From assembly GCA_938001965.1 (NCBI GenBank), contig CALLBC010000062.1, positions 1 to 61,162 of the forward strand: a stretch of 61,162 nucleotides of DNA, written 5' to 3'. Both the position numbers and the translations under genes were made by a program. Positions 1 through 61,162 of the stretch are shown here, one piece after another (the stretch's first letter is position 1; the number at the start of each line of letters is the position of its first letter). The DNA comes from an uncultured Bdellovibrionales bacterium (GTDB lineage: Bacteria; Bdellovibrionota; Bdellovibrionia; Bdellovibrionales; UBA1609). The notes beneath the pieces were generated by a model, which was not told the DNA's origin, ran no database searches, and worked only from the letters and a program-made list of their open reading frames with translations.

Positions 1-279
1 ATTAGTGCCACCAAAACCAATATGAGAGGTGCCAGGGGCTAAGCCAGGTGGTGTATATATATGGCTATTCTCTTGAGATAAAAAGTACACACCACTTACG
101 AAAAAAGTGAATTTAGCATTAAAACGATCAGCATTTTCTAGAATGTTTTCCCACATATTTAGGTTTTTTGAACCATCAAAACTCACCATTACATATTGAA
201 CTTTTTTTTCAGCTTGAATGGATAATGAAAAAAAAGGACTAAGAATAAATAAAATTATGAATAAGTTTTTGATAAGCAT
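1..279 (-). CDS. Polysaccharide deacetylase (CE4/NodB-like) family protein, N-terminal fragment; gene runs off the left edge
   Basis: Not in the ORF track because the window edge truncates it. The reverse complement of 1-279 reads in frame from ATG (279-277): MLIKNLFIILFILSPFFSLSIQAEKKVQYVMVSFDGSKNLNMWENILENADRFNAKFTFFVSGVYFLSQENSHIYTPPGLAPGTSHIGFGGTN. It has a signal-peptide-like start, then SFDG and FTFFVSG segments resembling CE4 deacetylase motifs. Family call from memory only. Confidence 0.45.
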   Translation of the reverse strand, partial: MLIKNLFIILFILSPFFSLSIQAEKKVQYVMVSFDGSKNLNMWENILENADRFNAKFTFFVSGVYFLSQENSHIYTPPGLAPGTSHIGFGGTN

Positions 280-386
280 GCCCCTTGTAAACCCTAGAAA
301 TATAAATATTAGTACTGAGCAAATGATGCTAATTATTTATGAAATATTGTAAAAGCTATAGGGTGCAATAGTCTTAAAGGCTTGTT

Positions 387-1433
387 TTAATTGCTGAATA
401 GGTCTTTACAGCTTCTTATGACAGACTTTAGCTTCGGTTTTACCTTTTCATTAGAAAGCTTTTTAGCTTGAGCTATAACCTTAGGGAACGCTTTTAAAAC
501 ATTTATGCGGATGGCATCTCCTTTTAATGATAGTAAAATTGAGCCGCCGGGAGCTAATGGAAATGCTAATCTAGTAGAAATTCCAAGTTGATCTCCATGA
601 TGAACCATTTCAAAAATTGGGGGGAGCATTAGTAAGTCAGATTTGTTTATAAAAGTTCGTTCATGATTTTCAATAGTTATGCTGGAACTAAGCCCTATAT
701 CAAAATTAACAAATGGAGTATAAGTCTCTGTAGCATACCTATAATCAATTGTAGGATTTAATTGCTTACTAGTTTTATTGTCTTTTTTATTTAAATACGC
801 TGTAGCACCGGCACCTAAATAGTAATAAAATCCTAAGTTTGGTTTAATTTTTTTAAAGGGTTTAATTTTTCTTAATTTATTAAGCAGTATTTCAAGATCA
901 ACACCTAAAGATACAAATACACTCAAGTTGATGGCGATGGAACGGTCGCCAATAAGTTCTTTAGATTTTAAGTAAAATTCATTATTAAAAATTTCTATAA
1001 TTTCATTAACTTTCTCAGGAGGTAATTTATTAAAACTAATTTTTAGTATAAATTGAGTTAACTTATTAAGGTATTGTTGTTTAGTCTCCAAGAATTTTTC
1101 AATTTCTTCAGAATTTAAATTTTGATAGATGTAATTATTGTAAGAGCTCTCAGATGCTCCTATAGGTATAATAATTTCAGACAACTTTCGTTGGCTATAA
1201 TAATCACTATTCATATAGCGAGTGTAACTCTCTATATGGTCATAATTTACGCCTTTAAATGAAAATTCAGGGGCAGGTGTGCCTTTTACGGGTTTGTTGT
1301 ATTGGTCATAATGTGTTGGGAATGCTTCATTGCCAATTGGAACTGATTCAAGAGTGTTGCTGAGCGTAGGACTTAAAAATACAAAGCTAGTTATTATAAG
1401 TAAGGAGTAAAAAATTGAATTAAAATTTTTCAT
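387..1433 (-). CDS. Hypothetical exported protein (348 aa)
   Basis: Long ORF with a hydrophobic signal-like N-terminus (MKNFNSIFYSLLIITSFVFLSPTLS). No motif I recognise. Confidence 0.6.
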   Translation of the reverse strand: MKNFNSIFYSLLIITSFVFLSPTLSNTLESVPIGNEAFPTHYDQYNKPVKGTPAPEFSFKGVNYDHIESYTRYMNSDYYSQRKLSEIIIPIGASESSYNNYIYQNLNSEEIEKFLETKQQYLNKLTQFILKISFNKLPPEKVNEIIEIFNNEFYLKSKELIGDRSIAINLSVFVSLGVDLEILLNKLRKIKPFKKIKPNLGFYYYLGAGATAYLNKKDNKTSKQLNPTIDYRYATETYTPFVNFDIGLSSSITIENHERTFINKSDLLMLPPIFEMVHHGDQLGISTRLAFPLAPGGSILLSLKGDAIRINVLKAFPKVIAQAKKLSNEKVKPKLKSVIRSCKDLFSN

Positions 1434-1504
1434 TTATTTTTACTCCTTAGGTTTAGTGGTTTATGAAAAATAGCCACTTTAGCCAAGAGGCTATGAAGGG
1501 TGTA

Positions 1505-2029
1505 TTACTTCTTATCAATAGTTTGAACTTTAATTCCATTTTTTTGCATTGCTTTTGCTAAGATGGATTGAGCCGACTTTGCATAAACAGCATAAAACTC
1601 ATCATTAAATTTAGAGATGTCCCAGTCGATACCAGTATCATCAAACTCAGTTGAAAACTTAATAGATTTACCATTTTCTGAAACTCGTACATTGACCTTT
1701 TTTTTCAGTCGACCATGCTTAACATTTACAATGTTATGAGACTCTTGTTTGTGAAGTTTGGTTATTTTCTCTGCATCCGGAAGGTCGATTTGGCAAAAGT
1801 AAGATAATGTTTTTAGTCCACGTTTTAAAGTAGATCCACATTTTAAGGCATCTCTAGAGTTTAAAATATAAACCTTAGTTTTTAGGCTTAGCCCTTTAAA
1901 AAAGCCATTGGCATCTTCAGTAAAAAAAGCCTTTTCTTGGGTTTTTAAAAGCTTCATTTGAGCGCTCTGTGCAGCTAGTGGAATTAGGCTTATTGCTATA
2001 AATCCCATGATTAGTTTTGATAAATTCAT
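1505..2029 (-). CDS. Hypothetical exported protein (174 aa from refined start)
   Basis: The track ORF is 1505..2206. ATG at 2029 is preceded by GGAGG (rc of 2034-2038) with a 4-nt spacer and opens with a signal peptide (MNLSKLIMGFIAISLIPLAAQSAQ). The 59 upstream codons look non-coding. Confidence 0.55.
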   Translation of the reverse strand: MNLSKLIMGFIAISLIPLAAQSAQMKLLKTQEKAFFTEDANGFFKGLSLKTKVYILNSRDALKCGSTLKRGLKTLSYFCQIDLPDAEKITKLHKQESHNIVNVKHGRLKKKVNVRVSENGKSIKFSTEFDDTGIDWDISKFNDEFYAVYAKSAQSILAKAMQKNGIKVQTIDKK

Positions 2030-2288
2030 ACTTCCTCCGACAAAAATTGTCATAAATAGCCGCAAATAGTTCGATAAACCCGCTTGAATAGGGTTTATTT
2101 TCGATTTGAGGCCTTCTGCTATGTATATAGTGCAAAGCTCATGCACAATTTGACATGGAGCAGTGAGGTTGATAGATATGGCCCTTAAATAAAACTTAGG
2201 TTTCATTCGTGATTTACCTGTCCCGGTGGCGATAAATCAGGCATAAAGCCTATAGAATACCCTTTTCAGGTAACTTATAGGAGCCCTG

Positions 2289-2975
2289 TTGATGACCTCA
2301 CTTCCTTCCGTGGACTACGATTTTCGTAATCCAGAAGTTCTTAAGCAAGCTTTGACTCATAAGAGTTTTCACAATGAAAACTCAAATCAGTCTGTTGGCC
2401 ATAATGAAAAATTAGAATTCTTAGGTGACTCTGTTTTAGACCTAGCTTTAAGTGCTATTCTTATGAAGAAGTACCCAGAGTTAGATGAAGGCGCCTTATC
2501 AAAAATTCGCGCAAGCCTTGTGAATGAGAATTTTTTAGCGGAAATGGCCAAATCTATTGAGCTTGAAAAGTATATGTTTTTAGGGCGCGGTGAATCTAAG
2601 ATGATGGGTGCCAGTAAGCCTCGTTTACAGGCTTCATGCTTTGAAGCCGTGATTGGAGCCATGTATTTAGATGGTGGGCTAGAGCCAGCTTATGCTTGGA
2701 TAGAAAAACTATTTAATGAGAAGTTAAACCATATTAATTTAAATGATTTTTTTGCAACAGATTACAAAACAATCCTGCAAGAGAAGATTCAGAAACTATA
2801 TAAGATCACCCCTGTGTATAAATTAACTAAACAAGAGGGACCTGATCACGATAAAACTTTTTATAGTGAAATTCATATTAAAGATGAAATCTCTTTCACT
2901 GGCGTGGGTAGAACCAAAAAAGCTTCTGAACAAAGTGCCGCCAAACAAGCCTTGGAGACAATGAATGGAAAATAA
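2289..2975 (+). CDS. rnc: Ribonuclease III
   Basis: RNase III signature NEKLEFLGDSVLD and a C-terminal dsRBD (GPDHDKTFYSEI...GVGRTKKASEQSAAKQALE). The track start is TTG 2289; ATG at 2292 is equally possible. Confidence 0.95.
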   Translation: MMTSLPSVDYDFRNPEVLKQALTHKSFHNENSNQSVGHNEKLEFLGDSVLDLALSAILMKKYPELDEGALSKIRASLVNENFLAEMAKSIELEKYMFLGRGESKMMGASKPRLQASCFEAVIGAMYLDGGLEPAYAWIEKLFNEKLNHINLNDFFATDYKTILQEKIQKLYKITPVYKLTKQEGPDHDKTFYSEIHIKDEISFTGVGRTKKASEQSAAKQALETMNGK

Positions 2976-3876
2976 CTTTAAAGCTGGATTTGTAGGTGTT
3001 GTTGGAATTCCTAATATGGGTAAAAGTAGTTTGGTAAATCAGCTCATTGGTGAAAAGGTAGGTATTGTATCTGATAAGCCGCAAACAACAAGAAAGAGCG
3101 TTGTTGGCATATTTAGTAATCATGAAATGCAGGCCTTATTTGTAGATGCACCTGGCTTTATTAAAGCTGATAAGGGTTTAAATAAATTTTTGCAAGATGA
3201 AGCGGGAAGTGTGACTGATAAGTCTGATGTGTTAATGCTGTTACTGACTACTGAAGGTCATAATACTAAAACTGCACAGCGAGCCCTTGAAGAGGTGAGT
3301 AAAAAAAATAAACCTTGGTTTGTTGTGATTAATAAGATGGATACAAACCAAACTCATCGAGTTTTAATTTTAGAAGAGCTAATTAAGAAGTACAATGTGC
3401 CTGTCATTAGGCATAGTACTAAAGACCCTATGTTTGATCAGAGTGCAGAAATATTAGCTCATATCAAAAGTATTTTACCTAAATCACCAGGACCTCTTTA
3501 CGATACGGAGAGTTTTACTACTAGCCTTACTCGAGATTGGGTGTCTGAAGTTATTAGAGAAAAGTGCTTTGAGTTACTGCATCAAGAGATCCCATTTAAT
3601 GTTGCTGTTCAAGTTCAAAAATATCAAGAGTCTACGCCTAACTCTTGTGTAAAAATATACTCAGATATTATTGTGACCAAAAAAAATCATTGCCCAATGA
3701 TCATTGGTAAAAAAGGCCAAATGATTAAGGAAATTGGCATGAAGGCGAGAAAAGAAATTGAAGATCTTTTAGGTGAAAAAGTTTACTTAGAGTTATTTAC
3801 TAAAGTGAAGCCATCGTGGCTGAGTGATAACAGAATGTTAAAGGAGCTAGGCTATGTGGTCGAGAAAGACAGCTAA
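2965..3876 (+). CDS. era: GTPase Era
   Basis: G1 GIPNMGKSS, G3 DAPG, G4 NKMD, and a C-terminal KH domain (IIGKKGQMIKEIG). Overlaps the rnc 3' end by 11 nt, in the classical rnc-era order. Confidence 0.95.
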   Translation: MENNFKAGFVGVVGIPNMGKSSLVNQLIGEKVGIVSDKPQTTRKSVVGIFSNHEMQALFVDAPGFIKADKGLNKFLQDEAGSVTDKSDVLMLLLTTEGHNTKTAQRALEEVSKKNKPWFVVINKMDTNQTHRVLILEELIKKYNVPVIRHSTKDPMFDQSAEILAHIKSILPKSPGPLYDTESFTTSLTRDWVSEVIREKCFELLHQEIPFNVAVQVQKYQESTPNSCVKIYSDIIVTKKNHCPMIIGKKGQMIKEIGMKARKEIEDLLGEKVYLELFTKVKPSWLSDNRMLKELGYVVEKDS

Positions 3877-5182
3877 TACTCCCAAAGTGGCTATTATAGG
3901 CCGTCCTAATGTTGGCAAATCAACATTGTTTAATATTTTAACTCGTACAAGAAAATCAGTTGTTAAAGATGAAGCTGGAGTTACTCGCGATATACAAATT
4001 GAGCCCACTGAGTGGTGGGGTAAAAAATTTGATGTTGTAGATACCGGAGGGCTTACAGAAGCTAAGGATGAATTCTCTGTATTAATTAAGGAAAATTTAC
4101 TTTCCCTTATTGATGATTTTGACTCTTTGGTTGTGGTCATGGATGGTAAATCGGGGCTAGTGCCTGAGGACCGCCTGTTGGTGCGTTTGGCCAATGAAAG
4201 CGGTAAGCCTTTTTTGCTCGTAGTGAATAAAGTAGACCAAATGCATAAGAGTGACTTAATTTTAAGTGAGTTTTATGAGTTTGGTCAGGAAGTGATTGCC
4301 ACTTCTTTTGAGCGCAGAGATAATGTCGATGAAGTTGTTGAGTGGATTATTAAAAATGTGGAAGAGCCAAAACACACAGAAAGAGAAGGTCTGCGCATTG
4401 CCATAGTTGGTAAGCCCAATGTTGGTAAGAGCTCTTTGTGTAATTATCTTTTAGGTAAAAAAAGAATGTTGGTTTCCAATATTGCCGGCACAACGGTTGA
4501 TGCCATTGAAGATAGCTTTAGTTATAATGATAATAAGTTTATAATTGTTGATACCGCTGGGCTAAGGAGACAGGCCAAGCGTAATGATGGTGTAGAGTTT
4601 TTGTCTGCAATTAAGTCTCATAAAGCCATAGATAACTCTGATATTGTTTTGTTAATGGTTGATGGGCAAGAAGGGCCAACAAAGCAAGATGCCCATGTTG
4701 TGGAGTACATATTAAGTAAGCATAAAGCAGTTATTATGGTTGCTAATAAAGTTGATTTGGCAAAAAAGAAAATTCCAGCATTCAGAAAATGGTTTAAAGA
4801 AACTACAGTTAAAGAATTTCACTTTTTTAAAGATATTCCTATTGCCTTTACCTGTGCAAACACCGGAACTGGGGTTAATCAGTTATTAGATCAAATTATA
4901 CTGACGTGGGATCGTTTAAATATAAAGATACCAACCTCTCAATTAAATAAATTCTTTTACGATGTTATCAGGCAGGCACCCAGTCCTGTTTACGCGACTA
5001 AGAATGTGAAGTTTTATTATTTGACTCAAACTGAGCAAGTGCCGCCAAGCTTTATTGCTTTTGCAAATCAGCCAGATGGGGTGACTCCGTCTTATCGAAG
5101 GTTTTTATCAAACCGAATTAAAAAGAACTGGGACTTAGCCGGTCTTCCAGTGAGAATATTTGTTATGAAGAGTGGGCGTTGA
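3854..5182 (+). CDS. der: Ribosome-associated GTPase Der/EngA (tandem GTPase domains)
   Basis: Two P-loops (GRPNVGKST and GKPNVGKSS), two DTAG/DTGG and NKVD motifs, and a KH-like C-terminus. Overlaps era by 23 nt. Confidence 0.95.
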   Translation: MWSRKTANTPKVAIIGRPNVGKSTLFNILTRTRKSVVKDEAGVTRDIQIEPTEWWGKKFDVVDTGGLTEAKDEFSVLIKENLLSLIDDFDSLVVVMDGKSGLVPEDRLLVRLANESGKPFLLVVNKVDQMHKSDLILSEFYEFGQEVIATSFERRDNVDEVVEWIIKNVEEPKHTEREGLRIAIVGKPNVGKSSLCNYLLGKKRMLVSNIAGTTVDAIEDSFSYNDNKFIIVDTAGLRRQAKRNDGVEFLSAIKSHKAIDNSDIVLLMVDGQEGPTKQDAHVVEYILSKHKAVIMVANKVDLAKKKIPAFRKWFKETTVKEFHFFKDIPIAFTCANTGTGVNQLLDQIILTWDRLNIKIPTSQLNKFFYDVIRQAPSPVYATKNVKFYYLTQTEQVPPSFIAFANQPDGVTPSYRRFLSNRIKKNWDLAGLPVRIFVMKSGR

Positions 5183-6582
5183 AAGAAAACAGTAAGACAA
5201 CAGGTTCATTATGGAGTACGCGGCTTGGGATTTACCTGGCTGCAGTGGGCTCGGCTGTTGGTTTAGGTAACATCTGGAGATTTCCGTTTGTAGTGTCTGA
5301 AAACGGTGGTGGAGCCTTTGTACTAATTTATATCTTTTTAGGCCTCGTTGTTGGTGTTCCATTGTTAATTTGTGAGCTCATGCTTGGGCGCTTAACTAGA
5401 AAAGGAATCCTAGTTGGAACAAAAGAGATCTTGAGTTCGGCAAATTCCATTAATAAACCAGTTTGGTTAAGAACTATAGTTAAAATGGGCAGTTGTTTAA
5501 TGATGATTGTTGCCTTTTTAATGTTAGCTTACCTAACTTTAATTAGTTCTTGGGTCTTATATTTCTTATTACAATTTATTAAAAGCCTATTTGTTGAACT
5601 ACCAATGCCAGTGGGTGAGTTAATGGTGGTTTTAAAATCAAGCTTTTTAGGACAGAGTCTACTTTTGTGCTCCATAATGGTGATTGTAATCATGGTTATT
5701 GTGAGAGGAGGAGAAAGTATTTTTGAAAAGTGGGTGAGTTACCTAGTGCCTTTGTTTTCAATATTACTTGTAGTTCTTGCTGCGAAATCACTGTCTCTGG
5801 ATGTTTCTACAGAGGCTGTTAAGTATTTTTTATATCCTGATTTCTCTAAACTAAGTTTTTCCTCTGTGGGGTATGCTTTAGGGCATATATTCTTTACTTT
5901 AAGTGTTGGTCTTGGTCTTACAGTGAGTTTTGGTCGTTTTCTGAGTCCTAAAACAAATATCCCCTTAACTGGGTTTAGGGTGGCCGCTATTGACTCAACA
6001 GTGTCAATATTTGCAGGTCTTCTTGTGTTCCCATTAGTAATTAGTGGATTGTATGGTGTCGCTGATACTAGTGGTCCCTCCCTGGTTTTTGATACTGTTC
6101 CAAACTTTTTATATAAAATTGAAAATGGTAAAATATTTGGTTGTTTATTGTTTTTATGTCTATTTATATCTGCCATTGGAGCTTGTATTGGACTTTTACA
6201 CACTCTGGTTACTAATATTAAAGAGGCAAAAAAGTCAGACCATATTAAAACTACATGGGCCTGTGGGGTAGTGGGTGTACTTTTGTCTTTGATTCCCACT
6301 TTATTTTTTTCAAGGCTAAATAATATATACTTCTTTGAAAAATCATTATTTGAGCTTTTTGATATAGTACTAGTAAATATTTTATTACCAATCTCCTGCA
6401 TGATCGTGTTAATGATGGTTTATTTCTTTATTGATCATCAGACTAAAAAATCAGAATTTTTCGGTGAGAATAATTTAATTGATAAGCATACCTACTCTCA
6501 ATGGATGTTTGCGCTAAAGTATTTGATACCTGTTATTTATATATTCACATATGGTTCAATAGTTTTAAGTTGGATTTTATAG
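5179..6582 (+). CDS. Sodium-dependent transporter, NSS (SNF) family
   Basis: N-terminal W-STRLGIYLAAVGSAVGLGNIWRFPF motif typical of neurotransmitter:sodium symporters, with about 11-12 hydrophobic segments. The TTG start overlaps the der TGA stop (TTGA). No in-frame ATG precedes the conserved motif. Confidence 0.85.
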   Translation: MKENSKTTGSLWSTRLGIYLAAVGSAVGLGNIWRFPFVVSENGGGAFVLIYIFLGLVVGVPLLICELMLGRLTRKGILVGTKEILSSANSINKPVWLRTIVKMGSCLMMIVAFLMLAYLTLISSWVLYFLLQFIKSLFVELPMPVGELMVVLKSSFLGQSLLLCSIMVIVIMVIVRGGESIFEKWVSYLVPLFSILLVVLAAKSLSLDVSTEAVKYFLYPDFSKLSFSSVGYALGHIFFTLSVGLGLTVSFGRFLSPKTNIPLTGFRVAAIDSTVSIFAGLLVFPLVISGLYGVADTSGPSLVFDTVPNFLYKIENGKIFGCLLFLCLFISAIGACIGLLHTLVTNIKEAKKSDHIKTTWACGVVGVLLSLIPTLFFSRLNNIYFFEKSLFELFDIVLVNILLPISCMIVLMMVYFFIDHQTKKSEFFGENNLIDKHTYSQWMFALKYLIPVIYIFTYGSIVLSWIL

Positions 6583-6635
6583 AAAAAAACCATACAAATA
6601 TGGGCTTTTGTAATAAACTTTTTCCTATTAAAGTA

Positions 6636-8633
6636 TTAAAATAAGAACTCAATTTTTTCAACAATAGGGTAGATCTTCTTCATTAAATTTATTTCTGCTG
6701 GAGAGGCCACTCCGTATGGTGAAACTTTATCACCATTAATGTTTAATACTCCCGAGTCATTTGTAACTCCAGTTATAGAAATGCCGGATTTTTTTATTCT
6801 AGAATCAATACTAGCTTTTAATTCTGCTGCTAATGGTTTATTGTCTTCACAAAATACCCCCATTTCTGAGTTGTATATAGAAGATCGATTATCTAGGTTG
6901 TATGTACCAATATAAATGGCATCATTGCTATAAACATGAGATTTTGAATGTAATCCCCATGTTTGGTTTCTTGGGTTAACAAACTCACCATTTCTGTTTT
7001 TGACTTTTACATACTCAATGCCTTCTTTGTCTAAGCCAATAGCAGAGTGAGCCTCTAAGGCTGTGCCAGTGGCAAGAAATTTATTAACTCTTGCATAGAA
7101 TAAAGCTGCGTTGTACACGGCATCAGTGGATGCCAATGAATTTGTGTAAGCAGTTAGCTTGGCGCCGGCAGCTAAGAGTTGCTTGGTAATTAACTTCGTT
7201 CTACAGTTCTGTGATAAATAAGGAGAGCCTAATAAGATATCTTTATTTTTTTTATCTTTTAGAGTTCTGTTTATCACCTCTTCCATAACACGACCCGTGA
7301 AGCGATAGTTTTCTTTGTATTTGTTGCTTAGGTTAAAAATGGAAAGTATACGTCGGTCAATAATTGTGTTGTCAATTGGTTTATCTGTTACATACGTGGC
7401 ATTGTTGCATGACTTACTTGTAGTTGTGTTTTCATAATTACTTTTCCCAACTGTAAAAACCTTATCTTCAATATATGAAGTGTCTTTGTTAAGAATTCCT
7501 AAGGGTTTGCCCCAGTCACTATTGGCTGTGGGCATAGTGTTAAAATGACCAAAGATATCAATACCTTTTAAAAATGGAATTTCTTTTGAAGCATAAGGTT
7601 CGTTCCAATAAGCGTTGAAACTATTTTTAATAGCAACTAATAAGCCGCCTGCTTCCGCCTTTCCATTTGGTTCATAAGTAATGATTACATCACGGTCATG
7701 AAAATTGTATTTTGGATCTAGGTCAAAATATTTATCTTCAATGTTTCTTCCGCCAGTCATGGCATATTTGTCATCTACCAATAATAGTTTTCTATGATTT
7801 CTTAAGTTCACAGTCCCAACGTTATCTACAAATGATAATGCTTTTGAAATTGCATGGATCTTAGTTTTAATTTTGTCACTGACATTATAATGTTTAAAAA
7901 TAAAATTGTTTTTAATTTTTTTGTAATCAACTCCCATTTTCTCAGCTTCTTTCCTAAGTATAATATGGGCGGCTGTGTAGTAGTCACTTTTGAAATCAAG
8001 AACTGTGCCTGAAGCGTCTATTAATACACGCACTTTTACGTTCTCTAAAGCCTTTTTAATTAACTCACGAGTGATTAATATGGTTGTTAAGTTAACTTGC
8101 TTTTCTTTCTCACCCTTGATGAAATCCATTGCTGTTTCAATTTTATCCACAGACCTTTTATGAACCATTCGATAAATAAAATATTCCAGCTCGATGCTTT
8201 TCTTTGCCTTTCTAATTAAGTCAAGCCTAGCATAAAGTGAGGCTAGTCCGTTATCAATAATTCTAAATTTGGTGTTACCAGATTTGTCATTAGAAACTTC
8301 ATAATGATTCAAGGGGTCTTTGGCATTTTTTTCTAAAAGATCTGCTATTTTATTTTTATAGTCATAAGCCACACCAGTCCTGGTATTTTCTTGGGCTTTA
8401 CACCATAAACCATCTATTTCATACTGTGTCAGTTTTTTAAATTCAATAGTAGAAAAAGTGGACTTTAACTTTTCAAACTCTTTTTGGGTAATGGCTTTGG
8501 CAGAAGTTGATATTTCAGAGCTTAAATCTTTTGTTTCGACAGGTTTTTGTGTAGGTGTGTTCTGGAAATAAAAAGTTGTTGCTCCAAGCCCCAATACAAT
8601 TGCAATTACAAATACGATTTTTTTCACGATCAA
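6636..8633 (-). CDS. Exported phospholipase D family protein (two HKD motifs)
   Basis: N-terminal signal/anchor (IVKKIVFVIAIVLGLGATTFYF). First HKD is NHRKLLLVDD...GGRNI. The second is HSKSHVYSND...IGTYNLDNRS, with the Asp position slightly displaced. TTG start. Confidence 0.8.
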   Translation of the reverse strand: MIVKKIVFVIAIVLGLGATTFYFQNTPTQKPVETKDLSSEISTSAKAITQKEFEKLKSTFSTIEFKKLTQYEIDGLWCKAQENTRTGVAYDYKNKIADLLEKNAKDPLNHYEVSNDKSGNTKFRIIDNGLASLYARLDLIRKAKKSIELEYFIYRMVHKRSVDKIETAMDFIKGEKEKQVNLTTILITRELIKKALENVKVRVLIDASGTVLDFKSDYYTAAHIILRKEAEKMGVDYKKIKNNFIFKHYNVSDKIKTKIHAISKALSFVDNVGTVNLRNHRKLLLVDDKYAMTGGRNIEDKYFDLDPKYNFHDRDVIITYEPNGKAEAGGLLVAIKNSFNAYWNEPYASKEIPFLKGIDIFGHFNTMPTANSDWGKPLGILNKDTSYIEDKVFTVGKSNYENTTTSKSCNNATYVTDKPIDNTIIDRRILSIFNLSNKYKENYRFTGRVMEEVINRTLKDKKNKDILLGSPYLSQNCRTKLITKQLLAAGAKLTAYTNSLASTDAVYNAALFYARVNKFLATGTALEAHSAIGLDKEGIEYVKVKNRNGEFVNPRNQTWGLHSKSHVYSNDAIYIGTYNLDNRSSIYNSEMGVFCEDNKPLAAELKASIDSRIKKSGISITGVTNDSGVLNINGDKVSPYGVASPAEINLMKKIYPIVEKIEFLF

Positions 8634-8761
8634 TTCCTTTGGTGAAATGTGTTTACTATGTATTGTTATATCGGTTATTAAACAAATAGAGATGAGTGTT
8701 CTACAGTGAATTGTAATTTACTGGACTAGTCTTTGAGGTTGAAACGGGTGGATAGTAGCAG

Positions 8762-11563
8762 CTATTTTTTTCTAACCGCTGAAATTTCTTTTTTTGCAAT
8801 ATTAGTCATATTCCAATGGCTACCACCAGATGTAATTCCTTTACGTACTTCATTAATTTTTCCAGCATGGTTTCTAGCCCAAGAGAAGAGTTTAGCTGCA
8901 GTACTTTCTTCAGTGCTACCCTCAGCTTCTATATTAAGAAGTTCGTTGATATCAATGACCTTGTCCTTTTGAAATGAGACATACTCAATCCATGCATCAA
9001 CAAGATCGTCTGTATTTTTGGCTATTCGTGGGTCTGTGCGGTTCATAAGAGATCTAGCAGTTTTATTGTTATATCTATATATATCAACGGCTAAGAGCTC
9101 TGTGGTGTAGTTTAAGCGGTATATATTTCTATAGGCTGCTACTTCTTCATTTAAAATTAGATAAACTTGTCCACTAGAGGACAGGTCCCATGCCCCGGGT
9201 CTTACTTTTTTTATTATTAAGCTGTGTTGAACCTCTCTGTAAGATCTAGGAATATGTGTTAGTCCAAAAATTGATCTTAAGGCGGATAACCAAGTAATAC
9301 GAAACTCAACGGGGTAGTTAAAGCTCTCTTGCAGTATATCGTCAAGTTCATTGCGGTCCATGGTTGCAATTTCTTCCGTTGTTAAAGCATGATATATGTT
9401 GTTAAAGTCAATGTTACTGTTAGGCATTTTGTTATTTAAATCATCGAGCATGTCTTCTGCTACTGTATAACCTTCAATATTCTTTATGAGCTTAAGGCAA
9501 GCTCGTTGTCTTTTCTGGCGACTGTCTTTGTGGCGAGCAGTTTCAATCTCAATTTTGTTGTAATGGCTCAAGTATCTGCATAAAGGGTAGAGAACATTCC
9601 TGGTGCCATGGACAAATTTAGGGTCTCCACTTATGCCTGAAAATAATGAGCGTTGAATGCTAGCCCCAGGGGAAAGGTCTGTTTTCGTCATGGATAATGT
9701 TGCTGAAGATAAAATTCTATAGGTAGCAACATATATTGTAGGAGCAGTAATCATAAAATCAATTAGTTTTGCTGGCCCCATCATTGCTACTTTACCCAGT
9801 ATTCCAGCCACTTGCTTTGCGCTTTTTGCCATTTTTTTCTTTAGTTTCTTTCTCTTTCTCTTTTCTTTTTTGTCGTCCTCAGGACTTTCTTTATTATCTG
9901 TGTTATCTTTGCCGTGCACTTCTGTGCTCACGCCACCTAATAAGGCTTGTAAATATTTGTCTGGGTTTTTAATACTGTTTCTACTCTGTAGTTTTTGATT
10001 AACTAAGCGGCCAGCGCGGGTTGCACTGGCCGCTTTTTTTCCTTTACCGACGGCTGATTGAACAACGTTCATCCCAGAAATTAAATTGGTAAACTGTTTG
10101 GCTCTTTTAAGAGTGACAAAGTTTCTAATCAAAACACCTGTTGTATAAGACACAGTAAGGGCTCTAATGGTTTCTCTTCTAAAGTATTCATCAAATATCA
10201 CCTTTGAAGGGTCAAAATTACTTACTGCTTCATAATAGGGAAAGTCAGTTCCTGGATTATTAATGGCATTAGCTTGCTTGGCGCCAATCATATAAGAATA
10301 GAAACGATGTAATACATAAGATTGCTTCATGCCTTGATATATCAAGTAAGACATAATCACTGGCTCAACACCTAAAGTTAACACCAATTTGAATTTTGCA
10401 AAGATGATTGGTGCTTTAGTAAACATAAATTTTAAAACGTCACCATCAATAATAGTTGAAAGTGCTCCACTAATTCCAGCAGACCAAAGTGATTTACTGC
10501 TAATAATCATATGCAAGAGCTGATTAAAACCAACATCAGTAAGGTTAATTGAGCTTCCTTCTCCTTTTCTAAGACCAAAAGCAGCGGGATCTTTACTGGC
10601 CATTTTGGGTAAGCTATGGAGCAGTGCCATGTTATTTTGATGGTAATCATTGGTAGTTACAGCAGCGCCAAAGTTACCAAGCTTACTAAATAAGTTAGAC
10701 TCTAAAAGCTCAAAGTACTTTGTTGTTCTAGGGTCATCTTGAACAGCAATGGCATCTCGACGTTTATGCCCTGAGAGATCATCACCATAAAGAGTTTGTT
10801 CAGATTTTAATCCAATTAAAGCCTCTTCTTTTTCAGGTGATAGTAATCTTTTTTCAGCAGAAAAGTTAAATAGACCGGGCTTTGTTTGCGAGGCTACCTT
10901 ACGTTTTTTAAATTTTGTTAAATTACTGGCAAGTAAGTTATCTGAAATTTCATAAATAAATGCTCCATCTTTTGTGTAGCCACCAAAATTCATGGCAGAT
11001 AAAAAATCCACTACTTGTACAGCCAATAAATGGTTAGTGATTTTGTTGTAATCTTTTTTATCTTTGGTAATTTCGGCAAATAGTTTCTGCTGAATCACCG
11101 TAGAGAAGCCTTGGAACCAAATATTTTTTTGGTCATTAGATTCAGGGAGCACTGATAAATCAATTATAGCATTGTTAGTGAAGTCACTGCTTTTTAAATC
11201 TCTAGATAGGAGCTCAATGCCATTCAAAAAATTATCTGTTGTTGTATCAAATTTAAGTAAGTCTTTAATGTCCGCATTAGTTATTTCATGATTATATTTT
11301 TTCTTGATTGTAAATTTAAGCTTACTTTTATCAACTATGTTACTTCGAGATGAGAAAACTTCAATAGCGGCATTGTTATCTGGAAAAAATGGCTCTTCCT
11401 TTATTTTTTCTTGAATAACATCTTGCTCTGCTTGTTCAAGACTTTCTTCCAAAGCTTGTTCATTATTGTGGCTGTATTCTTGCTCATCAACACTGTTTTT
11501 TGTGTTAAAAAAATAAAAACATAAGCCTGCGACTAAAATAAAACTAAAAAGATACTTTTTCAT
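8762..11563 (-). CDS. Large orphan membrane-associated/exported protein (933 aa)
   Basis: Uninterrupted 2.8-kb ORF. It has an N-terminal anchor (MKKYLFSFILVAGLCFYFF), an acidic stretch, central hydrophobic helices (e.g. APIIFAKFKLVLTLGVEPVIMSYLIY) and a Lys/Glu-rich run (DDKKEKRKRKKLKKKMAKSAKQ). No catalytic motif recognised. Confidence 0.7.
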   Translation of the reverse strand: MKKYLFSFILVAGLCFYFFNTKNSVDEQEYSHNNEQALEESLEQAEQDVIQEKIKEEPFFPDNNAAIEVFSSRSNIVDKSKLKFTIKKKYNHEITNADIKDLLKFDTTTDNFLNGIELLSRDLKSSDFTNNAIIDLSVLPESNDQKNIWFQGFSTVIQQKLFAEITKDKKDYNKITNHLLAVQVVDFLSAMNFGGYTKDGAFIYEISDNLLASNLTKFKKRKVASQTKPGLFNFSAEKRLLSPEKEEALIGLKSEQTLYGDDLSGHKRRDAIAVQDDPRTTKYFELLESNLFSKLGNFGAAVTTNDYHQNNMALLHSLPKMASKDPAAFGLRKGEGSSINLTDVGFNQLLHMIISSKSLWSAGISGALSTIIDGDVLKFMFTKAPIIFAKFKLVLTLGVEPVIMSYLIYQGMKQSYVLHRFYSYMIGAKQANAINNPGTDFPYYEAVSNFDPSKVIFDEYFRRETIRALTVSYTTGVLIRNFVTLKRAKQFTNLISGMNVVQSAVGKGKKAASATRAGRLVNQKLQSRNSIKNPDKYLQALLGGVSTEVHGKDNTDNKESPEDDKKEKRKRKKLKKKMAKSAKQVAGILGKVAMMGPAKLIDFMITAPTIYVATYRILSSATLSMTKTDLSPGASIQRSLFSGISGDPKFVHGTRNVLYPLCRYLSHYNKIEIETARHKDSRQKRQRACLKLIKNIEGYTVAEDMLDDLNNKMPNSNIDFNNIYHALTTEEIATMDRNELDDILQESFNYPVEFRITWLSALRSIFGLTHIPRSYREVQHSLIIKKVRPGAWDLSSSGQVYLILNEEVAAYRNIYRLNYTTELLAVDIYRYNNKTARSLMNRTDPRIAKNTDDLVDAWIEYVSFQKDKVIDINELLNIEAEGSTEESTAAKLFSWARNHAGKINEVRKGITSGGSHWNMTNIAKKEISAVRKK

Positions 11564-11729
11564 GCCTATGTTATCGGTTTTATTAATGATAAAACTGAAT
11601 CGGATCTAAATAAAATCTTATAACTAGACTATTTTACTAGTTAGGCTGTTTTAGCTTGAGCCAAGGGGTACTTCGGGGAAAACAATGAGAGGCGTGCTAG
11701 ACTCGAGTCTTGATGGGAGGCAATGAGTT

Positions 11730-12677
11730 TTACGGTAAGATGAAGTCCTTAGTGAGTTTTTCAGATAGGTATTCATTTTTAAAGGGGTTTATGCAAAAGC
11801 CATTATGGCCGCCATATTTTGGTGTTATTAGGTTTAAATTTTTATTTTGTTTACTTTGTTCATAAGGATAGCAGTTAGTATCTAAAAATGGATCGTCAAG
11901 CGCGCTAATGATTAGTGTGGGAATGGTTATGTCCAGTAAATTTTGTTTAGAGCTGCACTTGTGGTAATAGTCATTGGCATTTTTAAAGCCATGAATGGGA
12001 GCTGTTAATAGGTTGTCAAACTGTTCAAGGTTTTTAACTTTGTTAAGTTTAGTAAGGTCATACTCAGTGAGTAGGTGTTTTTTTGCATGAACTTTTTCAA
12101 TTAAAGTTTTTAAAAAGTTTTTTGTATAAACTTTGGAGAAGCCTTTTTTAAGCTGTTTAGAGCAGTCTTTCAATTGCATGGGAGTGGAAATAGCAACAGC
12201 CTTTTTAATTTTAGTGTCCAAGTTATGGCCGGATTCTCCTAAGTGCTTTAAAATTAAATTTCCACCCATGCTAAACCCGATGAGAAAAACGCTATTGTAT
12301 TTGTTCTTGTTCTTGTTAAGAGCATGTTTTAAAACTGTATCTAAATCATAAGTACTGCCTGAGTGATAAAAGAGCTTGGTTTTATTTATTTCATCACTAC
12401 AGCCCCTGTAATTCCAGGCTAATGTGTCATAGCCTCTTTGATGAAATAAATTAACCATTCCTTGAATATAAGGACGTCTAGAGTTTCCTTCTAGGCCATG
12501 ACAAAGTACAATGAGTTTATCACTATTTGCCGCCGTCCAGTCTAAGTCTAAAAAGTCAGAATCGGGAGTGGATATTCGCTCGCGAGTAAAGGGTGTGTCA
12601 GCCACCTTCCTAAACTGGGAGGTAAAAATTGTATTAATATGGCCATTTCGAAGCCAAAACTGTGGTTTGTTGCCCAT
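11730..12677 (-). CDS. Alpha/beta hydrolase, YheT-like esterase family
   Basis: HGLEGNS oxyanion region, GFSMGGN nucleophile elbow (GxSxG), and late DDPF and GGHNGF segments. The overall layout is like E. coli YheT. Confidence 0.8.
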   Translation of the reverse strand: MGNKPQFWLRNGHINTIFTSQFRKVADTPFTRERISTPDSDFLDLDWTAANSDKLIVLCHGLEGNSRRPYIQGMVNLFHQRGYDTLAWNYRGCSDEINKTKLFYHSGSTYDLDTVLKHALNKNKNKYNSVFLIGFSMGGNLILKHLGESGHNLDTKIKKAVAISTPMQLKDCSKQLKKGFSKVYTKNFLKTLIEKVHAKKHLLTEYDLTKLNKVKNLEQFDNLLTAPIHGFKNANDYYHKCSSKQNLLDITIPTLIISALDDPFLDTNCYPYEQSKQNKNLNLITPKYGGHNGFCINPFKNEYLSEKLTKDFILP

Positions 12678-12687
12678 GGACAGTTAA

Positions 12688-13413
12688 TTAAAAATTAACA
12701 CCTAAAACAAAGGACAGTCTGTACATATCACCACTTGGGAAAATGCCTGTTGGTGTGCCGTCAGGTGTAATTTCTGAGCCTTCATCTTTAAAGCTCACTA
12801 AGCTATAAACAGCCTCGCCACCAACATAAAACTTTTTATTAGAAAGTTGGTACTCGAGACCGCCACCTAAGTTTGCACCATAGCCAGGAGTTTTATCAAA
12901 TAGAGCGTCACCAGCACTTGTGGACGCCGTCTCTCTATTCATGTAGGCAAAGCCAATGATTACATAAGGGTTAAGCTTAGCTAGGTTTCTGATAATATTT
13001 TGTGTATTAATAAAATACTTTAGGTTCATGCTAATGTCAGTGAAGTCAGAGGAGCCTTTTACAATTTTTCCACCAGCTAAAAATGCTAAATTATGATTTG
13101 AAGTGATATATTGAAGCTGAATAGCCATGCGTAAATCAAGAAAAAAGTTTAGGCCCAGGCCGTAACTAACGGCTGATTCATAAAGTTGAGACCCTAAGTT
13201 TCCAGTTAAGCCAGTGTAACCCCCAATAAAGTGTAGAGTGAATTGGCGGCCATTTTTAAAAAAGTTTACATCGGCTTCTTCGTCACCGTTATCATCATAT
13301 TCACTGTAATCAATAAATGGATCATAGGCATCATTTGCGTTGGCACTGATGGAGGTAAAGCCGGTGAAAAAACAAAGTAGTAGTGATAAAATGAGCTTTA
13401 TATGAATTGACAA
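12688..13413 (-). CDS. Outer-membrane beta-barrel protein (OmpA-like barrel/porin family)
   Basis: Signal peptide ending SISANA, alternating beta-strand pattern, Gly/Tyr-rich, C-terminal ...FVLGVNF. TTG start preceded by AGGAGGG. Confidence 0.65.
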   Translation of the reverse strand: MSIHIKLILSLLLCFFTGFTSISANANDAYDPFIDYSEYDDNGDEEADVNFFKNGRQFTLHFIGGYTGLTGNLGSQLYESAVSYGLGLNFFLDLRMAIQLQYITSNHNLAFLAGGKIVKGSSDFTDISMNLKYFINTQNIIRNLAKLNPYVIIGFAYMNRETASTSAGDALFDKTPGYGANLGGGLEYQLSNKKFYVGGEAVYSLVSFKDEGSEITPDGTPTGIFPSGDMYRLSFVLGVNF

Positions 13414-13762
13414 AATAACCCTCCTGAAGGCTTAAAAAGTACACAGTTATTTATAACAATAATAGCAGTATCGGACTATCTTGAGCCATTGATTTAAGGA
13501 CCTTGGTCGCGGAAACCTTTAAAAATGGGACATATTTTTTAGTTATTTTTACTGGGAGATTATAAGGGCTAAAATATGCAACATATTAGTGCAAAAATAT
13601 GTTTTTTTACTAATGCCTGAAGCTTCAGTATGTCACTAAAATTTGGAAATACAAACTAAGAAGTGACAAATTTTCATATAGTGTAAATTGGGTTGCTCAC
13701 TGTTATTTTCATTGGTATCAAAAGGGTGTTTAAGAGTAAATATACCCCTGGGAGCCTAAAAT

Positions 13763-14788
13763 ATGGCCATAGATTACAAAAAATCGGGTGTTGATATTGA
13801 AGCTGGAGATCAGCTTGTTGACTGGCTTAAGCAAAACCCTGCAAAAACAAATATAAATAACCCTAATATAGTGTCTGGGATAGGTGGCTTTGCCTCTCTT
13901 TTTAAGGCTGACTTTAAAGATATGGAGTCTCCATGCTTAGTGTCTTGCACTGATGGGGTGGGCACTAAAATCAAATTAGCCACACAGTTTAAGCGTTACC
14001 GCGAAGTGGCCCAGGATTTAGTGGCCATGTGTGTAAACGATATGATTTGCGCAGGGGCCAGGCCCTTATTTTTTTTAGACTACTACTCATGCGGTAAGTT
14101 AATTTTAGAGGATGCCAAGGAGTTTTTAACCGGTGTCAGGCTTGCTTGTGAAGAGTCTGATTGTGCTCTCATTGGTGGCGAGACAGCTGAAATGCCAGGT
14201 ATGTACTCAGGTGGAGATTTTGATTGCGCTGGGTTTTCTGTGGGGGTGGTTGATCAAGTCAAAGCCAAGGGTAAGTATTTAGTGGAAGACGATGATCAAT
14301 TGATAGCCCTTGCGAGTTCAGGCTTTCACAGTAATGGTTTTTCTTTATTGCGTAAATTATTTTCAGATGACCTGGAGGATTGGCAAGAGCAATTAATGAC
14401 TCCCACAGCTCTTTATGTAAAGCCCGTGTTAAAGTTATTAGACTCTGATTTAGATTATAGCATCCATGCTATGGCCCATATTACTGGTGGTGGTATTAAA
14501 AATATAGCAAGAGTGGTTCCAGATAGCACACAAATTAATATTAAGGCTTGGGATATTCCGCCAGCTTTTATGGAAGTGAAAAAAAGAAGTGGTTTGTCTT
14601 ATCCTAAGTTACTAGAGACCCTGAATTGTGGCATAGGCTATGTTTTAGTGGTTGGTGCAGATAAAGCAGATCAAGTATTACAGTTTTTTAAAACAGAAGG
14701 TGTACAAGCCTTTAATGTTGGGTCATTAACTAATGATATTTCTTTGAGTTCACCTAAATTAAATTTACCCGAGGGCTGGAATGAGTGA
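13763..14788 (+). CDS. purM: Phosphoribosylformylglycinamidine cyclo-ligase (AIR synthetase)
   Basis: YKKSGVDIEAGD start, CTDGVGTKIKLA and GGETAEMPG motifs. Confidence 0.95.
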   Translation: MAIDYKKSGVDIEAGDQLVDWLKQNPAKTNINNPNIVSGIGGFASLFKADFKDMESPCLVSCTDGVGTKIKLATQFKRYREVAQDLVAMCVNDMICAGARPLFFLDYYSCGKLILEDAKEFLTGVRLACEESDCALIGGETAEMPGMYSGGDFDCAGFSVGVVDQVKAKGKYLVEDDDQLIALASSGFHSNGFSLLRKLFSDDLEDWQEQLMTPTALYVKPVLKLLDSDLDYSIHAMAHITGGGIKNIARVVPDSTQINIKAWDIPPAFMEVKKRSGLSYPKLLETLNCGIGYVLVVGADKADQVLQFFKTEGVQAFNVGSLTNDISLSSPKLNLPEGWNE

Positions 14789-15908
14789 AGCAAAAAAACA
14801 AGTTTTAATTGTTTCTTTGTATGATCGAGGTTTTTATTTATCTAATGAGTTAGCTGAGCAAGGCCATAATGTAACTTTACTTAACCTACCTTATAAAAAT
14901 GACCAATCAGATTTTTGGTCTAATCCCTTTGGTTTTTTTAAAAACGAAGCCTTAACTTATAATCAAAAGTATTACCTAGAAGGTCCGTCAACAAGTCACC
15001 TGGAACGGGGGTTGTCTCTCTGGTTAAATGAAGGTCCTATTGATTTTAAAACAGAATTTTCAAAGCAAATCCTTGACTCCAGAGGAGCATCAAAGGATTG
15101 GGTTGAGCCATTTTCTAAAAGTATATTTTCAACCACTAATAATTTGGACAAGTTTAAAGCGAGTAAGGCGGAGACTTATAATTTTGAATTGGACTATTTA
15201 GTTAAGAACTCAAGTGTTCAGTCCATTCAGCATGAAATTAAGAACACAGAACGGCTAGGTGTTAAGCTGCTGAGTGCAAAGTTAAGTAAAATCTCAAAAA
15301 CAGAAGATAAAAAAAGTAGTGTTTTAGTTGGTGGAGAAACTTTAGTTTTTGATAAAATCATTTGTTTGTTAAGCTCCTATGAGTGCAGTTTGTTGTGTAA
15401 GGAGCTATTGGATTATGTTTACAAAGGGAGAACTCTTTACCCAGAGTGGGTTTGGTTAAACACAAAATTTGATTTTGAGCCTTGTGATCCTTTGGAGCTA
15501 ATGCCTGAGCACTTTGTGGTTCTAGATGATGTGGATACAATATGGGCCTATAAAAATTTATTATTTGTAAAAAAAGACAACTTAACAAACTCTTTAGAGG
15601 TTAGCTTTCGCTGGCCATTCAATGAAAGGGCAAACTTAAGTTATATTAATGATGAGCTAATGGAAATTAAAGAATTTTTTGAAAGTAAAATAAAGAATAT
15701 TAAATTAAAAGTGAGACCCTTAGTTGAAGAAGAGCTAGCTCCTTTTTATGTTTACGATGAGGTTGCACTTAAACAGTTTAATAATGAACTTCAAAAAAAT
15801 AAATACATTATTCCTTTTGGACCTGAGTTGTGGTTGAACTGGGATTTAATGAGTATTATGAAACAACAGTATAGCTTAACTATGGAAGGAAGATTAAATC
15901 ATGATTAA
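14781..15908 (+). CDS. Orphan protein embedded in the pur operon (375 aa); possible degenerate Rossmann-like N-terminus
   Basis: Its ATG overlaps the purM stop (ATGAGTGA) and its stop overlaps the purB ATG (ATGATTAA), 8 nt each. The N-terminus KQVLIVSLYDRGFYLSNELAEQGHNVTLLNL has beta-alpha-beta spacing but lacks GxGxxG. No PurN/PurT/PurH motifs. Confidence 0.7.
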   Translation: MSEAKKQVLIVSLYDRGFYLSNELAEQGHNVTLLNLPYKNDQSDFWSNPFGFFKNEALTYNQKYYLEGPSTSHLERGLSLWLNEGPIDFKTEFSKQILDSRGASKDWVEPFSKSIFSTTNNLDKFKASKAETYNFELDYLVKNSSVQSIQHEIKNTERLGVKLLSAKLSKISKTEDKKSSVLVGGETLVFDKIICLLSSYECSLLCKELLDYVYKGRTLYPEWVWLNTKFDFEPCDPLELMPEHFVVLDDVDTIWAYKNLLFVKKDNLTNSLEVSFRWPFNERANLSYINDELMEIKEFFESKIKNIKLKVRPLVEEELAPFYVYDEVALKQFNNELQKNKYIIPFGPELWLNWDLMSIMKQQYSLTMEGRLNHD

Positions 15909-17205
15909 AAGATACACGCGTGAAGAAATGGGAGCTGTTTGGAGCGAACAAAATAAATTTGAATCCATGAAGTCTGTGGAAGTGAGTGTAGCAAAAGTGC
16001 AAGCTAGTCTTGGTATCATCCCTAAAACAGCTGCCAAAAATATTGAAAAAAAGTCTAAGTTTAAAATTTCTGAAATTGAAAAAATAGAAAAGGTTACAAA
16101 ACATGATGTCATTGCTTTTGTAACAAATATGGCTAAGTATGTGGGTAAAGACGGGCGTTACATCCATTTTGGTTTAACCTCCTCAGATGTGATTGATACG
16201 GCCTTAAGTGTTCGTATTGCCCAGGCCGGTAAAATTATAAATAAAAGTATTTCTGGTCTTGAAAAAGCATTAAAGGCACAAATTAAAAAACATAAAAAAA
16301 CATTATGTGCTGGCCGAACCCATGGCATGCATGCTGAACCGACCACTTTTGGTTTTAAACTTTGTGGTTTTTTAGTTGAGTTAAAAAGAAATGAACAGCG
16401 ATTTAAGCAAGCCTTAGATGAAGCCCTAATTGTGAAACTCAGTGGTGCAGTGGGCACTTACTCAGCACTGTCGCCGCAAGTGGAAAAAAAGGTGGGGCAG
16501 CTATTAAAACTTAGGCCTGAGGCCATTGCCACACAGGTTGTCCCGCGTGATAGGCATGCCAACTTGTTAAATGCTCTGGCTTTAATTACCTGTGGACTAG
16601 AAAGATTATCTGTAGAGCTAAGGCATTTGCAAAGAACAGAGGTGTACGAAGTGGTTGAAGGTTTTAGTAAGGGCCAAAAAGGGTCAAGTGCAATGCCTCA
16701 CAAAAAGAACCCGATTAGTGCTGAAAATATTACCGGCGTGGCTAGGCTGTTGAGGTCTTATGCCGGAGCTAGTTTAGAAAACGTGGCTTTATGGCATGAA
16801 AGGGATATTAGTCATTCATCCGTTGAAAGAGTTATTTTTCCTGATGCATTTATTTTAGTGGATTATGCTTTGGCTCGAATGACTCGAGTGATTGCTAATT
16901 TGCAGGTGAATAAAGAACAAATGATAAAGAATATGAATATTTCTGGTGGGCAGTTATTTAGCTCACATGTTCTTTTGGCATTAGTTAAAACTGGTATGTC
17001 GAGAGAAGACGCTTATAAGCTTGTACAAAAAAATAGTCACAGTTTAAAAGTGGGTGAAAATTTAAAAGATAAACTACTAAAAGACAAAGAGGTTAAAGCC
17101 AGAGTGAGTGCAAAGGAGCTTGAAAATATATTTTCAGGCAAAACTCATTTAGTAGCCATAGAAAAAGTCATTGCAAAAACTTTAGGAGCAAAAAGTGCAA
17201 AGTAA
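15901..17205 (+). CDS. purB: Adenylosuccinate lyase
   Basis: Fumarate-lyase signature GSSAMPHKKNP, plus TSSDV and the HERDISHSS region. Confidence 0.95.
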   Translation: MIKRYTREEMGAVWSEQNKFESMKSVEVSVAKVQASLGIIPKTAAKNIEKKSKFKISEIEKIEKVTKHDVIAFVTNMAKYVGKDGRYIHFGLTSSDVIDTALSVRIAQAGKIINKSISGLEKALKAQIKKHKKTLCAGRTHGMHAEPTTFGFKLCGFLVELKRNEQRFKQALDEALIVKLSGAVGTYSALSPQVEKKVGQLLKLRPEAIATQVVPRDRHANLLNALALITCGLERLSVELRHLQRTEVYEVVEGFSKGQKGSSAMPHKKNPISAENITGVARLLRSYAGASLENVALWHERDISHSSVERVIFPDAFILVDYALARMTRVIANLQVNKEQMIKNMNISGGQLFSSHVLLALVKTGMSREDAYKLVQKNSHSLKVGENLKDKLLKDKEVKARVSAKELENIFSGKTHLVAIEKVIAKTLGAKSAK

Positions 17206-17932
17206 AAAAGGCTCATTGATATATGAGGGGAAGGCTAAAAGAATATTCTCTGTGCAAGGGGATGATAGCCTTGTGTGGATGGAGTTTAAAGATAGCTTAA
17301 CAGCCTTTAACGCTTTAAAAAAAGCGGAGATGGATGATAAGGGGATAATTAACAGAGATATTGCCACTTTTATTTTTAAATACTTAGCAAAAAACAATAT
17401 TGCGACTCATTGGCTAGAGAGCTTAGGTGATCGTGACATGGTTTGTAAAAAAGTAGAAATTATTCCGCTAGAAGTTGTGGTTAGAAACACATTGGCTGGG
17501 TCAACAGCTAAGAAGTTTGCCTTTGAAGAAGGAACAACTCTTAAAAAACCACTTGTTGAATTTTATTATAAAAAAGATGAGCTTAATGATCCATTTATTA
17601 GCGATGATCAAATTTTAGCTTTTGATATTTGTGATAGTAAAGACATATTGGAAAATTTAAAGCAACAGGCCTTACAAGTTAATGAGTTACTGTTTAACTT
17701 ATTTGATAAAATCAATATTAAGCTCATTGATTTTAAGTTGGAGTTTGGGAAGGACCCTGCCGGTAATATCATACTGAGCGATGAGATTTCACCAGACAGT
17801 TGCCGTCTGTGGGACAAAACAACTAATGAAAAAATGGATAAGGATAGGTTTAGAAGAGACCTGGGTGGAGTTATTGAAGCCTATAAAGGTATATTGGATC
17901 GATTAACAAAAGTAAAAGAAGAAGTACTTTAA
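17195..17932 (+). CDS. purC: SAICAR synthetase
   Basis: LIYEGKAKRIF N-terminus, PLEVVVRN, LIDFKLEFG, DEISPDSCRLWD. GTG start overlaps purB by 11 nt. Confidence 0.95.
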   Translation: MQSKKGSLIYEGKAKRIFSVQGDDSLVWMEFKDSLTAFNALKKAEMDDKGIINRDIATFIFKYLAKNNIATHWLESLGDRDMVCKKVEIIPLEVVVRNTLAGSTAKKFAFEEGTTLKKPLVEFYYKKDELNDPFISDDQILAFDICDSKDILENLKQQALQVNELLFNLFDKINIKLIDFKLEFGKDPAGNIILSDEISPDSCRLWDKTTNEKMDKDRFRRDLGGVIEAYKGILDRLTKVKEEVL

Positions 17933-17942
17933 GGAGCTATAA

Positions 17943-18179
17943 ATGAGAGTGGGTGTTAAAATTTTACCGAGAAAAGAAGTGTTAGACTCGCAAGGGCGTA
18001 CAGTAACTAAGACCTTACAAAGTAATAAGTTTTCTGTGAGTGATTGCAAAGTTGGTAAGTACTTAGAAATTGAAGTGGATGCCAGCACTGAGCAAGAGGC
18101 CATGGACGAAGTTAAAAAAATGGCTGAATTTGTATTGTATAACCCTCTTACTGAAAGCTATACATTAGAGGTTTTATGA
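17943..18179 (+). CDS. purS: FGAM synthase subunit PurS
   Basis: 78-aa protein with VLDSQG...L motif, sitting between purC and purQ. Confidence 0.9.
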   Translation: MRVGVKILPRKEVLDSQGRTVTKTLQSNKFSVSDCKVGKYLEIEVDASTEQEAMDEVKKMAEFVLYNPLTESYTLEVL

Positions 18180-18808
18180 AAAAAGTAGGTGTTGTTCGTT
18201 TTTTAGGGACAAACTGTGATCGAGATATTTGGCAAGCCTGTGAAGCTAAAGGTTATAGTCCTGAGTGGTTATGGTATGAAGATGGCTTTGATGTTTCAAG
18301 TTACGAAGCCGTAATTATCCCTGGTGGATTTAGCTATGGAGATTATTTGCGCTGTGGGGCGATGGCTGCAAAGTCACCGGTAATGAAATCAGTGGTGGAG
18401 TTTGCCGGAGCCGGTAAGCCTGTTTTAGGAATTTGTAATGGCTTTCAAATACTATGTGAAGTGGGACTTTTGCCAGGAGCTTTAGTAAAAAACACTAGCG
18501 GTATGTTTGTGGATAAGTGGACCGAGTTAAAAACAGAAAACCCTTGCCAGTTTTGGGGTAAATCTGTTGCCAACTCAAGATTACCCATTGCTCATGGAGA
18601 GGGTCGTTACCATATAGAGCCTGAGCAACTAGAAAAAATTAAGTCTTCTGGGCAAGTTTGGTTAACTTACAAAGACAACCCCAATGGGTCGGTGGCTGAT
18701 ATTGCCGGTGTTTTAAATGAAAATAAAAATGTAGCAGGGTTAATGCCCCATCCTGAGCGCGCCATGTTTGATTGGATGGGTGGTGATGATGGCTTTTCAT
18801 TTTTTTAA
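18176..18808 (+). CDS. purQ: FGAM synthase, glutamine amidotransferase subunit
   Basis: GICNGFQIL nucleophile motif, GGFSYGDYLR, MPHPER. ATGA overlap with purS. Confidence 0.95.
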   Translation: MKKVGVVRFLGTNCDRDIWQACEAKGYSPEWLWYEDGFDVSSYEAVIIPGGFSYGDYLRCGAMAAKSPVMKSVVEFAGAGKPVLGICNGFQILCEVGLLPGALVKNTSGMFVDKWTELKTENPCQFWGKSVANSRLPIAHGEGRYHIEPEQLEKIKSSGQVWLTYKDNPNGSVADIAGVLNENKNVAGLMPHPERAMFDWMGGDDGFSFF

Positions 18809-18823
18809 AAAGGATTAATTTTA

Positions 18824-21025
18824 ATGAGTTTAGAAGAAAATTTAAAAAAATATCGTATTTCTGAAAAAGAGTATGGCTTGATTTGTGACCAATTGAGTAG
18901 AGAGCCCAAAGGTATTGAGTGGGCCCTTTACTCTGCCCTTTGGAGTGAGCATTGCAGCTATAAAAGCTCAAAGTATCATTTAAAAAAATTATTTTCAAAA
19001 TCTGAAAGAGTTTTACAAAGTTTTGGTGAAAATGCCGGAGTGATTGATTTAGGGCAAGGGGAGCGAGTGGCTTTTAAAATGGAAAGTCATAACCATCCAA
19101 GCTTTATTGAGCCCTATGAAGGAGCTGCAACAGGAGTTGGTGGTATTTTACGAGATATTTTCACTATGGGGGCAAGGCCAGTGGCTCTTGCTAACTACCT
19201 TTGTTTTGGTGAGCCAGATGCTGAGCGTATGCCCACTTTAGTTAAAGGGGTTGTGTCTGGAATTTCTGGTTACGGAAACTGTGTGGGTGTTCCTAATATT
19301 TCTGGGCAAACAGAGTTTCACTCCTCTTATAACGGTAATATTTTAGTGAACGCTTTTGCTTTGGGTTTATTTAGGCCTGGTGAAAAAGTATTTACCTCGC
19401 AAGCTGAAGGTGAAGGCAACTTAGTGGTTTATGTGGGAGCAAAAACAGGCCGCGACGGTGTTCATGGTGCCAGTATGGCTAGTGAGTCATTTGATGACGA
19501 TAATGAAGCCAAAAAGCCCAATGTACAAATTGGTGATCCTTTCTTTGAAAAATTATTAATAGAAAGTTGTATTGAGGTGATGGAAAAGGGGTTGGTTGTT
19601 GCCATTCAGGATATGGGGGCTGCCGGTTTGACCAGCTCAAGTTTTGAAATGTCCTCTAATGGTGGCGTCGGTTTTGATATTTCCTTAGATAAAGTTCCTC
19701 TCCGTGATAGCCGTATGACTCCAGAAGAAATTTTACTTTCTGAAAGCCAGGAGCGCATGCTTTTAATTTGTGAGCCAAAAAACTTGCAAGCCATAAAAGA
19801 TGTATTTAGTCGTTGGAATTTAGATGCAACAAGCATAGGAACAGTGACCAAAGAAAAGCGTATACGCTTATCTTGGAATAATGAAGAGCTTTGTAATATA
19901 GACCCTGATAATTTAGTGGATAATGCTCCAATGTACGGGCCTGAAGATCGCCCATTTAATGAGTGGTTTCCCACTCATCGAGTTGGTTCACGAGATAAGT
20001 TATTAACTGACGTTAATAACTTTGAGTTGATGCTTATTAAGTGTTTAACCGACGTGCGTGGCTGTAACCGCAATTGGATTTTTGATCAGTATGATCAAAG
20101 AGTGGGGGCACAAACCATATCTGATTGTAGTAATGATGTAGGTGTTATTCGTTTACCTGACAGTGAACGTGCCTTGTCCGTTGTTCTTGGCTGCAGGCCT
20201 TACGTAATGCGACTAGATAGCGCAGAAGGTGGTAAAGATTCAATCGCTTATCCGTCTGTAGAGTTAGCAAGCCTTGGTTTTGAGCCACTGGCTGTGACCG
20301 ACTGTTTAAACTTTGGTAACCCAGAGAAAAAAGAACTTATGACTGAGTTTGTTGCCAGTGTTCAAGGAATGTCTAAACAATGTGAGGCTTTAAAAGCCCC
20401 AATTATTAGTGGTAATGTTAGTCTTTATAACGAAACCATAGAAAAGAATGTCACATCCACGCCGTCCACTGGAGTGGTAGGTTTAAGAGATTCAGTATAT
20501 GGCCCAAGTAATAAAGTCAAAAATGAAAATGAAGTTGTTTTAATGCTAAGTATGGAGCAACTAAAAATGAGTGGGCAGTTTGCTGAAATTAGTAAGCAGC
20601 CCATGAAAGCTTGTGGAGAAATTAACGCTAACGCAACAGCCAGCTTTATCAAAGACTTAAGAACTTTTGTTTTAGATAATAAAGTGTCTACCTCAAAAGT
20701 GGTTGGAAAGTTTGGTCTAGCTTATACTCTTGCTCGCATGTGTATGAATGGTGTGGGTATGACCATTGATACGACCAATAGTAGTGAGTTATTAGCAAGC
20801 ACAACTGAAAAGTATTTTGCTGAAAGCTTGTATCAAGTTGTGGTTTGTTTACCTGAAGGTGACTATAAAAAAATGAACACAGAGAATTACAGTAACTTAG
20901 AAATTGTAAAGCTGGGAACCACTGGCGGCTCAAAGCTGAAAATAGATAGTAATATAAATATGGACGTAGCAAAAATTATTGAATCTTATAACTCTTGGGG
21001 TGAGCATTTTGAAACATTGGCATGA
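18824..21025 (+). CDS. purL: FGAM synthase II, synthetase subunit
   Basis: WSEHCSYKSS, ESHNHPSFIEPYEGAATGVGGILRD, and duplicated AIR-synthase-like domains. Confidence 0.95.
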   Translation: MSLEENLKKYRISEKEYGLICDQLSREPKGIEWALYSALWSEHCSYKSSKYHLKKLFSKSERVLQSFGENAGVIDLGQGERVAFKMESHNHPSFIEPYEGAATGVGGILRDIFTMGARPVALANYLCFGEPDAERMPTLVKGVVSGISGYGNCVGVPNISGQTEFHSSYNGNILVNAFALGLFRPGEKVFTSQAEGEGNLVVYVGAKTGRDGVHGASMASESFDDDNEAKKPNVQIGDPFFEKLLIESCIEVMEKGLVVAIQDMGAAGLTSSSFEMSSNGGVGFDISLDKVPLRDSRMTPEEILLSESQERMLLICEPKNLQAIKDVFSRWNLDATSIGTVTKEKRIRLSWNNEELCNIDPDNLVDNAPMYGPEDRPFNEWFPTHRVGSRDKLLTDVNNFELMLIKCLTDVRGCNRNWIFDQYDQRVGAQTISDCSNDVGVIRLPDSERALSVVLGCRPYVMRLDSAEGGKDSIAYPSVELASLGFEPLAVTDCLNFGNPEKKELMTEFVASVQGMSKQCEALKAPIISGNVSLYNETIEKNVTSTPSTGVVGLRDSVYGPSNKVKNENEVVLMLSMEQLKMSGQFAEISKQPMKACGEINANATASFIKDLRTFVLDNKVSTSKVVGKFGLAYTLARMCMNGVGMTIDTTNSSELLASTTEKYFAESLYQVVVCLPEGDYKKMNTENYSNLEIVKLGTTGGSKLKIDSNINMDVAKIIESYNSWGEHFETLA

Positions 21026-22415
21026 TGAGTGTGCAGTATTTGGTTGTTGGCAAGATCCTGAGGCTGCAAGAATGGCCTACCTTGGCCTTTATGCTCAACA
21101 GCATCGCGGGCAAGAGTCCGCAGGTATTGTGTCTTTAGATAATGGTAAGCATATCATCCATAAAAATATGGGTTTGGTTGGAGATGTTTTTCAAGAAGAA
21201 GACCTTGTTCGTTTAAAAGGTGAGGCCTCCATTGGCCATGCAAGGTATTCAACCACTGGTGATAGTTTAGCTATTAATGCACAGCCAGTGACAGCCACAT
21301 TGCAAAATGGCCCAGTGGCCATTGCTCATAACGGAAATATTGTTAATGCCAAGCAATTAAGAAAAGATTTAATTTCTGATGGGGCCATCTTTCAGGGAAC
21401 CAGTGATACTGAGTGCTTGTTACATATGATCGCCAAAAATAAAAGTGATGATATGATTGAGTGTTTAAAGCAGTCTTTACCAAAATTTGAAGGAGCTTTT
21501 TCTTTAGTGTTAATGACAAAGGATTCTTTAATAGCAGTGCGTGACCCTCATGGCTTCAGGCCATTAGTGCTTGGGCAAAGAAAAACGGCTGATGGTCGCT
21601 TTTCTTATGTGGTGGCATCAGAAACTTGTGCCTTTGATTTAATTGGTGCGAAATATATTCGAGAAATTAAACCTGGTGAAATTTTTTGGTGTGACAAAGA
21701 CGGTGACCACAGTGAAATGTACACAGAGCCTAAGGAAAAGTTAGCCCGTTGTATCTTTGAGCATGTTTATTTTGCCAGGCCTGACTCAGTGGTTTTTGGT
21801 CAAAGCGTTTATGAAACAAGAAAGGAAATGGGGAGAGTGTTAGCCCGTAAAACCGGTGTGGAGGCTGATGTGGTTATTCCTGTTCCAGACAGCGGAGTTC
21901 CTGCAGCCATTGGTTATAGCCAAGAAAGTGGAATTCCTTTTGAGTTAGGTATTATCCGTAATCACTATGTGGGAAGAACTTTCATTCAGCCCAGTCAATC
22001 CATTAGAAGTTTTGGGGTTAAAATTAAATTAAACCCACAGTCAGAAGTTTTAAAAGGGAAGCGAGTAGTTGTGATTGATGACTCTTTAGTGAGAGGGACC
22101 ACCAGTCAAAAAATTATTCGATTAGTCAGACAAGCTGGTGCCACGGAAGTTCACTTCAGAGTGGCTTCTCCTCCAACTCTTTCTCCTTGTTTTTATGGTG
22201 TGGACACACCAAAGAAATCACAGCTCATTGCAGGCTATAAGTCTGTTGAAGAAATCAGAGAGTTTATAGGAGCAGATAGTTTAAAGTATATGATTTTAGA
22301 GTCCATGGTAGAAGCTGCTTGTGGCACAAGAGCGAAACCGCGTGAGGCCGGTTTTTGTGCGGCCTGTTTTGGTGATGAATACCCAACGGAGCTTTTCAAT
22401 GAGAGTGTCACTTAA
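20979..22415 (+). CDS. purF: Amidophosphoribosyltransferase (Fe-S type, with N-terminal propeptide)
   Basis: Nucleophile Cys in HDEC-AVFG, PRPP motif VVVIDDSLVRGTT, DSGVPAA, and Cys ligands SPCFYGVDTP and FCAACF. The true start is uncertain: in-frame TTG 20979, GTG 21000 and TTG 21009 all lie inside the purL 3' end. Confidence 0.92.
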   Translation: MNLITLGVSILKHWHDECAVFGCWQDPEAARMAYLGLYAQQHRGQESAGIVSLDNGKHIIHKNMGLVGDVFQEEDLVRLKGEASIGHARYSTTGDSLAINAQPVTATLQNGPVAIAHNGNIVNAKQLRKDLISDGAIFQGTSDTECLLHMIAKNKSDDMIECLKQSLPKFEGAFSLVLMTKDSLIAVRDPHGFRPLVLGQRKTADGRFSYVVASETCAFDLIGAKYIREIKPGEIFWCDKDGDHSEMYTEPKEKLARCIFEHVYFARPDSVVFGQSVYETRKEMGRVLARKTGVEADVVIPVPDSGVPAAIGYSQESGIPFELGIIRNHYVGRTFIQPSQSIRSFGVKIKLNPQSEVLKGKRVVVIDDSLVRGTTSQKIIRLVRQAGATEVHFRVASPPTLSPCFYGVDTPKKSQLIAGYKSVEEIREFIGADSLKYMILESMVEAACGTRAKPREAGFCAACFGDEYPTELFNESVT

Positions 22416-23092
22416 TGTTAGAGTTTAAAAGTCACCCTCATGAAATTTTTGAACAGTGGTATTTGCAAAGTATGGGCAAATCCAAGGAGCAAAGCTTTGC
22501 CTTGAATTTAAAAATTAAAACTCAATCATTATTAAAAAATATGTTCACCCAAATTGTACCCTCTTTGGATAGAATGAATCAAAATGCATTTGTATTGGCC
22601 ACTGCAAGTAAGGAAGGGGTTCCTTCCAGTCGAGTTGTTTTGCTAAAGCAATATAGTGAAAAAGGTTATGTTTTTTACACCAATTACAATAGCGACAAAG
22701 CCCAAGACCTTCTGGCAAATCCAATAGCTTCACTAAACTTTTTTTGGGCTTACCCAACAAGGCAGGTGCGTATTGTGGGGAAGGTTAGTAAAGTTAGTTA
22801 TGAGCAATCCAGTGAGTATTGGAGCAGTCGCCCGAGAGGGAGCCAGGAAGGAGCTCTGGCTTCGAATCAAAGTAAAAAAATCAATAGTTATAGTGATTTA
22901 GAAGATAGTCTTAAAGAGGTTCATAAAACTCATAAAGGCAAAGATATTCCTTGTCCGGAGCATTGGGGCGGATTTATAGTGGAGCCTAAAAGCTATGAAT
23001 TTTGGCAGGCAATGCCTAATCGTTTGCACAAGCGAACTTTATTTAAACTCAACCAGCAGGGAGATTGGGATAAACATTTTATATCCCCATAA
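22415..23092 (+). CDS. pdxH: Pyridoxamine 5'-phosphate oxidase
   Basis: RVVLLKQYSEKGYVFYTNYNSDK, the WSSRPRGSQ region, and EFWQAMPNRLHKR near the C-terminus. Its ATG shares one nt with the purF TAA (TAATG). Confidence 0.9.
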   Translation: MLEFKSHPHEIFEQWYLQSMGKSKEQSFALNLKIKTQSLLKNMFTQIVPSLDRMNQNAFVLATASKEGVPSSRVVLLKQYSEKGYVFYTNYNSDKAQDLLANPIASLNFFWAYPTRQVRIVGKVSKVSYEQSSEYWSSRPRGSQEGALASNQSKKINSYSDLEDSLKEVHKTHKGKDIPCPEHWGGFIVEPKSYEFWQAMPNRLHKRTLFKLNQQGDWDKHFISP

Positions 23093-23099
23093 AACAACA

Positions 23100-23915
23100 A
23101 TGAAGATACTAGCGCTTATTATAATTCTTGTGACCAGCACCTCTTGCTCAAATTACTTTATGAGAAAGAAGTGTGAAAAGAAAAATTGGTTTGAGTACGG
23201 GCAAAGTGTTGCACTAAAGGGCCTACGTTTAGGTTCGGACCAATTTTATAATCAATGTAAAAAAGCGGAAGCAGAGTTTGATGAGATGAGTGCCGATCAA
23301 GGGTTTAAAAAAGGCATGAACACTTATTGCTCGAAAGAGGCGCCTTATGATTACGGAAAAAGAGGAAAACCCTATAACTTTGAGTTTTGTGATCACACTT
23401 ATATTGCCAAAATGAAGTCGGAACATAAAAAAGGTTTAAGAGTTTATTGCCGTCCCTCTAATGGTTTTCCAGAAGGTATAAAGGGAGACCCTTATAATAA
23501 ATTATGTCCCATGGATATGGAGGCTAAATTTTTAAAAGGTTTTAATAAAGGAAGAATTAAATATTTACGTTCTGAAATTGTTAAGTATAGGCACGAGGTT
23601 CGTGATCTTGAACGAGATATAAAGAAAAAAGAATATGATTTACGAGAGTATAAAACAGACTTACGTGATTTAAATTATCACTACTCCGATAGAGCCGGTC
23701 GTTCATCAATTAGCATTGAAAATGGCCGAATTTATATTGGCCGCAGAAACAGGAATAGATTTAGAACAAAAGAGGAAGTGGACTCAGAGCGTGGTCGCCT
23801 TGAAAGTGAAGTTAGAAGTCTTGAGTCAAGAGTGAGCTCTATGGAGAGAAAGCGCTCTGTTGCTAGAGAGAAAATAAGAGAGTTTGAAAAAGAAATTGCA
23901 ATTTTAACTGAATAA
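23100..23915 (+). CDS. Lipoprotein with three Cys-bracketed modules (DUF2799-like) and an Arg/Glu-rich coiled-coil tail
   Basis: Refined start ATG 23100 gives MKILALIIILVTSTSC (lipobox). The track ORF start at 22995 would overlap pdxH. Modules are CEKKNWFEYGQSVALKG, CSKEAPYDYGKRGKPYNFEFC and CRPSNGFPEGIKGDPYNKLC. The C-terminus has a heptad-like pattern. Confidence 0.6.
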   Translation: MKILALIIILVTSTSCSNYFMRKKCEKKNWFEYGQSVALKGLRLGSDQFYNQCKKAEAEFDEMSADQGFKKGMNTYCSKEAPYDYGKRGKPYNFEFCDHTYIAKMKSEHKKGLRVYCRPSNGFPEGIKGDPYNKLCPMDMEAKFLKGFNKGRIKYLRSEIVKYRHEVRDLERDIKKKEYDLREYKTDLRDLNYHYSDRAGRSSISIENGRIYIGRRNRNRFRTKEEVDSERGRLESEVRSLESRVSSMERKRSVAREKIREFEKEIAILTE

Positions 23916-23924
23916 AAAAAAGGA

Positions 23925-24326
23925 ATGAAAATGACTAAATTTTATATATTACTATTAACATTGTTCGCAGTGAGTTTTGCCAATGCAAATCACGACCGTG
24001 TCCGTTACTATTCATGTAGCGATTATAAAAATATTAATGCTGATCAGTCTTGTAGTAGTGAGTTTAATGGTCTTCAAGAGGATATTTGTGAAGTTTGTCG
24101 TGAAGGAGAGTCTTGTTTTATGGCATTAAATAATAAGCTACAGCGTGGCCTTTGCCAGGCCTACATAGAAGGTAAAAGTTGCTTTATGGCTTTAAATAAT
24201 TCTGATCGTCATTGGTGCCAGGTGATTGCCGAAGGTGGTTCTTGTGGAGATCTACGCAGTGATGTGGACCGTTTTAGATGTGAACATAATGAATTTCCTT
24301 CTCGTCACACTTTTTGGATATATTAA
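23925..24326 (+). CDS. Small exported Cys-rich protein with an internal duplicated module
   Basis: Signal peptide MKMTKFYILLLTLFAVSFANA. About 12 Cys. The module EG-SCFMALNN...C occurs twice (EGESCFMALNNKLQRGLCQ / EGKSCFMALNNSDRHWCQ). Confidence 0.6.
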   Translation: MKMTKFYILLLTLFAVSFANANHDRVRYYSCSDYKNINADQSCSSEFNGLQEDICEVCREGESCFMALNNKLQRGLCQAYIEGKSCFMALNNSDRHWCQVIAEGGSCGDLRSDVDRFRCEHNEFPSRHTFWIY

Positions 24327-24988
24327 TGAATATAGCTATTGTTGGGGCTAATCGTGGAATTGGATTAGAGTTTTGCAAGCAGTACAGTGCTGCTGGAAAT
24401 AAGGTTTTTGCCTTTTGTCGCAAAGCAGGTGATCAGTTAAGTGGTTTAGCTGTGGAGCAAGTTATTGAAGGTTGTGAAGTAACAAGCTTGGATTCTTTAG
24501 TGACTTGTGTAAAACAGTTGAAAGTGGATAGCATTGATCTCTTGGTTCATGTCTCTGGAGTCTTAAAATCAGAAAGTTTAGATAACTTTGATGTTGAAGC
24601 CATAAAACATCAATTTGAAGTCAACTCTATTGGTCCAATTTTATCTTATAAGGCATTTGCAAAGCACTTAAACCCTGGAAGTAAATTTTCAGTTTTGAGT
24701 AGTCGCATGGGATCAATTGAAGATAATGGCTCTGGTGGTATGTATGGCTATAGAATGTCAAAGGCGGCAATCAATATGGCAGCTGTTTCTTTAGCCAATG
24801 ATCTCAAAGAAAAAGGAGTTGCTGTTATAATTTTACATCCTGGTTACGTAAGAACAGACATGACTGGTGGAAATGGTTTAATTGACACTAATGAGTCCGT
24901 TGATGGTTTGGTTAAAATCTTAGCTGAAAAAAATATGGAGCATACAGGGACGTTTTGGCATACCAATGGTGAGCAGCTACCTTGGTAA
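24326..24988 (+). CDS. Short-chain dehydrogenase/reductase (C-factor-like SDR)
   Basis: MNIAIVGANRGIGLEF (TGxxxGIG-type), catalytic YRMSKAA, HPGYVRTDM. ATG 24326 overlaps the upstream TAA (TAATG). The track start TTG 24314 is less likely. Confidence 0.85.
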   Translation: MNIAIVGANRGIGLEFCKQYSAAGNKVFAFCRKAGDQLSGLAVEQVIEGCEVTSLDSLVTCVKQLKVDSIDLLVHVSGVLKSESLDNFDVEAIKHQFEVNSIGPILSYKAFAKHLNPGSKFSVLSSRMGSIEDNGSGGMYGYRMSKAAINMAAVSLANDLKEKGVAVIILHPGYVRTDMTGGNGLIDTNESVDGLVKILAEKNMEHTGTFWHTNGEQLPW

Positions 24989-25062
24989 AAAAATCTAAAT
25001 TATAATGTAAAACCCGGACCATGGTCCACTTGCAAAAGAATGTGAAAATCCGATAAGAAAGT

Positions 25063-25875
25063 ATGAAAAATTTCGTACTAAAAACAGTAATATTCGCATT
25101 ATTCATTGTTATGATAATTTTCTTATCACAACAACCTGCTCATAACGAAGAGCAGGCCAAAAAGGTTTCACAAGGTCTGACTCAGTCTCTTAAGAGTGCA
25201 CAAAATGAACTCTTGTTGGTTTTGGGGGATGATTCAACACTAAAAAAAGAAATCAAAGATTTAAAGCTAGCCTATACAGGCTGTAAAGGCTCAAACACAG
25301 ATTTATTACCGGACTTTTTATATAATAAAGAAACGGGTTTAGTTGAAATTTGTAATGTGACATTACTAAATAGAACTACTGATTTTCCTCAGCGTTTAGT
25401 GTATGAGTTTTTTACTGATCACCAATTATGTATGAACTCGCCAAACGATACGGTAGAGAGAATATGTAATGATCGTGACAGAGATCAGCGTTATGCAGTG
25501 AATAGAGTATTAGCTAGTCATGATAAAAAAAGCACAAACCTTTTAACACTAAATGTAGATTATGGTGATAGAAGCAGTGTGTTTATGGTAATGACGGGGA
25601 ATCAATCTAAATTGGCCTATAAAACTAGTTATGGCGCCGAAGCACTACTTCAGTTAGAAGAGGAAGATATTACTTACTTAAAGAATCAGCTCACTAAAAT
25701 TGACAGAAAGTTTTCTAAGCCTAAGTGTGACCGCCGAGTGATTAAATTATTTGCTCTAAATGATAGGGGACAAAGGTTTAGGTCTTATGCCTGTATTGAG
25801 GCCATTAGCAAACATACACAAAAGTTATTAAAGCTGGCTAGAACTGTGAGTTCTTTCACTAAGAACACTTTCTAA
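25063..25875 (+). CDS. Hypothetical membrane-anchored/exported protein (270 aa)
   Basis: N-terminal hydrophobic segment (FVLKTVIFALFIVMIIFL) and several Cys. No recognised motif. Confidence 0.6.
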   Translation: MKNFVLKTVIFALFIVMIIFLSQQPAHNEEQAKKVSQGLTQSLKSAQNELLLVLGDDSTLKKEIKDLKLAYTGCKGSNTDLLPDFLYNKETGLVEICNVTLLNRTTDFPQRLVYEFFTDHQLCMNSPNDTVERICNDRDRDQRYAVNRVLASHDKKSTNLLTLNVDYGDRSSVFMVMTGNQSKLAYKTSYGAEALLQLEEEDITYLKNQLTKIDRKFSKPKCDRRVIKLFALNDRGQRFRSYACIEAISKHTQKLLKLARTVSSFTKNTF

Positions 25876-25879
25876 GAGT

Positions 25880-26064
25880 CCAAATCTCTGAATAAATATT
25901 TAAAAAATTTCCCCTTTCCTTTTGATTGAGTGCGCTTACGGCAGCATCGCGTCTTCGCGCTTTGTCACCTTTGCAGGTGAACACAGCGCGGATACGCGAA
26001 GCGCGACGCGATACTCAAGCAAAAGGAAAGGGGAAATTTTTTAAATATTTATTCAGAGATTTGG
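25880..26064. repeat. Foldback element, copy A (52-nt arms, 81-nt GC-rich core)
   Basis: 25880-25931 is the reverse complement of 26013-26064 with 1 mismatch in 52. The core 25932-26012 is 72/81 identical to 47231-47311. Starts 5 nt after the stop codon at 25873-25875. Confidence 0.85.
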
Positions 26065-26094
26065 GTAAGTAAAACTGATTCGAAAAAAGCTTTA

Positions 26095-26216
26095 CTAGCT
26101 TAGCTTTCTTCTGTGAAGCCTTATCTAAAACGAGTTCGGAGCGCAAAGGGCAAAGCCCCCTGAGCACCGTATGTCTGAGGCTTTAGATAAGGCTTCACAG
26201 AAGAAGGTTAAGCTAG
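26095..26216. repeat. Second long hairpin (35-nt arms, 52-nt loop), unrelated in sequence to the foldback family
   Basis: 26095-26129 (ctagcttagctttcttctgtgaagccttatctaaa) pairs with 26182-26216, with 2 mismatches in 35. The loop contains a gggc-aaa-gccc mini-hairpin. Confidence 0.75.
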
Positions 26217-26276
26217 GGCTGGGTAGTAGTAAATATCAATTGCAAGAGCTAGCTAAATCCTATAAATTATTGGCTT

Positions 26277-27233
26277 ATGGCAAAAATTTCTTCAGCATCG
26301 ATTAATAAAATTAAGTCTTGGTCAGCTCTTGAGCCAGGCGACATTGTGGACATAGTTGCCCCATCTTCTGGCAGTGATAGAAAGGGTCTAAAGCAGGCTA
26401 CCGACTTTATTCGTTCAATGGGCCTTGTGCCGCGATATCAAAAAGGAATTTTTGGAGCAGATTTATTATGTGCAAGCTCTGATGAAAATCGTTTTAAGCA
26501 ATTAAAAAGAGCAATTGCAGCAAAGGATTCCAAAGTTATTTGGTGTTTGCGAGGAGGGTATGGCTCGGCAAGAATTTTACCCATGCTTGATAAATTAAAA
26601 ACTCCAAAAGTAACTAAGCTTTTAATTGGCTATAGTGATATCACTCACTTGCATATGTTAGTAAATTATAAATGGAAATGGCCAAGTTTGCATGCATCTA
26701 TGTTAGAAGAGCTAGGCACGGGGCATACTACTAAACAGGAAGTGAATGACTTAAAGAAGATTTTATTTGGTAAAAAAGATAGCATTACCTTTAAGAATTT
26801 AAAGCCCTTAAATAAACAAGCCCGAGTAAAGAAAACAATTCATTCAAAAATTACTGGTGGTAATTTAACAATTTTAATGGCCTCTTTTGGTACGCCTTTT
26901 CAGGCTCATGCGAAAGGCCAAATTTTAATGTTAGAAGATATTGGTGAGCGCGGTTATAGAGTGGACAGAATGTTAGTTCAGTTAAAGCAGGCCGGGTACT
27001 TTGCAAATCTTAGAGCCTTAATTTTTGGTGACTTTGTGGGTGGTGAAGAAAAGGACTCAGTGTCTTTGTGGAAGGATGTGCAAAAGCGTTTTGCGGCATC
27101 AGTTAGTTTTCCTGTCCTTAAAAATATGCCTAGTGGCCATTCATTAAAACAAAGGCCCGTACCACTAATGACAAAAACTAAATTAAACTTAGGTATGAAG
27201 CCAAGTATAGAAATCTCAACGGGAATCAAATAG
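26277..27233 (+). CDS. ldcA: Muramoyltetrapeptide LD-carboxypeptidase (peptidase S66)
   Basis: IVDIVAPSSG, LRGGYGSARI, the GYSDITHL nucleophile motif, LEDIGERGYRVDRMLVQL, and late SGH. Confidence 0.85.
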   Translation: MAKISSASINKIKSWSALEPGDIVDIVAPSSGSDRKGLKQATDFIRSMGLVPRYQKGIFGADLLCASSDENRFKQLKRAIAAKDSKVIWCLRGGYGSARILPMLDKLKTPKVTKLLIGYSDITHLHMLVNYKWKWPSLHASMLEELGTGHTTKQEVNDLKKILFGKKDSITFKNLKPLNKQARVKKTIHSKITGGNLTILMASFGTPFQAHAKGQILMLEDIGERGYRVDRMLVQLKQAGYFANLRALIFGDFVGGEEKDSVSLWKDVQKRFAASVSFPVLKNMPSGHSLKQRPVPLMTKTKLNLGMKPSIEISTGIK

Positions 27234-27240
27234 GTGAGTT

Positions 27241-28689
27241 ATGTTAAGTGAGTTAAAGCCTGGATCAACAGTTCACCTTATGGGTATTTGCGGGACTGCA
27301 ATGGCAAGTCTTGCCGGACTTTTACAAGACATGGGTTTTAAGATCACTGGCAGTGATCAAAATGTTTATCCACCCATGTCTACAATGCTTGAGAGTTTAG
27401 GCATTAATGTTATGGAAGGCTATCGCGGCAGTAATTTAGATCATAAGCCTGACTTTGTTATTGTTGGTAATGTAATCTCAAGAAGCAATGAAGAGGCTCA
27501 GGCTCTGTTGAAGTCTAATATTCCATATACCAGTTTACCTAAGGCAATGGGTGAGTTGGTTATTGCTGATCGGAACTCTATTGTTGTCTCTGGGACCCAT
27601 GGTAAAACAACCACAACCTCCATGCTCGCTGTTATGACTGAAGAGCATAATTTGAACCCTGGTTTTTTTGTGGGTGGTATTCCTTTAAATTACGGTAAAT
27701 CATTTAAAAAACCGACGGGTGACTATTTTGTAATTGAAGGGGATGAGTACGACACTGCCTTTTTTGATAAAGTTCCCAAGTTTGTTTATTATAAGCCAAA
27801 GTATGTTGTGTTAACTGGAATTGAGTTTGATCACGCCGATATTTATTCAAGCATTGAACAAATACTTTCTGAGTTTACAAAGTTACTAAAATTAATACCT
27901 AGCGATGGTGTTTTGGTTTATAATGGCGATTGCCCTAATATTAAAAAAATAATTTCTCACGCCAGTTGTAAAACAGCCAGTTTTGGCAGTGATCCAGCAT
28001 GTGACTACCGCTTCACAGAAAGAAGTTTGTTTGCAGGCAGAAATCAAGTTTGTGTTACAAAAAATGGTGAAAAAGTAGCTGATATGGCTTTAAAACTTTT
28101 TGGACATCATAATAGTTTAAATGCTTTGTCTTGTTATGCGTTAGCTTCCGAACTAGGCTGGGACAAAGCAACAACTTTACAAGGGCTAGCAAACTTTAAA
28201 GGTGTAAAAAGACGACAAGAGGTTATTGGGCAAATTAATGGAGTCACTGTTGTTGAAGACTTTGCTCATCATCCAACGGCTGTGGATTTAACAATTAAAT
28301 CAATGAAAGAGCAGTACCCTGGCCGCCGTTTAATTAGCATTTTTGAGCCTCGTTCGGCCACTTCACGAAGAAATATTTTTCAACAAGAATATGCAAAGGC
28401 TTTTTCAGCCACTGATATTGCGGTTATTGCTAAGCCATTTAACCAAGCTAATATTGAGGAGTCGGAGCGTTTTTCATCTGATCAGCTAATTAAGGACTTA
28501 AATGAAAGCTCGATCAATGCCCTGCAATTTGATGGAGCTGATCAGATTGTAAATTATCTTGGGGCAAATATTAAAAGTGGTGATGTTATTTTAATTATGA
28601 GTAACGGAGGTTTTGATGGCCTTTATAAAAAACTGCTTACAATATTAAAAAATAATAATGAATCAGTAAAGGCCAGTGCTAGTTTATGA
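27241..28689 (+). CDS. mpl: UDP-N-acetylmuramate:L-alanyl-gamma-D-glutamyl-meso-DAP ligase
   Basis: HLMGICGTAMASLAGLL...GSDQNVYPPMS N-terminus typical of Mpl, P-loop GTHGKTTTTSM, EGDEYDTAFFDK. Confidence 0.9.
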   Translation: MLSELKPGSTVHLMGICGTAMASLAGLLQDMGFKITGSDQNVYPPMSTMLESLGINVMEGYRGSNLDHKPDFVIVGNVISRSNEEAQALLKSNIPYTSLPKAMGELVIADRNSIVVSGTHGKTTTTSMLAVMTEEHNLNPGFFVGGIPLNYGKSFKKPTGDYFVIEGDEYDTAFFDKVPKFVYYKPKYVVLTGIEFDHADIYSSIEQILSEFTKLLKLIPSDGVLVYNGDCPNIKKIISHASCKTASFGSDPACDYRFTERSLFAGRNQVCVTKNGEKVADMALKLFGHHNSLNALSCYALASELGWDKATTLQGLANFKGVKRRQEVIGQINGVTVVEDFAHHPTAVDLTIKSMKEQYPGRRLISIFEPRSATSRRNIFQQEYAKAFSATDIAVIAKPFNQANIEESERFSSDQLIKDLNESSINALQFDGADQIVNYLGANIKSGDVILIMSNGGFDGLYKKLLTILKNNNESVKASASL

Positions 28690-29573
28690 ATTCTAAACAT
28701 ATAATTTTAGACCCAGGTCATGGTGGTACCGCCGGTAAAGACCACTTCCGACAAGGTCCTAGTGCTGAACGCGAGGAGTGGATTAATCTTCGGGTTTGCA
28801 AAGCGCTTAAGTTAGAGCTTGAAGCTAAGGGCTATATTGTTAGTTTAACCCGGCGCAAAGATGTTCATGTTGATCACCAGGCGCGGGTTGATTTTGCAAT
28901 TAGCAATAAGGCTGACTTATTTGTGTCTATTCATCATGCCAGTTGTGATCCGGCAGATCCAGAAATAAACTTTCCATTTGTGTACATACACAATACTGTG
29001 AACTCAGAAAGTAAATCAAAATTAGCAGGTAGTTTTAAGCAGGAGCTTTCAAAGGCTGGGCGCGGTGAGGCCTTAATTTATTCTGATCACTGGGTTTTTG
29101 AAACTGGCTTATTTGTACTAAGACAGCTAGAAGATAAAAATATTCCAGCCATATTAACTGAGTTTAGTTTTTTTAGTCATCCAGAAGAGGAACAGCGTTT
29201 AAAAACCATGGAGTATTGTCGTATAGAGGCACAGTACTTGGCTGCAAGTATCCATAACTACTTTTCATCCGGTGAACAGTACGATTTGTCACCGTCCAAA
29301 TTTCCATTTGAATATAAGCGTCAGTTAAACACCATTAGGGATGGGCTAAAAGAAGAAGGTAACGTTTGGCGACATTACTACTTAGAAGCACAGAAGTATG
29401 CTCAAGAAGATAAATTCCAAGATGCAATTATTAGCTATGAGAAGGCTCTGTCGTTAAACCCATATCACCCCAATATTATGGAGCAGCTGGAGAGTATGTA
29501 TGTATACTCAAAAAACTTAAAGCTTGAGGAACACTCAGAAAACTTGAGTCGACTTTTAGATTGCATTTGGTAG
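28686..29573 (+). CDS. N-acetylmuramoyl-L-alanine amidase (Amidase_3 type) with C-terminal TPR-like segment; no signal peptide
   Basis: IILDPGHGG at residue 6, SIHHAS, and TEFSFFSHPEE (Zn ligand pattern H-E-H). The C-terminus YYLEAQKYAQEDKFQDAIISYEKALSLNP is TPR-like. ATGA overlap with mpl. Confidence 0.8.
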   Translation: MNSKHIILDPGHGGTAGKDHFRQGPSAEREEWINLRVCKALKLELEAKGYIVSLTRRKDVHVDHQARVDFAISNKADLFVSIHHASCDPADPEINFPFVYIHNTVNSESKSKLAGSFKQELSKAGRGEALIYSDHWVFETGLFVLRQLEDKNIPAILTEFSFFSHPEEEQRLKTMEYCRIEAQYLAASIHNYFSSGEQYDLSPSKFPFEYKRQLNTIRDGLKEEGNVWRHYYLEAQKYAQEDKFQDAIISYEKALSLNPYHPNIMEQLESMYVYSKNLKLEEHSENLSRLLDCIW

Positions 29574-29582
29574 TAAAGTTTT

Positions 29583-30173
29583 ATGAATTTAATGGAAAAT
29601 TATGAACATAGTCTGATTGATGGTGATCGGTTAATTTTAGAGCCATTAACTGAGAAGCATATCTCTGAGTTGCCAGTACTTTTTGATATTAAAATTTGGC
29701 AGTGGTACTCAAGTTTAATTAGTTCACCCAGTGATTTACAGTCCTATTTTAAAAATTATCTAATTAATCAGGATGCAAAAAGTTCTTATACTTTTATGAT
29801 TAGACTTAAAGAAACTGGAGAACTTGTTGGGTCGTCCTCGTATTTGGTCTTTGTACCAAAACATTCACGTTTAGAAATAGGTGGAACCTGGTATGTGCCT
29901 AAATGGCAAAGGACCTTTGTAAACACTGAAACCAAAATTCACTTACTGACTAGGGCCTTTGAAGAGTTGGGGTGTAATTGTGTTCAAATTAAAACAGACA
30001 ACTTAAACGAGAGATCTAAAAAAGCCATTGAACGGCTTGGCGCTAAGTTTGATGGAGTGCTTAGAGGGCATAGAGTTTGTCATGATGGCCGCATTAGAGA
30101 CTCAATTTATTATAGTATTTTGGCTGATGAATGGCCAACTGTGAAGTCTAACCTATTGGCTAAATTAAGCTAA
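29583..30173 (+). CDS. GNAT family N-acetyltransferase (RimJ/RimL-like)
   Basis: LILEPLTEKH start, the central beta-bulge region LEIGGTWY, and NERSKKAIERLGAKFDGVLR, which is typical of RimJ-like GNATs. Confidence 0.8.
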   Translation: MNLMENYEHSLIDGDRLILEPLTEKHISELPVLFDIKIWQWYSSLISSPSDLQSYFKNYLINQDAKSSYTFMIRLKETGELVGSSSYLVFVPKHSRLEIGGTWYVPKWQRTFVNTETKIHLLTRAFEELGCNCVQIKTDNLNERSKKAIERLGAKFDGVLRGHRVCHDGRIRDSIYYSILADEWPTVKSNLLAKLS

Positions 30174-30293
30174 TCATCAATTATTTAGTTTTAATGCCTG
30201 CAAGGCTAGTTTGAGTTGATACAACTTTTAATAAGTATGAAAAGCTTTCACTATGACTTTAGAGAGTCGGGACTATGTGGTAAAGTACTCACT

Positions 30294-31199
30294 ATGAATT
30301 TTCAGAATGTAAACCTTAATAACTTGCGTGTTTTTGAAGCTGTTTTTCGAGCCAAGTGTATGACCACTGCCTCTAAAGAACTACACCTCACTCAAAGTGG
30401 AGTGAGTCAGCACATAAAAAATTTAGAAAACACATTAGAGGTGAGTTTATTTGATCGTGTTAATAAAAGTTTATTACCCACTGAAGAAGGAACTAAGCTT
30501 TATGAACAAGTGAAGCAAGGCTTGGGTATCTTAGCTGATAGTATTTCCACAATTAGTCAAAAAGAAATGGAAGTGGAAGGTTTAGTAAGAATAGGCATGC
30601 CCGTTGAGTTTGGTATTAACCTTGTTATCCCTGAGTTGGTTAAAATTGGCGAAAAGTACCCGGGTTTAAAGTATAAAATTAACTTAGGTTACGCCAAGGA
30701 TATGAATGATCTTTTATTAAATGGGGACTTAGATGTAGCTATTGTTGATACCTATAAAATGGATAATAAAATTGAGGTTAAAAAATTAACTGAAGAAACC
30801 CTGCATATGTGCTGCACAGAAAACTATTTAAAAAAGAGAAAGTTAAAACCCGTTTTAAATAAAAAATTTTTTGAAAGCCTAAACTATGTGGCTTATCAAG
30901 ATGGAGAGGTGGTCTTGCGCTCTTGGATTAACCACCATATCAAACGTAAAAACTTGAATATTAATGCCACTGTTCAGGTTATGGATGTTCAGGCGGTGAG
31001 TAAGGTGATCATGAAGGATTTTGCCGTGGGTGCACTTCCTGGGGCCATGGTGAAGCAACTTCAGAAAAATGGTGTTAAAGTGATTTGTTTACCTGAGTCT
31101 AAAAAAGTACTAACCAATCAATTGAGCCTTACTTATATAAAAAATAGAAGTCATAATCTTGTAACTCAAACACTTATTGATGAGCTATTGGCCATTTAG
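30294..31199 (+). CDS. LysR-family transcriptional regulator
   Basis: ATG 30294 gives MNFQNVNLNNLRVFEAVFRAKCMTTASKELHLTQSGVSQHIKNLE (LysR wHTH) followed by a substrate-binding domain. The track start TTG 30216 adds 26 unlikely residues. Confidence 0.9.
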   Translation: MNFQNVNLNNLRVFEAVFRAKCMTTASKELHLTQSGVSQHIKNLENTLEVSLFDRVNKSLLPTEEGTKLYEQVKQGLGILADSISTISQKEMEVEGLVRIGMPVEFGINLVIPELVKIGEKYPGLKYKINLGYAKDMNDLLLNGDLDVAIVDTYKMDNKIEVKKLTEETLHMCCTENYLKKRKLKPVLNKKFFESLNYVAYQDGEVVLRSWINHHIKRKNLNINATVQVMDVQAVSKVIMKDFAVGALPGAMVKQLQKNGVKVICLPESKKVLTNQLSLTYIKNRSHNLVTQTLIDELLAI

Positions 31200-31278
31200 A
31201 TCCTCGTTTATTCAAAAACATATCTTTTAAGAATATATAAGTTTCATTTCTAATGTTTTATTTATAAAAGCTAATCCT

Positions 31279-31710
31279 ATGAAACTTGTTGTTAAGGTTA
31301 CTTTTTTAGTTTTTATGTCTATGAGTATGATGAGCTGTTTAGATATTTTTCCATTTATGCAGAAAATTGTGTTAACTGAAAATGAGATAAAGTTGGTGAA
31401 AAAATTTGAAAATTATATTTTAAATCAAAAGTACGATGAAGCGTCTGGAATGATATATCCTCGTTATATGAGTAAAAAGAAAGTTGAAGAGTTATTTAAA
31501 AATAAATTCGCAGGGAAAAAGATTGTGCAAATTAGTTTTAGACGCAGCGAATGGAAGCCTCAGGTCTCTAAAGGAAGTGAAATAAATAAAAAGACCAACC
31601 TATCTAAAGATTATTTTTTTGCAGACCAATCAAAAAAAAATGCTAGTATGATATTATATAGCTATAAAAATGGTGATGTAAAACTAATGGGTTTTAATTT
31701 GTTTGATTAG
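31279..31710 (+). CDS. Hypothetical lipoprotein (143 aa)
   Basis: Signal plus possible lipobox (FMSMSMMSC). No recognised motif. Confidence 0.5.
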   Translation: MKLVVKVTFLVFMSMSMMSCLDIFPFMQKIVLTENEIKLVKKFENYILNQKYDEASGMIYPRYMSKKKVEELFKNKFAGKKIVQISFRRSEWKPQVSKGSEINKKTNLSKDYFFADQSKKNASMILYSYKNGDVKLMGFNLFD

Positions 31711-31715
31711 CTATT

Positions 31716-32252
31716 TTAGTTTTTCTTAGGCTTTTTTGTAATCCATAAATTAATTTGTCCGGTAACCACAGGTAGCCCATTGGTGTCTTCGGCAATGACA
31801 GGAACAACAAGATCTCCTGTCTTCCAGTCAGAGGCTTTAATTTTAGCAGTGCATAAAATATCTGTAGCCCCTTTGTTAGGGTACTCAAGCTTCATACTTT
31901 TTGGGATCCACCTTAAATGCTTTGGTATGGAGGTTTCAGCCATAAAGCCCATGGCCATTTCTAGCCCATTGGCAATAGCTATAACATGGACAGTGCCAAT
32001 ATGGTTTTGAACTTTTTTAGTTTTTTTAATAAAAATTTGACAGTGATTGGGCTCTAAGGTTTTTATAAGCGGAGACACTGTGCTGAAGTAAGGAGCTTTC
32101 TTCGCTGCATACATAGAAAACAATTTTCGACCGAATGGATAATTACAAAATTTGTTAAAAAGTTTAATTAAGTGCATACAAAAACGATAGGGTATCCGGC
32201 AGCTATTGTCCATAGAGCTTTTTGGGCCTTTTTTTAAGGCATGAGTCCTCAT
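31716..32252 (-). CDS. Hotdog-fold thioesterase-like protein (DUF4442-like)
   Basis: APYFSTVSPLIKTLEPNHCQIFIKK...NHIGTVHVIAIANGLEMAMG resembles the DUF4442/YiiD-C hotdog pattern as I recall it. The true start is probably an internal Met. Confidence 0.45.
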   Translation of the reverse strand: MRTHALKKGPKSSMDNSCRIPYRFCMHLIKLFNKFCNYPFGRKLFSMYAAKKAPYFSTVSPLIKTLEPNHCQIFIKKTKKVQNHIGTVHVIAIANGLEMAMGFMAETSIPKHLRWIPKSMKLEYPNKGATDILCTAKIKASDWKTGDLVVPVIAEDTNGLPVVTGQINLWITKKPKKN

Positions 32253-32355
32253 GCAGGGCGTTATCTAGCCAATAAAACCTCATCAATTTTACTTGGTTAA
32301 TTTTGAAGTCAGCCTTGATTTTAAGCCTCGACAGTGAGGGGACTAGCTACTATCT

Positions 32356-34860
32356 TTGCCCTCTATGGAAAAAAAGCTAACACCCCTTATGAAGCAGTAC
32401 TGGGAAGTGAAGTCTCAGCACCAAGATAAAATTTTATTTTTTAGGATGGGAGATTTTTATGAAATGTTTCATAAAGATGCTGAGCTGGCAGCTCCCATTT
32501 TAAACATTGCCTTAACATCAAGAAATAAAAAAGCAAAAGACGACACTAAGATGTGCGGTATGCCCCATCATAGTATTGCTGGCGCATTGGCAAAGCTTTT
32601 AGCGGCGGGTCATAAGGTGGCTTTATGTGATCAGGTGGAAGACCCAAAGTTAGCCAAGGGTTTAGTAAAAAGAGCGGTTACAAGAATTTTAAGCCCTGGG
32701 ATGGTCTATGACCCAGAAACTTTAGATGAACTGAATGCCAATTATATTTGTAGCTATGATGAAAAAACCATGGCCTTTTATGATTCATCCACTGGTGAGG
32801 CTTTTTATTATTTATTAAATAAAGTTCAAAAAGCTAAAAATTTATTATCAATTTTAAGTCCAGTGGAGATTGTTTTAAGTGGTGCTGGAAAAACTAAAGA
32901 GTTTTCTGATCTCGGTATGCGCTTTCATATTACAGCCCATGATATTAATGAAAACTTTAAAAAGCTAGATGAGCCAGAGCCAGTGCTCAGATTAAAAAGC
33001 TATGCCCAGTATATGGCCGGTGGCAAAGAAGTAAGTTTAAAATTTGAAGTTAAAAATTTGAACCAAAACATGAATTTATCTCCAATAACGCTAAGGCACC
33101 TAGAGATTTTTAAAACCTATCAAGGGGAGCTTAAAGGGAGTTTATTTGCAGCCATTAATAGATGTAAAACGTCTAGCGGTTCTAGGCTTTTAAAAAAGTG
33201 GTTGAGTTTCCCCTTATTAGAGGAAAAAGAGATTACAAAAAGATTTGATGCCGTCTCTTTTTGGATGGGTAAAACTTTAAGTTTAAAAGCTGTAAGAAAA
33301 ATTTTGTCTGGTGTTGGTGATGTGGAAAGGCGACTGAGTAAGGTTTCACAGTCCCACAGTGGCCCGCGAGACTTACTAAGTTTGATCCAGTCATTGAAGT
33401 CCGGGCTTGCAGCTTTAAACCTAGAAGGCTTAGATGATAGCTTTAAGCCTCAAGAAAAGGTTTTAGCTCCTCTTATTGACCTTGCTGAGAGTATGATCGT
33501 GGAAGATCCGCCTGTGAGTGCAGCCAAGGGTGGAGTTATTCAAAAAGGCTTTGATGATGAGTTAGATCAATTAATTAAAGTCACTGACCATGGCCAAAAG
33601 ATGTTGGCTGAGATGGAAGCCGCTGAGCGCACTAAAACTGGAATTAGTAATTTAAAAATAAAATATAATAACGTATTTGGTTATTTTATTGAAGTAACCA
33701 ATTCCCACAAAGATAAAGTGCCAAGTCACTATACCCGAAAACAAACTTTAACTAATGCTGAACGCTATTTAACCGGTGAGTTAAAAGAGTTAGAAGAGAA
33801 AATTCTATCTGGAAAAACTAAACGATTGGAGCTAGAGCAAAAACTGTTTAACGATTTAAGGTTAGAATTTTTAAAGTTATCCAATGAGATTTTGTTTGTA
33901 TCTAGAGTGTGGAGTGAGCTTGATCTATTGAGTTCCTTTGCGTGGCTTGCCATTGAGCAAAACTATTGTCGCCCTGAGTTTATAAATACTGGTGAGATAT
34001 TAATTAAAAAAAGCAGACATCCTGTCATTGAGCAAGAGCTTGCAGAACCATTTATTGCTAATGATATCTTTTTAAATAAAGGGGAGTGTTTGTTGTTAAC
34101 TGGGCCTAATATGGCGGGTAAAAGCACTATCATGCGTCAGGTGGCTATAACAGCTTTAATGGCCCAGGTGGGATGTTTTGTTCCAGCTAAAATGAGTAAG
34201 CTTCCTATATATGATCAAATATTCACAAGAATTGGTGCCAGCGACTCACTCACAGAAGGCTTGTCCACGTTTATGGTGGAAATGAAAGAAACTTCTGAGA
34301 TACTTCAGGCTAGTACGGAGAGCTCACTAATTATAATGGATGAAGTTGGAAGAGGGACAAGCACATTTGATGGAATGAGTTTAGCCCAAAGTATTTTGGA
34401 GTACATTTTAAATAAGGGACAGTCTCCACATTGTTTGTTTGCCACTCATTACCATGAGTTAACGGCCTTAGAAAATAAGTATAAGCCAGTTAAAAACGTT
34501 CATATGGCTATTAAAGATGAAAAAGGCACCCTCCAGTTCCTTTATCAACTGATGCTTGGACCAGCTAATAAATCCTATGGAATTCAAGTGGCAAAGCTTG
34601 CTGGCTTACCTGTTTCTGTGGTTAAGCGTGCTGAGACTTTATTAAGATCTTTTGAAAGTGGTGATCATAAGGGCTTTAGCGATGACCTTCCTTTATTAAA
34701 CTTCCAGGGTGATGAGTTTGTGGATAATGAGCAAGCCATTGATTTAAAAACTGAGGCTGAAGGTACGCTTTTAGAAGAAATTAAAAAAATCTCTTTAGGA
34801 GAAGTGACACCCCTTGAGGCATTGAATAAGATAGCTTCATGGCAGCAAAATCTTTCATAG
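32356..34860 (+). CDS. mutS: DNA mismatch repair protein MutS
   Basis: TPLMKQYWEVK, FFRMGDFYE, Walker A TGPNMAGKST, MDEVGRGTSTFDG, THYHEL. The likely start is ATG 32365; the track start is TTG 32356. Confidence 0.95.
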   Translation: MPSMEKKLTPLMKQYWEVKSQHQDKILFFRMGDFYEMFHKDAELAAPILNIALTSRNKKAKDDTKMCGMPHHSIAGALAKLLAAGHKVALCDQVEDPKLAKGLVKRAVTRILSPGMVYDPETLDELNANYICSYDEKTMAFYDSSTGEAFYYLLNKVQKAKNLLSILSPVEIVLSGAGKTKEFSDLGMRFHITAHDINENFKKLDEPEPVLRLKSYAQYMAGGKEVSLKFEVKNLNQNMNLSPITLRHLEIFKTYQGELKGSLFAAINRCKTSSGSRLLKKWLSFPLLEEKEITKRFDAVSFWMGKTLSLKAVRKILSGVGDVERRLSKVSQSHSGPRDLLSLIQSLKSGLAALNLEGLDDSFKPQEKVLAPLIDLAESMIVEDPPVSAAKGGVIQKGFDDELDQLIKVTDHGQKMLAEMEAAERTKTGISNLKIKYNNVFGYFIEVTNSHKDKVPSHYTRKQTLTNAERYLTGELKELEEKILSGKTKRLELEQKLFNDLRLEFLKLSNEILFVSRVWSELDLLSSFAWLAIEQNYCRPEFINTGEILIKKSRHPVIEQELAEPFIANDIFLNKGECLLLTGPNMAGKSTIMRQVAITALMAQVGCFVPAKMSKLPIYDQIFTRIGASDSLTEGLSTFMVEMKETSEILQASTESSLIIMDEVGRGTSTFDGMSLAQSILEYILNKGQSPHCLFATHYHELTALENKYKPVKNVHMAIKDEKGTLQFLYQLMLGPANKSYGIQVAKLAGLPVSVVKRAETLLRSFESGDHKGFSDDLPLLNFQGDEFVDNEQAIDLKTEAEGTLLEEIKKISLGEVTPLEALNKIASWQQNLS

Positions 34861-37112
34861 AAAAAAAGGATGTCCCTCAGTTTAAAGAGCACTTTAATAG
34901 GTGCTTTAAACTTATGGAGGATGCCGGTGAAAGTTGGCAGTGGCTAAGCACTAAAATATCATTAAACTTAGAGCACTACTTAATTGATCGTTTATCTAAA
35001 ATTCCTAATAGGGACAAAGTCCAAGTGATTAGTGTGGGGTCCTGGTCAAGATCAGAGCTCTGTCCAAGGTCAGATATTGACGTCATATTATTAGGAGAGG
35101 ATAAAGAGCTACGGTTGTTTGTCTCTGAGGCTGAGGCTAAAGGGATCTATTTAAAGTATAGAACCCCAGCAGATATCAATGATTGGTCAATCGGGGTTCA
35201 TGCCTTTGATCATTTATCTTTATTGTTTGCTGTTGCAGTGGATAAAAAGGCTGAGACAATTTTATTAGAGCAAAAAAATAAACTCTGGGAAAACTCTGAA
35301 AAAATAAAAGAAGAGATCATTGATTTAATGTACACTGAAAGAGTGGCGCGTAATAAAAGGTATGACTCCTTAGCGAACTATTTAGAGCCTAATTTAAAGT
35401 ATGGGCCAGGTGGTTTGCGCGATTTGCAGCAATCTTTGGTAACAACAAAGCTATATCCTAAAATCTTTAATAATTATAAAAAAGAAGTGAGTTATTTAGA
35501 TAATATTAAATCATTTTTATTGGTGGTGAGGTATTTGCTTCACTTAGATGGTGGTGGTGATAATTTAGTGGCCAGCTCACAGCAAGGTTTCCATAAGTTA
35601 TTGGGTTTTGATTCTCGGTTAAGCTTTACCTCTCAACTCCAAAAGTCACTTTCAGAAATTAATTTTTATACTCAGTGGATTTATGAGCATACACAAGCAA
35701 ATCCTAATGAGCAGTCCATGCTTTATAGTATGAAAATTGACAGTTTTAGTGATGCCATGGATGTATTACTGGCTAAACCCAACGTGCTTGTTCAGGAGTT
35801 GGTTAAAAATAAAATTAAGCCAATGTCTGTTGGTGAAAGTGATCGTATAGATTTTGCTAATATATTTAATAATAAAAATTGTAATGAAGAGCAAATTATA
35901 GCTTTGTTTAGTTCGGGAATAATTTATAAATTATTCTCTCACTTAGAAAGAGTGAAAGGTTTAGTGCAGTATGATCATTACCATCGGTATACTGTTGACG
36001 CCCATACCCTTCAGGCTCTTCGCTTTTACTTGAAATCCATTAAGGACCCAGAGCCTATATTAGGTTTGAATAAAGAGTGGCTAGCAGAGCTAGATGAGGA
36101 AAGCCATCAAATCCTTATATGGTCTTTACTGTATCATGATATGGCGAAGGGTTTAAAGGGGAGCCACAGTGAGCTTGGTGCTGAGCTTGCTATAACAGAG
36201 CTGCCAGGTTTTGGGGTTGACCCTAAGTTATATAATGAAGTGGCTTGGCAGGTTAAGAATCATTTAATTTTATCTGATGCAGCCTTTAGGAAAAACCCAC
36301 AAGCTCCATCCACTTGGCAATGGCTTAATGAAAAGGGTTTAAACTCAATGCGTTTAAAAATCCTATGTGTTTTAACAGCTATTGATATAATGGCCACAAA
36401 CATTGAGGCATGGACGCCGTGGAAGTCAGAGTTGCTATATAGATTAGTAAAACAAATCTTGTCTCCACAGGTTTCAGGTTTTGTTGATTTAACAAAAAGT
36501 TTAGAGGGTGTTGGTACACAGATACAAAGAGAAGAGTATATAAAGGCCTTGGAGCCAATGATTGTTGGCTCTGTACCAGCGAGTGTTTTTACTGAAGACT
36601 TTAAAGCGCTAGTTAATAAAAATGAAACGTCTTTGCCGTTGCAGGTGCACCAAATAGATGAAAAGTACACATGGGTGCGGCTTCATTCTTTTAAGGATGA
36701 AAAAGGATTATTTTTAGATTGGTCAAAACTTTTATACACCACTGGTTGTGCCGTTCGAGAGGCTTATGTTAATACTCTGCCCAATTTTGGGGCGTACAAT
36801 TGGTTTAAGGTAAAAACCAGAAAGTCACCCAATGTTTTGCTTAAGCTGCTTCAAGCCGCGCAAAGTGAAGTTCCCCACTTTAGAGATGTAGAGTTTAAAT
36901 CTATTAAACTTATTGATTCTCCTAAAGATGATGAATGGATTATTCGCTTTAAAGGGGAGGACCAAGAAGGGGCCTTGGTAGGAGCTGTGCAAAAAATATT
37001 TGATCACGATTTAGAAATCATTTGGGCCCGCGTCCATACGTGGGGAGATGTCTTAGAAGATGTCTTCGCCGTAAAAGGAACGCAAGAAAATATTAACAAA
37101 TTATTAAGTTAG
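34839..37112 (+). CDS. GlnD-like nucleotidyltransferase / HD-domain protein (putative PII uridylyltransferase)
   Basis: NTase motif GSWSRSELCPRSDIDVILL, GPGGLRDLQ, HD motif LLYHDMAKG, and a C-terminal ACT-like region. At 757 aa it is shorter than typical GlnD. Its ATG lies 22 nt inside the mutS 3' end. Confidence 0.7.
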   Translation: MAAKSFIEKKDVPQFKEHFNRCFKLMEDAGESWQWLSTKISLNLEHYLIDRLSKIPNRDKVQVISVGSWSRSELCPRSDIDVILLGEDKELRLFVSEAEAKGIYLKYRTPADINDWSIGVHAFDHLSLLFAVAVDKKAETILLEQKNKLWENSEKIKEEIIDLMYTERVARNKRYDSLANYLEPNLKYGPGGLRDLQQSLVTTKLYPKIFNNYKKEVSYLDNIKSFLLVVRYLLHLDGGGDNLVASSQQGFHKLLGFDSRLSFTSQLQKSLSEINFYTQWIYEHTQANPNEQSMLYSMKIDSFSDAMDVLLAKPNVLVQELVKNKIKPMSVGESDRIDFANIFNNKNCNEEQIIALFSSGIIYKLFSHLERVKGLVQYDHYHRYTVDAHTLQALRFYLKSIKDPEPILGLNKEWLAELDEESHQILIWSLLYHDMAKGLKGSHSELGAELAITELPGFGVDPKLYNEVAWQVKNHLILSDAAFRKNPQAPSTWQWLNEKGLNSMRLKILCVLTAIDIMATNIEAWTPWKSELLYRLVKQILSPQVSGFVDLTKSLEGVGTQIQREEYIKALEPMIVGSVPASVFTEDFKALVNKNETSLPLQVHQIDEKYTWVRLHSFKDEKGLFLDWSKLLYTTGCAVREAYVNTLPNFGAYNWFKVKTRKSPNVLLKLLQAAQSEVPHFRDVEFKSIKLIDSPKDDEWIIRFKGEDQEGALVGAVQKIFDHDLEIIWARVHTWGDVLEDVFAVKGTQENINKLLS

Positions 37113-37124
37113 TGCTAAAGAAGT

Positions 37125-37514
37125 TTCCACTCACATTTATTTTTTTAGGTAGGTATTGCTCGCACGCAGTTCCGTTAACAAGGGGCTGTCCGTAGTGTAG
37201 CTTCTATGTACTAAGGTTATTTAAGTACGAGTAGTTATGCTACCGAGCCTTCCATTCACACTTTGTTTTGGGGTAGGTATTGCTCGCACGCAGTTCCGTT
37301 AACGAGGGGCTGTCTGTAGTGTAGCTTCTACGTATTAAGGTTATTTGTGTGCGAATAGTTGTGCTACCGAGCCTTTCACTCACACTTTGTTTTGGGATAG
37401 GTATTGTTCGCACGCAGTTCCGTTAACGAGGGGCTGCACGAAGTGTAGCTCCCGCGTTACCACGGCTGTTTGAGTACGAGCAATACCTACCCCAAAACAA
37501 AGTGTGAGTGGAAG
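37125..37514. repeat. Three tandem ~125-nt units closed by a 37-nt inverted arm
   Basis: Units run 37125-37249, 37250-37373, and 37374 onward. Units 1 and 2 are roughly 85-90% identical. Unit 3 keeps the first ~70 nt, then diverges and ends in 37477-37513, the reverse complement of the unit 5' arm (37374-37410). Confidence 0.85.
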
Positions 37515-37953
37515 GCGAGGACCCTTTTTGGGACTAGGCACTTACACCATTTAGTGATTTTTGCCCCATTCTCAACAAAATATGTTATAAAAATATGCAT
37601 TCCCGCCCCCTATATTGGCTTTCAAGCCCAGCATAACTCGCTGCAATATAATTTTTTTTTAGTTTTTTGTGACGAAATTTGGGACCAAAAGTCGAGGCTA
37701 ATTCAATTTTTTTTAGAGCCTTTAGGCGCCCGAGTTTGGTCCATAGATGTGGAAAATACCAAGACAAATTACTTACATAAACCCGACTTATTAAGTGTAT
37801 AAAGTTAATTTTTTAACCCTTAAATCCAGTCTAGTTTGGAGGAAGAGCCAGGAAACTACTTGCGACAAAACCAAAATCCTGTCAGACTTTTATAGAGTCG
37901 GGCAATGGAGTCCAAACGTATTTATTAACCATAGGATTTGGGAGGGAGCAAGG

Positions 37954-38364
37954 ATGCTCAGAGATGTTCTAATATCAAAAGGATTATCAAACCGTGAAGC
38001 AGAAGTAGCGGAACTAGTAACACAAGGACTTTCTAATAAGGAAGTTGCTAACCGTTTATTTGTAACGGAAAAAACAGTTAAGTTTCACTTAACAAATATT
38101 TATAAGAAAATGAGTGTAAAGTCTCGTGCCCAACTTATCGTATGGTGTTTACCACACATGAGTTTTATCGAGAAGGATCAAGGTCGTTCTGCGGCACAAG
38201 AGCCAGCTCAAGCTATTAACCAAATGCCGATTGGTCAGCAAAATGTTGCTACAACAATCCCTGCTGGTAACCAAACTGTTGGTGGTATTAACCCTGGCGC
38301 TGGTAACACTGGTTTTGGTGGAACTAACAATGGTGGAACTAACAATGGTGGATCTACTTACTAA
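37954..38364 (+). CDS. Solo LuxR/GerE-type HTH regulator with a Gly/Asn-rich tail
   Basis: ATG 37954 is preceded by GGAGGGAGCAAGG. LSNREAEVAELVTQGLSNKEVANRLFVTEKTVKFHLTNIYKKMSVKSRAQL is a complete LuxR-type HTH at the N-terminus. The C-terminal ~70 aa are low complexity (GGINPGAGNTGFGGTNNGGTNNGGSTY). The track start at 37795 is unlikely. Confidence 0.85.
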   Translation: MLRDVLISKGLSNREAEVAELVTQGLSNKEVANRLFVTEKTVKFHLTNIYKKMSVKSRAQLIVWCLPHMSFIEKDQGRSAAQEPAQAINQMPIGQQNVATTIPAGNQTVGGINPGAGNTGFGGTNNGGTNNGGSTY

Positions 38365-38378
38365 GTATTAGGTAAAAA

Positions 38379-38864
38379 ATGTTGGAAGCAAAACCCGTTT
38401 CAGATTCTATTGTACAAATGACTGAAATGGTGCTTCCGACACATATTAATTCTCTAAATTCAATTTTTGGTGGAACTATCATGTCATGGATAGATATAGC
38501 CGCCGCAATCTCGGCCCAGCGCCACTCATCACGACCAGTAGTTACAGCAAGTATAGATGCTTTAAATTTTATAGCACCAGTTTATAAAGGCTGGATTGTT
38601 AATTTATTAGCCAGTGTTAATTATGTATCAAACACCTCCATGGAAGTGGGTGTTAGAGTTGAGGCTGAAAATCCAATTAAAAATAAACGCTTTCATACGG
38701 CTTCCGCGTACCTTACTTTTGTGGCTTTGGGGGACAATGGTAAGCCCACAGAAGTCCCAAAGATTATAGCTAGCACTGAAGCTGAGAAAAGGCGCTATGA
38801 GGCCGCACAGCTACGTAGGCAGTCGAGATTAGAGCTTAGAAAATCTATTTCCAAGAACACTTAA
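38379..38864 (+). CDS. Acyl-CoA thioesterase (hotdog fold, YciA/BFIT-like)
   Basis: LPTHINSLNSIFGGTIMSWIDIAAAISAQRHS...VVTASIDALNFIAPV pattern. Confidence 0.85.
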   Translation: MLEAKPVSDSIVQMTEMVLPTHINSLNSIFGGTIMSWIDIAAAISAQRHSSRPVVTASIDALNFIAPVYKGWIVNLLASVNYVSNTSMEVGVRVEAENPIKNKRFHTASAYLTFVALGDNGKPTEVPKIIASTEAEKRRYEAAQLRRQSRLELRKSISKNT

Positions 38865-39013
38865 TTGTGCCCAAAATTGTCATATCATTGAAATATTTAT
38901 CTAGGCAATTCCTGAAATACAGTTGTTTTAGTTTTAAAATCTAATCTAGTGCCATGCGCTTGGTACATTATTTTCAATAGTATCCCATGTACATTGAACC
39001 TCAGGAGTGAAGT

Positions 39014-39337
39014 ATGAGAATAATTAAAATAGTAGCTTTGATCACATCTATTCTGTTTTTATTTAGTTCAGCATTTGCTACGGAAGATATGATTAAGGCT
39101 ATGGAGAATCTAGATAGAATTGAGAAAACCACTTGTTTAGATAAAGCCATTGATAATTTTATTGGATATTCAAGAGTTAAGCCCGATGAATTAGCTAATT
39201 TAAGTACATTAACATTAGAAAATGAAAAAAAGATTACTGGTGCAATATCTTTAACCTATTCAATGAACTTTTTAGTTGAGGATAGAGTTGTACTTAAAAA
39301 GACAAAAGTAAGAAGCCTTAATGGTATGTGTTTTTAA
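39014..39337 (+). CDS. Small hypothetical exported protein (107 aa)
   Basis: Signal peptide MRIIKIVALITSILFLFSSAFA, with AGGAG upstream. Confidence 0.5.
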   Translation: MRIIKIVALITSILFLFSSAFATEDMIKAMENLDRIEKTTCLDKAIDNFIGYSRVKPDELANLSTLTLENEKKITGAISLTYSMNFLVEDRVVLKKTKVRSLNGMCF

Positions 39338-39352
39338 ATACAAAAAAGGTAA

Positions 39353-40111
39353 TTAATGGCTGTGGAGTCCGTACATAGTGATGAGGGCAGATATGATCAT
39401 CAATGGGAGTCCCCAGCGAAACTTTAAAGTGGCAGGAACAAGGTGTACTAAAAGATTGTAGATCATAACACCTGTTGCAAATGGCAATAAGAGATCTGTA
39501 AATTGGCCATTGGCATTAAGTAATAAACTAATTAAAAGGCCAAGAATAAGAGCAAAGGCCACAATAAAAGCGCTTTTAAAAGCATTTTTATTGCCAAGGT
39601 TACCAGCAACCCCAAAGCTGGCAGCAAGTGCGCCGGTGGGTGCCACATGTAGGTAAAGAGCAAGTGCTGTAATCCAGCCAATTTTAGTGTCCATAGCAAA
39701 GCCAGCGGCTAATTCAATACCATCAAAAAATGAGCAAACAACTAAGCAGCTAATTGATGTGCAAGCTGTCTGTTGAGTAAGTAGCATTTTGGGGTCATGT
39801 GTTCCGCAGCCTGACTTCTTGCAGCTGGGCTCGTTATTGAAAAATTTAAGTCTTGGAGTGAGGTATTTATCACAAATAATAAAGCATAAGATCCCTGAAA
39901 GCATTATTGCAGAGGTTTGTTCGTTGTCACCAGCAAAGGATCTAGGTAAAAACTCGTGAAAGGTGAGGCCACAAAGAATGCCAGAGCTTATAGATACTAA
40001 TGAGCTTAAATAGATATGGTTACTTTTATCAACCAATCTAATGATGAGGTGTGCGCCAGTAATTATGCCAATAAGTAGCAGTATAATGAATATAACAAAA
40101 TTAAGCTCCAT
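39353..40111 (-). CDS. ZIP-family-like metal permease
   Basis: About 8 hydrophobic segments, a Cys/His loop (EPSCKKSGCGTHDPK), a TM4-like FFDGIELAAGF and a TM5-like LYLHVAPTGALA. Divergent from the canonical motifs as I recall them. Confidence 0.55.
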   Translation of the reverse strand: MELNFVIFIILLLIGIITGAHLIIRLVDKSNHIYLSSLVSISSGILCGLTFHEFLPRSFAGDNEQTSAIMLSGILCFIICDKYLTPRLKFFNNEPSCKKSGCGTHDPKMLLTQQTACTSISCLVVCSFFDGIELAAGFAMDTKIGWITALALYLHVAPTGALAASFGVAGNLGNKNAFKSAFIVAFALILGLLISLLLNANGQFTDLLLPFATGVMIYNLLVHLVPATLKFRWGLPLMIISALITMYGLHSH

Positions 40112-40347
40112 AGAGCTTCATTACCTTCTATGTGAGATTTATGTCAATGAATACTAAATGCTTGATAATAAGTACTAAAGAGGCAAAATTGCTTCGCTTT
40201 TGGGAGCCAGCCTAAAGGCTGTAAGCCAATCTATTGAGGGCTGTGATGGTGCCTCTAAAAAGGTCCCAAATAGTTAGATTTTTTAAAAAGTAAATGCCAG
40301 AAGTTAGAAAGCTGTTACAATAGTTATATGTCAGGGGGAAATGTATT

Positions 40348-40902
40348 ATGGCAAATGGAATAAAAATTGGGGCAGTTATTATATCATTAATTGGTGTGAC
40401 CTTACTTTTTCAAAACTGTATTGTTAAGAATGATGAGAAAGGGCAAATTCAGTCAGTACAAAATTTTCCGCAAACTTTTGATAAAATTATTTTAAGTTCT
40501 GGCTATAGTGATGAGGACTCTGAGTTATCCTCTTATATGGAAATAGATTTCAATAGTAATACAATTGGTGCAAGTGCTCGTTCAATGACTGAGGATGGGT
40601 CAATGTGTGATCAAGAAGTTTCTTTGGACGATGAAACTAAAAATACAATTATGGCTAAATATAAAACCGCAAAACTTTGTGTAACATTTTTAAAACCATC
40701 TCCTGATACTGTATGTACTATGGAGCTTCGAGAGAATGATTATTTAAAAGTATTTTCTGGAGACAAGATGCAGCTCAATGCAACATTGTTAGGTAAAAAA
40801 TGTGGACACTCCGGGGCTACTGATGAGCTATGTGAGGGTGGTCCAGAGCTTTTGACATATTTAAAGTCTTTACACTCAGAAGTTTCTGCCGCCTGCAATT
40901 AA
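40348..40902 (+). CDS. Hypothetical exported/lipoprotein (184 aa)
   Basis: N-terminal hydrophobic segment ending LFQNC, and several Cys. Confidence 0.5.
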   Translation: MANGIKIGAVIISLIGVTLLFQNCIVKNDEKGQIQSVQNFPQTFDKIILSSGYSDEDSELSSYMEIDFNSNTIGASARSMTEDGSMCDQEVSLDDETKNTIMAKYKTAKLCVTFLKPSPDTVCTMELRENDYLKVFSGDKMQLNATLLGKKCGHSGATDELCEGGPELLTYLKSLHSEVSAACN

Positions 40903-40903
40903 T

Positions 40904-42283
40904 TTAAATCTCAGCAATCTCGCCAGTGCTGTCGCCAAATTTTGCAATGTTAACGCCATAACGTTTCATAATGGTTAACCATAAGTTAGTGAGTGGTTGC
41001 TTTTTATTACTAGTAATACCAGTTTTAATACGACCATTGGCGCCACCAGCAAGTGCAAAAAATAAATTGTCTGCCATATGATGTGGTCCCTTGCTTTGGC
41101 AGCTGCCGTGTACAAGTAGTGTTTTGTCTAATAAACTTTTACCTGTTGGGTCTTTGCGAGCTTCCATTTTTAAAGCAAATTCAGCAAAGTTTTTAGTGTG
41201 CCACCTATTTATGAGTTTGAAGTCATGAGCGTTATGAGCCAGATCTGAGCTGTTGCCTTGGTAAGCCTCACCTTTAAGCTCTCCATCAGTATGTGTGGCC
41301 GTGTTGTAATGGGAGAGTCCATGCCATATGTTATTGCCACTTTTAAAGCCAGTCATCCAACTGTGTTTTAGTGTGCTTGAGGGCATAGCTCGCATAATAC
41401 TACTGTTATAAGTCAGTTCACACTCATGGGCTAATATTTTTAACTCCTGCATAATATCTAGTCGTTCTTTATAAGTTGTAGAGACATAAGCATCCAGGTC
41501 TTTGTTTAGTTGTGGGTCAATTTTGCACTCAGCACTGACTTGTTCTAAGTTTGCAATACTTCTTTCCACTTCGCGAATACTTGTAAAGTACTGATCAAGT
41601 TTTAATTTGTCTGCGGTACTCACTCTTCTGTTGAGAGACATAATCCCATCTTTAACCACATCAAGCACACTTAATAGGCCGGGCTTAGATGTATTATTGT
41701 TGTTATTTGAATCAAAAGCAAAAAGCTTATTATATAGATCCTTGGTGCTAAAGTAATAGGGGATTGGTTTGCCAGGGCCTTGCCACGAAAATACACGGAA
41801 AGGTAAGCCATGGTTAGGGCTAGTGTGCATATTTATATTAAAAGATCTTATGGGAGCATTTTTAGCGCTAGCGTGAGCATCCACTAAATATTGGTCAAAG
41901 GTTTTAGTAAAAGCAGCATGGCTTTCTGAAGGGCGAATTTTTTCAAAGCCCGTCACTCTAAAAGCTTGTCCACGGGTGAAAGAAAGAAAGTTTTCCATAT
42001 GTGGGTGAGCAAGAGGTGTGTGACGGTAAGGATTGTTTAGCTTTGCAAAATAGCTATATTTACTTCCAAGAATTTTTAACTCATCAATCATATGGTCTGG
42101 TGTGAAGTTGTTATCTTCTTCGGCATAGAATCCATTAGGAAAAAAATCAAAGATAAAGTGTGGGGTGCTTTGAGCTGCGTATGCATTTTTGTTGAGGATC
42201 ATAACATCAAGTGCTGGCAGAGCAAGCGTATAGCCCATGCCTTTTAGGAAAGTTCGTCTGTCTAGATGCCATTTTTTTTTCAT
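40904..42283 (-). CDS. DUF1552-family protein with twin-arginine signal
   Basis: MKKKWHLDRRTFLKGMGYTLALPALDVM is the typical DUF1552 Tat-like N-terminus. Lies directly downstream of its usual DUF1588-type partner. Confidence 0.75.
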   Translation of the reverse strand: MKKKWHLDRRTFLKGMGYTLALPALDVMILNKNAYAAQSTPHFIFDFFPNGFYAEEDNNFTPDHMIDELKILGSKYSYFAKLNNPYRHTPLAHPHMENFLSFTRGQAFRVTGFEKIRPSESHAAFTKTFDQYLVDAHASAKNAPIRSFNINMHTSPNHGLPFRVFSWQGPGKPIPYYFSTKDLYNKLFAFDSNNNNNTSKPGLLSVLDVVKDGIMSLNRRVSTADKLKLDQYFTSIREVERSIANLEQVSAECKIDPQLNKDLDAYVSTTYKERLDIMQELKILAHECELTYNSSIMRAMPSSTLKHSWMTGFKSGNNIWHGLSHYNTATHTDGELKGEAYQGNSSDLAHNAHDFKLINRWHTKNFAEFALKMEARKDPTGKSLLDKTLLVHGSCQSKGPHHMADNLFFALAGGANGRIKTGITSNKKQPLTNLWLTIMKRYGVNIAKFGDSTGEIAEI

Positions 42284-42288
42284 AATAG

Positions 42289-43932
42289 TTACCTTAAAAA
42301 TAAATCACTAGTTACTAATGCTTTTATAATCTCTTTAAATGTCATATCTTTTTTTGTAATTAATTTGTTAGTTGCGCATAGGTCTTCTTTTTGAGCAGCT
42401 TTAGCTCGAGCCAGTGATGTTAAATGATGACTAAAGCAACTTTCAAAGCTATACAGCTCTGAGTTTTGCATGGCCACAGTTAGATCAACTGAATTATTAA
42501 ATGAGCTGCCATCAATCAGCTGGCCACTAGTGTCCACTGGGTGAGGACCATTATGTGAACGTATACGGCCGAAGGCATCAAAGTTTTCAAAAGCAATACC
42601 AATGGGATCCATCTGTTTATGGCATTCACCGCAGGCTCGGCTCGAGGACAAATGAGCCAATCGTTCTTTCATTGGTAATGTATCGTCAAGTTTAACATTA
42701 TTAACAGCATTCATTAAGTTGCCTGGGATAGGGTCTGGAGGCATACAAAAGGCCCTTTTTAAAAACCAATACCCTCTTGCTGTAGGGTTTGTTTCGCCAG
42801 GTTCACTCATTCCGGCAATAACTGCAGCTTGTGAAAATAGCCCGCTGCGATCAGCTGTTAAATTAACTTGCTTAAGCTCATCAGTAAGTCCGTTGGTATT
42901 TAAGCCGTAAAAATCAGCAGATTTATTATTAACAAAAGTATAATTAGCGGTTAATAGCTCACTGACTGGTAGGTTATTTTTTACCACATGCTTTAATAAA
43001 GCTTGTGATTCACCAATTAAAGAATTAGCAAGTTCTTCACTAATTTCGCTATTTTCTTTAAAATTATTTTTAGCCACATCTAATGATAGCCATTGCTCAG
43101 AAAAGTTAAGTGTAAAGCGCTCAATTTTATTGCTACCGACCATTCTTTCAACTTGCTTATTTAATCCTGACTCTGTTATTAGCTCTCCATTTTTAGCTGC
43201 TAATAGGAGTTCTTCATCAGGTAAAGAAAACCAAAGTAATGTGGCAAGGCGATCAGCTATCATAAAATTACTAAGTATTTTTTTGTCTAAGTTTTGAGCT
43301 GAGCTTTCATGAAATAAAAAGTCTGGCATTAAAAATAGAGCAACAAGACCCCATTTTAGTTTTTCCTCAGGAGTGTCAAAAGTAATTAGTGTGTTTTTAA
43401 TTTTTGCAATTAGCTCAGGGCTCGGTTGCCCGCGATGTGCAAGATGCGCTTTGTTGTTAATTATTTCTTCTATGCACCCATTGAGATTAATGTCGCATAT
43501 AAATACTTTTGGGTCTCGTCGTTCAATAGAATCAGTAACGACCTTTTCAAAAAAAGTAAAAAGTTTTTTTCCATCATCTGGGAAGAGGAGTTGTTGCGAG
43601 CTATCGTTACGCAGTCCCTTGTTGTTTGCAGAGTCGGTAGGTAATAAGTCAAGGTCCTCTTCGTTATTAAGACCGATCAGATCTAATAAAGAGAAGTAGA
43701 TTTGCTTACGGGTCATGCGAGATAGGGTAGTGTTCTCAATAGGAGCGGGCTTTGTGCAGTCAAGTATAGGGCTGCTGCCAGAGTTATTACTTTTAGGGTT
43801 TTCATCAGAAAAGTTAGACTCTATGCCAAATGTGCCAGTACTTTCAAACTGGGTACAGTTTTGATAAAGTAAAATTATAAAAAGTAGTACAGCTATGCGT
43901 ATATAGCGATTGATTGTACTATTTGATCCCAA
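42289..43932 (-). CDS. DUF1592/DUF1588-family protein with CxxCH motif
   Basis: N-terminal anchor. SRACGECHKQMDPIGIAFENFDAFGRIR is the conserved C-x-x-C-H...DP-G...FD..G block of this family (memory-based). 5-nt gap to the DUF1552 gene. Confidence 0.65.
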   Translation of the reverse strand: MGSNSTINRYIRIAVLLFIILLYQNCTQFESTGTFGIESNFSDENPKSNNSGSSPILDCTKPAPIENTTLSRMTRKQIYFSLLDLIGLNNEEDLDLLPTDSANNKGLRNDSSQQLLFPDDGKKLFTFFEKVVTDSIERRDPKVFICDINLNGCIEEIINNKAHLAHRGQPSPELIAKIKNTLITFDTPEEKLKWGLVALFLMPDFLFHESSAQNLDKKILSNFMIADRLATLLWFSLPDEELLLAAKNGELITESGLNKQVERMVGSNKIERFTLNFSEQWLSLDVAKNNFKENSEISEELANSLIGESQALLKHVVKNNLPVSELLTANYTFVNNKSADFYGLNTNGLTDELKQVNLTADRSGLFSQAAVIAGMSEPGETNPTARGYWFLKRAFCMPPDPIPGNLMNAVNNVKLDDTLPMKERLAHLSSSRACGECHKQMDPIGIAFENFDAFGRIRSHNGPHPVDTSGQLIDGSSFNNSVDLTVAMQNSELYSFESCFSHHLTSLARAKAAQKEDLCATNKLITKKDMTFKEIIKALVTSDLFLR

Positions 43933-44149
43933 AATAATAAATCCCCTGAAGAGTACTATTTAACTATAACATAAATCGTTATTTTTACTGGAAAAGATAA
44001 GCCTTCGTCTCAAATTCAAACACTAAAAAGTGAAGAAAACGAAGCTTTGTTTTTGTCTCAAATAAAGACAGTAAAACGATTGAGTTGTGCGTTTTTAAGC
44101 GGCCTAAGGTTTAGGTTAAGTTAAATTTGCTGTTGATATAATAAACAGC

Positions 44150-45055
44150 TTAAGAAAACACAAAGGGTAAAATTAGCGAGCTAGGTTTATCTTTTTTGGG
44201 AAAGCTGAGGCCTTTTAACTCATTAGTGATTAAGTCAATAAGTTCGTCATTACCTATTAAGGCATTAATTTCAATTAAGGTGTCGCATAAATTATTTATA
44301 TTTTTAACGGAGCCATCAGGGTTAATGTTAACTTTAAAACTGAGTAAGCCATTAAAAACACCTTGAGTTTGAATTTTTAGATTCAAGTTATCCAATTGGG
44401 TGTTTAAGCTTGCGTGGCATTCTGCTTCAGTGAGTGCTCCAAAAAAACATGGGGAAGGCTCTGTGAACCAGCCATGAATAACAATGCGAGAGTCTTTAGG
44501 CTCGTGGGCGCCGTGAACCCTTTGTACTCCATGTGGAAATCTAGGGTCAAAAACAGTGAGTTGATTAAAGCGAGGTGGTATTGTTTCAATAAGTTGTGGC
44601 TTTTCCACGCCTGCTTTATTATCAAAAAAGTCCCAATAACTTAGGGTTTCAGGTTTTAGTAAAAAAGTTTCACCACCTGTAAATGTTCGCTTGTCCCAGT
44701 CAGTGAGAGAAAACACAAAGGCCCATGGTCCATGTGGGCTATCGCTATGTAGTTTTTGCTCGCAACCATCCACATAATAGCTTAGCCACATAGGGGAGAC
44801 ATTGTTACAGCCTAGGTTTTCTTTGCCCCAGCTAATTAAATATTTTTCAAAACTTTCATATAAGTCACCAGTAAAAAAATGCTCAGCCGGAGTTCGAATG
44901 AGTTTATACTGATCCTTTACATACCAGTAATCCCAGCAAAACCGTTCAGACTTAGTATCTAATGGGTTTTCAAACAACTTGGTGAAGTGGCCTCTTAATT
45001 GGTTTGCGTTAGGGTAGAAGTTTTGGTGGCTTTGCCAAAATGGTTGTTCACTCAT
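44150..45055 (-). CDS. Putative 2OG-Fe(II) oxygenase superfamily protein
   Basis: Possible HxD...H facial triad (KLHSDSPHG ... RFPHGVQRV) and a later RIVIHGW. Weak, motif-only call. Confidence 0.4.
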   Translation of the reverse strand: MSEQPFWQSHQNFYPNANQLRGHFTKLFENPLDTKSERFCWDYWYVKDQYKLIRTPAEHFFTGDLYESFEKYLISWGKENLGCNNVSPMWLSYYVDGCEQKLHSDSPHGPWAFVFSLTDWDKRTFTGGETFLLKPETLSYWDFFDNKAGVEKPQLIETIPPRFNQLTVFDPRFPHGVQRVHGAHEPKDSRIVIHGWFTEPSPCFFGALTEAECHASLNTQLDNLNLKIQTQGVFNGLLSFKVNINPDGSVKNINNLCDTLIEINALIGNDELIDLITNELKGLSFPKKDKPSSLILPFVFS

Positions 45056-45080
45056 GGGAGTTCCTTTAGGGGATTATGAA

Positions 45081-46283
45081 TTATTTAATTGCAGAATGCC
45101 CAGTAACATTCATGCCAATAACTAAGCGATGTATGTCTTCAGTTCCTTCATAAGTATTAACACTTTCAAGGTTTAACATATGTCTGATCACAGGGTACTC
45201 ATCAATCACACCATTAGCTCCTAACATATCTCTTGCTTCTCGGGCAATCTCAAGAGCCATTTTACAATTATTCATTTTTACAAGTGAAACTTGTGCAGGG
45301 GTGAGTTCGTTAGACTCTTTTAATCGTCCAAGCTGTAGAGATAAAAACTGAGCTTTTGTTATTTCTTGAACCATTTTAACAAGCTTGGCCTGGGCGAGCT
45401 GGTAGGCTGCCAGTGGTTTATCAAAAATCACCCTTGTTTTAGAATAGTTTAAAGCTATATCATAACAAGCATTAGCCGCGCCAAGAACACCCCAAGTTAT
45501 GCCATAGCGTGCTTGAGTTAAGCAGCTCAGTGGTCCCTTTAGTCCTTCGCAGTTAGGGAGTATTTGCTCCTCTGCCACAAAACAATCTTGCATATGCAGT
45601 TCAGAGGTAACACTCATGCGAAGGGAAAATTTACCTTTCATTGTGGTGGTTGAAAAACCGGGGCTATTAGTTTCAATAATAAAGCCGCGCACTTTTCCGT
45701 CAAGTTTTGCCCATACAATGGCAACATCGGCAATACACCCATTTGTGATCCACATTTTGTTGCCGGTGAGTTTGTAGCCACCATCAACTTTTGTGGCTTT
45801 TGTTTGCATTCCTCCTGGGTTGGAGCCAGCATCTGGTTCAGTCAGACCAAAACAACCTATAAAATCACCGGAAGCTAATTTAGGTAGGTACTTATTTTTT
45901 TGATCTTCGCTGCCAAATGCCCATATTGGGTACATAACAAGTGAGCCTTGAACTGAGCAAAATGATCTAAGGCCAGAGTCTGCTCTTTCAATTTCTTGCA
46001 TCGCTAAACCATAGCAAACATCACTTAGCCCAGGGCAGTTATAGCCTTTAATATTGGTTCCTAATAGGCCAAGGCTGGCAAACTTTTTAATTAATTCTTT
46101 TGGAAAGGTCTCGTTGCGGTTGTGGGACTGAATGATGTCTAAAACTTCATTGTTTACAAAGCTTCTTACCGAGTTGCGAATAGAAAGCTCTTCTTTGGTA
46201 AAAAGCTTATCAACGTTAAGAAAGTTTAGTGAATTGTAGCTCATATTTTCATCCACAGTTAAGGCAAAAAAAGTATTTCGCAA
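45081..46283 (-). CDS. gcdH: Glutaryl-CoA dehydrogenase (acyl-CoA dehydrogenase family)
   Basis: LGLLGTNIKGYNCPGLS, ERADSGLRSFCSVQGSLVMYPI, IGCFGLTEPDAGSNPGGM, KMWITNG, C-terminal TYEGTEDIH. The likely start is ATG 46244; the track start is TTG 46283. Confidence 0.85.
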   Translation of the reverse strand: MRNTFFALTVDENMSYNSLNFLNVDKLFTKEELSIRNSVRSFVNNEVLDIIQSHNRNETFPKELIKKFASLGLLGTNIKGYNCPGLSDVCYGLAMQEIERADSGLRSFCSVQGSLVMYPIWAFGSEDQKNKYLPKLASGDFIGCFGLTEPDAGSNPGGMQTKATKVDGGYKLTGNKMWITNGCIADVAIVWAKLDGKVRGFIIETNSPGFSTTTMKGKFSLRMSVTSELHMQDCFVAEEQILPNCEGLKGPLSCLTQARYGITWGVLGAANACYDIALNYSKTRVIFDKPLAAYQLAQAKLVKMVQEITKAQFLSLQLGRLKESNELTPAQVSLVKMNNCKMALEIAREARDMLGANGVIDEYPVIRHMLNLESVNTYEGTEDIHRLVIGMNVTGHSAIK

Positions 46284-46454
46284 TTATAAGTGTTTTTATT
46301 TTTTTTAACAAATTACTAGTAAAAAAACCAATGTTATTAGCTGGGGTGCATTACTATTTATGGTTTTAAGTTTAAAAATTAGTTTAATTACGTACAATAT
46401 TAGTATCTGAAAATCTACTGCTGCCACCAAAATTGCAGAGTTAAGGAGAGAAAA

Positions 46455-47171
46455 ATGAAAGTTATAATAAGTTTGTTGTTAATAGGGATGTTTTATACCG
46501 CTGGGGCTTTTGCTGAGGAAGTGACTGTGGGTAAGGTGAGTAAATCTGGTAAAAAGGCTGTTATATACATTCCTGAGGGAATGACTGTGGAGACGGGCCA
46601 AACATTAGTGATTGGCGGTGGAGAAAGTAAGGGGCAAGTGATGTTGCCTTCAGGAGTCTCTGCAAGAAACAAAGCTATTAGTGGAAATTTTAGCTTTTTT
46701 TCAGATACAGCAGAAACTACGATTGTTGGTCAAACCCCAGGATCAAGTGAACAAACCTCAATGGCTCTTGGACTAAATTATATTAAAAATAATGTAAATT
46801 TTGAGTTTGGTGGAGGCTTAACATACTCAAGTAGCTCAACCACAACGAAGAAAGATAGTTCTTATGGGTTGTCTGGTTTGTTTGAGTATAACTTTATGCC
46901 CAATAAACCAGGCACAACTGTGGTTGCTCATATAGGGGGAGAGCTGGGTTATGCTAGCGGCTCCAGTGAGACTAATACAGGCAGTAAGGATGAGAACTCA
47001 GGGTTAAAGTATGGAGTGTATGGCGGTGTTAAGTACTTTATGTTTCCAGCAAGTGGTTTTGCAATACAGGCTGATCTTGTTTATTTAATTGATAATTCTT
47101 TATCTCAGGATAACATCGATATTTCTGTTTCTAGGCTAGGGTTAAGAGCTGGAGTAAGATACTACTTCTAA
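46455..47171 (+). CDS. Outer-membrane beta-barrel protein
   Basis: Signal peptide ...YTAGAFA, Gly/Ser/Tyr-rich alternating strands, C-terminal GVRYYF. Confidence 0.65.
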   Translation: MKVIISLLLIGMFYTAGAFAEEVTVGKVSKSGKKAVIYIPEGMTVETGQTLVIGGGESKGQVMLPSGVSARNKAISGNFSFFSDTAETTIVGQTPGSSEQTSMALGLNYIKNNVNFEFGGGLTYSSSSTTTKKDSSYGLSGLFEYNFMPNKPGTTVVAHIGGELGYASGSSETNTGSKDENSGLKYGVYGGVKYFMFPASGFAIQADLVYLIDNSLSQDNIDISVSRLGLRAGVRYYF

Positions 47172-47179
47172 TTCAATTT

Positions 47180-47362
47180 CAATGCTCTGAATAAATATTC
47201 TTAATAATTTTCTTCAACTGTTACTAGAGTGCGCTTACGGCAGCATCCCGTCTTCGCACTCTATCACCCTTACGGGTGAGCACAGCGCGGATACGCGAAG
47301 CGCGACACGATACTCTAGAAAAAGTTGAAGCAAATTTTTAAAAATATTTATTCAGAAATTTG
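47180..47362. repeat. Foldback element, copy B
   Basis: Core 47231-47311 is 72/81 identical to copy A. The termini share ctctgaataaatatt. The arms are imperfectly self-complementary (~85% by eye). Begins ~9 nt after the stop at 47169-47171. Confidence 0.8.
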
Positions 47363-47376
47363 GATATTTTAATTAG

Positions 47377-47405
47377 ATAAAAAAAGCCACATACCCGGTA
47401 TGTGG
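47377..47405 (-). terminator. Rho-independent terminator for the 47437..48186 gene
   Basis: On the minus strand: gccacata-ccggg-tatgtggc followed by a run of T (the plus-strand A run at 47377-47384). Confidence 0.7.
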
Positions 47406-47436
47406 CTTCAAGTGAAAGGCTTTTAAAATTTAATGA

Positions 47437-48186
47437 TTAGTTGTTGCTAGTTGGGTTTGGGTTAAGAGCAGCATCAACTTTATCAAAACGAGCTAATAAA
47501 GAACCAGGTATTTTTACAGTTCTATCTTCAACAGACTTAGCTAACTTCTTAGCATCGTCAAATCGATTAGCTTCAATTAACATGTCCATATAAGCTTCTG
47601 TAACAGTTACTTGAAGTACATCTGGCTTTGAAGCTAGGATAGACTCAAAGTAGTCCACAGCAGCATCTGTGTTACCTTGCTTAGATAAAACTTTAGCAAA
47701 GTAATAAGCCGTCATTAAGTCTTCACCTTGATTAGTAAAGTAAGCACTTAAAGTTTCGTGAGCTTGCTCATAGTTTTCTAATTGATAATGTAATTTTCCT
47801 AATTTTTTAAGAACTTCTAGGTTGTTTGGATTGGCAGATAACTGCTCCTCTAATGATGACTGTACACAATCAATCATTTTTCTTTCTAAACAAATTTCTT
47901 GTAAACGGTTGTAGTTACTTTCGTCACCCATACCAACTGAGATCATTGCTTTATGTGGAATAACTTCTAATGAGTGGTTGCCCCAACGAACACTGTGTAA
48001 GAATGAGCCTGCAGTAATTACAGAGATACCTAGCATAATTAATATACTACTGCGATTTCTTTTTTTAGTACTAAGCTCTTCAGCGTTTGAATCCATATGC
48101 CCGCAGTGATTACAAATTACTGGTTTATATAGTAAGCGATCTTCGCTAATTTCTGATTTACATTTAGGACACGTTCCGTAGGTCAT
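47437..48186 (-). CDS. Zinc-ribbon / single-TM / TPR-repeat protein
   Basis: CPKC...CNHC N-terminal zinc ribbon, TM segment SILIMLGISVITAGSFL, and a C-terminal TPR-like region (NLEVLKKLGKLHYQLENYEQAHETL...). Confidence 0.6.
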   Translation of the reverse strand: MTYGTCPKCKSEISEDRLLYKPVICNHCGHMDSNAEELSTKKRNRSSILIMLGISVITAGSFLHSVRWGNHSLEVIPHKAMISVGMGDESNYNRLQEICLERKMIDCVQSSLEEQLSANPNNLEVLKKLGKLHYQLENYEQAHETLSAYFTNQGEDLMTAYYFAKVLSKQGNTDAAVDYFESILASKPDVLQVTVTEAYMDMLIEANRFDDAKKLAKSVEDRTVKIPGSLLARFDKVDAALNPNPTSNN

Positions 48187-48509
48187 TTTATAACTCCTTT
48201 AAAAGTTTTTAATTCAAATTTAACAAAAATTAATAAAGCAAATTGGATACCAGGATTTTTAAACGGGAGCTCAAAATTAAAAGGTTCTGAGCTGGAGTGA
48301 CTGACAAAAATAGGTCTTTGTGACGTAAATTGTAACTTCAATTAGGTTTGTTTATTTTTAGCTAAGTATCTGATAACAAAAGGTAAAACTGAATTTGTGT
48401 AAATAGCTTCAACTTTCTCAACAAGCTCATATGCCAGCCAGAGATGGACCCTTTTTTGTATATATAAGTATGAACCAATTTTATTTCATTGGGATAGGGA
48501 GTAAAGCAG

Positions 48510-50216
48510 ATGTTAAAATTAGTAATTGCAATCAGTATATTCGGGTTAGTTGCCTGTAATAGCGGTTTTGAGTCTGAAGGTAGGCCTTATACAGTTGGCC
48601 CAACAAAGGGTAGCTTTACTCCAGTTAACCCTGAAAAGGTTCCGGTTAAAATTAAAGATGGTAAAAATAAAGAAGCCGCCTCTTCGGGTTCAAATCATGT
48701 TCAACCTAGAAAAGATAATAAAAAAACTGACATTGTTGAGAAGAAAAAGAAAAGAGAATCAGTAAATTTATTCACTGGGCTTAATTTTGAAATTAACTTG
48801 GAGAGTACTTATGTAGACGGTGTTAAGCAGGAAGATGCAAAAGTGCATGTGGAGCTTAAAGGAGCTATGGTCATTTACGAAAAAAACAGTGAAGGTAAGC
48901 TAAAAAGAAAAAAGACAGTGAGTTTAAATCTTAAAAAGTCATACTACAGGTTTGATAAATCAACGGGTGTAGACAAGTTAGAGGAAAAAGACTTTTGGGC
49001 ATTTAGGCTTGTTGATGGGAAAACAGGCGTAGCAACTGATATTATGTGCTTAAGTAAATGGTCTTGTAAAACAGTTATTGCCAATTTGTATTGGTATGAA
49101 GGAGAGGACTTATTTAAAAAACAATTTCATGTTGAGAATACAATTCAACCAATGAGACTTGTGCCAGAAGAAAAGCCTACAGAAGATGAGCATGATGAAG
49201 TAGATATTCATATTGACTTGCATGAAGACAACCATGAACAAGAAACAGCTGGAGAGCCATCCGAGTATCTATATTTACCTATTAAGCAAGAGGACTTTAT
49301 TGAGAGTCAGGTTGAGGAAGTGGAGATTCCAGATGAGTCTGCTGATAAAATTATAGAGGATCTTGAAAGTCAAATTAAGCCAGTGAGTGAAGTGGAAGTT
49401 TCTGAGTTTGCATTACCCATGAGTAAAGTTTCTCAAAGAATTGATATTAAGGACCTAATTTTTGATTTTGACTCAGCTACAGTGAGTGTACTGAGTTCGG
49501 TAGAGTTACCGGTGCAAGCCTTAAGATGTCAGACCACTAAAAGTAGTGCTGGTTGTGCCAATGGTGGGGCCTTAGCTAATGCTGACCAGTTGAATGAGGC
49601 TATGCTATCTGATCTTGGTAAAATTGAAAGTTCATACTTTATTGGTAAAAATCGTACGAGTCATTCATATGGAACTTCAGTATTAGTTAGCTTGGTAGAG
49701 TCTGTTTCTGAGGCTGTTGATCTTAAATACGGGAGGAAAGCCTGTTTAGGAAATATGTCTAGGGAGCATGGCGGTCGTTTGCAAAAAGAGGGCGGTTCTA
49801 AAAGTCATCAAAATGGACTAGATATTGATTACTATTTTTATACAAAAGAAGCTCTTAACAAAGACAATTGTGCATTCAATGCCATTACTTCCAAAAGTAA
49901 TGTTTTTGATTTAGAAAGAAACTATTACTTTTTGACCGAGCTTTATAAAAAAGCTCAAGCTTATGATTCTAGTGGACAAAAATATAGCTACTTATTTAAT
50001 ATTTATTTAGATAAAAAACTTAAAAAGAAATTATGCACTTATGTTAAAGACACTGAAGGTGCCAATGCATTAGATGAAGGAACCGTCGGTTATGAAGTGA
50101 TGAGGCGAATCTCACACGAAGAGTATCATAAAGATCACTTCCATATTCGATTAAACTGCCATGGCACTGCCTGCAGAGACTACGGTCGCACAATCAGCGA
50201 TAAAACAGGTTGTTAG
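48510..50216 (+). CDS. Lipoprotein with C-terminal MepA-like LAS metallopeptidase domain (peptidase M74-like)
   Basis: Lipobox GLVACN. LAS motifs SHQNGLDIDYYF (HxxxxxxD) and HKDHFHIRLNC (HxH). About 330 aa of charged N-terminal extension have no recognised motif. Confidence 0.7.
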   Translation: MLKLVIAISIFGLVACNSGFESEGRPYTVGPTKGSFTPVNPEKVPVKIKDGKNKEAASSGSNHVQPRKDNKKTDIVEKKKKRESVNLFTGLNFEINLESTYVDGVKQEDAKVHVELKGAMVIYEKNSEGKLKRKKTVSLNLKKSYYRFDKSTGVDKLEEKDFWAFRLVDGKTGVATDIMCLSKWSCKTVIANLYWYEGEDLFKKQFHVENTIQPMRLVPEEKPTEDEHDEVDIHIDLHEDNHEQETAGEPSEYLYLPIKQEDFIESQVEEVEIPDESADKIIEDLESQIKPVSEVEVSEFALPMSKVSQRIDIKDLIFDFDSATVSVLSSVELPVQALRCQTTKSSAGCANGGALANADQLNEAMLSDLGKIESSYFIGKNRTSHSYGTSVLVSLVESVSEAVDLKYGRKACLGNMSREHGGRLQKEGGSKSHQNGLDIDYYFYTKEALNKDNCAFNAITSKSNVFDLERNYYFLTELYKKAQAYDSSGQKYSYLFNIYLDKKLKKKLCTYVKDTEGANALDEGTVGYEVMRRISHEEYHKDHFHIRLNCHGTACRDYGRTISDKTGC

Positions 50217-50355
50217 CCCGTTAGCCCGTAGTAAGCGAAGCTTACGATAGGGCGATAAACAAAAGCTTCCAAATTAATAGCGCTTCGTCCAGATTGGACG
50301 ACGCGATATTATTTGGAGTTCCTTAGGTTCCGTAGTAAACGAAGCTTGCGATAGG
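50212..50355. repeat. Composite intergenic repeat: tandem 8-mer, 26-nt direct repeats and a central palindrome
   Basis: gttagccc occurs twice in tandem (50212-50227, the first copy spanning the TAG stop). ccgtagtaagcgaagcttacgatagg (50226-50251) repeats at 50330-50355 (24/26). A palindrome at 50268-50317 is centred on cgtcca-gat-tggacg. Confidence 0.75.
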
Positions 50356-50404
50356 AAAATTTATTTTAAAGACAGGCTCTTAAAAGTTTGCTAGCCTATG
50401 TTCA

Positions 50405-50800
50405 ATGAAGCTAACTCCAAAAAGTATTTTTTTATTAGACGCCATTGGCGCGCTTGTCTCATTTATTTTTTTATACATTATACTAAGAAAGCTTATTCAT
50501 CTGATTGGAATGCCAGATGATGTTTTGGTGTTTTTAGCTGGATTTGCGTTGGGCTTTTTTGCCTATTCTTTAAGTTGTTATATTTTTGTTAAATCTCGAC
50601 ACTGGAGATGGTTATTTGTAATTATTGTGGCAAATTTACTATATTGCTTGTTGTCCCTGTTCTATATGTTTGAGAATTACCAGTCCTTAACTAAGCTAGG
50701 GGTATTTTATTTCTCCTTAGAAAAGCTAATTGTGTTGTATATAGTTTATGTAGAGTATGGTTTGTTTAAAACAAGTAAAAATGATGTGCTTAAATCATAA
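50405..50800 (+). CDS. Small integral membrane protein (about 4 TM)
   Basis: Four hydrophobic segments. No motif recognised. Confidence 0.5.
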   Translation: MKLTPKSIFLLDAIGALVSFIFLYIILRKLIHLIGMPDDVLVFLAGFALGFFAYSLSCYIFVKSRHWRWLFVIIVANLLYCLLSLFYMFENYQSLTKLGVFYFSLEKLIVLYIVYVEYGLFKTSKNDVLKS

Positions 50801-50825
50801 CTTCAATAGTAGAGTGGTAGAGCTT

Positions 50826-51572
50826 ATGTATAATCAACTTATAAAAGAATTAAAAGCTACATTTTATGAAGAGCTCGACGGTCAGTCCACCGGTATTATA
50901 TACGGATCAGCAGCAATCGGTGATTGGGTTTCTGCAAGAAGTGATTTAGATGTGATAGTTCTTATTGAGTCTATGGCACTAATTGATAAGGTTTCTACTC
51001 AATTTAAAAAATGGAAATCAAGCCACTCTCATGAGTTATTGGATGGATTTTTATTAATTAAGGATGGCTCTCATTTAACAGCCAAAAGTTTTTATAATTT
51101 TGACTCATCACCAAAGAGTCTTAGTGAAGCAATTTTAACACCAGATATTTGGAAAATAAAAAATGAGTCTAAAGTACTATTTGGAAGTGCCAATATTAAG
51201 TCTATGGTTAGAAGTGTTGATTCAGTTGAAATGAGAAAGTGGGCAAAAGAAAATAAAAAGCAATTTTGGATACCAAGTATTAAAAACTCTATTGCTCAAA
51301 TCAGCCTTCTTCCTCAAGACAAATTGCTACCACTCAATCCAGCAATTTGGATTGCTAGTGGTGCAGCTAGAATTAAGACTCTCGAAATGACCGGAAGCTG
51401 TATGTCTAAACAAGATGCTTTAAGCTGGTTAATAAAAAAAGGTGAGGGTCCTGTGGATTTAATAAAAATGCTTTTAGAAAATTATAAAATTTCAGACTCA
51501 GCTGCTCCAAAAATGTCCAAAGTAGATGCCGGTCTAATTGCAAAACACGCTCTAAGTATTATTGAAGAATAG
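50826..51572 (+). CDS. Nucleotidyltransferase-fold protein, aminoglycoside adenylyltransferase (ANT(3'')/AadA)-like
   Basis: ATG 50826 gives MYNQLIKELKATFYEELDGQSTGIIYGSAAIGDWVSARSDLDVIVL (the GS...D-x-D NTase motif). Length and N-terminal layout resemble AadA. Confidence 0.65.
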   Translation: MYNQLIKELKATFYEELDGQSTGIIYGSAAIGDWVSARSDLDVIVLIESMALIDKVSTQFKKWKSSHSHELLDGFLLIKDGSHLTAKSFYNFDSSPKSLSEAILTPDIWKIKNESKVLFGSANIKSMVRSVDSVEMRKWAKENKKQFWIPSIKNSIAQISLLPQDKLLPLNPAIWIASGAARIKTLEMTGSCMSKQDALSWLIKKGEGPVDLIKMLLENYKISDSAAPKMSKVDAGLIAKHALSIIEE

Positions 51573-51635
51573 AGTTTCCTGGCTTCTAAATACATGCAAA
51601 GCCTACCTCAATAAAATACTAAATTTTTTAAAAAA

Positions 51636-52514
51636 TTATTTACTATCCTCAAAAAAACCAATACCTGGACGAGAGTTGTTAATTTCATTATCAAAATCAT
51701 TAAAAGGGATAAATACTTTCCTCAGAGAGTCTTTCGTCCATAATTGTATATGTTCACTTTGAGTCTTATGATAAAAATTTCTAAATTGATGTGCCTTACG
51801 ATATGAATGAGGAATTGAATCCTGAATAATATAATTACATTCTTCAGTTCGCCCAGCAATAGTAACGTAATGATTATCATAGGTTAAAGCCACCATATTT
51901 CCACTTTTGAGCTGACTATCAATTTGCTTGATCAGCTCTTCTGGCTCCATGTGAGGAGGGGCATATGGATACTTATTTTTATAATTTTCAAAAGCTTGAA
52001 ATGTTAATTCCTTAAAAGGTTTATCAACACCACCGTTACATTTTTCTTTAAATTCTTTTTTAAACTGCAAAAATTCAGAGGGATTAGCTTTATTGTGCAG
52101 TAATAAGTACCATTTTTCCATTTGTTCAGATTTTAAATATGATGAAAATTCATTAACTGTACAGTAATTCCCATGTTTAAGTGTAGAACTTAAAACATCT
52201 GGAATATCTCCTCCGTAACCCATGTGTAGCGGAAACCTATTTCCTTGTTCAGGCCAGCTAATAGCATATTCTACCCCAATAGATTCTGGTGATATTGGTT
52301 TTCCGAGGCGTTGCCCAATTAGATTGGCTAAGGTGAATGCATAACAAAAACGAGAATCTTTAAGCTCTCCATCATTTAAATATAACTGAGATCTAACTGG
52401 GGCTATATTACCTTGTCTCAAATCAACAGGGGTGCACTTTTTCTCATGATTTTGCGCAAAAATGGCTTGTGTGTGTAAAAGTATTAGACATAGTATTACT
52501 ATTAAGCCCTTCAT
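51636..52514 (-). CDS. Exported protein, possible clan-CA (papain-fold) cysteine peptidase
   Basis: ATG 52514 (AAGGGG upstream) gives the signal peptide MKGLIVILCLILLHTQAIFA. Candidate triad: Cys in SRFCYAFT, His in DNHYVTIAG, Asp in YIIQDS ~15 residues later. Confidence 0.5.
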   Translation of the reverse strand: MKGLIVILCLILLHTQAIFAQNHEKKCTPVDLRQGNIAPVRSQLYLNDGELKDSRFCYAFTLANLIGQRLGKPISPESIGVEYAISWPEQGNRFPLHMGYGGDIPDVLSSTLKHGNYCTVNEFSSYLKSEQMEKWYLLLHNKANPSEFLQFKKEFKEKCNGGVDKPFKELTFQAFENYKNKYPYAPPHMEPEELIKQIDSQLKSGNMVALTYDNHYVTIAGRTEECNYIIQDSIPHSYRKAHQFRNFYHKTQSEHIQLWTKDSLRKVFIPFNDFDNEINNSRPGIGFFEDSK

Positions 52515-52669
52515 TATAATCCCCTTAAGAAACAACTTATATGATTGCAACTACTATTCCAACTCGATAAATGTACAGGCTATTATTTTCTAATAATCAG
52601 GGCCTGGTTTCTATATTTAACAAGTTTAAAATATTGACTGTATTAGCATGTTAAATAAATAATATAAAA

Positions 52670-53233
52670 ATGGAAAAAAAGATTAATAACTTAATTATAA
52701 AGTTAGATACTTCAAGTGATAAGAAAGCTGAGGTAATAATAAAAAGGTTAACTGCATTTGGGTCTGATGCTATACCTCAGTTAGTTTCTTCGGCTAATGA
52801 TAAATCATTTCCTAAAATTAGAAAGTGGAGCCTGCAAGCACTTGGAGCTATTGGTGATAAAAAAGGAGCATGTCCCTTACTTTCTGCTTTGGATGATGAC
52901 AGAATGACAGTTCGCTTGCATGCCGTTCATGGTTTAAAAAGAATGAAATATAAACCAGCAGAATTAAAATTAATTTCTTTACTAAAAGATAGTAGTGGCG
53001 GGATAAGAGTAAATACAATCGATGCTTTAATCGAAATCAAATCTAAAAAAGCAGAGAATGGTCTAATTAAATGTTTAAATGATTCTTCTTGGTATGTTAG
53101 GCAGCATGCTGCTATTGCTTGTGGCAAGCTAAATTTGAAGAAGGCAAAAAGTAAATTAAAGAAATTAGCTTCACATGATCCTCGAAAGGTTGTGAGAGAA
53201 GTATCTAAGACTGCCCTAGAGCAAATTTGCTAA
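52670..53233 (+). CDS. HEAT-repeat (PBS-lyase-like) protein
   Basis: Repeated ~30-aa units: IRKWSLQALGAIGD, VRLHAVHGLKRM, IRVNTIDALIEI, VRQHAAIACGKL, VVREVSKTAL. Confidence 0.7.
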   Translation: MEKKINNLIIKLDTSSDKKAEVIIKRLTAFGSDAIPQLVSSANDKSFPKIRKWSLQALGAIGDKKGACPLLSALDDDRMTVRLHAVHGLKRMKYKPAELKLISLLKDSSGGIRVNTIDALIEIKSKKAENGLIKCLNDSSWYVRQHAAIACGKLNLKKAKSKLKKLASHDPRKVVREVSKTALEQIC

Positions 53234-53408
53234 AACCTTAGCTCCTAAATAGAGAGTAGATACTTTAGTAGGGCACTCATTAACAATGGCTATTGTTATA
53301 TCATAGGATTGTATTATCAAAACTCCCAATAGCAAGACTTAAGTACGATAGATTTTGTTGCCTCTACTTTTAATGTAATTTAGTCAGAATTAGTTATATC
53401 ATTAACTT

Positions 53409-54011
53409 ATGAAAAAACTATTAATCATTTTATTATTTTGCTCCACTGCTTATTCAAATGACAGTGAGTTAAGAGAGAAAAGTTTTGTAAGTGACACCAT
53501 TAATTTTGTATCTGAAGTTTTAGCAGCCAAGAATAAAAAGTGTAGCTTAACAAATAGGTTTATGACTACTGGAGTGAGAGATGATAGTGGCTTTAAAGCA
53601 CCAAGGCTTGCAATTTGCAAAGCTAAATGTGCACCAGAGGACAAAACAGTAGATGATGAAAAAGACTGGATAACAGAGAGTCATTATTACATATACTTAC
53701 CTACACTATATAAAAATCTTGAAGATGCCTGTAACAAAAAAGGCAGTAATCACAAATATGATCGTAATAGTATCACTTGCGATATTGAAGATGCCTATGG
53801 CGGCCGAAAAGAAAAAGGGGCAACAGAACTTGATACCGATATCAGCCAGTTTAAAAGCTACAGCTGTGATCTTACTTGTTGGGATAATGGTGAAATTTCA
53901 GAACTTAACTTTACTGGTGAGCCAAGTGAAAAAGCTTGGATTGATTGGAATGTCATAAAATCCTGCCGAGGTAAAAAGAAAGTTATGGACCTAAATTGTA
54001 AGTATGATTAA
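53409..54011 (+). CDS. Exported Cys-rich orphan protein (200 aa)
   Basis: Signal peptide MKKLLIILLFCSTAYS and about 11 Cys. No recognised motif. Confidence 0.55.
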   Translation: MKKLLIILLFCSTAYSNDSELREKSFVSDTINFVSEVLAAKNKKCSLTNRFMTTGVRDDSGFKAPRLAICKAKCAPEDKTVDDEKDWITESHYYIYLPTLYKNLEDACNKKGSNHKYDRNSITCDIEDAYGGRKEKGATELDTDISQFKSYSCDLTCWDNGEISELNFTGEPSEKAWIDWNVIKSCRGKKKVMDLNCKYD

Positions 54012-54169
54012 TAAACATTAATAAAGAGATTATTTTAATCCGTCAGTGTTTTTAGGGCAGAGACTATGTCTTCCGTAAAAATATAGATAAAATTTGGTAT
54101 GTAATTCTGCAAATGTTAAGTTTCTGTTAAATCGAACTATTGATATAAATACATTTTGACAAAAATTAT

Positions 54170-55132
54170 TTGAAGCTCAACTATATGGTCGTGAAGTCAC
54201 AACTGATGTCATTATTATTTTTAGTTATTGGTTGCTATGGAGGTTATAAGATGGCCAATAAGCAGCCTCAGCCCATAAATGAGCAAGCCATTGTAGCAGA
54301 GCTTGATTCTTATAAGGTCAAATACAATGAACTAAAAAGTAAATTCCAGCTATTAAGTGATAATGAAATAGAAAGTTACATTAATGAAGATGACCTTAGC
54401 TTAAAAACTGAAAAAGCAGATGCTATGCTTGCTAAGCTACTAAAATTATTTTTAATTGATGTGGGTTTAAGGCTTCAGGAGCAAAGTAGCCGCCTCGAAT
54501 CGTCCCAAAAGAGTTATGGGACTGCCTCTAAAAATCTATCTACAAAACCACAGTCTGCTATTTCTGCGCCCAAGTGTAATTATACTAAACAAACTTGTGA
54601 AAAAATGTTTGGCGAGTTTAAACTTGCCTTAGAGTCAATTAATTGGAAACAAAAGGAAAGTAAATTGTCAGGGTTGTCTTCTGAGGGAAAAATTGATTCC
54701 TTTTTAAATGAAGTAAAAGTGGATAACCTTTTTGAATATTTAAAGAGCTCTTACAAGCCTAAAAATAATTTATACTCTCGTTTGATTGGTCTTTTTAGTG
54801 GTGATGTCATATTTGATGATGGCCAACCAGCACTTAAGATGGAATTCCAATTAAAAAATGATTTAGAGTATAAAAAAGGTGAGTATTATGGCACTTACAG
54901 AATCCAATTATTTAGAGATGGAAAAAGTATAAGTAACGCCAACGGTGATGGAAGGTTAAACTTTTTGAAGAGTTATAATAAAAAGAGTAAGGGTTTTATA
55001 ATAAATTCTGGTCGATGGTACTTCCATTTGTACTTTGGACCAACTAGACAATTTTTATTTGGCAATGTTTATGAAAAAAAAGATGTATCCACTTATCATA
55101 AAGTTGCAAAAGTGATTCTAAATCGAAAGTAA
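54170..55132 (+). CDS. Orphan protein, probable lipoprotein (start uncertain)
   Basis: LMSLLFLVIGCYGG lipobox-like segment near the N-terminus, a coiled-coil-like middle and a beta-rich C-terminus. Confidence 0.55.
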   Translation: MKLNYMVVKSQLMSLLFLVIGCYGGYKMANKQPQPINEQAIVAELDSYKVKYNELKSKFQLLSDNEIESYINEDDLSLKTEKADAMLAKLLKLFLIDVGLRLQEQSSRLESSQKSYGTASKNLSTKPQSAISAPKCNYTKQTCEKMFGEFKLALESINWKQKESKLSGLSSEGKIDSFLNEVKVDNLFEYLKSSYKPKNNLYSRLIGLFSGDVIFDDGQPALKMEFQLKNDLEYKKGEYYGTYRIQLFRDGKSISNANGDGRLNFLKSYNKKSKGFIINSGRWYFHLYFGPTRQFLFGNVYEKKDVSTYHKVAKVILNRK

Positions 55133-55421
55133 AACCTACTGCCGAGCGTTAATATTTAAGAAATTGTCAGTGTCACAATACCACCAGTAATCTGCCGAGA
55201 ATTAATAGAATTTAGTTACGCATAAATTAGTTTAAGATTTTACTTCATAAAATTTGTTGGAGCCAAACTGTCCCTAGAAATATTAAACAGCTTATCAAAA
55301 GTCTTCGCAAGATAAAGATCAATAGATATAAATAGTATGGATTGTAATAGTTTATAATAATTTTAAATCGATTTGGTTTAATTTTTTACGCTCGTTTACC
55401 GAGCGAGAGGGGAGAGTGAGA

Positions 55422-57092
55422 ATGGATAGTGAATCTAATCGTTTCATTAATAAAATTGCATATATATTTATTGCGACTTTATTTTTAGCAACAGCATTTA
55501 TTAGTACTGATGTGTATGCGGACAGTTCTGATGATAGTATAAAAATACTAAGAAATAGAGATCGTGGTGACCGTAACGATAGAAAAAAAGCTCGTGAAAA
55601 TAAAAGGCAAGAGCGTAGACAAGAACGCGCCCGTCCAGAGCGTCAAAGAAATCGTGACAGCGCCAGACAAGAGCGCCCAAGAAATCGTGACCGTGCTAGA
55701 CCAGAGCAACCAAGAAGAAACCCAGATAGAACAAGGCCAAATCGCCCAAGAAACCCAGATAGAACAAGACCAAATCGTCCAAGTAATCCAGATCGCACAA
55801 GACCAAATCGTCCAAGCAATCCAGATAGAACCAGGCCAAATCGCCCAAGAAATCCTGATCGCACAAGACCGAATCGTCCAAGCAACCCAGATAGAACAAG
55901 GCCAAACCGCCCAAGAAATCCGGATCGTACAAGACCTAATCGTCCAAGAAACCCTGACAGAGTTAGGCAAGAAAGACGACAAAGAGAAAGAGATCGTGTA
56001 GAGCGTGAGCAAAGACGTCGTCGTCAAGCTCGTCGTGCAGACCGATTAAGAGATCGTGATCGTAGACATCACAGACGTGTTAGTCGTGACAGATATAGGC
56101 AACACAGACGTTACCATAGATACCCTAGAAGAACGATTCGTCATCATCACAGATGGACTATTCGTTACAACAGATGGTGGAGAAATCATCACCGTTGGGG
56201 GCATCCAGGATGGCCGCATGACAGAATTCATTATCCTTCAAGATGGCCAAATACATCTGATAGATGGTCAGTTTATCAAATTATTAATGTGGCAGATAAC
56301 TTAGAAACTAAGTTTGAGCACATATATAATATGGTTGCAAACCAGTATGGAAGAAGTTCGTCCATAGCGACTAAAGCTTACGCGCTTTGGAGTGCTGCTC
56401 AAGTTTACAGTGATTGCGTAGAGTTTTATAATGGAAACTTACACTTCTCATTATATGAGCTTTATAACTTAGAAGAAGCAGCTTCTAACTTTGAAAGTGA
56501 ACTGAATAGATACGGTTCATCTTCAAGTGTTCATAGGCATTTCAATGTTGGTAAGTTCTTTATCAATGAACTGTTATGGCAGTACCGTCAGCAAATTGGT
56601 CATATCGATACGTGGAGAGATCAAATTAATGAAGGTGACAGTTGGAGACAAGACGCTAATGATGAGTGGGATGATGTAAATGATACTTATTCATCTAAAA
56701 GCTTTTACTTCTGGTGGACAAAGCCACATAGAGTTGCAACTTGGACACTTGATACACCAACCACTTTAAGCTCCATATCTCTTGAGGCGGTTAATACAAA
56801 TGGCCTCAGAGGTAAAAACGGAGTGGCTGGAATTAGCGAAATTTTACTGATCTATACTGATGGTAGTGAGTTAAATATTGTTAGTAGAAGTCATGAAAAG
56901 TACTCGCAAAGATCTGGGCAGTTAGTGTTGCGTGATCAAGGAGACTTCCTTGAAGTGTATAACCCTAATCCAAACTTAAAAGTTCGTGAGATTCAGATAA
57001 AAGCGGACTCTTGGGTAGCTCCTGAGGTGGATGTTGATATTCAAGTTAATATTAACTCTTATGAGTTAAACTCACTAAGAAACTTAAATTAA
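55422..57092 (+). CDS. Exported, extremely Arg-rich repeat protein with His/Trp/Arg-rich linker and globular C-terminal domain
   Basis: ATG 55422 is preceded by GGGGAG; GTG 55416 is the track start. Signal-like FINKIAYIFIATLFLATAFISTDVYA. 7 x NPDRTRPNRP(R/S). Then RRHHRRVSRDRYRQHRRYHRYPRR...WWRNHHRWGHPGWPH, followed by ~270 aa of ordinary composition. Confidence 0.75.
   Translation: MDSESNRFINKIAYIFIATLFLATAFISTDVYADSSDDSIKILRNRDRGDRNDRKKARENKRQERRQERARPERQRNRDSARQERPRNRDRARPEQPRRNPDRTRPNRPRNPDRTRPNRPSNPDRTRPNRPSNPDRTRPNRPRNPDRTRPNRPSNPDRTRPNRPRNPDRTRPNRPRNPDRVRQERRQRERDRVEREQRRRRQARRADRLRDRDRRHHRRVSRDRYRQHRRYHRYPRRTIRHHHRWTIRYNRWWRNHHRWGHPGWPHDRIHYPSRWPNTSDRWSVYQIINVADNLETKFEHIYNMVANQYGRSSSIATKAYALWSAAQVYSDCVEFYNGNLHFSLYELYNLEEAASNFESELNRYGSSSSVHRHFNVGKFFINELLWQYRQQIGHIDTWRDQINEGDSWRQDANDEWDDVNDTYSSKSFYFWWTKPHRVATWTLDTPTTLSSISLEAVNTNGLRGKNGVAGISEILLIYTDGSELNIVSRSHEKYSQRSGQLVLRDQGDFLEVYNPNPNLKVREIQIKADSWVAPEVDVDIQVNINSYELNSLRNLN
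55719..55949 (+). repeat. Seven in-frame 33-bp tandem repeats (coding), with a degenerate eighth unit to ~55982
   Basis: The units aac/aat cca/cct/ccg gat aga/cgc/cgt aca/acc agg/aga cca/ccg/cct aat/aac cgc/cgt cca aga/agt/agc were read directly. Only the last codon changes the amino acid (R/S). Confidence 0.9.
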
Positions 57093-57120
57093 ACTTAGTT
57101 ATATAAATTTGTAATGAATT

Positions 57121-57149
57121 AAGGGGCCATGTATTGGGCCCTTTTTTTT
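57121..57149 (+). terminator. Rho-independent terminator after the Arg-rich protein gene
   Basis: aaggggcc-atgtattg-ggccctt followed by a T run. Confidence 0.7.
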
Positions 57150-57230
57150 GTATAAGCTCAAGGATATGCCCAAAATTTAATCATAAAATTTGATTATTAA
57201 TTGGAGTATCTAGCTAAAGTAACAGGACTA

Positions 57231-57258
57231 TTGACTTGTTAAGTTTATAAACTATCAT
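57231..57258 (+). promoter_or_regulatory. Candidate sigma-70-type promoter for mscL
   Basis: TTGACT (57231-57236), 16-nt spacer, TATCAT (57253-57258), ~50 nt upstream of the mscL ATG. Pattern match only. Confidence 0.3.
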
Positions 57259-57306
57259 TATCACAAGATAGAAATAAATTTAATTAATACAACGAGGAGA
57301 AACAAA

Positions 57307-57699
57307 ATGGGAATGATGTCTGAATTTAAAGACTTTGCCATAAAAGGCAATGTTGTTGATATGGCAGTTGGTTTAGTAATTGGTGCTGCTTTTGGTAAGA
57401 TCGTAAGCGCGTTTGTTGCTAATATTATTACTCCGCCAATTGGTTTATTAATGGGTGGTGTTGATTTTAGTAAGCTAGGCTATGTTTTACAAGAAGCCGG
57501 TGAAGGAAAAGAAGCTGTTGTTATGAAATACGGTATTTTTATCCAAAGTGTTCTAGATTTTATAATTATTGCTTTTGCAATTTTTATGGTTGTTAAAGCT
57601 ATTAATTCTGCAAAGAAAGCTGAAGAAGAAGCAGCTCCTGCAGGACCAACTGATGATCAAAAGCTACTTGCTGAAATCAGAGATGCTTTAAAAAAGTAA
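57307..57699 (+). CDS. mscL: Large-conductance mechanosensitive channel
   Basis: [40 protein letters not shown] is the canonical MscL N-terminus/TM1. GAGGAG Shine-Dalgarno-like sequence upstream. Confidence 0.93.
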
Positions 57700-57720
57700 G
57701 TCCATTTAATTAATATTGTA

Positions 57721-57757
57721 AAAGGCCACTAAATCTATTTTAGTGGCCTTTTTTTTT
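57721..57757 (+). terminator. Rho-independent terminator after mscL
   Basis: 13-bp perfect stem aaaggccactaaa / tttagtggccttt, loop tctat, T run to 57757. Confidence 0.85.
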
Positions 57758-57876
57758 ACCCTTTCTGAGTGCGGCGAGTCATAACTCTTCCATGTCCTGA
57801 CAAATTCTAATTCATTAGCTAGTTTGGTGAGTGGTCTGAAGCGGCCCAACTAATTCTTGATAAAAGAAGGTTAACC

Positions 57877-59226
57877 ATGTTTGATAATTTGTCTGATAAA
57901 TTGCTTGGCAGTATAAAAAAACTGAAAGGGCAATCTAAAATAACTGAAAAAAATATCCAAGATATAACTAAGGAAATTCGCCTTAGTTTATTAGAGGCCG
58001 ATGTAAACTTTAAAGTTGTTAAGTCTTTTATAGAAAATGTAAAAACTAAGGCCCTTGGGCAAGAGGTTTTATTAAATGTAAATGCTGGTGAGCAGTTTGT
58101 TAAGATTGTCCATGAAGAGTTAAAAGAGCTATTGGGTGGCGAGGAAGTTCCTTTAAATGTGAAGGGGCCAATGGCCACAATTATGTTAGTGGGTTTACAG
58201 GGGGTGGGTAAAACCACTAGTGCCGCAAAACTAGCATTGTATATTCGAAAAAAACTAAAAAAGAAACCTGGTTTGGTGTCTGTGGATGTTTACCGTCCTG
58301 CCGCCATTGAACAGTTAAAAACTTTAGGTAAGCAAAATAATATTCCCTGTTTTGACTCTGACCCAAGCGATAAACCCCTAGATATTTTAGCAAAAGCTCA
58401 AGCCTGGGCTAAAAATGAAATGGTTGAGGTTTTAATACTTGATACGGCTGGCCGCTTACAAATTGATGAAACTCTAATGGATGAGCTGGCCGGTTTAAAA
58501 AAACACATTGACCCAAAAGAGGTCATACTAGTGGCAGATGCCATGCTTGGTCAGCAGTCAGTAAATGTGGCTGAAGGCTTTCATGATAAGTTAGGTTTAA
58601 CTGGTCTTGTGTTAACCAAAATAGACGGGGACGCAAGAGGTGGTGCCGCTTTAAGTATAAGGCATACTGTAGGTGTTCCAATAAAATTTTTAGGTGTGGG
58701 TGAAAAGGTTTCAGCTTTAGAGCAGTTCCATCCGGATCGTTTAGCTTCTAGAATTTTAGACATGGGTGATGTCCTGTCCTTAGTTGAAAAAGCTCAAGAA
58801 GTGATTGATGAAAAGTCAGCTCGCGAGTCAGCTCGTAAAATGGCTAAAAATAAATTCACTGTGGATGATTTTTTAAAGCAAATTCAAATGATGAAAAAAA
58901 TGGGAGGCATGGAAGGTATTTTAAAAATGCTTCCTGGTGCGGGCCAAATGATGAAAAAAATGAAAGGTATGGCACCGCCAGATAAAGAGATTAAAAAGAT
59001 TGAAGCCATCATTAGATCTATGACGCAAAAAGAGCGAGATAACCATAAGCTACTCAACGGCTCAAGACGAATACGAATAGCCAAAGGGAGTGGGACTCAA
59101 GTTCAAGATGTTAATAAGTTCATTAAACAATTTGAAGAATCTAGTAAGATGATGCAAAAAATGATGAAGATGGGTATGGGCGGAATGATGGGCCGAGGCG
59201 GTCGCGGCGGAGGAATGCCTTTTTAA
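57877..59226 (+). CDS. ffh: Signal recognition particle protein Ffh
   Basis: N domain, G domain GLQGVGKTT / DTAGR / TKIDGD, Met-rich M domain, Gly/Arg tail. Confidence 0.95.
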   Translation: MFDNLSDKLLGSIKKLKGQSKITEKNIQDITKEIRLSLLEADVNFKVVKSFIENVKTKALGQEVLLNVNAGEQFVKIVHEELKELLGGEEVPLNVKGPMATIMLVGLQGVGKTTSAAKLALYIRKKLKKKPGLVSVDVYRPAAIEQLKTLGKQNNIPCFDSDPSDKPLDILAKAQAWAKNEMVEVLILDTAGRLQIDETLMDELAGLKKHIDPKEVILVADAMLGQQSVNVAEGFHDKLGLTGLVLTKIDGDARGGAALSIRHTVGVPIKFLGVGEKVSALEQFHPDRLASRILDMGDVLSLVEKAQEVIDEKSARESARKMAKNKFTVDDFLKQIQMMKKMGGMEGILKMLPGAGQMMKKMKGMAPPDKEIKKIEAIIRSMTQKERDNHKLLNGSRRIRIAKGSGTQVQDVNKFIKQFEESSKMMQKMMKMGMGGMMGRGGRGGGMPF

Positions 59227-59249
59227 ATAATGGCTTGTAGTTTTTTATA

Positions 59250-59284
59250 TAAAAAAAAGAGCTAGCAGAAGCTAGCTCTTTTGA
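59250..59284. terminator. Bidirectional terminator between ffh and the convergent lipoprotein gene
   Basis: agagctagc-agaa-gctagctct, flanked by an A run upstream and a T run downstream. Confidence 0.75.
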
Positions 59285-59309
59285 CTTAAGAATATATTGT
59301 AAGCAGATA

Positions 59310-59888
59310 TTACATTCCGTTCGGAGATAAAGCTTCATCAACTTCAGCGATAACAGCTTTATTAGTTTCAATTCTTTTTTTGATTTGATCAGCACCAACG
59401 CTAGAAACTTCTTGTACAGAAGGAAGTAAAGCCATGTCGTCACGTAATTCTATTTGAGCAGTGTACTTCTTTTCTAGTAACTCAAGACCACCAATTTCAA
59501 GATCAAGAGTTTTAATTTTTTTAGTAACTTCAGCATCAACAGCTTTTGCGTCGTCTAAAGCAGCTTTGAAAGAAGTAATTTTGTTTAAATCAGCACTGTT
59601 TCCAGAGTTAATAGCAATTTCAGTAATTTCATTAAAGTCAGCTTCAGCTTGTTTAACGCTTAAGATTGTTGATTCAGACTCAAGAACTAACTCACTTTTT
59701 TCAGATTTAGTAATTGCTAAATCTGCCTTTACTTTATCTAGTCTGTCTTCAAGAGTTTCAACAGTTTGTTTTTCTAGATTTGAAACTGTCGTGTTTGTTC
59801 CTTTTGAGCTTTCGCCATTGCTACAAGCAATCATAGAAACAGATGTTAAAGATAATAGTACGGCACATAAAGTAGTTTTCATTTTCAT
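59310..59888 (-). CDS. Coiled-coil lipoprotein (192 aa)
   Basis: MKMKTTLCAVLLSLTSVSMIAC lipobox. The remainder is Ala/Glu/Lys-rich with a heptad-like pattern. Confidence 0.6.
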   Translation of the reverse strand: MKMKTTLCAVLLSLTSVSMIACSNGESSKGTNTTVSNLEKQTVETLEDRLDKVKADLAITKSEKSELVLESESTILSVKQAEADFNEITEIAINSGNSADLNKITSFKAALDDAKAVDAEVTKKIKTLDLEIGGLELLEKKYTAQIELRDDMALLPSVQEVSSVGADQIKKRIETNKAVIAEVDEALSPNGM

Positions 59889-60380
59889 TTATTTTCTCCT
59901 GGGTTAAAAAAAACGTTCATACGGGGCTTACTAATACAATAAGGGGGCCAGGGCTTAGCTCGAAATAAATGGAAGTAAAGCCTATTAGAGGTAAAAAATG
60001 GCGACAAAAAATGTAATAAAGTCATTAGTTTAGCAATAATTGTCACTTTGCTTGCTTAAACTTTATCTATCCACATATCTATATATATAGTCAGAATTAA
60101 CGCAAAGGGAGGTATCAATAAGCATTGTTTAATTAGCGCTTGCTAGTTTCTAGAGAATGAATATATACTCATAATAAGTGCTCATCTGAATAATGAGTAA
60201 TTACAAGTGCTTATGATCTAAAATGCATTATTTTAGTGCTTAGATTAAAGAAGGCTTGCAGTTTGGAGTCAAAAAAGGTAATTAGATACGAATATTTACG
60301 GCTAGTTAGTACTGTATTTATTTATAACGAAAAATCATAGAAACCTATGATGAGATACCATTTTTCGACAGGAGATATTA

Positions 60381-60638
60381 ATGGTTGTAATTAGACTTGC
60401 AAGATTTGGTCAAACACATAAGCCTGCTTACCGTGTAACTGTTGCTGACAGCCGTCGTGCAGCTACTGGAAAATACTTAGAAGTAGTAGGATCATACAAC
60501 CCATTTGCTCGCGGTAAAGAAGTGGGCTTAAATTTAAAAATGGATAGAATAAATGACTGGGTAAGCAAAGGTGCACAGCCTAGCCAAACAGTAAAAAGCT
60601 TAATTAAAAAATTTGATAGTTCAGCTGCTGCTAACTAA
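60381..60638 (+). CDS. rpsP: 30S ribosomal protein S16
   Basis: MVVIRLARFGQTHKPAYRVTVADSRRAATGKYLEVVGSYNP. AGGAGA Shine-Dalgarno-like sequence upstream. Confidence 0.95.
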   Translation: MVVIRLARFGQTHKPAYRVTVADSRRAATGKYLEVVGSYNPFARGKEVGLNLKMDRINDWVSKGAQPSQTVKSLIKKFDSSAAAN

Positions 60639-60669
60639 AAAATTAACTGTTTAACAACGAGGTATTATA

Positions 60670-60915
60670 ATGGATGCGGGTAGCTTGAAAGACCTAATAG
60701 AATTTATGGCAAAAGCTCTAGTTGATAACCCTGATGATGTAAATGTTAACGAAGTTGTTGGCGAACAAACTACTGTTGTTGAGTTAAAGGTTGCAAAAGA
60801 AGACCTAGGTAAAGTGATTGGCAAGCAAGGCCGTACCGCTAGATCAATGCGCACCATCTTAAGTGCAGCAAGTACAAAGCAAAGAAAGCGTAGTGTGCTT
60901 GAAATTGTTGAGTAG
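60670..60915 (+). CDS. KH-domain RNA-binding protein (UPF0109/YlqC-like)
   Basis: [18 protein letters not shown]...[24 protein letters not shown], in the conserved position after rpsP. Confidence 0.85.
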
Positions 60916-60940
60916 AAATAAATAAAAATTGAAATTTATC

Positions 60941-60972
60941 AAAGCTTCTATAGATATATAGAAGCTTTTTTA
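60941..60972 (+). terminator. Rho-independent terminator after the KH-domain gene
   Basis: 12-bp stem aaagcttctata / tatagaagcttt, loop gata, T run. Confidence 0.75.
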
Positions 60973-61119
60973 TTATTACTTATGCTCAACTTAGGCTAGA
61001 GCTAGCTAAGGATGTTATTTAACCGTCGGTAAATTGAAAAAGAAAGGCCTCCTCAGATCGTAGGCTATTCACGAAATCTTTCGTGATACGGTTGAGCTCT
61101 TAAACCAAAGGAGACCGAA

Positions 61120-61162
61120 ATGTACGATCATTATATAGCACTAGATTGGGCACAAAAAAACA
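61120..61162 (+). CDS. 5' end of an ORF running off the right edge; N-terminus faintly IS110-family-recombinase-like
   Basis: AAAGGAG then 6 nt then ATG. Translates MYDHYIALDWAQKN. The hydrophobic-x-hydrophobic-D-W/V pattern resembles the first DEDD motif of IS110-type enzymes (memory-based). With only 14 codons visible, the function is very uncertain. Confidence 0.3.
   Translation, partial: MYDHYIALDWAQKN

Follow-up and report, generated by a model that had tools for sequence, protein, structure and literature searches.

What is the near-perfect hairpin that stands directly behind a stop codon at positions 25880-26064 of the window, the whole 61,162-nucleotide stretch of DNA analysed here? 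The original prediction, made from the letters alone, offered three identities: a foldback MITE, a 3'-UTR stabiliser or terminator module with a protein-binding core, or a structured non-coding RNA. We argue that this hairpin, hereafter copy A, is a member of a dispersed family of non-coding foldback elements of about 185-190 bp, non-autonomous, mobile or recently mobile, and of the MITE/REPIN kind; we give this reading a probability of about 70%. The family is previously undescribed, and it is a bacterial repeat of a familiar kind, not a new kind of system.

Rich in AT, the window contains housekeeping genes: it encodes RNase III, Era, Der, Mpl, MutS, GlnD and Ffh and a purine-synthesis cluster, among others. 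In public MAGs, distant homologues of its Mpl ligase (about 57-60% identity) occur under the names Bdellovibrionales or Pseudobdellovibrio, and three closer Mpl relatives have 84%, 82% and 73% identity. We refer to the window as species 1, to the 84% relative as species 2 (L004, L005 and L020-L024, from JGI samples 3300005647, 3300009073 and 3300027509), to the 82% relative as species 3 (L006 and L025) and to the 73% relative as species 4 (L007). The window contains two copies of the element, A and B, each behind a gene on the same strand:

25063-25875, + strand: 270-aa gene upstream of copy A, with its stop codon 4 nt before that copy
25880-26064, + strand: copy A, the entire foldback (inverted repeat; fold z = -21)
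25880-25900, + strand: left conserved end of copy A, CCAAATCTCTGAATAAATATT, with its mirror image at 26044-26064
25901-25931, + strand: left variable arm, AT-rich and pyrimidine-rich, pairing with 26013-26043
25932-25957, + strand: left block of the core, nearly invariant, GCGCTTACGGCAGCATCGCGTCTTCG, conserved in 16 copies from three species
25958-25988, + strand: variable tip of the core, including the small hairpin TCACCT-TTGC-AGGTGA (25965-25980)
25989-26012, + strand: right block of the core, nearly invariant, CGGATACGCGAAGCGCGACGCGAT, an imperfect mirror of the left block
26013-26064, + strand: right arm of copy A, with 98% complementarity to 25880-25931
46455-47171, + strand: 238-aa gene upstream of copy B, with its stop codon about 8 nt before that copy
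47180-47365, + strand: copy B (arms 47186-47230 and 47312-47356, core 47231-47311; nhmmer E = 5e-51)

The arms of copy A (25880-25931 and 26013-26064) lie exactly where the original prediction had placed them: they are 52 nt long and 98% complementary, with one mismatch (A opposite G), and enclose an interval of 81 nt. The full 185 nt fold at -118 kcal/mol, compared with -41.6 +/- 3.6 kcal/mol for 200 dinucleotide shuffles (z = -21). The GC-rich character claimed for the 81-nt core is real, at 61.7% GC against 27-29% in the arms and 36.5% in the window. With a profile model of the family (nhmmer), the match to copy A stretches to about 25879-26067 (E = 7e-57). The second core at 47231-47311 was likewise recovered, equal in length to that of copy A and identical to it at 72 of 81 positions; the arms of copy B are 45 nt each and 89% complementary. 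The left variable arm (25901-25931) is only about 52% identical between copies A and B, as counted over alignment columns, yet is complementary to its partner inside each copy. The sequence CTCTGAATAAATATT occurs at both ends of both copies, with five matches where 0.5 would be expected by chance. The proximity to plus-strand stop codons that had been reported for both copies also holds: since the upstream ORFs end at 25875 and 47171, the palindrome of copy A begins 4 nt past a stop codon, and in copy B the homologous end lies about 8 nt and the paired arm 14 nt past one. The 270-aa gene has no Pfam family and the 238-aa gene has no Pfam or NCBIfam match.

Profile searches of the window and of the fetched loci identified 19 independent copies, distributed over three related genomes of uncultured Bdellovibrionota-like bacteria: two in the window, one in L006 and 16 in species-2-type contigs, where L013, L016 and L018 contain second copies and L004 and L020 one each. 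A degenerate pattern of 23 bases from the left core block, CGCTTACGGCAGCATNNCGTCTTCG, built from positions conserved in the L006 copy, retrieved 12 metagenome loci, all of them in the three JGI samples that hold species 2. Density in DNA that was not chosen for containing a copy is about one per 30 kb, which by extrapolation suggests a genome total on the order of 100 copies. The family is narrow, since a 20-base core word, GCGCGGATACGCGAAGCGCG, has no real match in 185,579 reference genomes, where it gave two chance matches only, within GC-rich coding regions. Viral contigs produced a single chance match to this word and none to the 23-base pattern, and blastn of the foldback element against plasmid and phage collections gave no match. 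At the gathering threshold, no Rfam family matched the window or 13 loci; a permissive Rfam scan of 25800-26300 returned generic hairpin matches to miRNA precursors and sRNAs only, the best being mir-316 with 29.7 bits against a threshold of 80. The literature on Bdellovibrio repeats or MITEs contained nothing relevant to this foldback family in our search. The original prediction was thus right that the element is absent from Rfam, and its count of two was an understatement: following the core into related genomes, as it had proposed, yields at least 19 copies in three genomes. The outcomes that it had named as fatal, a core belonging to a described RNA family or a total of two copies, did not materialise, with no Rfam match and 19 copies.

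The anatomy of the family can be read from an alignment of 16 copies from three species (alignment A2). Elements measure 176-193 bp. Their conserved ends, with the consensus CCAAATCTCTGRATAAA and its mirror image, are kept in most copies; a further written form of the ends is CCAAATCTCTGGATAAA, and on the scale of a copy they read CCAAATC ... GATTTGG. The arms that follow, of about 30 nt, are AT-rich, the left one being pyrimidine-rich; they are homologous between copies and diverge fast. The core is a GC-rich quasi-palindrome of about 80 nt, composed of two nearly invariant blocks around a variable tip that contains a small hairpin. As core lengths vary from 75 to 86 nt and are not multiples of 3, the element is non-coding; by inspection, the arms contain stop codons in every frame. 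Most columns of the left block (25932-25957) are invariant or at least 90% conserved in the 16 copies, and the right-block motif GAT[AT]CG[CT][AG]A[AG]GC is conserved in 16 of 16. Among eight close copies, pairwise divergence is 22-27% in the arms versus 4.9% in the core. Between species at site A, the locus of copy A, core identity is 72% and the flanks cannot be aligned.

The core had been described at first as asymmetric, which holds for a small part of it. In minimum free energy and consensus folds it mostly acts as a quasi-palindrome that extends the hairpin: GCGC, GC, GC, TCGCGT and TTCGCGCT on the 5' side have partners on the 3' side, and the only unpaired elements are a TTACG internal loop opposite GAC, with a conserved TTAC inside it, and single-base bulges. 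The helix ATCGCGTC/GACGCGAT suggested for the core is not the one that the copies preserve. Helix 2, formed by the left block with the right block, has 14 pairs, with 96.9% of cells paired; it includes a T·G pair that is invariant in 16 of 16 copies and pairs on the plus strand only. The tip hairpin (25965-25980) is preserved through changes from T-A to C-G.

Pairing is maintained far more strictly than sequence. Within a single copy, the arms have 1-3 mismatches in 38-55 nt, with the exception of copy B (5 in 45). The RNAalifold consensus contains 59 pairs, 43 of them with compensatory double changes. We tested an explicit 65-pair structure on the 16 copies, with controls that included sliding the partners by 1-3 columns: 93.7% of cells pair, versus 36-49% with slid partners, and both sides have changed in 44 of the 65 pairs, versus about 21 in both controls. 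For the arms, this applies to 40 of 45 pairs (16 copies). Mismatches within pairs fall into 36 G·T, 22 A·C and 29 transversion cases, a distribution that shows no enrichment of G·U when G·T and A·C counts are compared. The plus and minus strands fold with a mean difference of -0.24 kcal/mol, the plus strand being the stabler in 10 of 17 copies. Watson-Crick symmetric covariation combined with equal folding of the two strands gives the pattern of a DNA palindrome, unlike that of an RNA selected on one strand.

Orthologous sites differ in occupancy between the related species. At site A, behind the 270-aa gene, the comparison is based on orthologues of this gene in L004, L006 and L007. The site is filled in species 1; in species 3 (L006) it holds a diverged copy whose arms differ in sequence and once more pair with each other (2 mismatches in 45); in species 2 (L004) it is held by another foldback family, Y; and in species 4 (L007) it is an empty spacer of 104 nt. 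Site B, behind the 238-aa gene, is filled in species 1 and consists of a plain 12-bp terminator hairpin in species 3 (L025). A third site is empty in the window:

40900-40906, no strand: empty site, TAATTTA, with two convergent stop codons 1 nt apart (184-aa gene; HXXSHH/DUF1552 protein)

In species 2 (L020), the spacer orthologous to the single nucleotide at window position 40903 has grown to about 490 nt and contains copies of an 80-nt element, X, together with a full foldback copy at 2352-2534, whose 3' end and the convergent gene's stop codon are 1 nt apart. Three independent contigs (L021, L022 and L023, positions 1-50) begin inside the right arm of this L020 copy. Base-level resolution of the element's ends was obtained at only one end of a single copy, and the sole clean pair of empty and filled sites involves a composite insertion.

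The check for target-site duplications that had been suggested was carried out by inspection of 17 flank pairs and detected no consistent direct repeat. TA is present on both flanks in only two copies (L016 and L013); T or TA often follows the right end, not the left. Among about 45 window ORFs and 20 ORFs beside copies, Pfam and NCBIfam searches found housekeeping and unknown proteins and no transposase or RAYT-like gene; PF01797 (RAYT, Y1 transposase) has no match among these ORFs. A larger element or full-length insertion sequence with the ends of the family was found neither in the 61-kb window nor beside the copies. With no such element and no transposase or RAYT-like gene, we infer mobility from distribution only. 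The foldback MITE of the original prediction therefore stands in part: a mobile foldback repeat fits best of the identities listed, because the family is dispersed, has filled and empty sites, contains nested repeats and breaks assemblies inside its copies, whereas the target-site duplication and partner transposase were not found in the flanks and ORFs surveyed.

At the hairpin tip, five cores contain an insertion: element X alone in four of them, and X together with foldback family Y in one. Element X (GTCTTTTCG...GGGCTAA) is inserted exactly before CGGATACG in L011, L016 and L018, and at the corresponding place of the core in two diverged copies (L013 and L018); in the frame of the window copy, this place is just after the variable tip (25958-25988). 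The core in L017 carries X plus a 190-nt foldback Y, and an additional copy in L013 has lost most of its core. Overall, 6 of the 19 copies have an interrupted or deleted core, with insertions of 80-270 nt.

Several observations concern these companion repeats in their own right. We located X at L008 4990-5073, L011 9845-9929, L016 13173-13253, L018 5055-5147, L013 10082-10161, L012 10342-10422 and L020 about 2038-2340. It also occurs, as GTCTTTTCG...CGCTTATTACGGGCTAA, in solitary form (the L008 copy) and as several adjacent reverse-oriented copies in L020, where the 184-aa gene takes its stop codon from the first X copy and a spurious ORF of 63 aa is called within the X copies. When X sits in a foldback core, it is at the tip and invariably directly in front of CGGATACG. 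Element X and the left block of the core have the motif CGCTTA..ACGG in common. Family Y, a foldback of about 190 nt, is found at L004 3253-3504, L013 4016-4204, L011 5097-5304, L017 4392-4575 and L015 2907-3083. The window has a second foldback, unrelated to the first, at 26095-26216, 30 nt downstream of copy A, with 35-nt arms that are 94% complementary and a 52-nt GC-rich core; GSCTCAGRCATACGGTGCTCRGG and CTCCGAACTCG in this core also occur in a foldback of L012 (about 10300-10470), which has different arms and carries X at its tip. Judging from these common core sequences, the two look like members of a further family, Z, with the same plan. At site B of species 2 (L020 10724-10800), we noticed by eye, below the profile threshold, an apparent 20-nt X fragment, TTATCGCCCTAACATAAGCT, followed by a right-end-like piece, AATTTTATCCAGAAAATGGGGTTA; this may be a decayed copy of the foldback family.

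The 19 copies are located in convergent (9), co-directional (7) and divergent (3) spacers, and the flanking genes are all housekeeping, such as those for BamA, LpxL, DnaJ/ClpS, ALAD, Maf and alanine dehydrogenase. In 14 of the 19, a co-oriented gene has its stop codon 0-86 nt before the 5' end of the element (median about 13), and in 10 this distance is 3-18 nt. The copy of L020 adjoins the stop codon of an opposite-strand gene instead. Co-directional spacers contain five sense copies versus one antisense, a difference that is suggestive without being significant (one-sided p about 0.11). Orientation agrees with GC skew in a ratio of 13:5, which is not significant either and is confounded with gene direction. 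Our scans showed no promoter-like sites at or in copies A and B. They showed no terminator-like sites in 25700-26400, and in 47000-47600 only a separate hairpin at 47383-47409 (- strand). This hairpin, 18 nt from the 3' end of copy B, is a canonical intrinsic terminator for a TPR gene, with a 12-bp stem followed by a T-run; ordinary terminators are therefore used alongside foldbacks in this genome.

A purely selfish palindrome does not predict the 5:1 sense bias or the location of 14 of 19 copies near co-oriented stops, which could point to a use at the RNA level. The element would then be a cis-acting 3'-UTR module of the upstream mRNA that blocks 3' exonucleases, serves as a target for RNase III (encoded in the window at 2289-2975) or stalls terminating ribosomes, the core acting as a protein-binding knob; stalling is proposed because the hairpin begins no more than about 15 nt past the stop codon. 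The ten copies that start 3-18 nt after a co-oriented stop speak for such a module, as does the invariant T·G pair of the core, which pairs on the plus strand only. In E. coli, REP elements reportedly stabilise upstream mRNA, and they are said to lower translation when within 15 nt of a stop codon. We nevertheless consider this explanation unlikely. The sense bias may be a matter of chance or of replication direction, given its p value and the confounding 13:5 skew; three copies occupy divergent promoter spacers, another lies antisense, and in L020 the copy borders the stop codon of a gene on the opposite strand. Mismatches contain no excess of G·U and folding has no strand bias, neither U-tract nor terminator-like site accompanies the element, and cores tolerate insertions of 80-270 nt and a deletion. 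Mobile spread and host use as a 3'-UTR RNA element are not mutually exclusive, and an RNA-level side effect on the upstream gene is possible.

The same position past stop codons, and the great stability of the hairpin, would suit a duplicated intrinsic terminator or an ordinary gene-end hairpin. This terminator module, one of the identities first put forward, is barely credible: no T-run follows the stem, the scan of copies A and B revealed no terminator-like site, a canonical terminator (47383-47409, - strand) sits beside copy B, the orthologous site of L025 has a plain 12-bp terminator instead, and 19 copies in three species have a common conserved 80-nt core. Copy number and anatomy thus refute a duplicated terminator. 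A stand-alone family of structured non-coding RNA genes, 6S-like or encoding another long-hairpin RNA, would explain a length of about 185 nt, strong covariation and a long, irregular hairpin whose internal loop is conserved; against it, the covariation is Watson-Crick symmetric with no G·U enrichment or strand bias in folding, no promoter-like site was found at or in the element, the generic Rfam hairpin matches stay far below gathering scores with no family at threshold, copies recur about once per 30 kb at orthologous sites that are filled or empty, and cores are interrupted or deleted in 6 of 19, tolerating 80-nt insertions. The structured RNA of the original prediction is accordingly highly improbable. 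Conservation of the core across species could equally mean a host function, and two nearly invariant blocks kept amid changing surroundings would be expected of a cruciform or protein-binding DNA site that serves chromosome organisation or regulation; the core would then be the bound sequence, and the spread of the repeats would be secondary. By inspection, the ends resemble a DnaA box at 8 of 9 positions (TTATCCAGA versus TTATCCACA), but this resemblance fails in the CACA portion of the consensus, and both window copies have only the degraded form TTATTCAGA; moreover, locations are not conserved between close relatives, and copies decay, interrupted or deleted without apparent constraint. We regard such a host site as improbable.

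An integron attC site was also considered and rejected. Such sites are defined by R''/R' core sites (RYYYAAC ... GTTRRRY) in cassette arrays beside an integrase; here the ends read CCAAATC ... GATTTGG, a distance of 21 kb separates the two window copies amid housekeeping genes and Pfam scans identified no integrase. We likewise considered and dropped 6S RNA, retron msr/msd and a coding potential of the core.

The mobile foldback repeat that we favor is the best-supported reading, and its logic is closest to that of REPINs. REPINs are REP doublets that fold into hairpins and are mobilised by RAYT (TnpA-REP) tyrosine transposases, the RAYT gene usually being flanked by REPs. They have conserved inverted GC-rich blocks and a variable spacer that keeps its length and pairing via compensatory changes, which are reported to be common in the variable part of the hairpin (PMC3116915). 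Like the REPIN/RAYT (TnpA-REP) system, this family is extragenic and multi-copy, with one long hairpin of about 80-190 nt; its two GC-rich blocks (25932-25957 and 25989-26012) are imperfectly inverted around a variable, compensating segment, no target-site duplication is seen and gene 3' ends are preferred. Unlike in REPINs, the REP-like blocks occupy the hairpin's tip instead of its foot and are wrapped in 50-nt AT-rich arms with conserved ends of their own, and a RAYT was not found among the scanned ORFs. Many REP families have a GTAG (CTAC) tetranucleotide at the REP foot, a feature that is absent from the two conserved blocks here.

Classical bacterial MITEs with long terminal inverted repeats include the Correia elements of Neisseria, the enterobacterial ERIC/IRU and the QMITEs of Coxiella. 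The present family resembles them as a non-coding element of 100-200 bp with terminal inverted repeats that would form a hairpin when transcribed, located near gene ends, sometimes supplying stop codons and varying in presence between strains. It has the small size (a MITE being under about 300-500 bp) and non-coding nature, the shared terminal inverted repeats and the dispersed copies of a MITE, with three orthologous sites filled or empty depending on the species; neither TA nor any other target-site duplication was detected in 17 flank pairs. It further differs in its mid-arms, which are hypervariable yet complementary, and in its conserved GC-rich core, which has no counterpart in Correia, ERIC/IRU or QMITEs. 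A third likeness is to palindrome-associated repeats derived from IS200/IS605 and moved as single-stranded DNA. These too lack a terminal duplication and depend on hairpins, and they tend weakly to co-orient with replication (13:5 and not significant here). The unpaired loop of the core contains a conserved TTAC, the tetranucleotide that IS608 uses as its cleavage and target site. Elements of this group, however, have two separate subterminal hairpins and asymmetric ends, whereas ours is one whole-element foldback, and the scanned ORFs included no Y1 (HUH-type) transposase. Given a module at the tip within long arms, the lack of GTAG and the lack of a known RAYT, we file the family neither as a REPIN nor as a classical MITE.

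We may hypothesize how such a foldback repeat spreads. The element is probably handled as a single-strand hairpin, in which the core and its conserved internal loop would be recognised by a trans-acting enzyme from another locus of the genome; the arms would be free in sequence and need only zip up. Copies would land in promoter-free spacers beside stop codons, with no evident duplication of the target. The near-perfect arms could result either from hairpin-competent copies alone propagating or from templated correction within a strand (quasi-palindrome repair). A bolder and rather doubtful proposal is that the family and X, Y and Z together are the footprint of an undescribed hairpin mobilisation system: a single-strand DNA enzyme encoded elsewhere would use the TTAC-loop core as its handle, each round would rebuild or correct one arm from the other, the tip would be a landing pad for X and insertion would take place just after stop codons. 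Arms that evolve fast and stay complementary would follow from such rebuilding or correction.

This analysis adds a well-defined repeat family, and at least three companion families (X, Y and Z), to a poorly known lineage of uncultured bacteria resembling predatory ones. The foldback family breaks short-read assemblies, and repeats of this sort generate spurious ORFs, such as the gene call inside the X copies of L020, and will confuse the annotation of intergenic RNAs. It is also a clean example from nature of long hairpin arms that evolve in concert around a conserved core, and could serve to test REPIN-like recognition and to ask what keeps palindromes perfect. Should the location beside stop codons prove functional, selfish repeats would be linked to the control of mRNA 3' ends outside enterobacteria.

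Elsewhere in the window, a 124-nt unit at 37125-37516 is repeated in tandem 2.6 times with 88% matches, and has an inverted partial copy at 37471-37516. Its neighbours are a glnD-like gene on one side and a luxR-type (GerE) regulator on the other, and a doubtful ORF of 110 aa overlaps it; L004 and L007 have long spacers at the corresponding place too.

Follow-up and report, generated by a model that had tools for sequence, protein, structure and literature searches.

A probable MITE-like foldback insertion with tandem partial units downstream of glnD in an uncultured Bdellovibrionales bacterium

The window analysed here is a 61,162-nt stretch of DNA from an uncultured bacterium of the Bdellovibrionales. 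Within it, an open reading frame at 34839-37112, which carries a GlnD_UR_UTase domain, ends with the stop codon TAG (37110-37112), and an array of tandem repeats begins after a spacer of 12 nt (the stop codon and spacer together occupying 37110-37124 on the plus strand). The array lies in a gene-free interval of 841 nt (37113-37953). The next gene encodes a LuxR protein, whose start, judged by the match to its orthologues, is most likely the ATG at 37954, and both this gene and glnD run in the same direction as the array. Directly 3′ of the array is a small hairpin, GGACCC-TTTTT-GGGAC (37519-37535, plus strand), the counterpart of which stands directly after the glnD stop codon in the related locus L011. 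This hairpin may be a remnant of a glnD 3′-end signal; at the present site it has no U-tract and the terminator scan was negative. Farther downstream lies a conserved upstream control region of luxR (about 310 nt, 37647-37953, plus strand), which is outside the array and nearly identical in the related loci L011 and L012. Its last 150 nt or so are also conserved in L002 and L003, and a block consisting of a motif and a ribosome-binding site is conserved upstream of luxR in 80 loci. The array ends about 130 nt before this conserved region begins, at about 37647.

The MutS-GlnD-LuxR-4HBT gene order is kept, without the array, in the closest relatives (L011, L012 and L002) and in L003. The array-free spacers between glnD and luxR measure 445 nt in L011 and about 380 nt in L012, the LuxR proteins of which are 97% identical to that of the window, 373 nt in L002 and 571 nt in L003. 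Relative to L011, the inserted sequence starts at about 37115: L011 reads TAGTG followed immediately by GGACCTTTTTGG, and at the same junction the window reads TAGTG, then ctaaagaagt, the array, ga and GGACCCTTTTTGGG. This lineage-specific insertion of about 404 nt (37115-37518, no strand assigned) has no counterpart at the orthologous site of the relatives. The search of a unit against relatives that had been proposed in the original prediction was carried out with blastn and nhmmer on 80 orthologous glnD-luxR loci (the four named above and 76 further Bdellovibrionota) and revealed no similarity; a covariance model likewise found no array in these loci. The array had first been described as part of the leader of the LuxR gene. 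This assignment is not supported, in that the array begins 12 nt after the glnD stop codon and is missing from the 80 orthologous loci; because it is missing even where LuxR is 97% identical, the conserved control of luxR cannot involve it. A scan of 36900-38100, which covers sigma-70-like promoters, detected neither such a promoter on the plus strand nor an intrinsic terminator. Tandem small-RNA genes were rejected on the same grounds, since no unit has a promoter or terminator of its own in this interval.

Tandem Repeats Finder described the array as 2.6 copies of a 124-nt period (37125-37450; 88% matches, score 503). The three tandem units recognised earlier begin at 37125, 37249 and 37373, at most 1 nt from the starts originally given. 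Unit 1 (37125-37248, plus strand, 124 nt) has an outer left arm that has decayed towards A/T and lacks an outer right arm. Unit 2 (37249-37372, plus strand, 124 nt) is 90% identical to unit 1 and likewise lacks an outer right arm; its left arm pairs better than any other with the single right arm at the end of the array. Both of these partial copies retain the left arm, the core and a remnant of the inner part. The last part of the array is a complete imperfect palindrome of 146 nt (37371-37516, no strand assigned), which we identified from its end-to-end fold and the alignment of its halves and regard as the basic foldback element. Its left half belongs to unit 3, its centre is near 37443, and its right half includes the 46-nt right arm (37471-37516). 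A complete palindrome of this MITE or foldback type had previously been overlooked in the last unit.

The right arm is 89% complementary over 46 nt to the arm of unit 3 (37371-37416) and 93% complementary over 46 nt to that of unit 2 (37247-37292). With unit 1 it pairs weakly, in stretches of 27 nt and 20 nt at 85% each. The pair count reported earlier for 37374-37410 against 37477-37513 (34 Watson-Crick pairs, two T-G and one A-C) was exact; the arm of unit 2 pairs better, with 36 Watson-Crick pairs and one T-G over 37 nt, and, at 97% over 37-40 nt, is also more similar to the right arm than the left arm of the neighbouring unit 3 is. The idea that a single right arm could pair alternatively with several left arms therefore holds for units 2 and 3, with only weak pairing to unit 1. 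The plain 66-nt loop that had been drawn in unit 3 has to be abandoned, because the loop is itself largely palindromic and 37371-37516 folds from end to end.

A core of 41 nt, GGTAGGTATTGCTCGCACGCAGTTCCGTTAACGAGGGGCTG, is conserved in all three units (37148-37188, 37272-37312 and 37396-37436, plus strand). It has three occurrences at no more than two mismatches, with none expected from 100 shuffles, and contains a local hairpin, GCAGUUCC/GGGGCUGU, with three G-U pairs. As read from the aligned units, the core differs between units at one or two positions, compared with a divergence of 13-35% in the rest of the unit. In unit 1, a second imperfect local stem, hairpin B (37192-37243, plus strand; equivalent to 37316-37367 in unit 2), has five to seven G-U pairs and no A-C pair on the plus strand. 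Between units 1-2 and unit 3, the arm and core are 95-98% identical, whereas the 3′ half shows an identity of about 55-60%. The GC content of the array is 46.7%, compared with 36.5% for the window. A period of 124 nt is not divisible by three and stop codons occur in all six frames, and the contiguous 124-nt units have homologous interiors and no unique spacers; the array is thus neither coding nor a CRISPR, as had been argued before.

Searches for other members of the family returned nothing comparable. Rfam gave no match at gathering scores for the whole window and none at E<=10 for 36900-38100, in agreement with the original prediction, which had recognised no family; a tRNA/tmRNA scan was also negative. 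When 470 kb of sequence were searched with a covariance model of the unit, the array itself was the only match, and no second locus of the array family was found within the 61-kb window. Exact-seed scans of reference genomes and of metagenome and viral contigs with three conserved segments yielded either nothing or chance matches of 19-22 nt; one 30-nt seed match lay inside a Paenibacillus open reading frame. A blastn search of plasmids and phages with the array found nothing, and when the six frames of the array (spurious open reading frames) were compared with a database of about 5.8 billion proteins, none of the 8,000 scored candidates reached E<=10. Several other classes were considered and rejected: a retron (no reverse transcriptase nearby), an integron attC array (no cassettes), an iteron origin (for which the units are much too long), a Csr/Rsm-type sponge (GGA loop motifs are absent) and self-cleaving ribozyme repeats (no Rfam signal).

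What kind of sequence, then, is this array? We consider it probable that it is an orphan, lineage-specific, non-coding, MITE-like foldback insertion with local tandem amplification, which left two partial copies after the glnD stop codon. First, terminal inverted repeats (46-nt arms, 89-93%) enclose a short non-coding interior in an element of 146 nt. Second, the site is filled in the window and empty at the orthologous positions of L011, L012, L002 and L003. No target-site duplication was found: the flanks, which end in TAGTGCTAAAGAAGT on the left and begin with GAGGACCC on the right, contain no direct repeat. The degenerate left end of unit 1 could hide such a duplication. Among the 54 open reading frames of the window that were scanned, Pfam detected no transposase, recombinase, RAYT or integrase. 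We propose that the basic 146-nt element arrived by a transposition-like insertion, and that a truncated unit would then have formed and been duplicated, whether through slipped-strand mispairing, through unequal recombination or by re-insertion next to it. The left arm and core would have been kept nearly identical among the units by gene conversion or by constraint. Besides the lack of a second copy, a target-site duplication or a transposase in these searches, two observations run against the MITE-like reading: one simple tandem duplication cannot explain the low 3′-half identity of units 1-2 to unit 3, and folding of units 1 and 2 on the plus strand only (see below) is not predicted for a purely DNA-level parasite.

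The array is not the only foldback in the window. In foldback B1 (25880-26064, no strand assigned), which belongs to a different family, arms of 52 nt with 98% complementarity flank a GC-rich core; this element starts 4 nt past the stop codon at 25875. A second copy of family B, foldback B2 (47186-47356, no strand assigned), lies 21 kb away as a direct repeat of B1 (77% over 206 nt) with its termini and core conserved; it begins no more than about 15 nt past the stop codon at 47171, upstream of a terminator-like hairpin at about 47386-47410. The core of family B had no matches in public genomes or viral contigs. Foldback C (26095-26216, no strand assigned), of a third family, adjoins B1 and has arms of 35 nt with 94% complementarity; the B1/C site measures 401 nt here compared with 104 nt in L002. 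Relatives also carry long foldbacks (L048, L037 and L051), and that of L048 begins at a stop codon. All of these foldbacks resemble the array in having long self-complementary arms around a GC-richer core and in being missing from the orthologous site of relatives. Their position is also similar, in that B1 and B2 begin a few nucleotides past a stop codon, the L048 foldback begins at one, C adjoins B1, and all are upstream of the next signal. They differ from the array in that their sequences are unrelated to it, they have no direct tandem copies, and they show no one-sided bias of G-T mismatches. The three further foldbacks of the window, in positions equivalent to that of the array, had escaped notice earlier. 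Because B1 and B2 are dispersed and C is in an equivalent position, foldback insertion is ongoing in this genome. The repeated occurrence of unrelated foldbacks only a few nucleotides from stop codons (three elements of the window and that of L048) suggests either targeted insertion at the 3′ ends of genes or strong selective filtering.

These dispersed elements also bear on an explanation without any mobile element, in which a piece of local or inserted DNA was duplicated in tandem by slippage at replication, after which template switching, copying a left arm in inverted form, made the right arm, and no transposition-competent element ever existed. Such a local rearrangement would account for the orphan status of the family in all searches run and for the absence of a target-site duplication, and the greater similarity of the right arm to unit 2 (97%) than to the adjacent unit 3 is what recent copying or conversion would produce. 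We nevertheless consider it unlikely, because the palindromy of 37371-37516 runs, decaying, through the centre and is not limited to a fresh arm, and because the same window contains the dispersed B1/B2 family and a third foldback in equivalent positions. It also leaves about 400 nt of GC-richer DNA unexplained. The possibility that a duplication took in the end of the gene, such that the unit tails were copied from the 3′ end of glnD, was tested by local alignment and rejected (p of about 0.2 against shuffles, with 166 of 755 genomic control windows equalling the alignment).

Among described repeats, the MITE-like array most readily invites comparison with the Correia (CREE) elements of Neisseria and the enterobacterial ERIC (IRU) sequences. 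Like it, these are 100-170 nt long, non-coding, and built of long terminal inverted repeats around a core; they form a single long hairpin if transcribed, occupy intergenic positions next to gene ends, and vary in presence among relatives. Repeats of the MITE-like kind are bounded by terminal inverted repeats and take up a tight fold in RNA; they are enriched downstream of coding sequences, occur in clusters or nested in each other, and may contain modules repeated in tandem (PMC3049150). In the case of Correia elements, RNase III binds or cleaves them (PMC2649163). By analogy with these two families, the array might be expected to lead to cleavage of its RNA by RNase III or by RNase E, or to a change in mRNA stability (PMC2649163, PMC3049150). 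In contrast to them, the array has no sequence similarity to any described family, is known from one locus instead of tens to hundreds, lacks a TA or other target-site duplication, and has two partial tandem copies on its 5′ side, which would be atypical there. The pneumococcal BOX element (boxA-boxB(n)-boxC) is similar in being modular, in the pairing of its terminal modules, in having one module in tandem copies and in its tight predicted fold (PMC3049150). In BOX, the tandem boxB modules are internal and without a terminal arm, whereas the repeated unit of the array includes the left terminal arm and thus offers the only right arm several partners in competition. In addition, BOX is a high-copy dispersed family without sequence similarity to the array, and a BOX-type modular repeat was rejected because the modules of the array are not partitioned as A-B(n)-C. 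REP/BIME and REPIN sequences are, like the array, extragenic palindromes downstream of genes (PMC3116915, PMC3049150); they form clusters of alternating orientation and act as stabilisers or attenuators at mRNA 3′ ends (PMC3116915, PMC3049150). REP units are about 20-40 nt long and number hundreds per genome, compared with arms of 46 nt and a single locus for the array. For these reasons, and because the window has no RAYT/IS200-like (Y1-transposase-like) open reading frame, a RAYT-mobilised REP or REPIN was also rejected.

From its position, the array is probably transcribed as part of the glnD 3′ untranslated region, where it would form a very stable hairpin: it lies downstream of glnD on the same strand, and neither a promoter nor a terminator was recognised within it. 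In such an RNA, the right arm would anneal to one of two left arms, that of unit 3, which is kinetically favoured, or that of unit 2, which is thermodynamically favoured. The resulting duplex of 40-46 bp would obstruct 3′ exonucleases, form a road-block to transcription or be cleaved by RNase III; a gene for RNase III is present in the window (2289-2975). The effect would fall on the fate of the glnD mRNA, and read-through into luxR would be touched only indirectly. The array may equally be selectively neutral. If the MITE-like reading is correct, the array represents another small palindromic repeat that colonises the 3′ end of a housekeeping gene, in this case in an uncultured, deep-branching lineage of the Bdellovibrionota without described repeat families. 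It should then be annotated neither as a luxR leader nor as an RNA gene, and it would serve as a marker of recent genome dynamics. With several left arms and one right arm, it would also constitute, if transcribed, a natural experiment in alternative long-range RNA pairing.

A functional role of the units in RNA was considered as well. According to this explanation, the units would be plus-strand RNA modules that act in cis on luxR read-through or give rise to 3′-UTR-derived small RNAs; each would adopt a Y-shape in which a stem of 5 bp closes off hairpins A and B, and the terminal arm would enter mutually exclusive, switch-like long-range pairings. The complete palindrome does not discriminate between strands (-96.3 kcal/mol for plus and -90.9 kcal/mol for minus, with z about -13.5 on both). 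In contrast, units 1 and 2 fold better than shuffles on the plus strand only: unit 1 reaches -37.3 kcal/mol as a plus-strand RNA, with z of -3.4 compared with 0 on the minus strand, and the values for unit 2 are -2.0 and -0.7. The whole array folds to -197.8 kcal/mol on the plus strand and -155.4 kcal/mol on the minus strand, and on the plus strand hairpins A and B together have eight to ten G-U pairs and no A-C pair. The far stronger conservation of the 41-nt core than of the remainder of the units, and the shared orientation with both flanking genes, would also be consistent with RNA modules. Against them, the plus strand of the array is 57% G+T, which by itself makes this strand fold better, and its shuffles are already about 19 kcal/mol more stable than those of the minus strand. 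In the alignment read by eye, moreover, unit 3 appears to differ from units 1-2 mostly at plus-strand C/T positions, which would give G-T pairs without selection.

The original prediction had drawn on four substitutions that keep pairing if G-U pairs are allowed. These four do preserve their pairs, but the minimum-energy structure of unit 1 has six unit-1/unit-2 differences at paired positions, and the other two break a pair; with two independent copies only, this ratio is not significant. Nor is there a sense-strand G-T bias among the four complete palindromes of the window (11 G-T and 8 A-C), and such a bias was therefore rejected as a general trait of the foldbacks of this genome. The array is missing from all relatives examined, in which luxR has its own conserved upstream block, no promoter or terminator accompanies the individual units, and Rfam offers no match. 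Of the plus-strand RNA proposed earlier, the plus-strand-only folding of units 1 and 2 was thus upheld, while conservation and significant covariation were not found; the results lend the idea weak support, and we regard functional RNA modules as rather improbable.

A still bolder and decidedly doubtful conjecture would unite these elements. The glnD array and the other foldbacks might form a class in the Bdellovibrionota that is placed between stop codon and terminator and serves as 3′-UTR RNA modules. The partial units of the array would then have become plus-strand-only Y-shaped RNAs built on the conserved 41-nt core, with the one right arm selecting among left arms as a switch of processing or stability (e.g., through RNase III), and mobilisation would recognise the 3′ ends of genes.

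Finally, an assembly artefact, in which repeat-containing metagenome reads were mis-joined to create the array or its copy number, is very improbable: although the lineage is uncultured, repeats trouble short-read assemblers and an independent Logan assembly breaks inside unit 1, the array is in the middle of a contig with long synteny and a flanking gene order as in relatives, and its units differ by about 10%, which is enough to resolve them. For the right side, look-ups of LuxR (136-aa and 189-aa versions) and of 4HBT gave no exact product on record, and a Logan contig found through the ZIP gene ends inside the 4HBT gene. On the left side, the Logan contig L001, from the same organism, is 100% identical to the window over the end of glnD and the 53 nt with which unit 1 begins. 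Its end coincides exactly with the point at which units 1 and 2 cease to agree, past a 32-mer that they share, and this position of the break supports the presence of at least two unit variants in the reads.

How did the array of tandem units come to lie behind glnD? The gene-free interval that holds it (37113-37953) is preceded by genes for MutS (32356-34860) and a GlnD-like uridylyltransferase (glnD, 34839-37112), and is followed by those for a small GerE/LuxR regulator (luxR), whose most probable start is ATG 37954, in line with all orthologues, and a 4HBT thioesterase. The array begins 12 nt past the glnD stop codon. The MutS-GlnD-GerE-4HBT order is kept in the corresponding loci of four relatives (L002, L003, L011 and L012), and the array is absent from all four: the glnD-luxR spacer measures 841 nt in the window, with the array, versus 373 nt in L002, 571 nt in L003, 445 nt in L011 and ~380 nt in L012 (LuxR 97% identical in the last two). 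Directly after glnD, L011 reads TAG-TG|GGACCTTTTTGGAACCAG, and the window reads TAG-TG, ctaaagaagt, the array, ga and GGACCCTTTTTGGGACTAGG. These junctions indicate an insertion of ~404 nt (37115-37518) that separates the glnD stop codon from a small hairpin. By this alignment of loci, the array is a lineage-specific insertion adjoining glnD. The best GlnD homologue is 55% identical, and GlnD homologues place the organism as a deep branch of Bdellovibrionota.

The tandem units and the inverted arm of the original prediction proved to be real: Tandem Repeats Finder delimited an array at 37125-37450 (period 124, 2.6 copies, 88% matches, score 503), a repeat finder recovered a 61-nt segment three times in register (87-100% identical), and three copies of a 41-nt core are present, none with more than two mismatches, where shuffles are expected to contain none. 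The array was also rightly read as non-coding, because its period of 124 is not divisible by 3 and all six frames contain stops; its GC content is 46.7%, compared with 36.5% for the window, and its plus strand is 57% G+T. The pair count for 37374-37410 against 37477-37513 was exact (34 Watson-Crick, 2 T-G and 1 A-C), and the arm of unit 2 pairs better with the right arm (36 Watson-Crick and 1 T-G). Over 46 nt, the right arm (37471-37516) is 93% complementary to the left arm of unit 2 (37247-37292) and 89% to that of unit 3 (37371-37416), so that alternative partners do exist, but unit 1 offers just two shorter stretches, each 85% complementary. Folding showed that unit 3 and the right arm together (37371-37516, 146 nt) form an imperfect palindrome from end to end, the left half aligning with the reverse complement of the right half through the centre. 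Thus, the arms described around a loop at 37374-37513 do pair, but the palindromy extends beyond them. The folding energy of this segment is -96.3 kcal/mol for the plus strand and -90.9 kcal/mol for the minus strand, ~13.5 SD below shuffles in both cases. Units 1 and 2 retain the left arm and the 41-nt core, which hardly varies, together with a 3' part that has diverged, but in both the right arm lacks its outer ~23 nt. From unit to unit, identity is 95-98% across arm plus core, whereas the 3' half of units 1 and 2 has only ~55-60% identity to its counterpart in unit 3; in unit 1, decay has shifted the outer left arm towards A/T.

A whole-window inverted-repeat scan revealed three more long foldbacks: B1 (25880-26064, 52-nt arms, 98% complementary), B2 (47186-47356, 45-nt arms, 89% complementary) and C (26095-26216, 35-nt arms, 94% complementary, with a 52-nt GC-rich centre). 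B1 and B2 form one family, B, with 77% identity over 206 nt; its outer termini (CTCTGAATAAATATT...) and GC-rich core are conserved between the copies, one stem of the core showing a two-sided change (CACCU/AGGUG to CACCC/GGGUG), and the arm middles have diverged between copies with self-complementarity kept within each. B1 begins 4 nt past the stop codon at 25875, with C abutting it ~30 nt after, and B2 begins no more than ~15 nt past the stop codon at 47171, upstream of a terminator-like hairpin at ~47386-47410. The array, B1/C and B2 occupy precisely the three largest intergenic gaps of the window, and the B1 and C site spans 401 nt in the window versus 104 nt in L002. The window is ordinary chromosome, with Era, Der, purine synthesis and murein recycling genes, and no transposase or recombinase was found among the ORFs scanned. 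Long foldbacks occur at about 1 per 80 kb in other Bdellovibrionota loci, compared with 1 per 15 kb in the window. Those of three such loci (L048, 4402-4681, beginning at the stop codon of ORF 3312-4403; L037, 4226-4493, with 96-nt arms, 97% complementary; and L051, 3403-3768) lie downstream of genes, are sometimes nested and have no sequence likeness to the elements of the window. That foldbacks unrelated to one another repeatedly lie only a few nucleotides from stop codons is, in our opinion, the most interesting lead.

No family had been recognised for the array, and Rfam likewise gave no match at gathering scores or at E<=10; no tRNA or tmRNA was found. Exact-seed scans of three conserved segments against reference genomes, JGI metagenomes and viral contigs returned chance seeds only, one of them within a Paenibacillus ORF. 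No match was obtained with blastn among plasmids and phages, with a six-frame pseudo-protein search for spurious ORFs in other array copies, with nhmmer and blastn in 80 orthologous loci, or with a covariance model of the unit over 470 kb. This lineage is evidently not represented in the searchable DNA collections; family B, surely two-copy here, is likewise without a match in them. Among known elements, the array comes closest to the MITE-like palindromic repeats found in transcribed form inside mRNAs (Correia, ERIC) and to the modular BOX elements. With MITEs it shares terminal inverted repeats, a small size without coding capacity, and a site that is filled here and empty in relatives, but neither a target-site duplication nor a second locus in the window or the collections searched was found; we therefore call it MITE-like rather than a proven MITE, a new, orphan element of an already known kind. 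Its 5' partial tandem copies, in which several left arms compete for one right arm, are unusual and are not enough on their own to define a new kind. An orphan element with no target-site duplication would also suit a purely local rearrangement with no mobile progenitor, which we consider rather unlikely, since the palindromy through the centre and the other foldbacks of the window fit it less well.

Could the array instead be a functional plus-strand RNA? Points in favour are its conserved core and the strand asymmetry of folding; points against are that no relative has the array and that no significant covariation is seen. We judge this reading slightly less probable than a local rearrangement. 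Units 1 and 2 (-37.3 kcal/mol, z -3.4, and -39.2 kcal/mol, z -2.0) beat shuffles on the plus strand only, being indistinguishable from them on the minus strand, and for the whole array the folding energy is -197.8 kcal/mol for the plus strand versus -155.4 for the minus. The structure predicted for unit 1 comprises a 5-bp closing stem, hairpin A (GCAGUUCC/GGGGCUGU, 3 G-U pairs) and hairpin B, which is long and imperfect (5 G-U pairs); the arms of hairpin B have, on the plus strand, G-T at five positions in unit 1 and seven in unit 2, and A-C at none. The four substitutions said to preserve pairing do so, but they are four of six unit-1/unit-2 differences at paired positions, and the other two break the pair. 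This asymmetry lends the RNA reading weak support, because there are only two, largely non-independent copies, because of those two broken pairs, because plus-strand shuffles, that strand being G+T-rich, already fold ~19 kcal/mol better than minus-strand shuffles, and because no one-sided bias is seen in the window's four complete palindromes (11 G-T to 8 A-C). In an alignment read by eye, the differences of units 1-2 from unit 3 appear to be mostly plus-strand C/T, which would yield G-T pairs without selection and further weakens this reading. Neither a plus-strand sigma-70-like promoter nor an intrinsic terminator was found within the units, which are thus unlike independent sRNA genes.

An assembly artefact is very improbable, given that the array is mid-contig, that synteny is kept and that its left junction was reproduced in L001, a Logan contig assembled independently from the same organism, which matches at 100% through the end of glnD and 53 nt into unit 1 and breaks off at the first unit-1/unit-2 difference after a common 32-mer, as expected if the reads hold both unit variants. 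In this contig, from run ERR9287628, positions 4666-4730 correspond to window 37113-37177, and its end is the branch point of the unit variants.

Most likely, then, the insertion directly behind glnD was that of a MITE-like non-coding foldback, 146 nt long with ~46-nt terminal inverted arms. A truncated unit may have arisen and then been duplicated by slippage, unequal recombination or adjacent re-insertion, and gene conversion or constraint might afterwards have kept the arm-plus-core homogeneity. Being downstream of glnD on the same strand and lacking signals of its own, the array is probably transcribed together with glnD, as its 3' region. In such a transcript, the right arm would join in a duplex of 40-46 bp with the left arm of unit 3 (the nearest) or of unit 2 (the most stable), the latter pairing being that of the minimum-energy structure. 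By analogy with Correia, ERIC, BIME and BOX elements (PMC2649163; PMC3049150), such a duplex might act as an exonuclease barrier, a transcriptional road-block or a substrate of RNase III, which is encoded at 2289-2975 of the window.

If luxR is affected at all, this would be indirectly, by way of read-through. The array had been described as lying in a gene-free leader, with luxR as the downstream gene, but it is missing in relatives and a different block (~37647-37953), ~130 nt further downstream, is conserved upstream of luxR, indicating that this gene has its own control region. The block is nearly identical in L011 and L012, and in L002 and L003 conservation extends over its last ~150 nt. 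Comparison of 80 Bdellovibrionota loci showed two recurrent features upstream of luxR, an invariant GGAGGGAGCAAGG-ATG block and a palindromic CTGTCAGACTTT(T/A)ATACAGG motif, and the conserved region is a candidate operator or 5'-UTR element. The former, as GGAGGGAGCAAGG-ATGCTC, is a ribosome-binding/start block present in most of these loci (L012-L091), and the latter, as CTGTCAGACTTT(T/A)ATACAGG(TGGT), lies ~60-110 nt upstream of luxR in most of them. At its 3' end, the luxR ORF contains a 15-nt tandem repeat (38316-38356, 2.7 copies, 96% matches) encoding a GGTNN-type low-complexity tail not common to orthologues, whose alignments with the window LuxR reach only the first ~110-120 residues. 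Elsewhere in the window, ~10 copies of a 33-nt tandem repeat (55627-55961, 79-87% matches) lie inside a 558-aa ORF (55416-57092) and, the period being in frame (11 codons), presumably encode a repetitive protein segment.

Follow-up and report, generated by a model that had tools for sequence, protein, structure and literature searches.

Whether the stem of a long hairpin is kept paired by slow, selected double substitutions or by one-step templated copying is an old question. It is raised here by two foldback elements, copies A and B, in a stretch of 61,162 nucleotides from an uncultured Bdellovibrionales bacterium, which was analysed over its whole length and is hereafter called the window. 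The window is ordinary, Bdellovibrionales-like chromosome with genes for RNase III, Era, Der, purine synthesis, MutS, Mpl, Ffh and S16, and the two copies are located 21 kb apart among housekeeping genes. In a sequence-only reading, the arms of copy B had been described as diverged from those of copy A but still self-complementary, and the multiple paired changes were taken to imply either that the long hairpin is selected or that some mechanism copies one of its arms onto the other. This view is supported by the present analysis, in which mirrored divergence of the arms was found to be general across 24 copies. Copies A and B are members of an undescribed repeat family, and the family is a MITE-type non-autonomous transposon with a 6-bp target-site duplication, which would be moved by a transposase acting in trans.

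All of the strings and coordinates previously quoted for copies A and B are present in the sequence, as are the complementary pieces of the arms (cccctttcc/ggaaagggg and ttgagt/actcaa; cttcaact/agttgaag and ctagagt/actctag). The inner 31 nt of the left arm, said to be about half identical between the copies, agree at 16 of 31 positions by direct count. Copy B, which had been placed at 47180-47362, is a real element with limits two bases wider on each side (Table 1). A repeat finder identified the arms of copy B at 47186-47230 and 47312-47356 (45 nt, 89% complementary, 81 nt between them) and those of copy A at 25880-25931 and 26013-26064 (52 nt, 98% complementary), and the two copies form a 206-nt direct repeat with 77% identity. 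The core of copy B was recovered with an nhmmer E-value of 1.9e-22 and copy A by the profile search with an E-value of 1.5e-24; direct comparison of the arms of copy A gave 1 mismatch in 46, while copy B is the most decayed complete copy seen among the 24. Predicted RNA folding energies are -119.3 kcal/mol for copy A (z -20) and -70.5 kcal/mol for copy B (z -8.7), with none of 200 shuffles as good in either case. The 21-mer core sequence GAGTGCGCTTACGGCAGCATC occurs twice in the window and was absent from 100 shuffles.

Table 1. Coordinates of the two copies and of associated sites in the window
Feature	Position	Strand	Remarks
Copy A, left target-site duplication	25873..25878	.	TAAGAG; holds the TAA stop of ORF 25063-25875
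Copy A, full element (187 bp)	25879..26065	+	arms 25879-25925 and 26019-26065; core 25926-26018
Copy A, right target-site duplication	26066..26071	.	TAAGTA; 4/6 identical to the left copy
Empty site	40904..40909	.	TTAAAT; overlaps the stop codon of minus-strand gene 40904-42283
Copy B, left target-site duplication	47172..47177	.	TTCAAT; decayed, with 2/6 positions shared with the right copy; termini set from the family consensus
Copy B, full element (187 bp)	47178-47364		
Copy B, left arm (47 nt)	47178..47224	+	terminus TTCAATGC, conserved TCTGAATAAATATT, then pyrimidine-rich variable inner part
Copy B, core	47225..47317	+	GC-rich; invariant blocks CGCTTACGGCAGCATC and GATACGCGAAGCGCGAC; long-apex variant TCACCCTTACGGGTGA
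Copy B, right arm (47 nt)	47318..47364	+	complementary to the left arm, with 5 mismatches over the inner 39 nt
Copy B, right target-site duplication	47365..47370	.	TATTTT
Intrinsic terminator of the TPR gene 47437-48186	47383..47409 (about 47381-47410)	-	outside copy B
Family termini			CCCAAATCTCTGG-type

Copy B is bordered on one side by the stop codon of the plus-strand gene 46455-47171 and on the other by the terminator of the minus-strand TPR gene; gene 46455-47171 gave no Pfam match and reads like an outer-membrane protein. Since the TPR gene has a terminator of its own, its termination is independent of copy B. At copy A, a low-depth contig (5.6 versus 39 in the source run) joins position 25875 straight to 25933 at a GAGT microhomology; it is a minor variant without the left arm of copy A and carries three nearby G-to-A differences. 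Other repeats were also observed in the window. A second, unrelated foldback at 26095-26216, 30 nt downstream of copy A, has 35-nt arms that are 94% complementary around a 52-nt GC-rich centre; it is without relatives among the fetched loci, and its contig depth is about twice that of the flank. The interval between a GlnD-like gene and a LuxR-type regulator contains three tandem 124-nt repeats that are 87-93% identical (37142-37516), after which comes a 46-nt stretch complementary, in inverted orientation, to the start of the repeat; these gave no Rfam match and had no relative in the fetched loci. Tandem repeats of 33 nt (11 codons) were found at 55627-56001 within ORF 55416-57092, which has no Pfam match.

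Further members of the family were collected by pattern and profile searches. A gapped core pattern identified 15 loci in three JGI metagenomes, and a relaxed pattern identified 8 loci in the MAG "uncultured Bdellovibrionales L4_Bin_METABAT__131_sub_1" among 185,579 species representatives. A profile search of all fetched sequences yielded 24 distinct full copies, one cut copy and one duplicate locus. The 24 full copies, from the window, the three JGI metagenomes and the one Bdellovibrionales MAG, all derive from metagenome assemblies and represent different loci with no flanking genes in common. An exact core 26-mer that included variable positions had no match in the GTDB representatives, whereas the gapped patterns did match. 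Relaxed-pattern matches in five GC-rich genomes (Gemmatimonadales, Burkholderia, Gaiellaceae, Vulcanimicrobiota and Ideonella) were attributed to chance because none of them fits the core profile. The family had no match in the viral contigs, plasmids and phages searched, and neither a tRNA nor a tmRNA origin of the element was detected.

The summed contig depth in the source metagenome was about 3000-4750 over the cores of copies A and B, as compared to 28-39 over unique flanks; for copy B alone the values were about 3000-3900 and 28-36. The high depth is confined to 25928-26016 in copy A and 47227-47315 in copy B, and the depth over the arms is far lower, which suggests about 100 copies with a common core and copy-specific arms. 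The suggested number of about 100 copies per genome is a depth ratio and could include related strains; it agrees with the presence of two copies in the 61 kb window. Loose contig ends from a second run revealed another copy, with flanks that are unrelated yet mutually complementary. A public short-read contig from the copy B locus (L030:3771-3823) stops within the core and has other bases than the window at two apical positions; it illustrates how the repeat breaks and blurs assemblies.

The element is 181-187 bp long and non-coding, and lacks a transposase gene; open reading frames that cross it are spurious and arise from reading through the repeat. The element forms a hairpin over its entire length, in which arms of 47 nt in most copies close a conserved GC-rich core of 87-93 nt, in a genome with 36% GC. 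Terminal inverted repeats with the consensus CCCAAATCTCTGGATAAAATTTAAATAAAATTC are present in inverted orientation at both ends. Within the arm, positions 1-8 form the terminus (consensus CCCAAATC), positions 9-33 are AT-rich and fairly conserved (TCTCTGGATAAAATTTAAATAAAATTC), and positions 34-47 are highly variable, being pyrimidine-rich on the left and purine-rich on the right. The core contains the invariant blocks CGCTTACGGCAGCATC and GATACGCGAAGCGCGAC and one of two apex variants, TCACCTTTCAGGTGA and TCACTTCGTGC. Cores are 98-99% identical among copies whose inner arms are only about 60% identical. Nested insertion of the core into pre-existing hairpins was considered and rejected, since arms and core always occur together at a fixed spacing.

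The helix in the core is invariant but for one pair, which is C-G in 14 copies and U-A in 9 and follows the apex variant. The apical double change from T25970-A25975 in copy A to C47269-G47274 in copy B was confirmed at these coordinates; family-wide, 11 copies have UA at this pair, 2 have CG and 3 are unpaired, and the change is real but statistically weak. A second helix previously drawn in the core, atcgcgtc/gacgcgat, does gain two mismatches in copy B as had been noted, but the helix itself is unsupported by the family alignment, which prefers another, invariant register (TCGCGT with ACGCGA). Judging from the aligned copies, the atcgcgtc/gacgcgat helix is probably not a real pairing.

Mismatches were counted within each copy by setting its left arm against its reverse-complemented right arm, and in most copies they number 0-3 per arm pair of 31-55 nt. 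In the 14 copies that could be compared without gaps, the identity at arm positions 1-13 was 0.79 within copies and 0.64 between copies, as compared to 0.98 and 0.80 at positions 14-30, and 0.97 and 0.59 at positions 31-47. Covariation was evident in a MAFFT alignment of 23 copies, where 47 of 64 pairs have changes on both sides (250 cells) and standard pairs account for 94.5% of the cells, against 32-51% in controls with slid partners; none of 500 shuffles reached any of the five covariation measures. Mirrored indels are few, with arms of 46/46 nt in three copies and of unequal length in four. Arm divergence is generally mirrored, and only a single degenerate arm was seen among the 24 copies. 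This only broken hairpin (L027:505-702) has an intact left arm and core and a right arm that matches over 12 nt only; its contig carries a second, diverged copy at 6383-6590 in the opposite orientation.

Evidence for mobility was obtained by anchoring the termini on the consensus and comparing the 6 nt immediately before the element with the 6 nt immediately after it. The 6-bp flanks share 72 of 114 identities, as compared to 43.0 +/- 4.7 for non-cognate flanks (z 6.2; 0/20000 permutations), and no duplication signal was obtained at 4, 5, 7 or 8 bp or with an inverted model. Perfect 6-bp duplications include TTGCAA, TAATTA and ATACTA. The target looks like TTNNAA, is AT-rich and often overlaps a stop codon. 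An earlier test, in which the boundary was set at the end of complementarity, gave no signal because palindromic target sites are absorbed into the arms with this boundary.

A filled site with an empty counterpart was identified by synteny. Six genes in the 34.8-42.3 kb part of the window have syntenic homologs with 67-90% amino-acid identity on another contig, from a close relative (L024), where a family copy flanked by TTATAA/TTACAA abuts the stop codon of a DUF1552 gene. At the corresponding place in the window, 1 nt separates the stop codons of the two convergent genes, and the site at 40904 is thus empty. The insert on the other contig amounts to about 490 nt in all, which are missing from the syntenic site in the window, and a tandem array of a different repeat (L024:4720-5024; the unit contains CCGTAATGAGCGTAGCGAATGTTAGGGCGATAGA) separates the end of the gene from the MITE. 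On a further contig (L001), the orthologous site of copy A is likewise without a copy. Together, the 6-bp duplication and the filled and empty sites identify the family as a MITE-type non-autonomous transposon. Copies at two different loci (L029 and L041) differ at only 1 of 47 arm positions, which indicates that the arms are inherited on transposition. Neither a transposase nor an autonomous element with the same termini was identified in the window (Pfam, 56 ORFs), and the fetched loci and GTDB representatives contained no autonomous partner or sites with terminal repeats only. Orthologous copies of one locus were not found, and the same-protein look-up matched the source sample alone.

The distribution of mismatches within the arms bears on what happens after insertion. 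In the 14 gap-free copies, mismatches number 2-8 per position at arm positions 1-8 and 0-1 at positions 14-45. Three copies (L016, L013 and L020) have duplications of 2/6 each, which is not above background, and only 0-1 mismatches in the inner 39 nt, with cores that are 98-99% identical to other copies. In these copies, either the inner arms were repaired or selected in place or the duplications were lost for another reason; absent duplications may have causes other than age.

The best reading, which we consider moderately probable, is that the family is a MITE with arms homogenised by hairpin-templated copying. In this model, a transposase acting in trans would make 6-bp staggered cuts at AT-rich, TTNNAA-like sites. 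After insertion, the arms would drift in sequence, with Watson-Crick complementarity kept mainly at the DNA level: the palindrome would fold during replication or repair and one arm would serve as template for the other, by quasipalindrome-type template switching or hairpin-directed repair, so that a new arm mutation would be removed or reproduced on the opposite arm in a single step. Copying would not reach the outermost 8 bp or the flanking duplication, which would decay; the outermost bases would escape because there is no homology beyond them for re-annealing. Templated copying would produce no wobble intermediates and abundant double changes of the transversion type, and would allow the inner arm to evolve as fast as unconstrained sequence and yet stay paired. 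Template switching is known to homogenise the arms of inverted repeats and can create compensatory changes in one step (PMC8794818, PMC8604942, PMC7202029). For the present family, templated copying is inferred from the comparison of copies rather than from an observed conversion event. Arm-to-arm copying leaves the conservation of the core unexplained, so that selection or conversion between copies must also act; the core may be kept constant through gene conversion between copies or because a protein recognises it, be it the transposase or a host factor. If selection acts on the core, it could maintain the stem too.

Selection on the stem could operate through transposition itself. If the hairpin were needed for mobility, with only perfectly folding single strands or cruciforms being recognised and copied, as proposed for REPINs with RAYT, complementarity would be selected along the lineages of active elements and not repaired in place. 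This would fit the inheritance of arms on transposition seen at the two loci with nearly identical arms, and also the conservation of the core and of the mid-arm, which is of the kind expected for recognition sites. The 6-bp duplication is, however, unlike the traces left by single-strand HUH/Y1 transposases; to our knowledge, IS200/IS605 elements and REPINs have no target-site duplication. Neither a RAYT nor a Y1 transposase was identified by Pfam in the sequences examined. The perfect inner arms of copies with decayed termini and no recognisable duplication also speak against this explanation, since they require maintenance after insertion. Compensatory changes in the spacer of REPIN hairpins have been described (PMC3116915), and on balance we regard selection through mobility as rather unlikely to account for the paired arms.

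Alternatively, the copies may be selected as RNA hairpins at the 3' end of the upstream mRNA, where they would act as an exonuclease stabiliser, an RNase III site or a terminator and compensatory substitutions would preserve RNA structure. A structured RNA is expected to show far more G·U than A·C on the transcribed strand. The arm-helix cells comprise 966 Watson-Crick pairs, 29 G·T, 29 A·C and 47 others, such that G·U is no commoner than A·C, and the alternative pair types include 38 of the transition type and 52 of the transversion type. Direct comparison of the arms gave about 6 mismatches of the G·T type, 9 of the A·C type and 12 of the transversion type, and these show no strand bias, even when sorted by the direction of the upstream gene. 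Both orientations occur: the ratio is 9 versus 4 in tandem gene contexts (non-significant), with 7 copies in convergent and 2 in divergent contexts, and two copies in opposite orientation were found on one contig. Orientation relative to GC skew is 15 versus 10 (non-significant), and a replication-strand bias of the kind seen in IS200/IS605 and REP was rejected on these numbers. The equal rarity of G·T and A·C together with the lack of orientation bias argues for maintenance at the DNA level, and from these mismatch counts the complementarity looks to be maintained in DNA and not as one RNA strand.

It is true that every copy is intergenic, that at least 10 of 25 copies have an end no more than about 20 nt from a stop codon and that only 2 of 22 copies are located between divergent genes, and such a role has been shown for REP, ERIC and similar repeats (review PMC3184786). 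The nearness to stop codons is accounted for by the target preference, since the target is TTNNAA/TAA-rich. No match to the element was obtained in Rfam at the gathering score, with only generic hairpin models (miRNA precursors) below the threshold, and the terminator search identified no terminator-like site in copy A or B and no U-tract after the stem. A search of RNA sequencing runs gave none that contains the locus. Selection of the copies as RNA hairpins is hence, in our view, unlikely.

It is also conceivable, albeit distinctly unlikely, that the copies have ceased to be purely selfish and are kept in place as domesticated, structure-defined DNA cruciform or hairpin sites, about 100 per genome, with a protein-bound apex and a stem free in sequence. 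If this were true, the 39-bp stem would have to be a perfect duplex with any sequence allowed, and the conservation of the core in old copies, the wobble-free pairing and the pyrimidine/purine asymmetry of the arms would all be covered. The host phylum is noted for unusual chromatin. Finally, a mobile core with arms arising anew at each insertion as an inverted duplication of local DNA, which the first look at read depth seemed to favour (core about 100-fold, arms far lower), is very improbable, being contradicted by arm homology across related genomes (80% identity between copies at positions 14-30) and a constant arm length of 47 nt, and at odds with a target duplication outside the arms and two loci with almost identical arms; fresh palindromic duplication, which would have spoken against the earlier reading, thus does not apply.

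With templated copying as the preferred reading, the family provides about 100 natural replicates per genome for the question of how stems are maintained, in a stem with a sequence that looks free to drift, and its mismatch spectrum can separate constraint at the DNA level from constraint at the RNA level. It is also the first described repeat family for an uncultured marine Bdellovibrionales lineage, and it explains the assembly breaks every 30 kb or so in the host lineage.

We compared the element to known repeat systems. It is shorter than about 400 bp and without a transposase, has terminal inverted repeats and a fixed-length duplication, and occurs as dispersed copies with filled and empty sites; of the features that define a MITE, only a known parent insertion sequence is missing. 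A structured non-coding RNA is not indicated, given the lack of an Rfam match, of G·U tolerance and of a fixed orientation, nor is an intrinsic terminator with a GC-rich stem and a U-tract, the only hit being the one outside copy B (Table 1). Retron, CRISPR and attC readings were ruled out on context, as no reverse transcriptase, array or integrase is present. The attC sites of integrons are likewise folded single-strand recombination sites conserved in structure rather than sequence, but the bases at the foot of their stem, with the R/L boxes, are conserved and the top is variable, whereas the top (apex) is conserved here; furthermore, they occur in cassette arrays beside an integrase, as opposed to dispersed copies with target duplications, and no integron integrase was identified in the window (Pfam).

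The hairpin MITEs, such as Correia/NEMIS in Neisseria, ERIC, Nezha and Chunjie (review PMC3184786), are similarly shorter than 200 bp and non-coding, with terminal inverted repeats, a target-site duplication, many dispersed intergenic copies and a very stable predicted hairpin. The hairpin of Chunjie, for example, has a predicted energy of about -98 to -130 kcal/mol (PMC3184786), as compared to -119 for copy A. In contrast to these MITEs, the inverted repeat of the present family takes in all of the arm as far as the core, which is conserved and GC-rich. Differences between copies have reached saturation in the inner arm, and still its mirroring is perfect; the duplication is 6 bp, without a known parent insertion sequence. 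The REPINs that are associated with RAYT (PMC3116915) are also high-copy hairpins that persist in a lineage and commonly show two-sided compensatory changes. Conservation is reversed in the two systems: the outer REP units are conserved and the central spacer is variable in REPINs (PMC3116915), whereas the centre is invariant and the inner arms vary here. Moreover, REPINs have no target duplication and go with a RAYT gene, while a 6-bp duplication is present here and no RAYT gene was identified in the 61 kb window (Pfam). The bcr1 element of the Bacillus cereus group (reviewed in PMC3184786) is a mobile element of about 155 bp with a 5 bp duplication and base-pair compensatory changes. It is transcribed, with the compensation read as RNA structure, and forms two stem-loops, unlike the single long hairpin without wobble tolerance described here.

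Quasipalindrome correction (PMC7202029, PMC8604942, PMC8794818) perfects imperfect inverted repeats and generates "compensatory" changes in one event, and template switching of this kind would account for arms that mirror each other in strict Watson-Crick fashion with no intervening wobble. It has been demonstrated on short repeats, with reporters and through ancestral reconstruction, as opposed to the long-term upkeep of about 100 mobile palindromes with 47-bp arms. Inversion of the spacer, a possible outcome of template switching, was not seen among the copies, 23 of 24 of which have the pyrimidine-rich left inner arm 5' of the core. That mobile hairpins differ between copies by compensatory changes has thus been reported before, in REPIN spacers (PMC3116915) and in bcr1 (PMC3184786), and the phenomenon is known in kind. 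The present family is distinctive in that it combines an invariant apex, an inner stem that is saturated but mirrored perfectly, and a spectrum of mismatches pointing to DNA.

Follow-up and report, generated by a model that had tools for sequence, protein, structure and literature searches.

An arginine/proline repeat protein of a Bdellovibrio-like bacterium belongs to a small family with variable charged repeats and a conserved C-terminal head

What keeps a highly cationic Arg/Pro peptide identical through seven consecutive repeats, and what might the protein that carries it do? The question is raised by one gene in a 61,162-nucleotide stretch of DNA from an uncultured Bdellovibrionales bacterium, called the window here. 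Predators of the Bdellovibrio type are under study as living antibiotics, and the majority of the proteins they export have not been characterised.

The coding sequence occupies 55422..57092 on the plus strand (556 aa plus stop). Its frame also opens upstream at a GTG at 55416; a Shine-Dalgarno sequence, AGGGGAG (55408..55414, +), lies 7 nt ahead of the ATG at 55422, and the start chosen in an earlier note on this DNA is therefore correct. Downstream, the sequence contains an intrinsic terminator (57121..57152, +) made of a hairpin with an 8-bp stem and a T-run; its extent was also read as 57121-57144. The repeats also open long ORFs in other frames (55564-56001 on the plus strand and 55548-56027 on the minus strand), and the source contig apparently comes from a draft assembly of 266 contigs, as might be the case if the ORF were spurious, or the repeat mis-assembled, and no real gene existed. 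That reading is effectively refuted by the gene signals, by third-position variation among the repeats that is seen in the coding frame only, and by the C-terminal half, which is shared, with conservation, by 31 representative proteins and by 16 genome loci and for which folds were confidently predicted. The window thus contains a real gene of a Bdellovibrio-like bacterium.

Export of the product is plausible from the layout of its N-terminus. Residues 1-33 (55422..55520, +) resemble a Sec-type signal peptide, with Arg7 and Lys11 in the n-region, a hydrophobic core from residue 12, where the best 12-aa hydropathy window starts (KD 2.51), and a proposed cleavage site after residue 33, between VYA and DSS. 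Signal peptides were assessed by eye, helped by a crude hydropathy script, and cleavage sites were placed by eye; on this basis every intact-start family ORF inspected begins with a signal-peptide-like segment, and the members inspected have AxA-type sites after it. A hydrophobic 12-mer with KD of at least 1.89 occurred within the first 60 aa of 18 of the 19 sequences scored, the exception being the C88 copy, which is 5'-truncated. One member of the family, P0031, carries a lipobox (LAAC). The tripartite arrangement and its recurrence across the family make the signal-like segment and the export proposed in the earlier note plausible; the mature protein would comprise 523 aa (63.6 kDa).

The two halves of the protein differ sharply in charge. 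Residues 35-266 contain 35.3% Arg, matching a previous estimate of about one-third, and 12.5% Pro, and have a net charge of +56, in contrast to −13 for residues 267-556 (the head); the corresponding pI values are 12.0 and 5.0. Sequence comparison places a charged stretch at the start of the basic half (55521..55718, +), with the motif SIKILRNRDRG, which the window protein has in common with its paralogues and its orthologue; repeat units of 33 nt, now decayed, occupy 55627-55716. Next come seven exact copies of NPDRTRPNRP[R/S] at 55719..55949 (+; aa 100-176), in the number and at the position reported previously, as seen in the sequence and by TRF, and a degenerate eighth unit, NPDRVRQERRQ, is found at 55950..55982 (+). 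Prolines in the array are separated by gaps of 4, 2 and 2, repeating (Pro-X4-Pro-X2-Pro-X2). Beyond it, comparison and alignment with relatives delimit a Glu/Arg-rich segment with the family-conserved motif RRQARRxDRLRD (55983..56060, +) and a basic-aromatic Arg/His/Trp/Tyr block (56061..56219, +), the latter already recognized as an Arg/His/Trp block after the repeats. The core of this block, RRxIRxHxRWxxRYxxWW...RW, is kept in all five sequences aligned. The segment has a helical amphipathic periodicity, its moment peaking at 100-110 degrees in four of the five, and a moment as high as the observed one arose in 0.7-4% of shuffles.

At the DNA level two codon subtypes can be told apart (units 1, 4 and 6 versus 3, 5 and 7), which make up a 66-nt super-unit (TRF matches of 87% at period 66 versus 79% at period 33), and units 1 and 6 are only 1 nt apart. 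Because near-identical units could collapse in a draft assembly, seven is a minimum-confidence copy number. The unit DNAs vary at 10 of 33 columns, nine of them at codon position 3 and one at position 1 (AGA/CGC). Column 33 alone changes a residue, so the R/S alternation at the last position is, as had been noted, the only amino-acid difference between units; over ten codon positions in seven units there is no amino-acid change, and eight of these codons vary synonymously. For the array we obtained pS 0.58, pN 0.023 and pN/pS 0.039, or pS 0.51 and pN 0.046 with path averaging, giving a pN/pS of 0.04-0.09 across both estimates. At least 13 of a minimum of 14 substitution events were synonymous against an expectation of 24% (binomial P=1.1e-7). 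These values support purifying selection at the peptide level, as the earlier note had proposed in preference to recent slippage.

Most other arrays in the family likewise show synonymous-only drift. In a sample of 12 array rows that leaves out L015 and is biased to synonymous-divergent arrays, since short-read assemblies resolve only arrays with DNA-divergent units, nine rows had a pN/pS of at most 0.15 with pS of 0.18-0.86 (the window array, two G002 arrays, L017, L027, L022, L024b, L020 and L028). Higher ratios were found for C88 (0.27), L024 (0.27) and the poorly registered L016 (0.52). Several family arrays stop at N runs or contig ends.

The window protein is a member of a small undescribed family, so far found only in Bdellovibrio-like bacteria. 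No Pfam family matched the whole protein at E<=1, the best NCBIfam score, 14.9 bits, fell far short of the cut-off of 650, and a sequence-profile search of the PDB gave nothing below E 0.49, with lectin rows at about 0.5. With the repeat region as query, only the protein itself was found among 7772 candidates of 305-973 aa from 5.8 billion clusters, and a full-text literature search found no paper describing the family or the repeat, all of which agrees with the earlier remark that no described family is known to have this repeat. One candidate paper was set aside, as the passages of PMC8616854 on a Bdellovibrio target and on 'arginine-rich' sequence concern unrelated proteins.

The family is rare (31 representatives in 1.84 billion proteins), and all 16 titled genome loci belong to Bdellovibrionales/Bdellovibrionota. 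It has accessory status, having been found in 7 of the 41 relatives and in 10 of the 401 phylum genomes searched, with G000 included in both counts. The genome from which the window derives holds three paralogues, the other two being C88 and C53, with heads that are 53-56% identical; the parts that relatives have in common are the signal peptide, the basic-aromatic segment and the head. A metagenome scan returned three loci. L029 encodes a full-length protein related to the C88 type of paralogue; L030 and L031 were dropped as an unrelated primase/helicase-like ORF sharing one short acidic peptide pattern, and nothing in the scan was closely orthologous to the Arg/Pro-type protein.

No conserved partner gene emerged when 12 related loci (62 neighbour ORFs) and the window were compared. 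Murein hydrolase genes lie near three to four loci, too few to argue from: an M74 gene adjoins the family gene in L013 and another lies about 5 kb upstream in the window, with MltA in L022 and SLT in L024.

What differs between relatives is the repeat-bearing part, which we call the stalk: its unit, its length and its net charge all vary, the last from about −22 to +92. The unit of the closest orthologue (L005/L013) is SRPDRGRPDRP, and the repeats of a second (L007/L014) read EARRNEERQRRD. In the same genome, one paralogue has a Gln/Glu/Arg stalk (+7) and the other at least 433 aa of 34-aa Glu/Arg repeats (+6), compared with about +54 to +56 for the Arg/Pro stalk of the window protein. Units elsewhere in the family include ERERPAPPP, RPPREQPPAP, DRPNRDRRNDRVKK, RTERRTEKRHERRHDRR, ERPTRPNRPI and ARPPRDTRPAPPPRDPGS. 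Because orthologue units differ and the paralogue stalks reach only +6 and +7, neither the exact peptide nor the hyper-cationic charge is a trait of the family; both are lineage-specific, and the charge range rules out polyanion binding as a mechanism common to all members. The earlier note would have abandoned its view of the repeat had orthologues shown a variable repeat number with non-synonymous drift, and the outcome is divided. Within arrays the peptide is constant, in line with that view; between orthologues and paralogues the unit and its charge are not.

Variation of this kind in unit sequence, length and charge would fit a neutral low-complexity spacer, that is, a fast-evolving, indifferent linker in which composition and disorder matter and the peptide does not, as would the decayed units at both edges of the array and the finding of the repeat in the window protein alone among clusters of 305-973 aa. 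We consider such a linker unlikely, however. It is hard to reconcile with the ratios and the P of about 1e-7 obtained for the window array, with the similar behaviour of nine of the twelve rows, or with a unit consensus that is 8/11 identical between the window protein and its orthologue although their heads are only 58% identical. That the unit peptide is kept identical while codons drift speaks against a neutral linker. Diverged codons that spell identical peptides form an unusually clear signature in several independent arrays, which argues that in low-complexity stalks of bacteria an exact periodic sequence, beyond composition, is selected.

The C-terminal globular domain that had been suspected from the sequence is the acidic 290-aa head, which AlphaFold2 resolves into two predicted parts: an up-down four-helix bundle (aa 284-392; 56271..56597, +) and a jelly-roll beta-sandwich resembling galactose-binding domains (aa 427-545; 56700..57056, +). 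The head model has a pLDDT of 74.1, and the beta domain modelled alone reached a pLDDT of 86.6 and a pTM of 0.81. The predicted jelly roll superposes on galactose-binding-like modules, among them CBM32, F5/8 type C/discoidin and neuropilin b1 domains, with Z 6.4-8.8, TM 0.4-0.56 and 4-17% identity. These matches are middling, Z of at least 8 being reached by only 1 of 48161 chains and values below 8 possibly reflecting a mere common arrangement; the best was 3gza_B (Z 8.8, rmsd 2.7, 95 aligned), and the CBM32 2v72_A gave Z 7.5. Foldseek returned E of 7e-4 to 2e-3 for PAPP-A and neuropilin b1/discoidin domains and 7e-4 to 8e-3 across the superfamily. Unlike CBM32 and F5/8 type C domains, the window jelly roll has no sequence-level match to the class: the F5/8-C Pfam model did not match the window protein at E<=1. 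A protein-atlas search gave sub-threshold leads only (top score 0.77), of which those to F5/8-C clusters, at 0.76, point to this fold class. Given the middling fold scores and the missing Pfam match, ligand binding by the head is no more than an analogy. Matches of the four-helix bundle were generic, namely a single-chain ROP (Z 13.9), talin rods and designed bundles, in a class where the tool notes treat Z under about 13 as uninformative.

The overall plan of a hydrophobic N-terminus, a poorly conserved charged spacer and a globular C-terminal domain recalls TonB and TolA. According to PMC12204202, the polyproline-II spacers of TonB are characterised by Pro-X1-4-Pro repeats, helical and proline-rich versions of domain II interchange between relatives, and the N-terminal transmembrane helix carries an SHLS motif. 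The gaps of the proline-rich window array lie within that spacing, and the paralogues alternate between proline-rich and Glu/Arg stalks much as domain II does. The protein might then be a tether or ruler, anchored in the inner membrane by its hydrophobic segment, with the stalk crossing the periplasm and the head touching the wall or outer membrane; the lipobox of P0031 and murein hydrolase genes near some loci would also suit this role. Several features nonetheless make it quite unlikely. The window protein lacks a TonB_C or TolA_C domain (no Pfam family at E<=1), its residues 1-33 are hydrophobic without SHLS and end in a signal-peptidase-type site, so that a probable cleavable signal peptide takes the place of the membrane anchor, and its head is a predicted helix bundle and jelly roll. 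No ExbBD or TolQR genes occur among 15 window ORFs (44150-59885) or the 62 neighbour ORFs of the 12 loci, and the patchy distribution is unlike that of a housekeeping envelope component.

The long Glu/Arg(/Gln) repeats of the C88, C53 and L029 stalks have what we take, from composition only, to be the make-up of charged ER/K single-alpha-helix spacers. The window stalk is proline-rich and strongly cationic and therefore not compatible with a helix. In its high Arg and Pro content, its RPxRP-type motifs and its Arg/Trp amphipathic stretch, the protein presumably resembles antimicrobial peptides of the PR-39, Bac7 and indolicidin type. Proline-rich peptides such as PR-39 and Bac7 are short (tens of residues), carry PRP-type motifs and come from animals, whereas the window protein is bacterial, has 523 residues when mature and bears a folded head. 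Protamine-like condensers are small intracellular proteins dominated by Arg clusters, and differ from a protein with a signal peptide, a tail of 35% Arg and a large acidic folded head. The polyanion-binding, protamine-like or membrane-permeabilising roles raised in the earlier note are conjectural.

From these likenesses one could propose a polycationic effector directed at prey, in which the Arg/Pro repeats and the Arg/Trp block would act against the envelopes or ribosomes of prey in the manner of antimicrobial peptides, possibly once released by proteolysis. The confinement of the family to a predatory lineage, the +56 tail with its RPxRP motifs and the amphipathic Arg/aromatic segment speak for such an agent. 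Yet stalks are near-neutral or acidic in the paralogues and many relatives, the protein is a 63-kDa one with a conserved folded head, neither processing sites nor secretion-system partners were identified, and 391 of the 401 sampled phylum genomes yielded no family member. On balance we regard a prey-directed effector as improbable.

The reading we prefer, with a probability of roughly 0.45, is an exported modular accessory protein in which an extended charged stalk, polycationic in the window paralogue, carries a binding head. The Sec signal peptide would export the protein from the cytoplasm, and the N-terminal half of the mature protein (about 233 aa, +56, pI 12) would form a non-globular stalk. 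Within it, the seven-unit core with its Pro-X2-4-Pro spacing would make a polyproline-II-like, extended rod that at full extension measures about 24 nm. The conserved Arg/aromatic amphipathic segment comes next, ahead of the acidic head with its predicted four-helix bundle and galactose-binding-like jelly roll. The head would be the constant working part of the family and the stalk a lineage-specific spacer or tether whose charge sets what it sticks to; a polycationic version could adhere to anionic polymers such as LPS, cell-wall polymers or extracellular nucleic acid, with the head kept at a distance. What the analysis shows is the anatomy, the selection signature, the distribution of the family and its predicted folds, whereas we infer export, the extended conformation, the polyanion binding and the ligand binding of the head.

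A stronger interpretation would make the repeats themselves active periodic binding elements. Each lineage would then hold one exact unit peptide (pN/pS 0.04-0.15 at pS of about 0.2-0.86) because the array either fits a polyanionic target of like periodicity or assembles with itself, and the proteins would form a new class of predator effector. If the repeats were active in this way, the +56 array and the Arg/Trp segment would amount to a multivalent polycation made by the predator, aimed at the envelope phosphates, wall polymers or nucleic acid and ribosomes of prey, and the three paralogues would be a multi-target tool set in which one type of head sits on a cationic, a neutral or a long helical stalk. 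We assign this interpretation a low probability.

The family is also a natural experiment, since one conserved head is found on polycationic polyproline, neutral and long Glu/Arg stalks, three of them in one genome. Binding of the stalk to prey polymers would point to a new type of effector; were the stalk only a spacer, the family would offer a compact model of how charged spacers evolve.

Residues 176-266 of the window protein, which take in the His-rich block, contain 11 His, compared with about 3-5, counted by eye, in the equivalent segment of two orthologues, and a conserved metal site in this block is therefore unlikely.

The open reading frame that the earlier note had placed at 55422–57092 on the + strand was recovered at that position (55416 (GTG) to 57092, + in the ORF listing). 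Because a Shine–Dalgarno sequence, AGGGGAG (55408–55414), sits 7 nt 5′ of the ATG at 55422, this codon is the likely start and the product is likely to comprise 556 aa. The gene is monocistronic and is followed by a terminator (hairpin and T-run, 57121–57144); a consensus scan of the 290-nt upstream spacer listed no + strand site of sigma-70-like type (5 sites in the region versus 7.1 expected). Downstream lie mscL (57307–57699) and ffh (57877–59226), and upstream two small exported-looking ORFs without a family match. One (53409–54011, +) encodes a Cys-rich protein of 200 aa with a signal-peptide-like start and a hydrophobic N terminus, the other (54170–55132, +) 320 aa with a hydrophobic N terminus and, not far from the start, a possible lipobox (LVIGC); neither gave a significant Pfam match.

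Residues 100–176 (nt 55719–55949) are made up of seven exact copies of NPDRTRPNRP[R/S]. A degenerate eighth unit, NPDRVRQERRQ, follows directly, and decayed 33-nt units (2.7 copies, 80% matches in TRF) precede the array at 55627–55716. Residues 35–266 contain 35.3% Arg and 12.5% Pro with a net charge of +56, and residues 267–556, the head, are of ordinary composition with a net charge of −13. For the mature protein we computed a mass of 63.6 kDa, with a pI of 12.0 for the tail and 5.0 for the head.

The seven DNA units vary at 10 of 33 columns, nine of them third codon positions and one a first position, where the synonymous codons AGA and CGC alternate, and column 33 (R/S) is the only one of the 33 that changes a residue. 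Nei–Gojobori counting with path averaging gave pS 0.512 and pN 0.046, and the least-nonsynonymous path pS 0.583 (98/168) and pN 0.023 (12/525), a ratio of 0.039. Counted as minimum events per column, at most one of 14 changes is nonsynonymous, although synonymous sites make up only 8/33 of the total (P=1.1e-7; by column count, 9/10 synonymous, P=2.3e-5). This between-unit comparison bears out the purifying selection on the peptide that the earlier note had proposed, and contradicts the view of the repeats as a neutral spacer, which we consider improbable. The third-position variation also confirms the reading frame; that the ORF is an artefact has a negligible probability. Across the family the silent-site signature recurs, with pN/pS ≤0.15 in 9 of the 12 array rows analysed (pS 0.18–0.86), in a sample biased toward DNA-divergent units because a short-read assembly can resolve an array only if its units are not identical in DNA; several of the arrays stop at an N run or a contig end. 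The remaining rows gave 0.27 (the C88 paralogue), 0.27 (the mixed array of locus L024) and 0.52 (locus L016, a poorly registered two-unit sample).

By their codons the units are of two subtypes: 1, 4 and 6 end in Arg, 3 and 5 in Ser; unit 7 shares most codons with the latter but ends in Arg, and unit 2 is a hybrid. A period of 66 therefore outscores one of 33 in TRF (87% versus 79% matches), and the array probably grew by amplification of a 22-aa double unit after silent differences had built up between its two halves. Two same-genus genomes (L005 and L007) carry an orthologue that likewise adjoins mscL. The L005 unit, SRPDRGRPDRP, from an array interrupted by an N run, is related but different (8/11 identical to the window consensus); the L007 repeats are EARRNEERQRRD, with a contig edge inside them. 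Measured on seven codons that both arrays share, the distance between units is 3.4 nt inside the window array, 4.3 nt inside that of the orthologue and 5.5 nt from one species to the other, and three amino-acid differences are fixed in every unit compared in register in each species. The arrays have therefore been homogenised or re-amplified since the species split, with subsequent drift at silent sites only. The earlier note had named variable repeat number with nonsynonymous drift in orthologues as the mark of a neutral spacer: the unit does differ in the orthologue, but drift within these two arrays is silent only.

The window genome holds three copies of the family: the window gene, a complete 585-aa paralogue on contig C53 (L003:1468–3225, −) and one of at least 721 aa on contig C88 (L002:1465–3630, −), truncated where the contig ends, just past the signal peptide. 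Common to all three are the motif IK[IL][LM]xRRxRDxG after the signal peptide, an RRQARRxDRLRD stretch, a basic-aromatic segment and the head, which is 53–56% identical among them. Their stalks consist of Arg/Pro repeats in the window protein (net +54 with the script's boundaries), of Gln/Glu/Arg in C53 (net +7) and, over 433 aa, mostly of 34-aa Glu/Arg repeats in C88 (net +6; at least five units, RRREAERERAQEERRRQEERERAEREQRDRDEEV). An exported protein joining a charged or proline-rich repeat stalk to a binding module is of a familiar kind; three stalk chemistries on one head within one genome are new, as are family-wide identical repeat peptides on diverged codons.

Also new is the head family and its restriction to Bdellovibrio-like bacteria. 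The head matched 2 non-self proteins among 5.8 billion clusters (from 1039 candidates, 3 hits with the query itself counted), and 31 of 1.84 billion representatives at E≤1e-3 (15 at ≤1e-10, 2 at ≤1e-30). A one-genome-per-species scan yielded 16 loci among 64 pattern matches, all titled Bdellovibrionales, Bdellovibrionota, Pseudobdellovibrionaceae, Bdellovibrionaceae or Bdellovibrio; so far the family is confined to a predatory lineage. With the window's genome included, it was present in 7 of 41 relatives (whole-genome search, head profile) and 10 of 401 genomes across the phylum (four-helix-bundle profile; one, G148, is doubtful at E 6.6e-4 in a 28-aa frame with three stops), and is therefore rare and patchy. 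Metagenome contigs L030 and L031, matched solely through a short acidic peptide, DANDEWDD, also found in the head linker, carry two near-identical 616-aa primase/helicase-like ORFs unrelated to the family.

Members are modular: a signal peptide, lineage-specific tandem repeats, a Glu/Arg-rich stretch, then the basic-aromatic segment and four-helix bundle, to which some members add the beta domain. Repeat units may be Pro/Arg/Glu-rich (such as ERERPAPPP, RPPREQPPAP, ERPTRPNRPI and ARPPRDTRPAPPPRDPGS) or basic (such as DRPNRDRRNDRVKK and RTERRTEKRHERRHDRR). Proteins of a second group join the signal peptide and Glu/Arg repeats through an acidic Pro-rich linker to the beta domain alone. The related protein P0031 starts with a lipobox. 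A constant head is thus carried on variable stalks, whose net charge lies between about −22 and +92. An antimicrobial-like polycation directed at prey, attractive as that is for a predator, is unlikely, the property not being family-wide.

In the AlphaFold2 model built with the family alignment, the head comprises four helices in an up-down bundle (head residues 18–43, 48–69, 74–97 and 102–126), then an acidic linker of low confidence and a beta-sandwich (161–279); mean pLDDT is 74.1. Modelled alone from 25 aligned sequences, the beta domain reached pLDDT 86.6 and pTM 0.81. The bundle matched generic bundles only (best Z 13.9). The predicted beta domain resembles galactose-binding-like jelly rolls, for example the C-terminal domain of 3gza_B (Z 8.8, rmsd 2.7, 95 aligned) and the NanJ CBM32 2v72_A (Z 7.5), and also matches the discoidin and neuropilin b1 domains as well as PAPP-A (Foldseek E 7e-4). 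As just 1 of 48161 chains reached Z≥8, the matches suggest resemblance in fold class, not family membership. The window protein had no Pfam hit at E≤1, and no NCBIfam match (best 14.9 bits versus a cut-off of 650), a profile search of the PDB found nothing either (best E 0.49), and full-text literature searches yielded no paper on the family or repeat; this supports the earlier note, which knew of no described family with this repeat. The beta domain is present in tandem copies in P0028, which suggests that this module is mobile and serves in other exported proteins as well. This distant relative (1138 aa) has several jelly-roll copies, with the motif F-x-Y-S/P-K/S-P-H-N-S-Y-T-W, and then a long Cys-rich region.

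Export would proceed through Sec, judging from the tripartite N terminus (VYA|D); every family ORF that was read and has its start intact shows a signal-peptide-like segment, and of 19 sequences scored, 18 (all but the truncated C88 copy) contain a strongly hydrophobic 12-mer. The conserved basic-aromatic core, which has its largest hydrophobic moment at 100–110 degrees in 4 of 5 sequences tested (reached by 0.7%–4% of shuffles), may form an amphipathic helix with an aromatic face. At the textbook 0.31 nm per residue, the 77-aa array of the presumably extended Arg/Pro stalk would span ~24 nm; in the paralogues, the Glu/Arg stalks presumably resemble charged single-helix spacers. Array prolines are spaced X4, X2, X2, which fits Pro-X1-4-Pro, the pattern given for TonB PPII spacers (PMC12204202). 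A TonB/TolA-like envelope tether would match this architecture, but the defining domain and motif are missing, as are motor genes among the neighbouring ORFs scanned, and the family is patchily distributed; we consider this reading improbable. We favour, at a probability of roughly 0.45, a head that acts as the working binding module on a stalk selected as spacer or tether, here a polycation that could stick to anionic polymers.

No neighbour gene is shared across the neighbourhoods of 12 related loci. At L015 alone, a PBECR2 domain protein (phage-Barnase-EndoU-ColicinE5/D-RelE-like nuclease; 6232–6960, −) is encoded ~1.4 kb downstream of the family member. In the window, an ORF of 568 aa (48510–50216, +) has a C-terminal Peptidase_M74 domain (MepA-like murein endopeptidase, E 2e-15) behind a long N-terminal extension without a match. 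Its counterpart at L013, an orthologous locus, is the immediate upstream neighbour of the gene for the repeat protein; the window therefore has ~5 kb of extra ORFs (50405–55132) inserted between the two.
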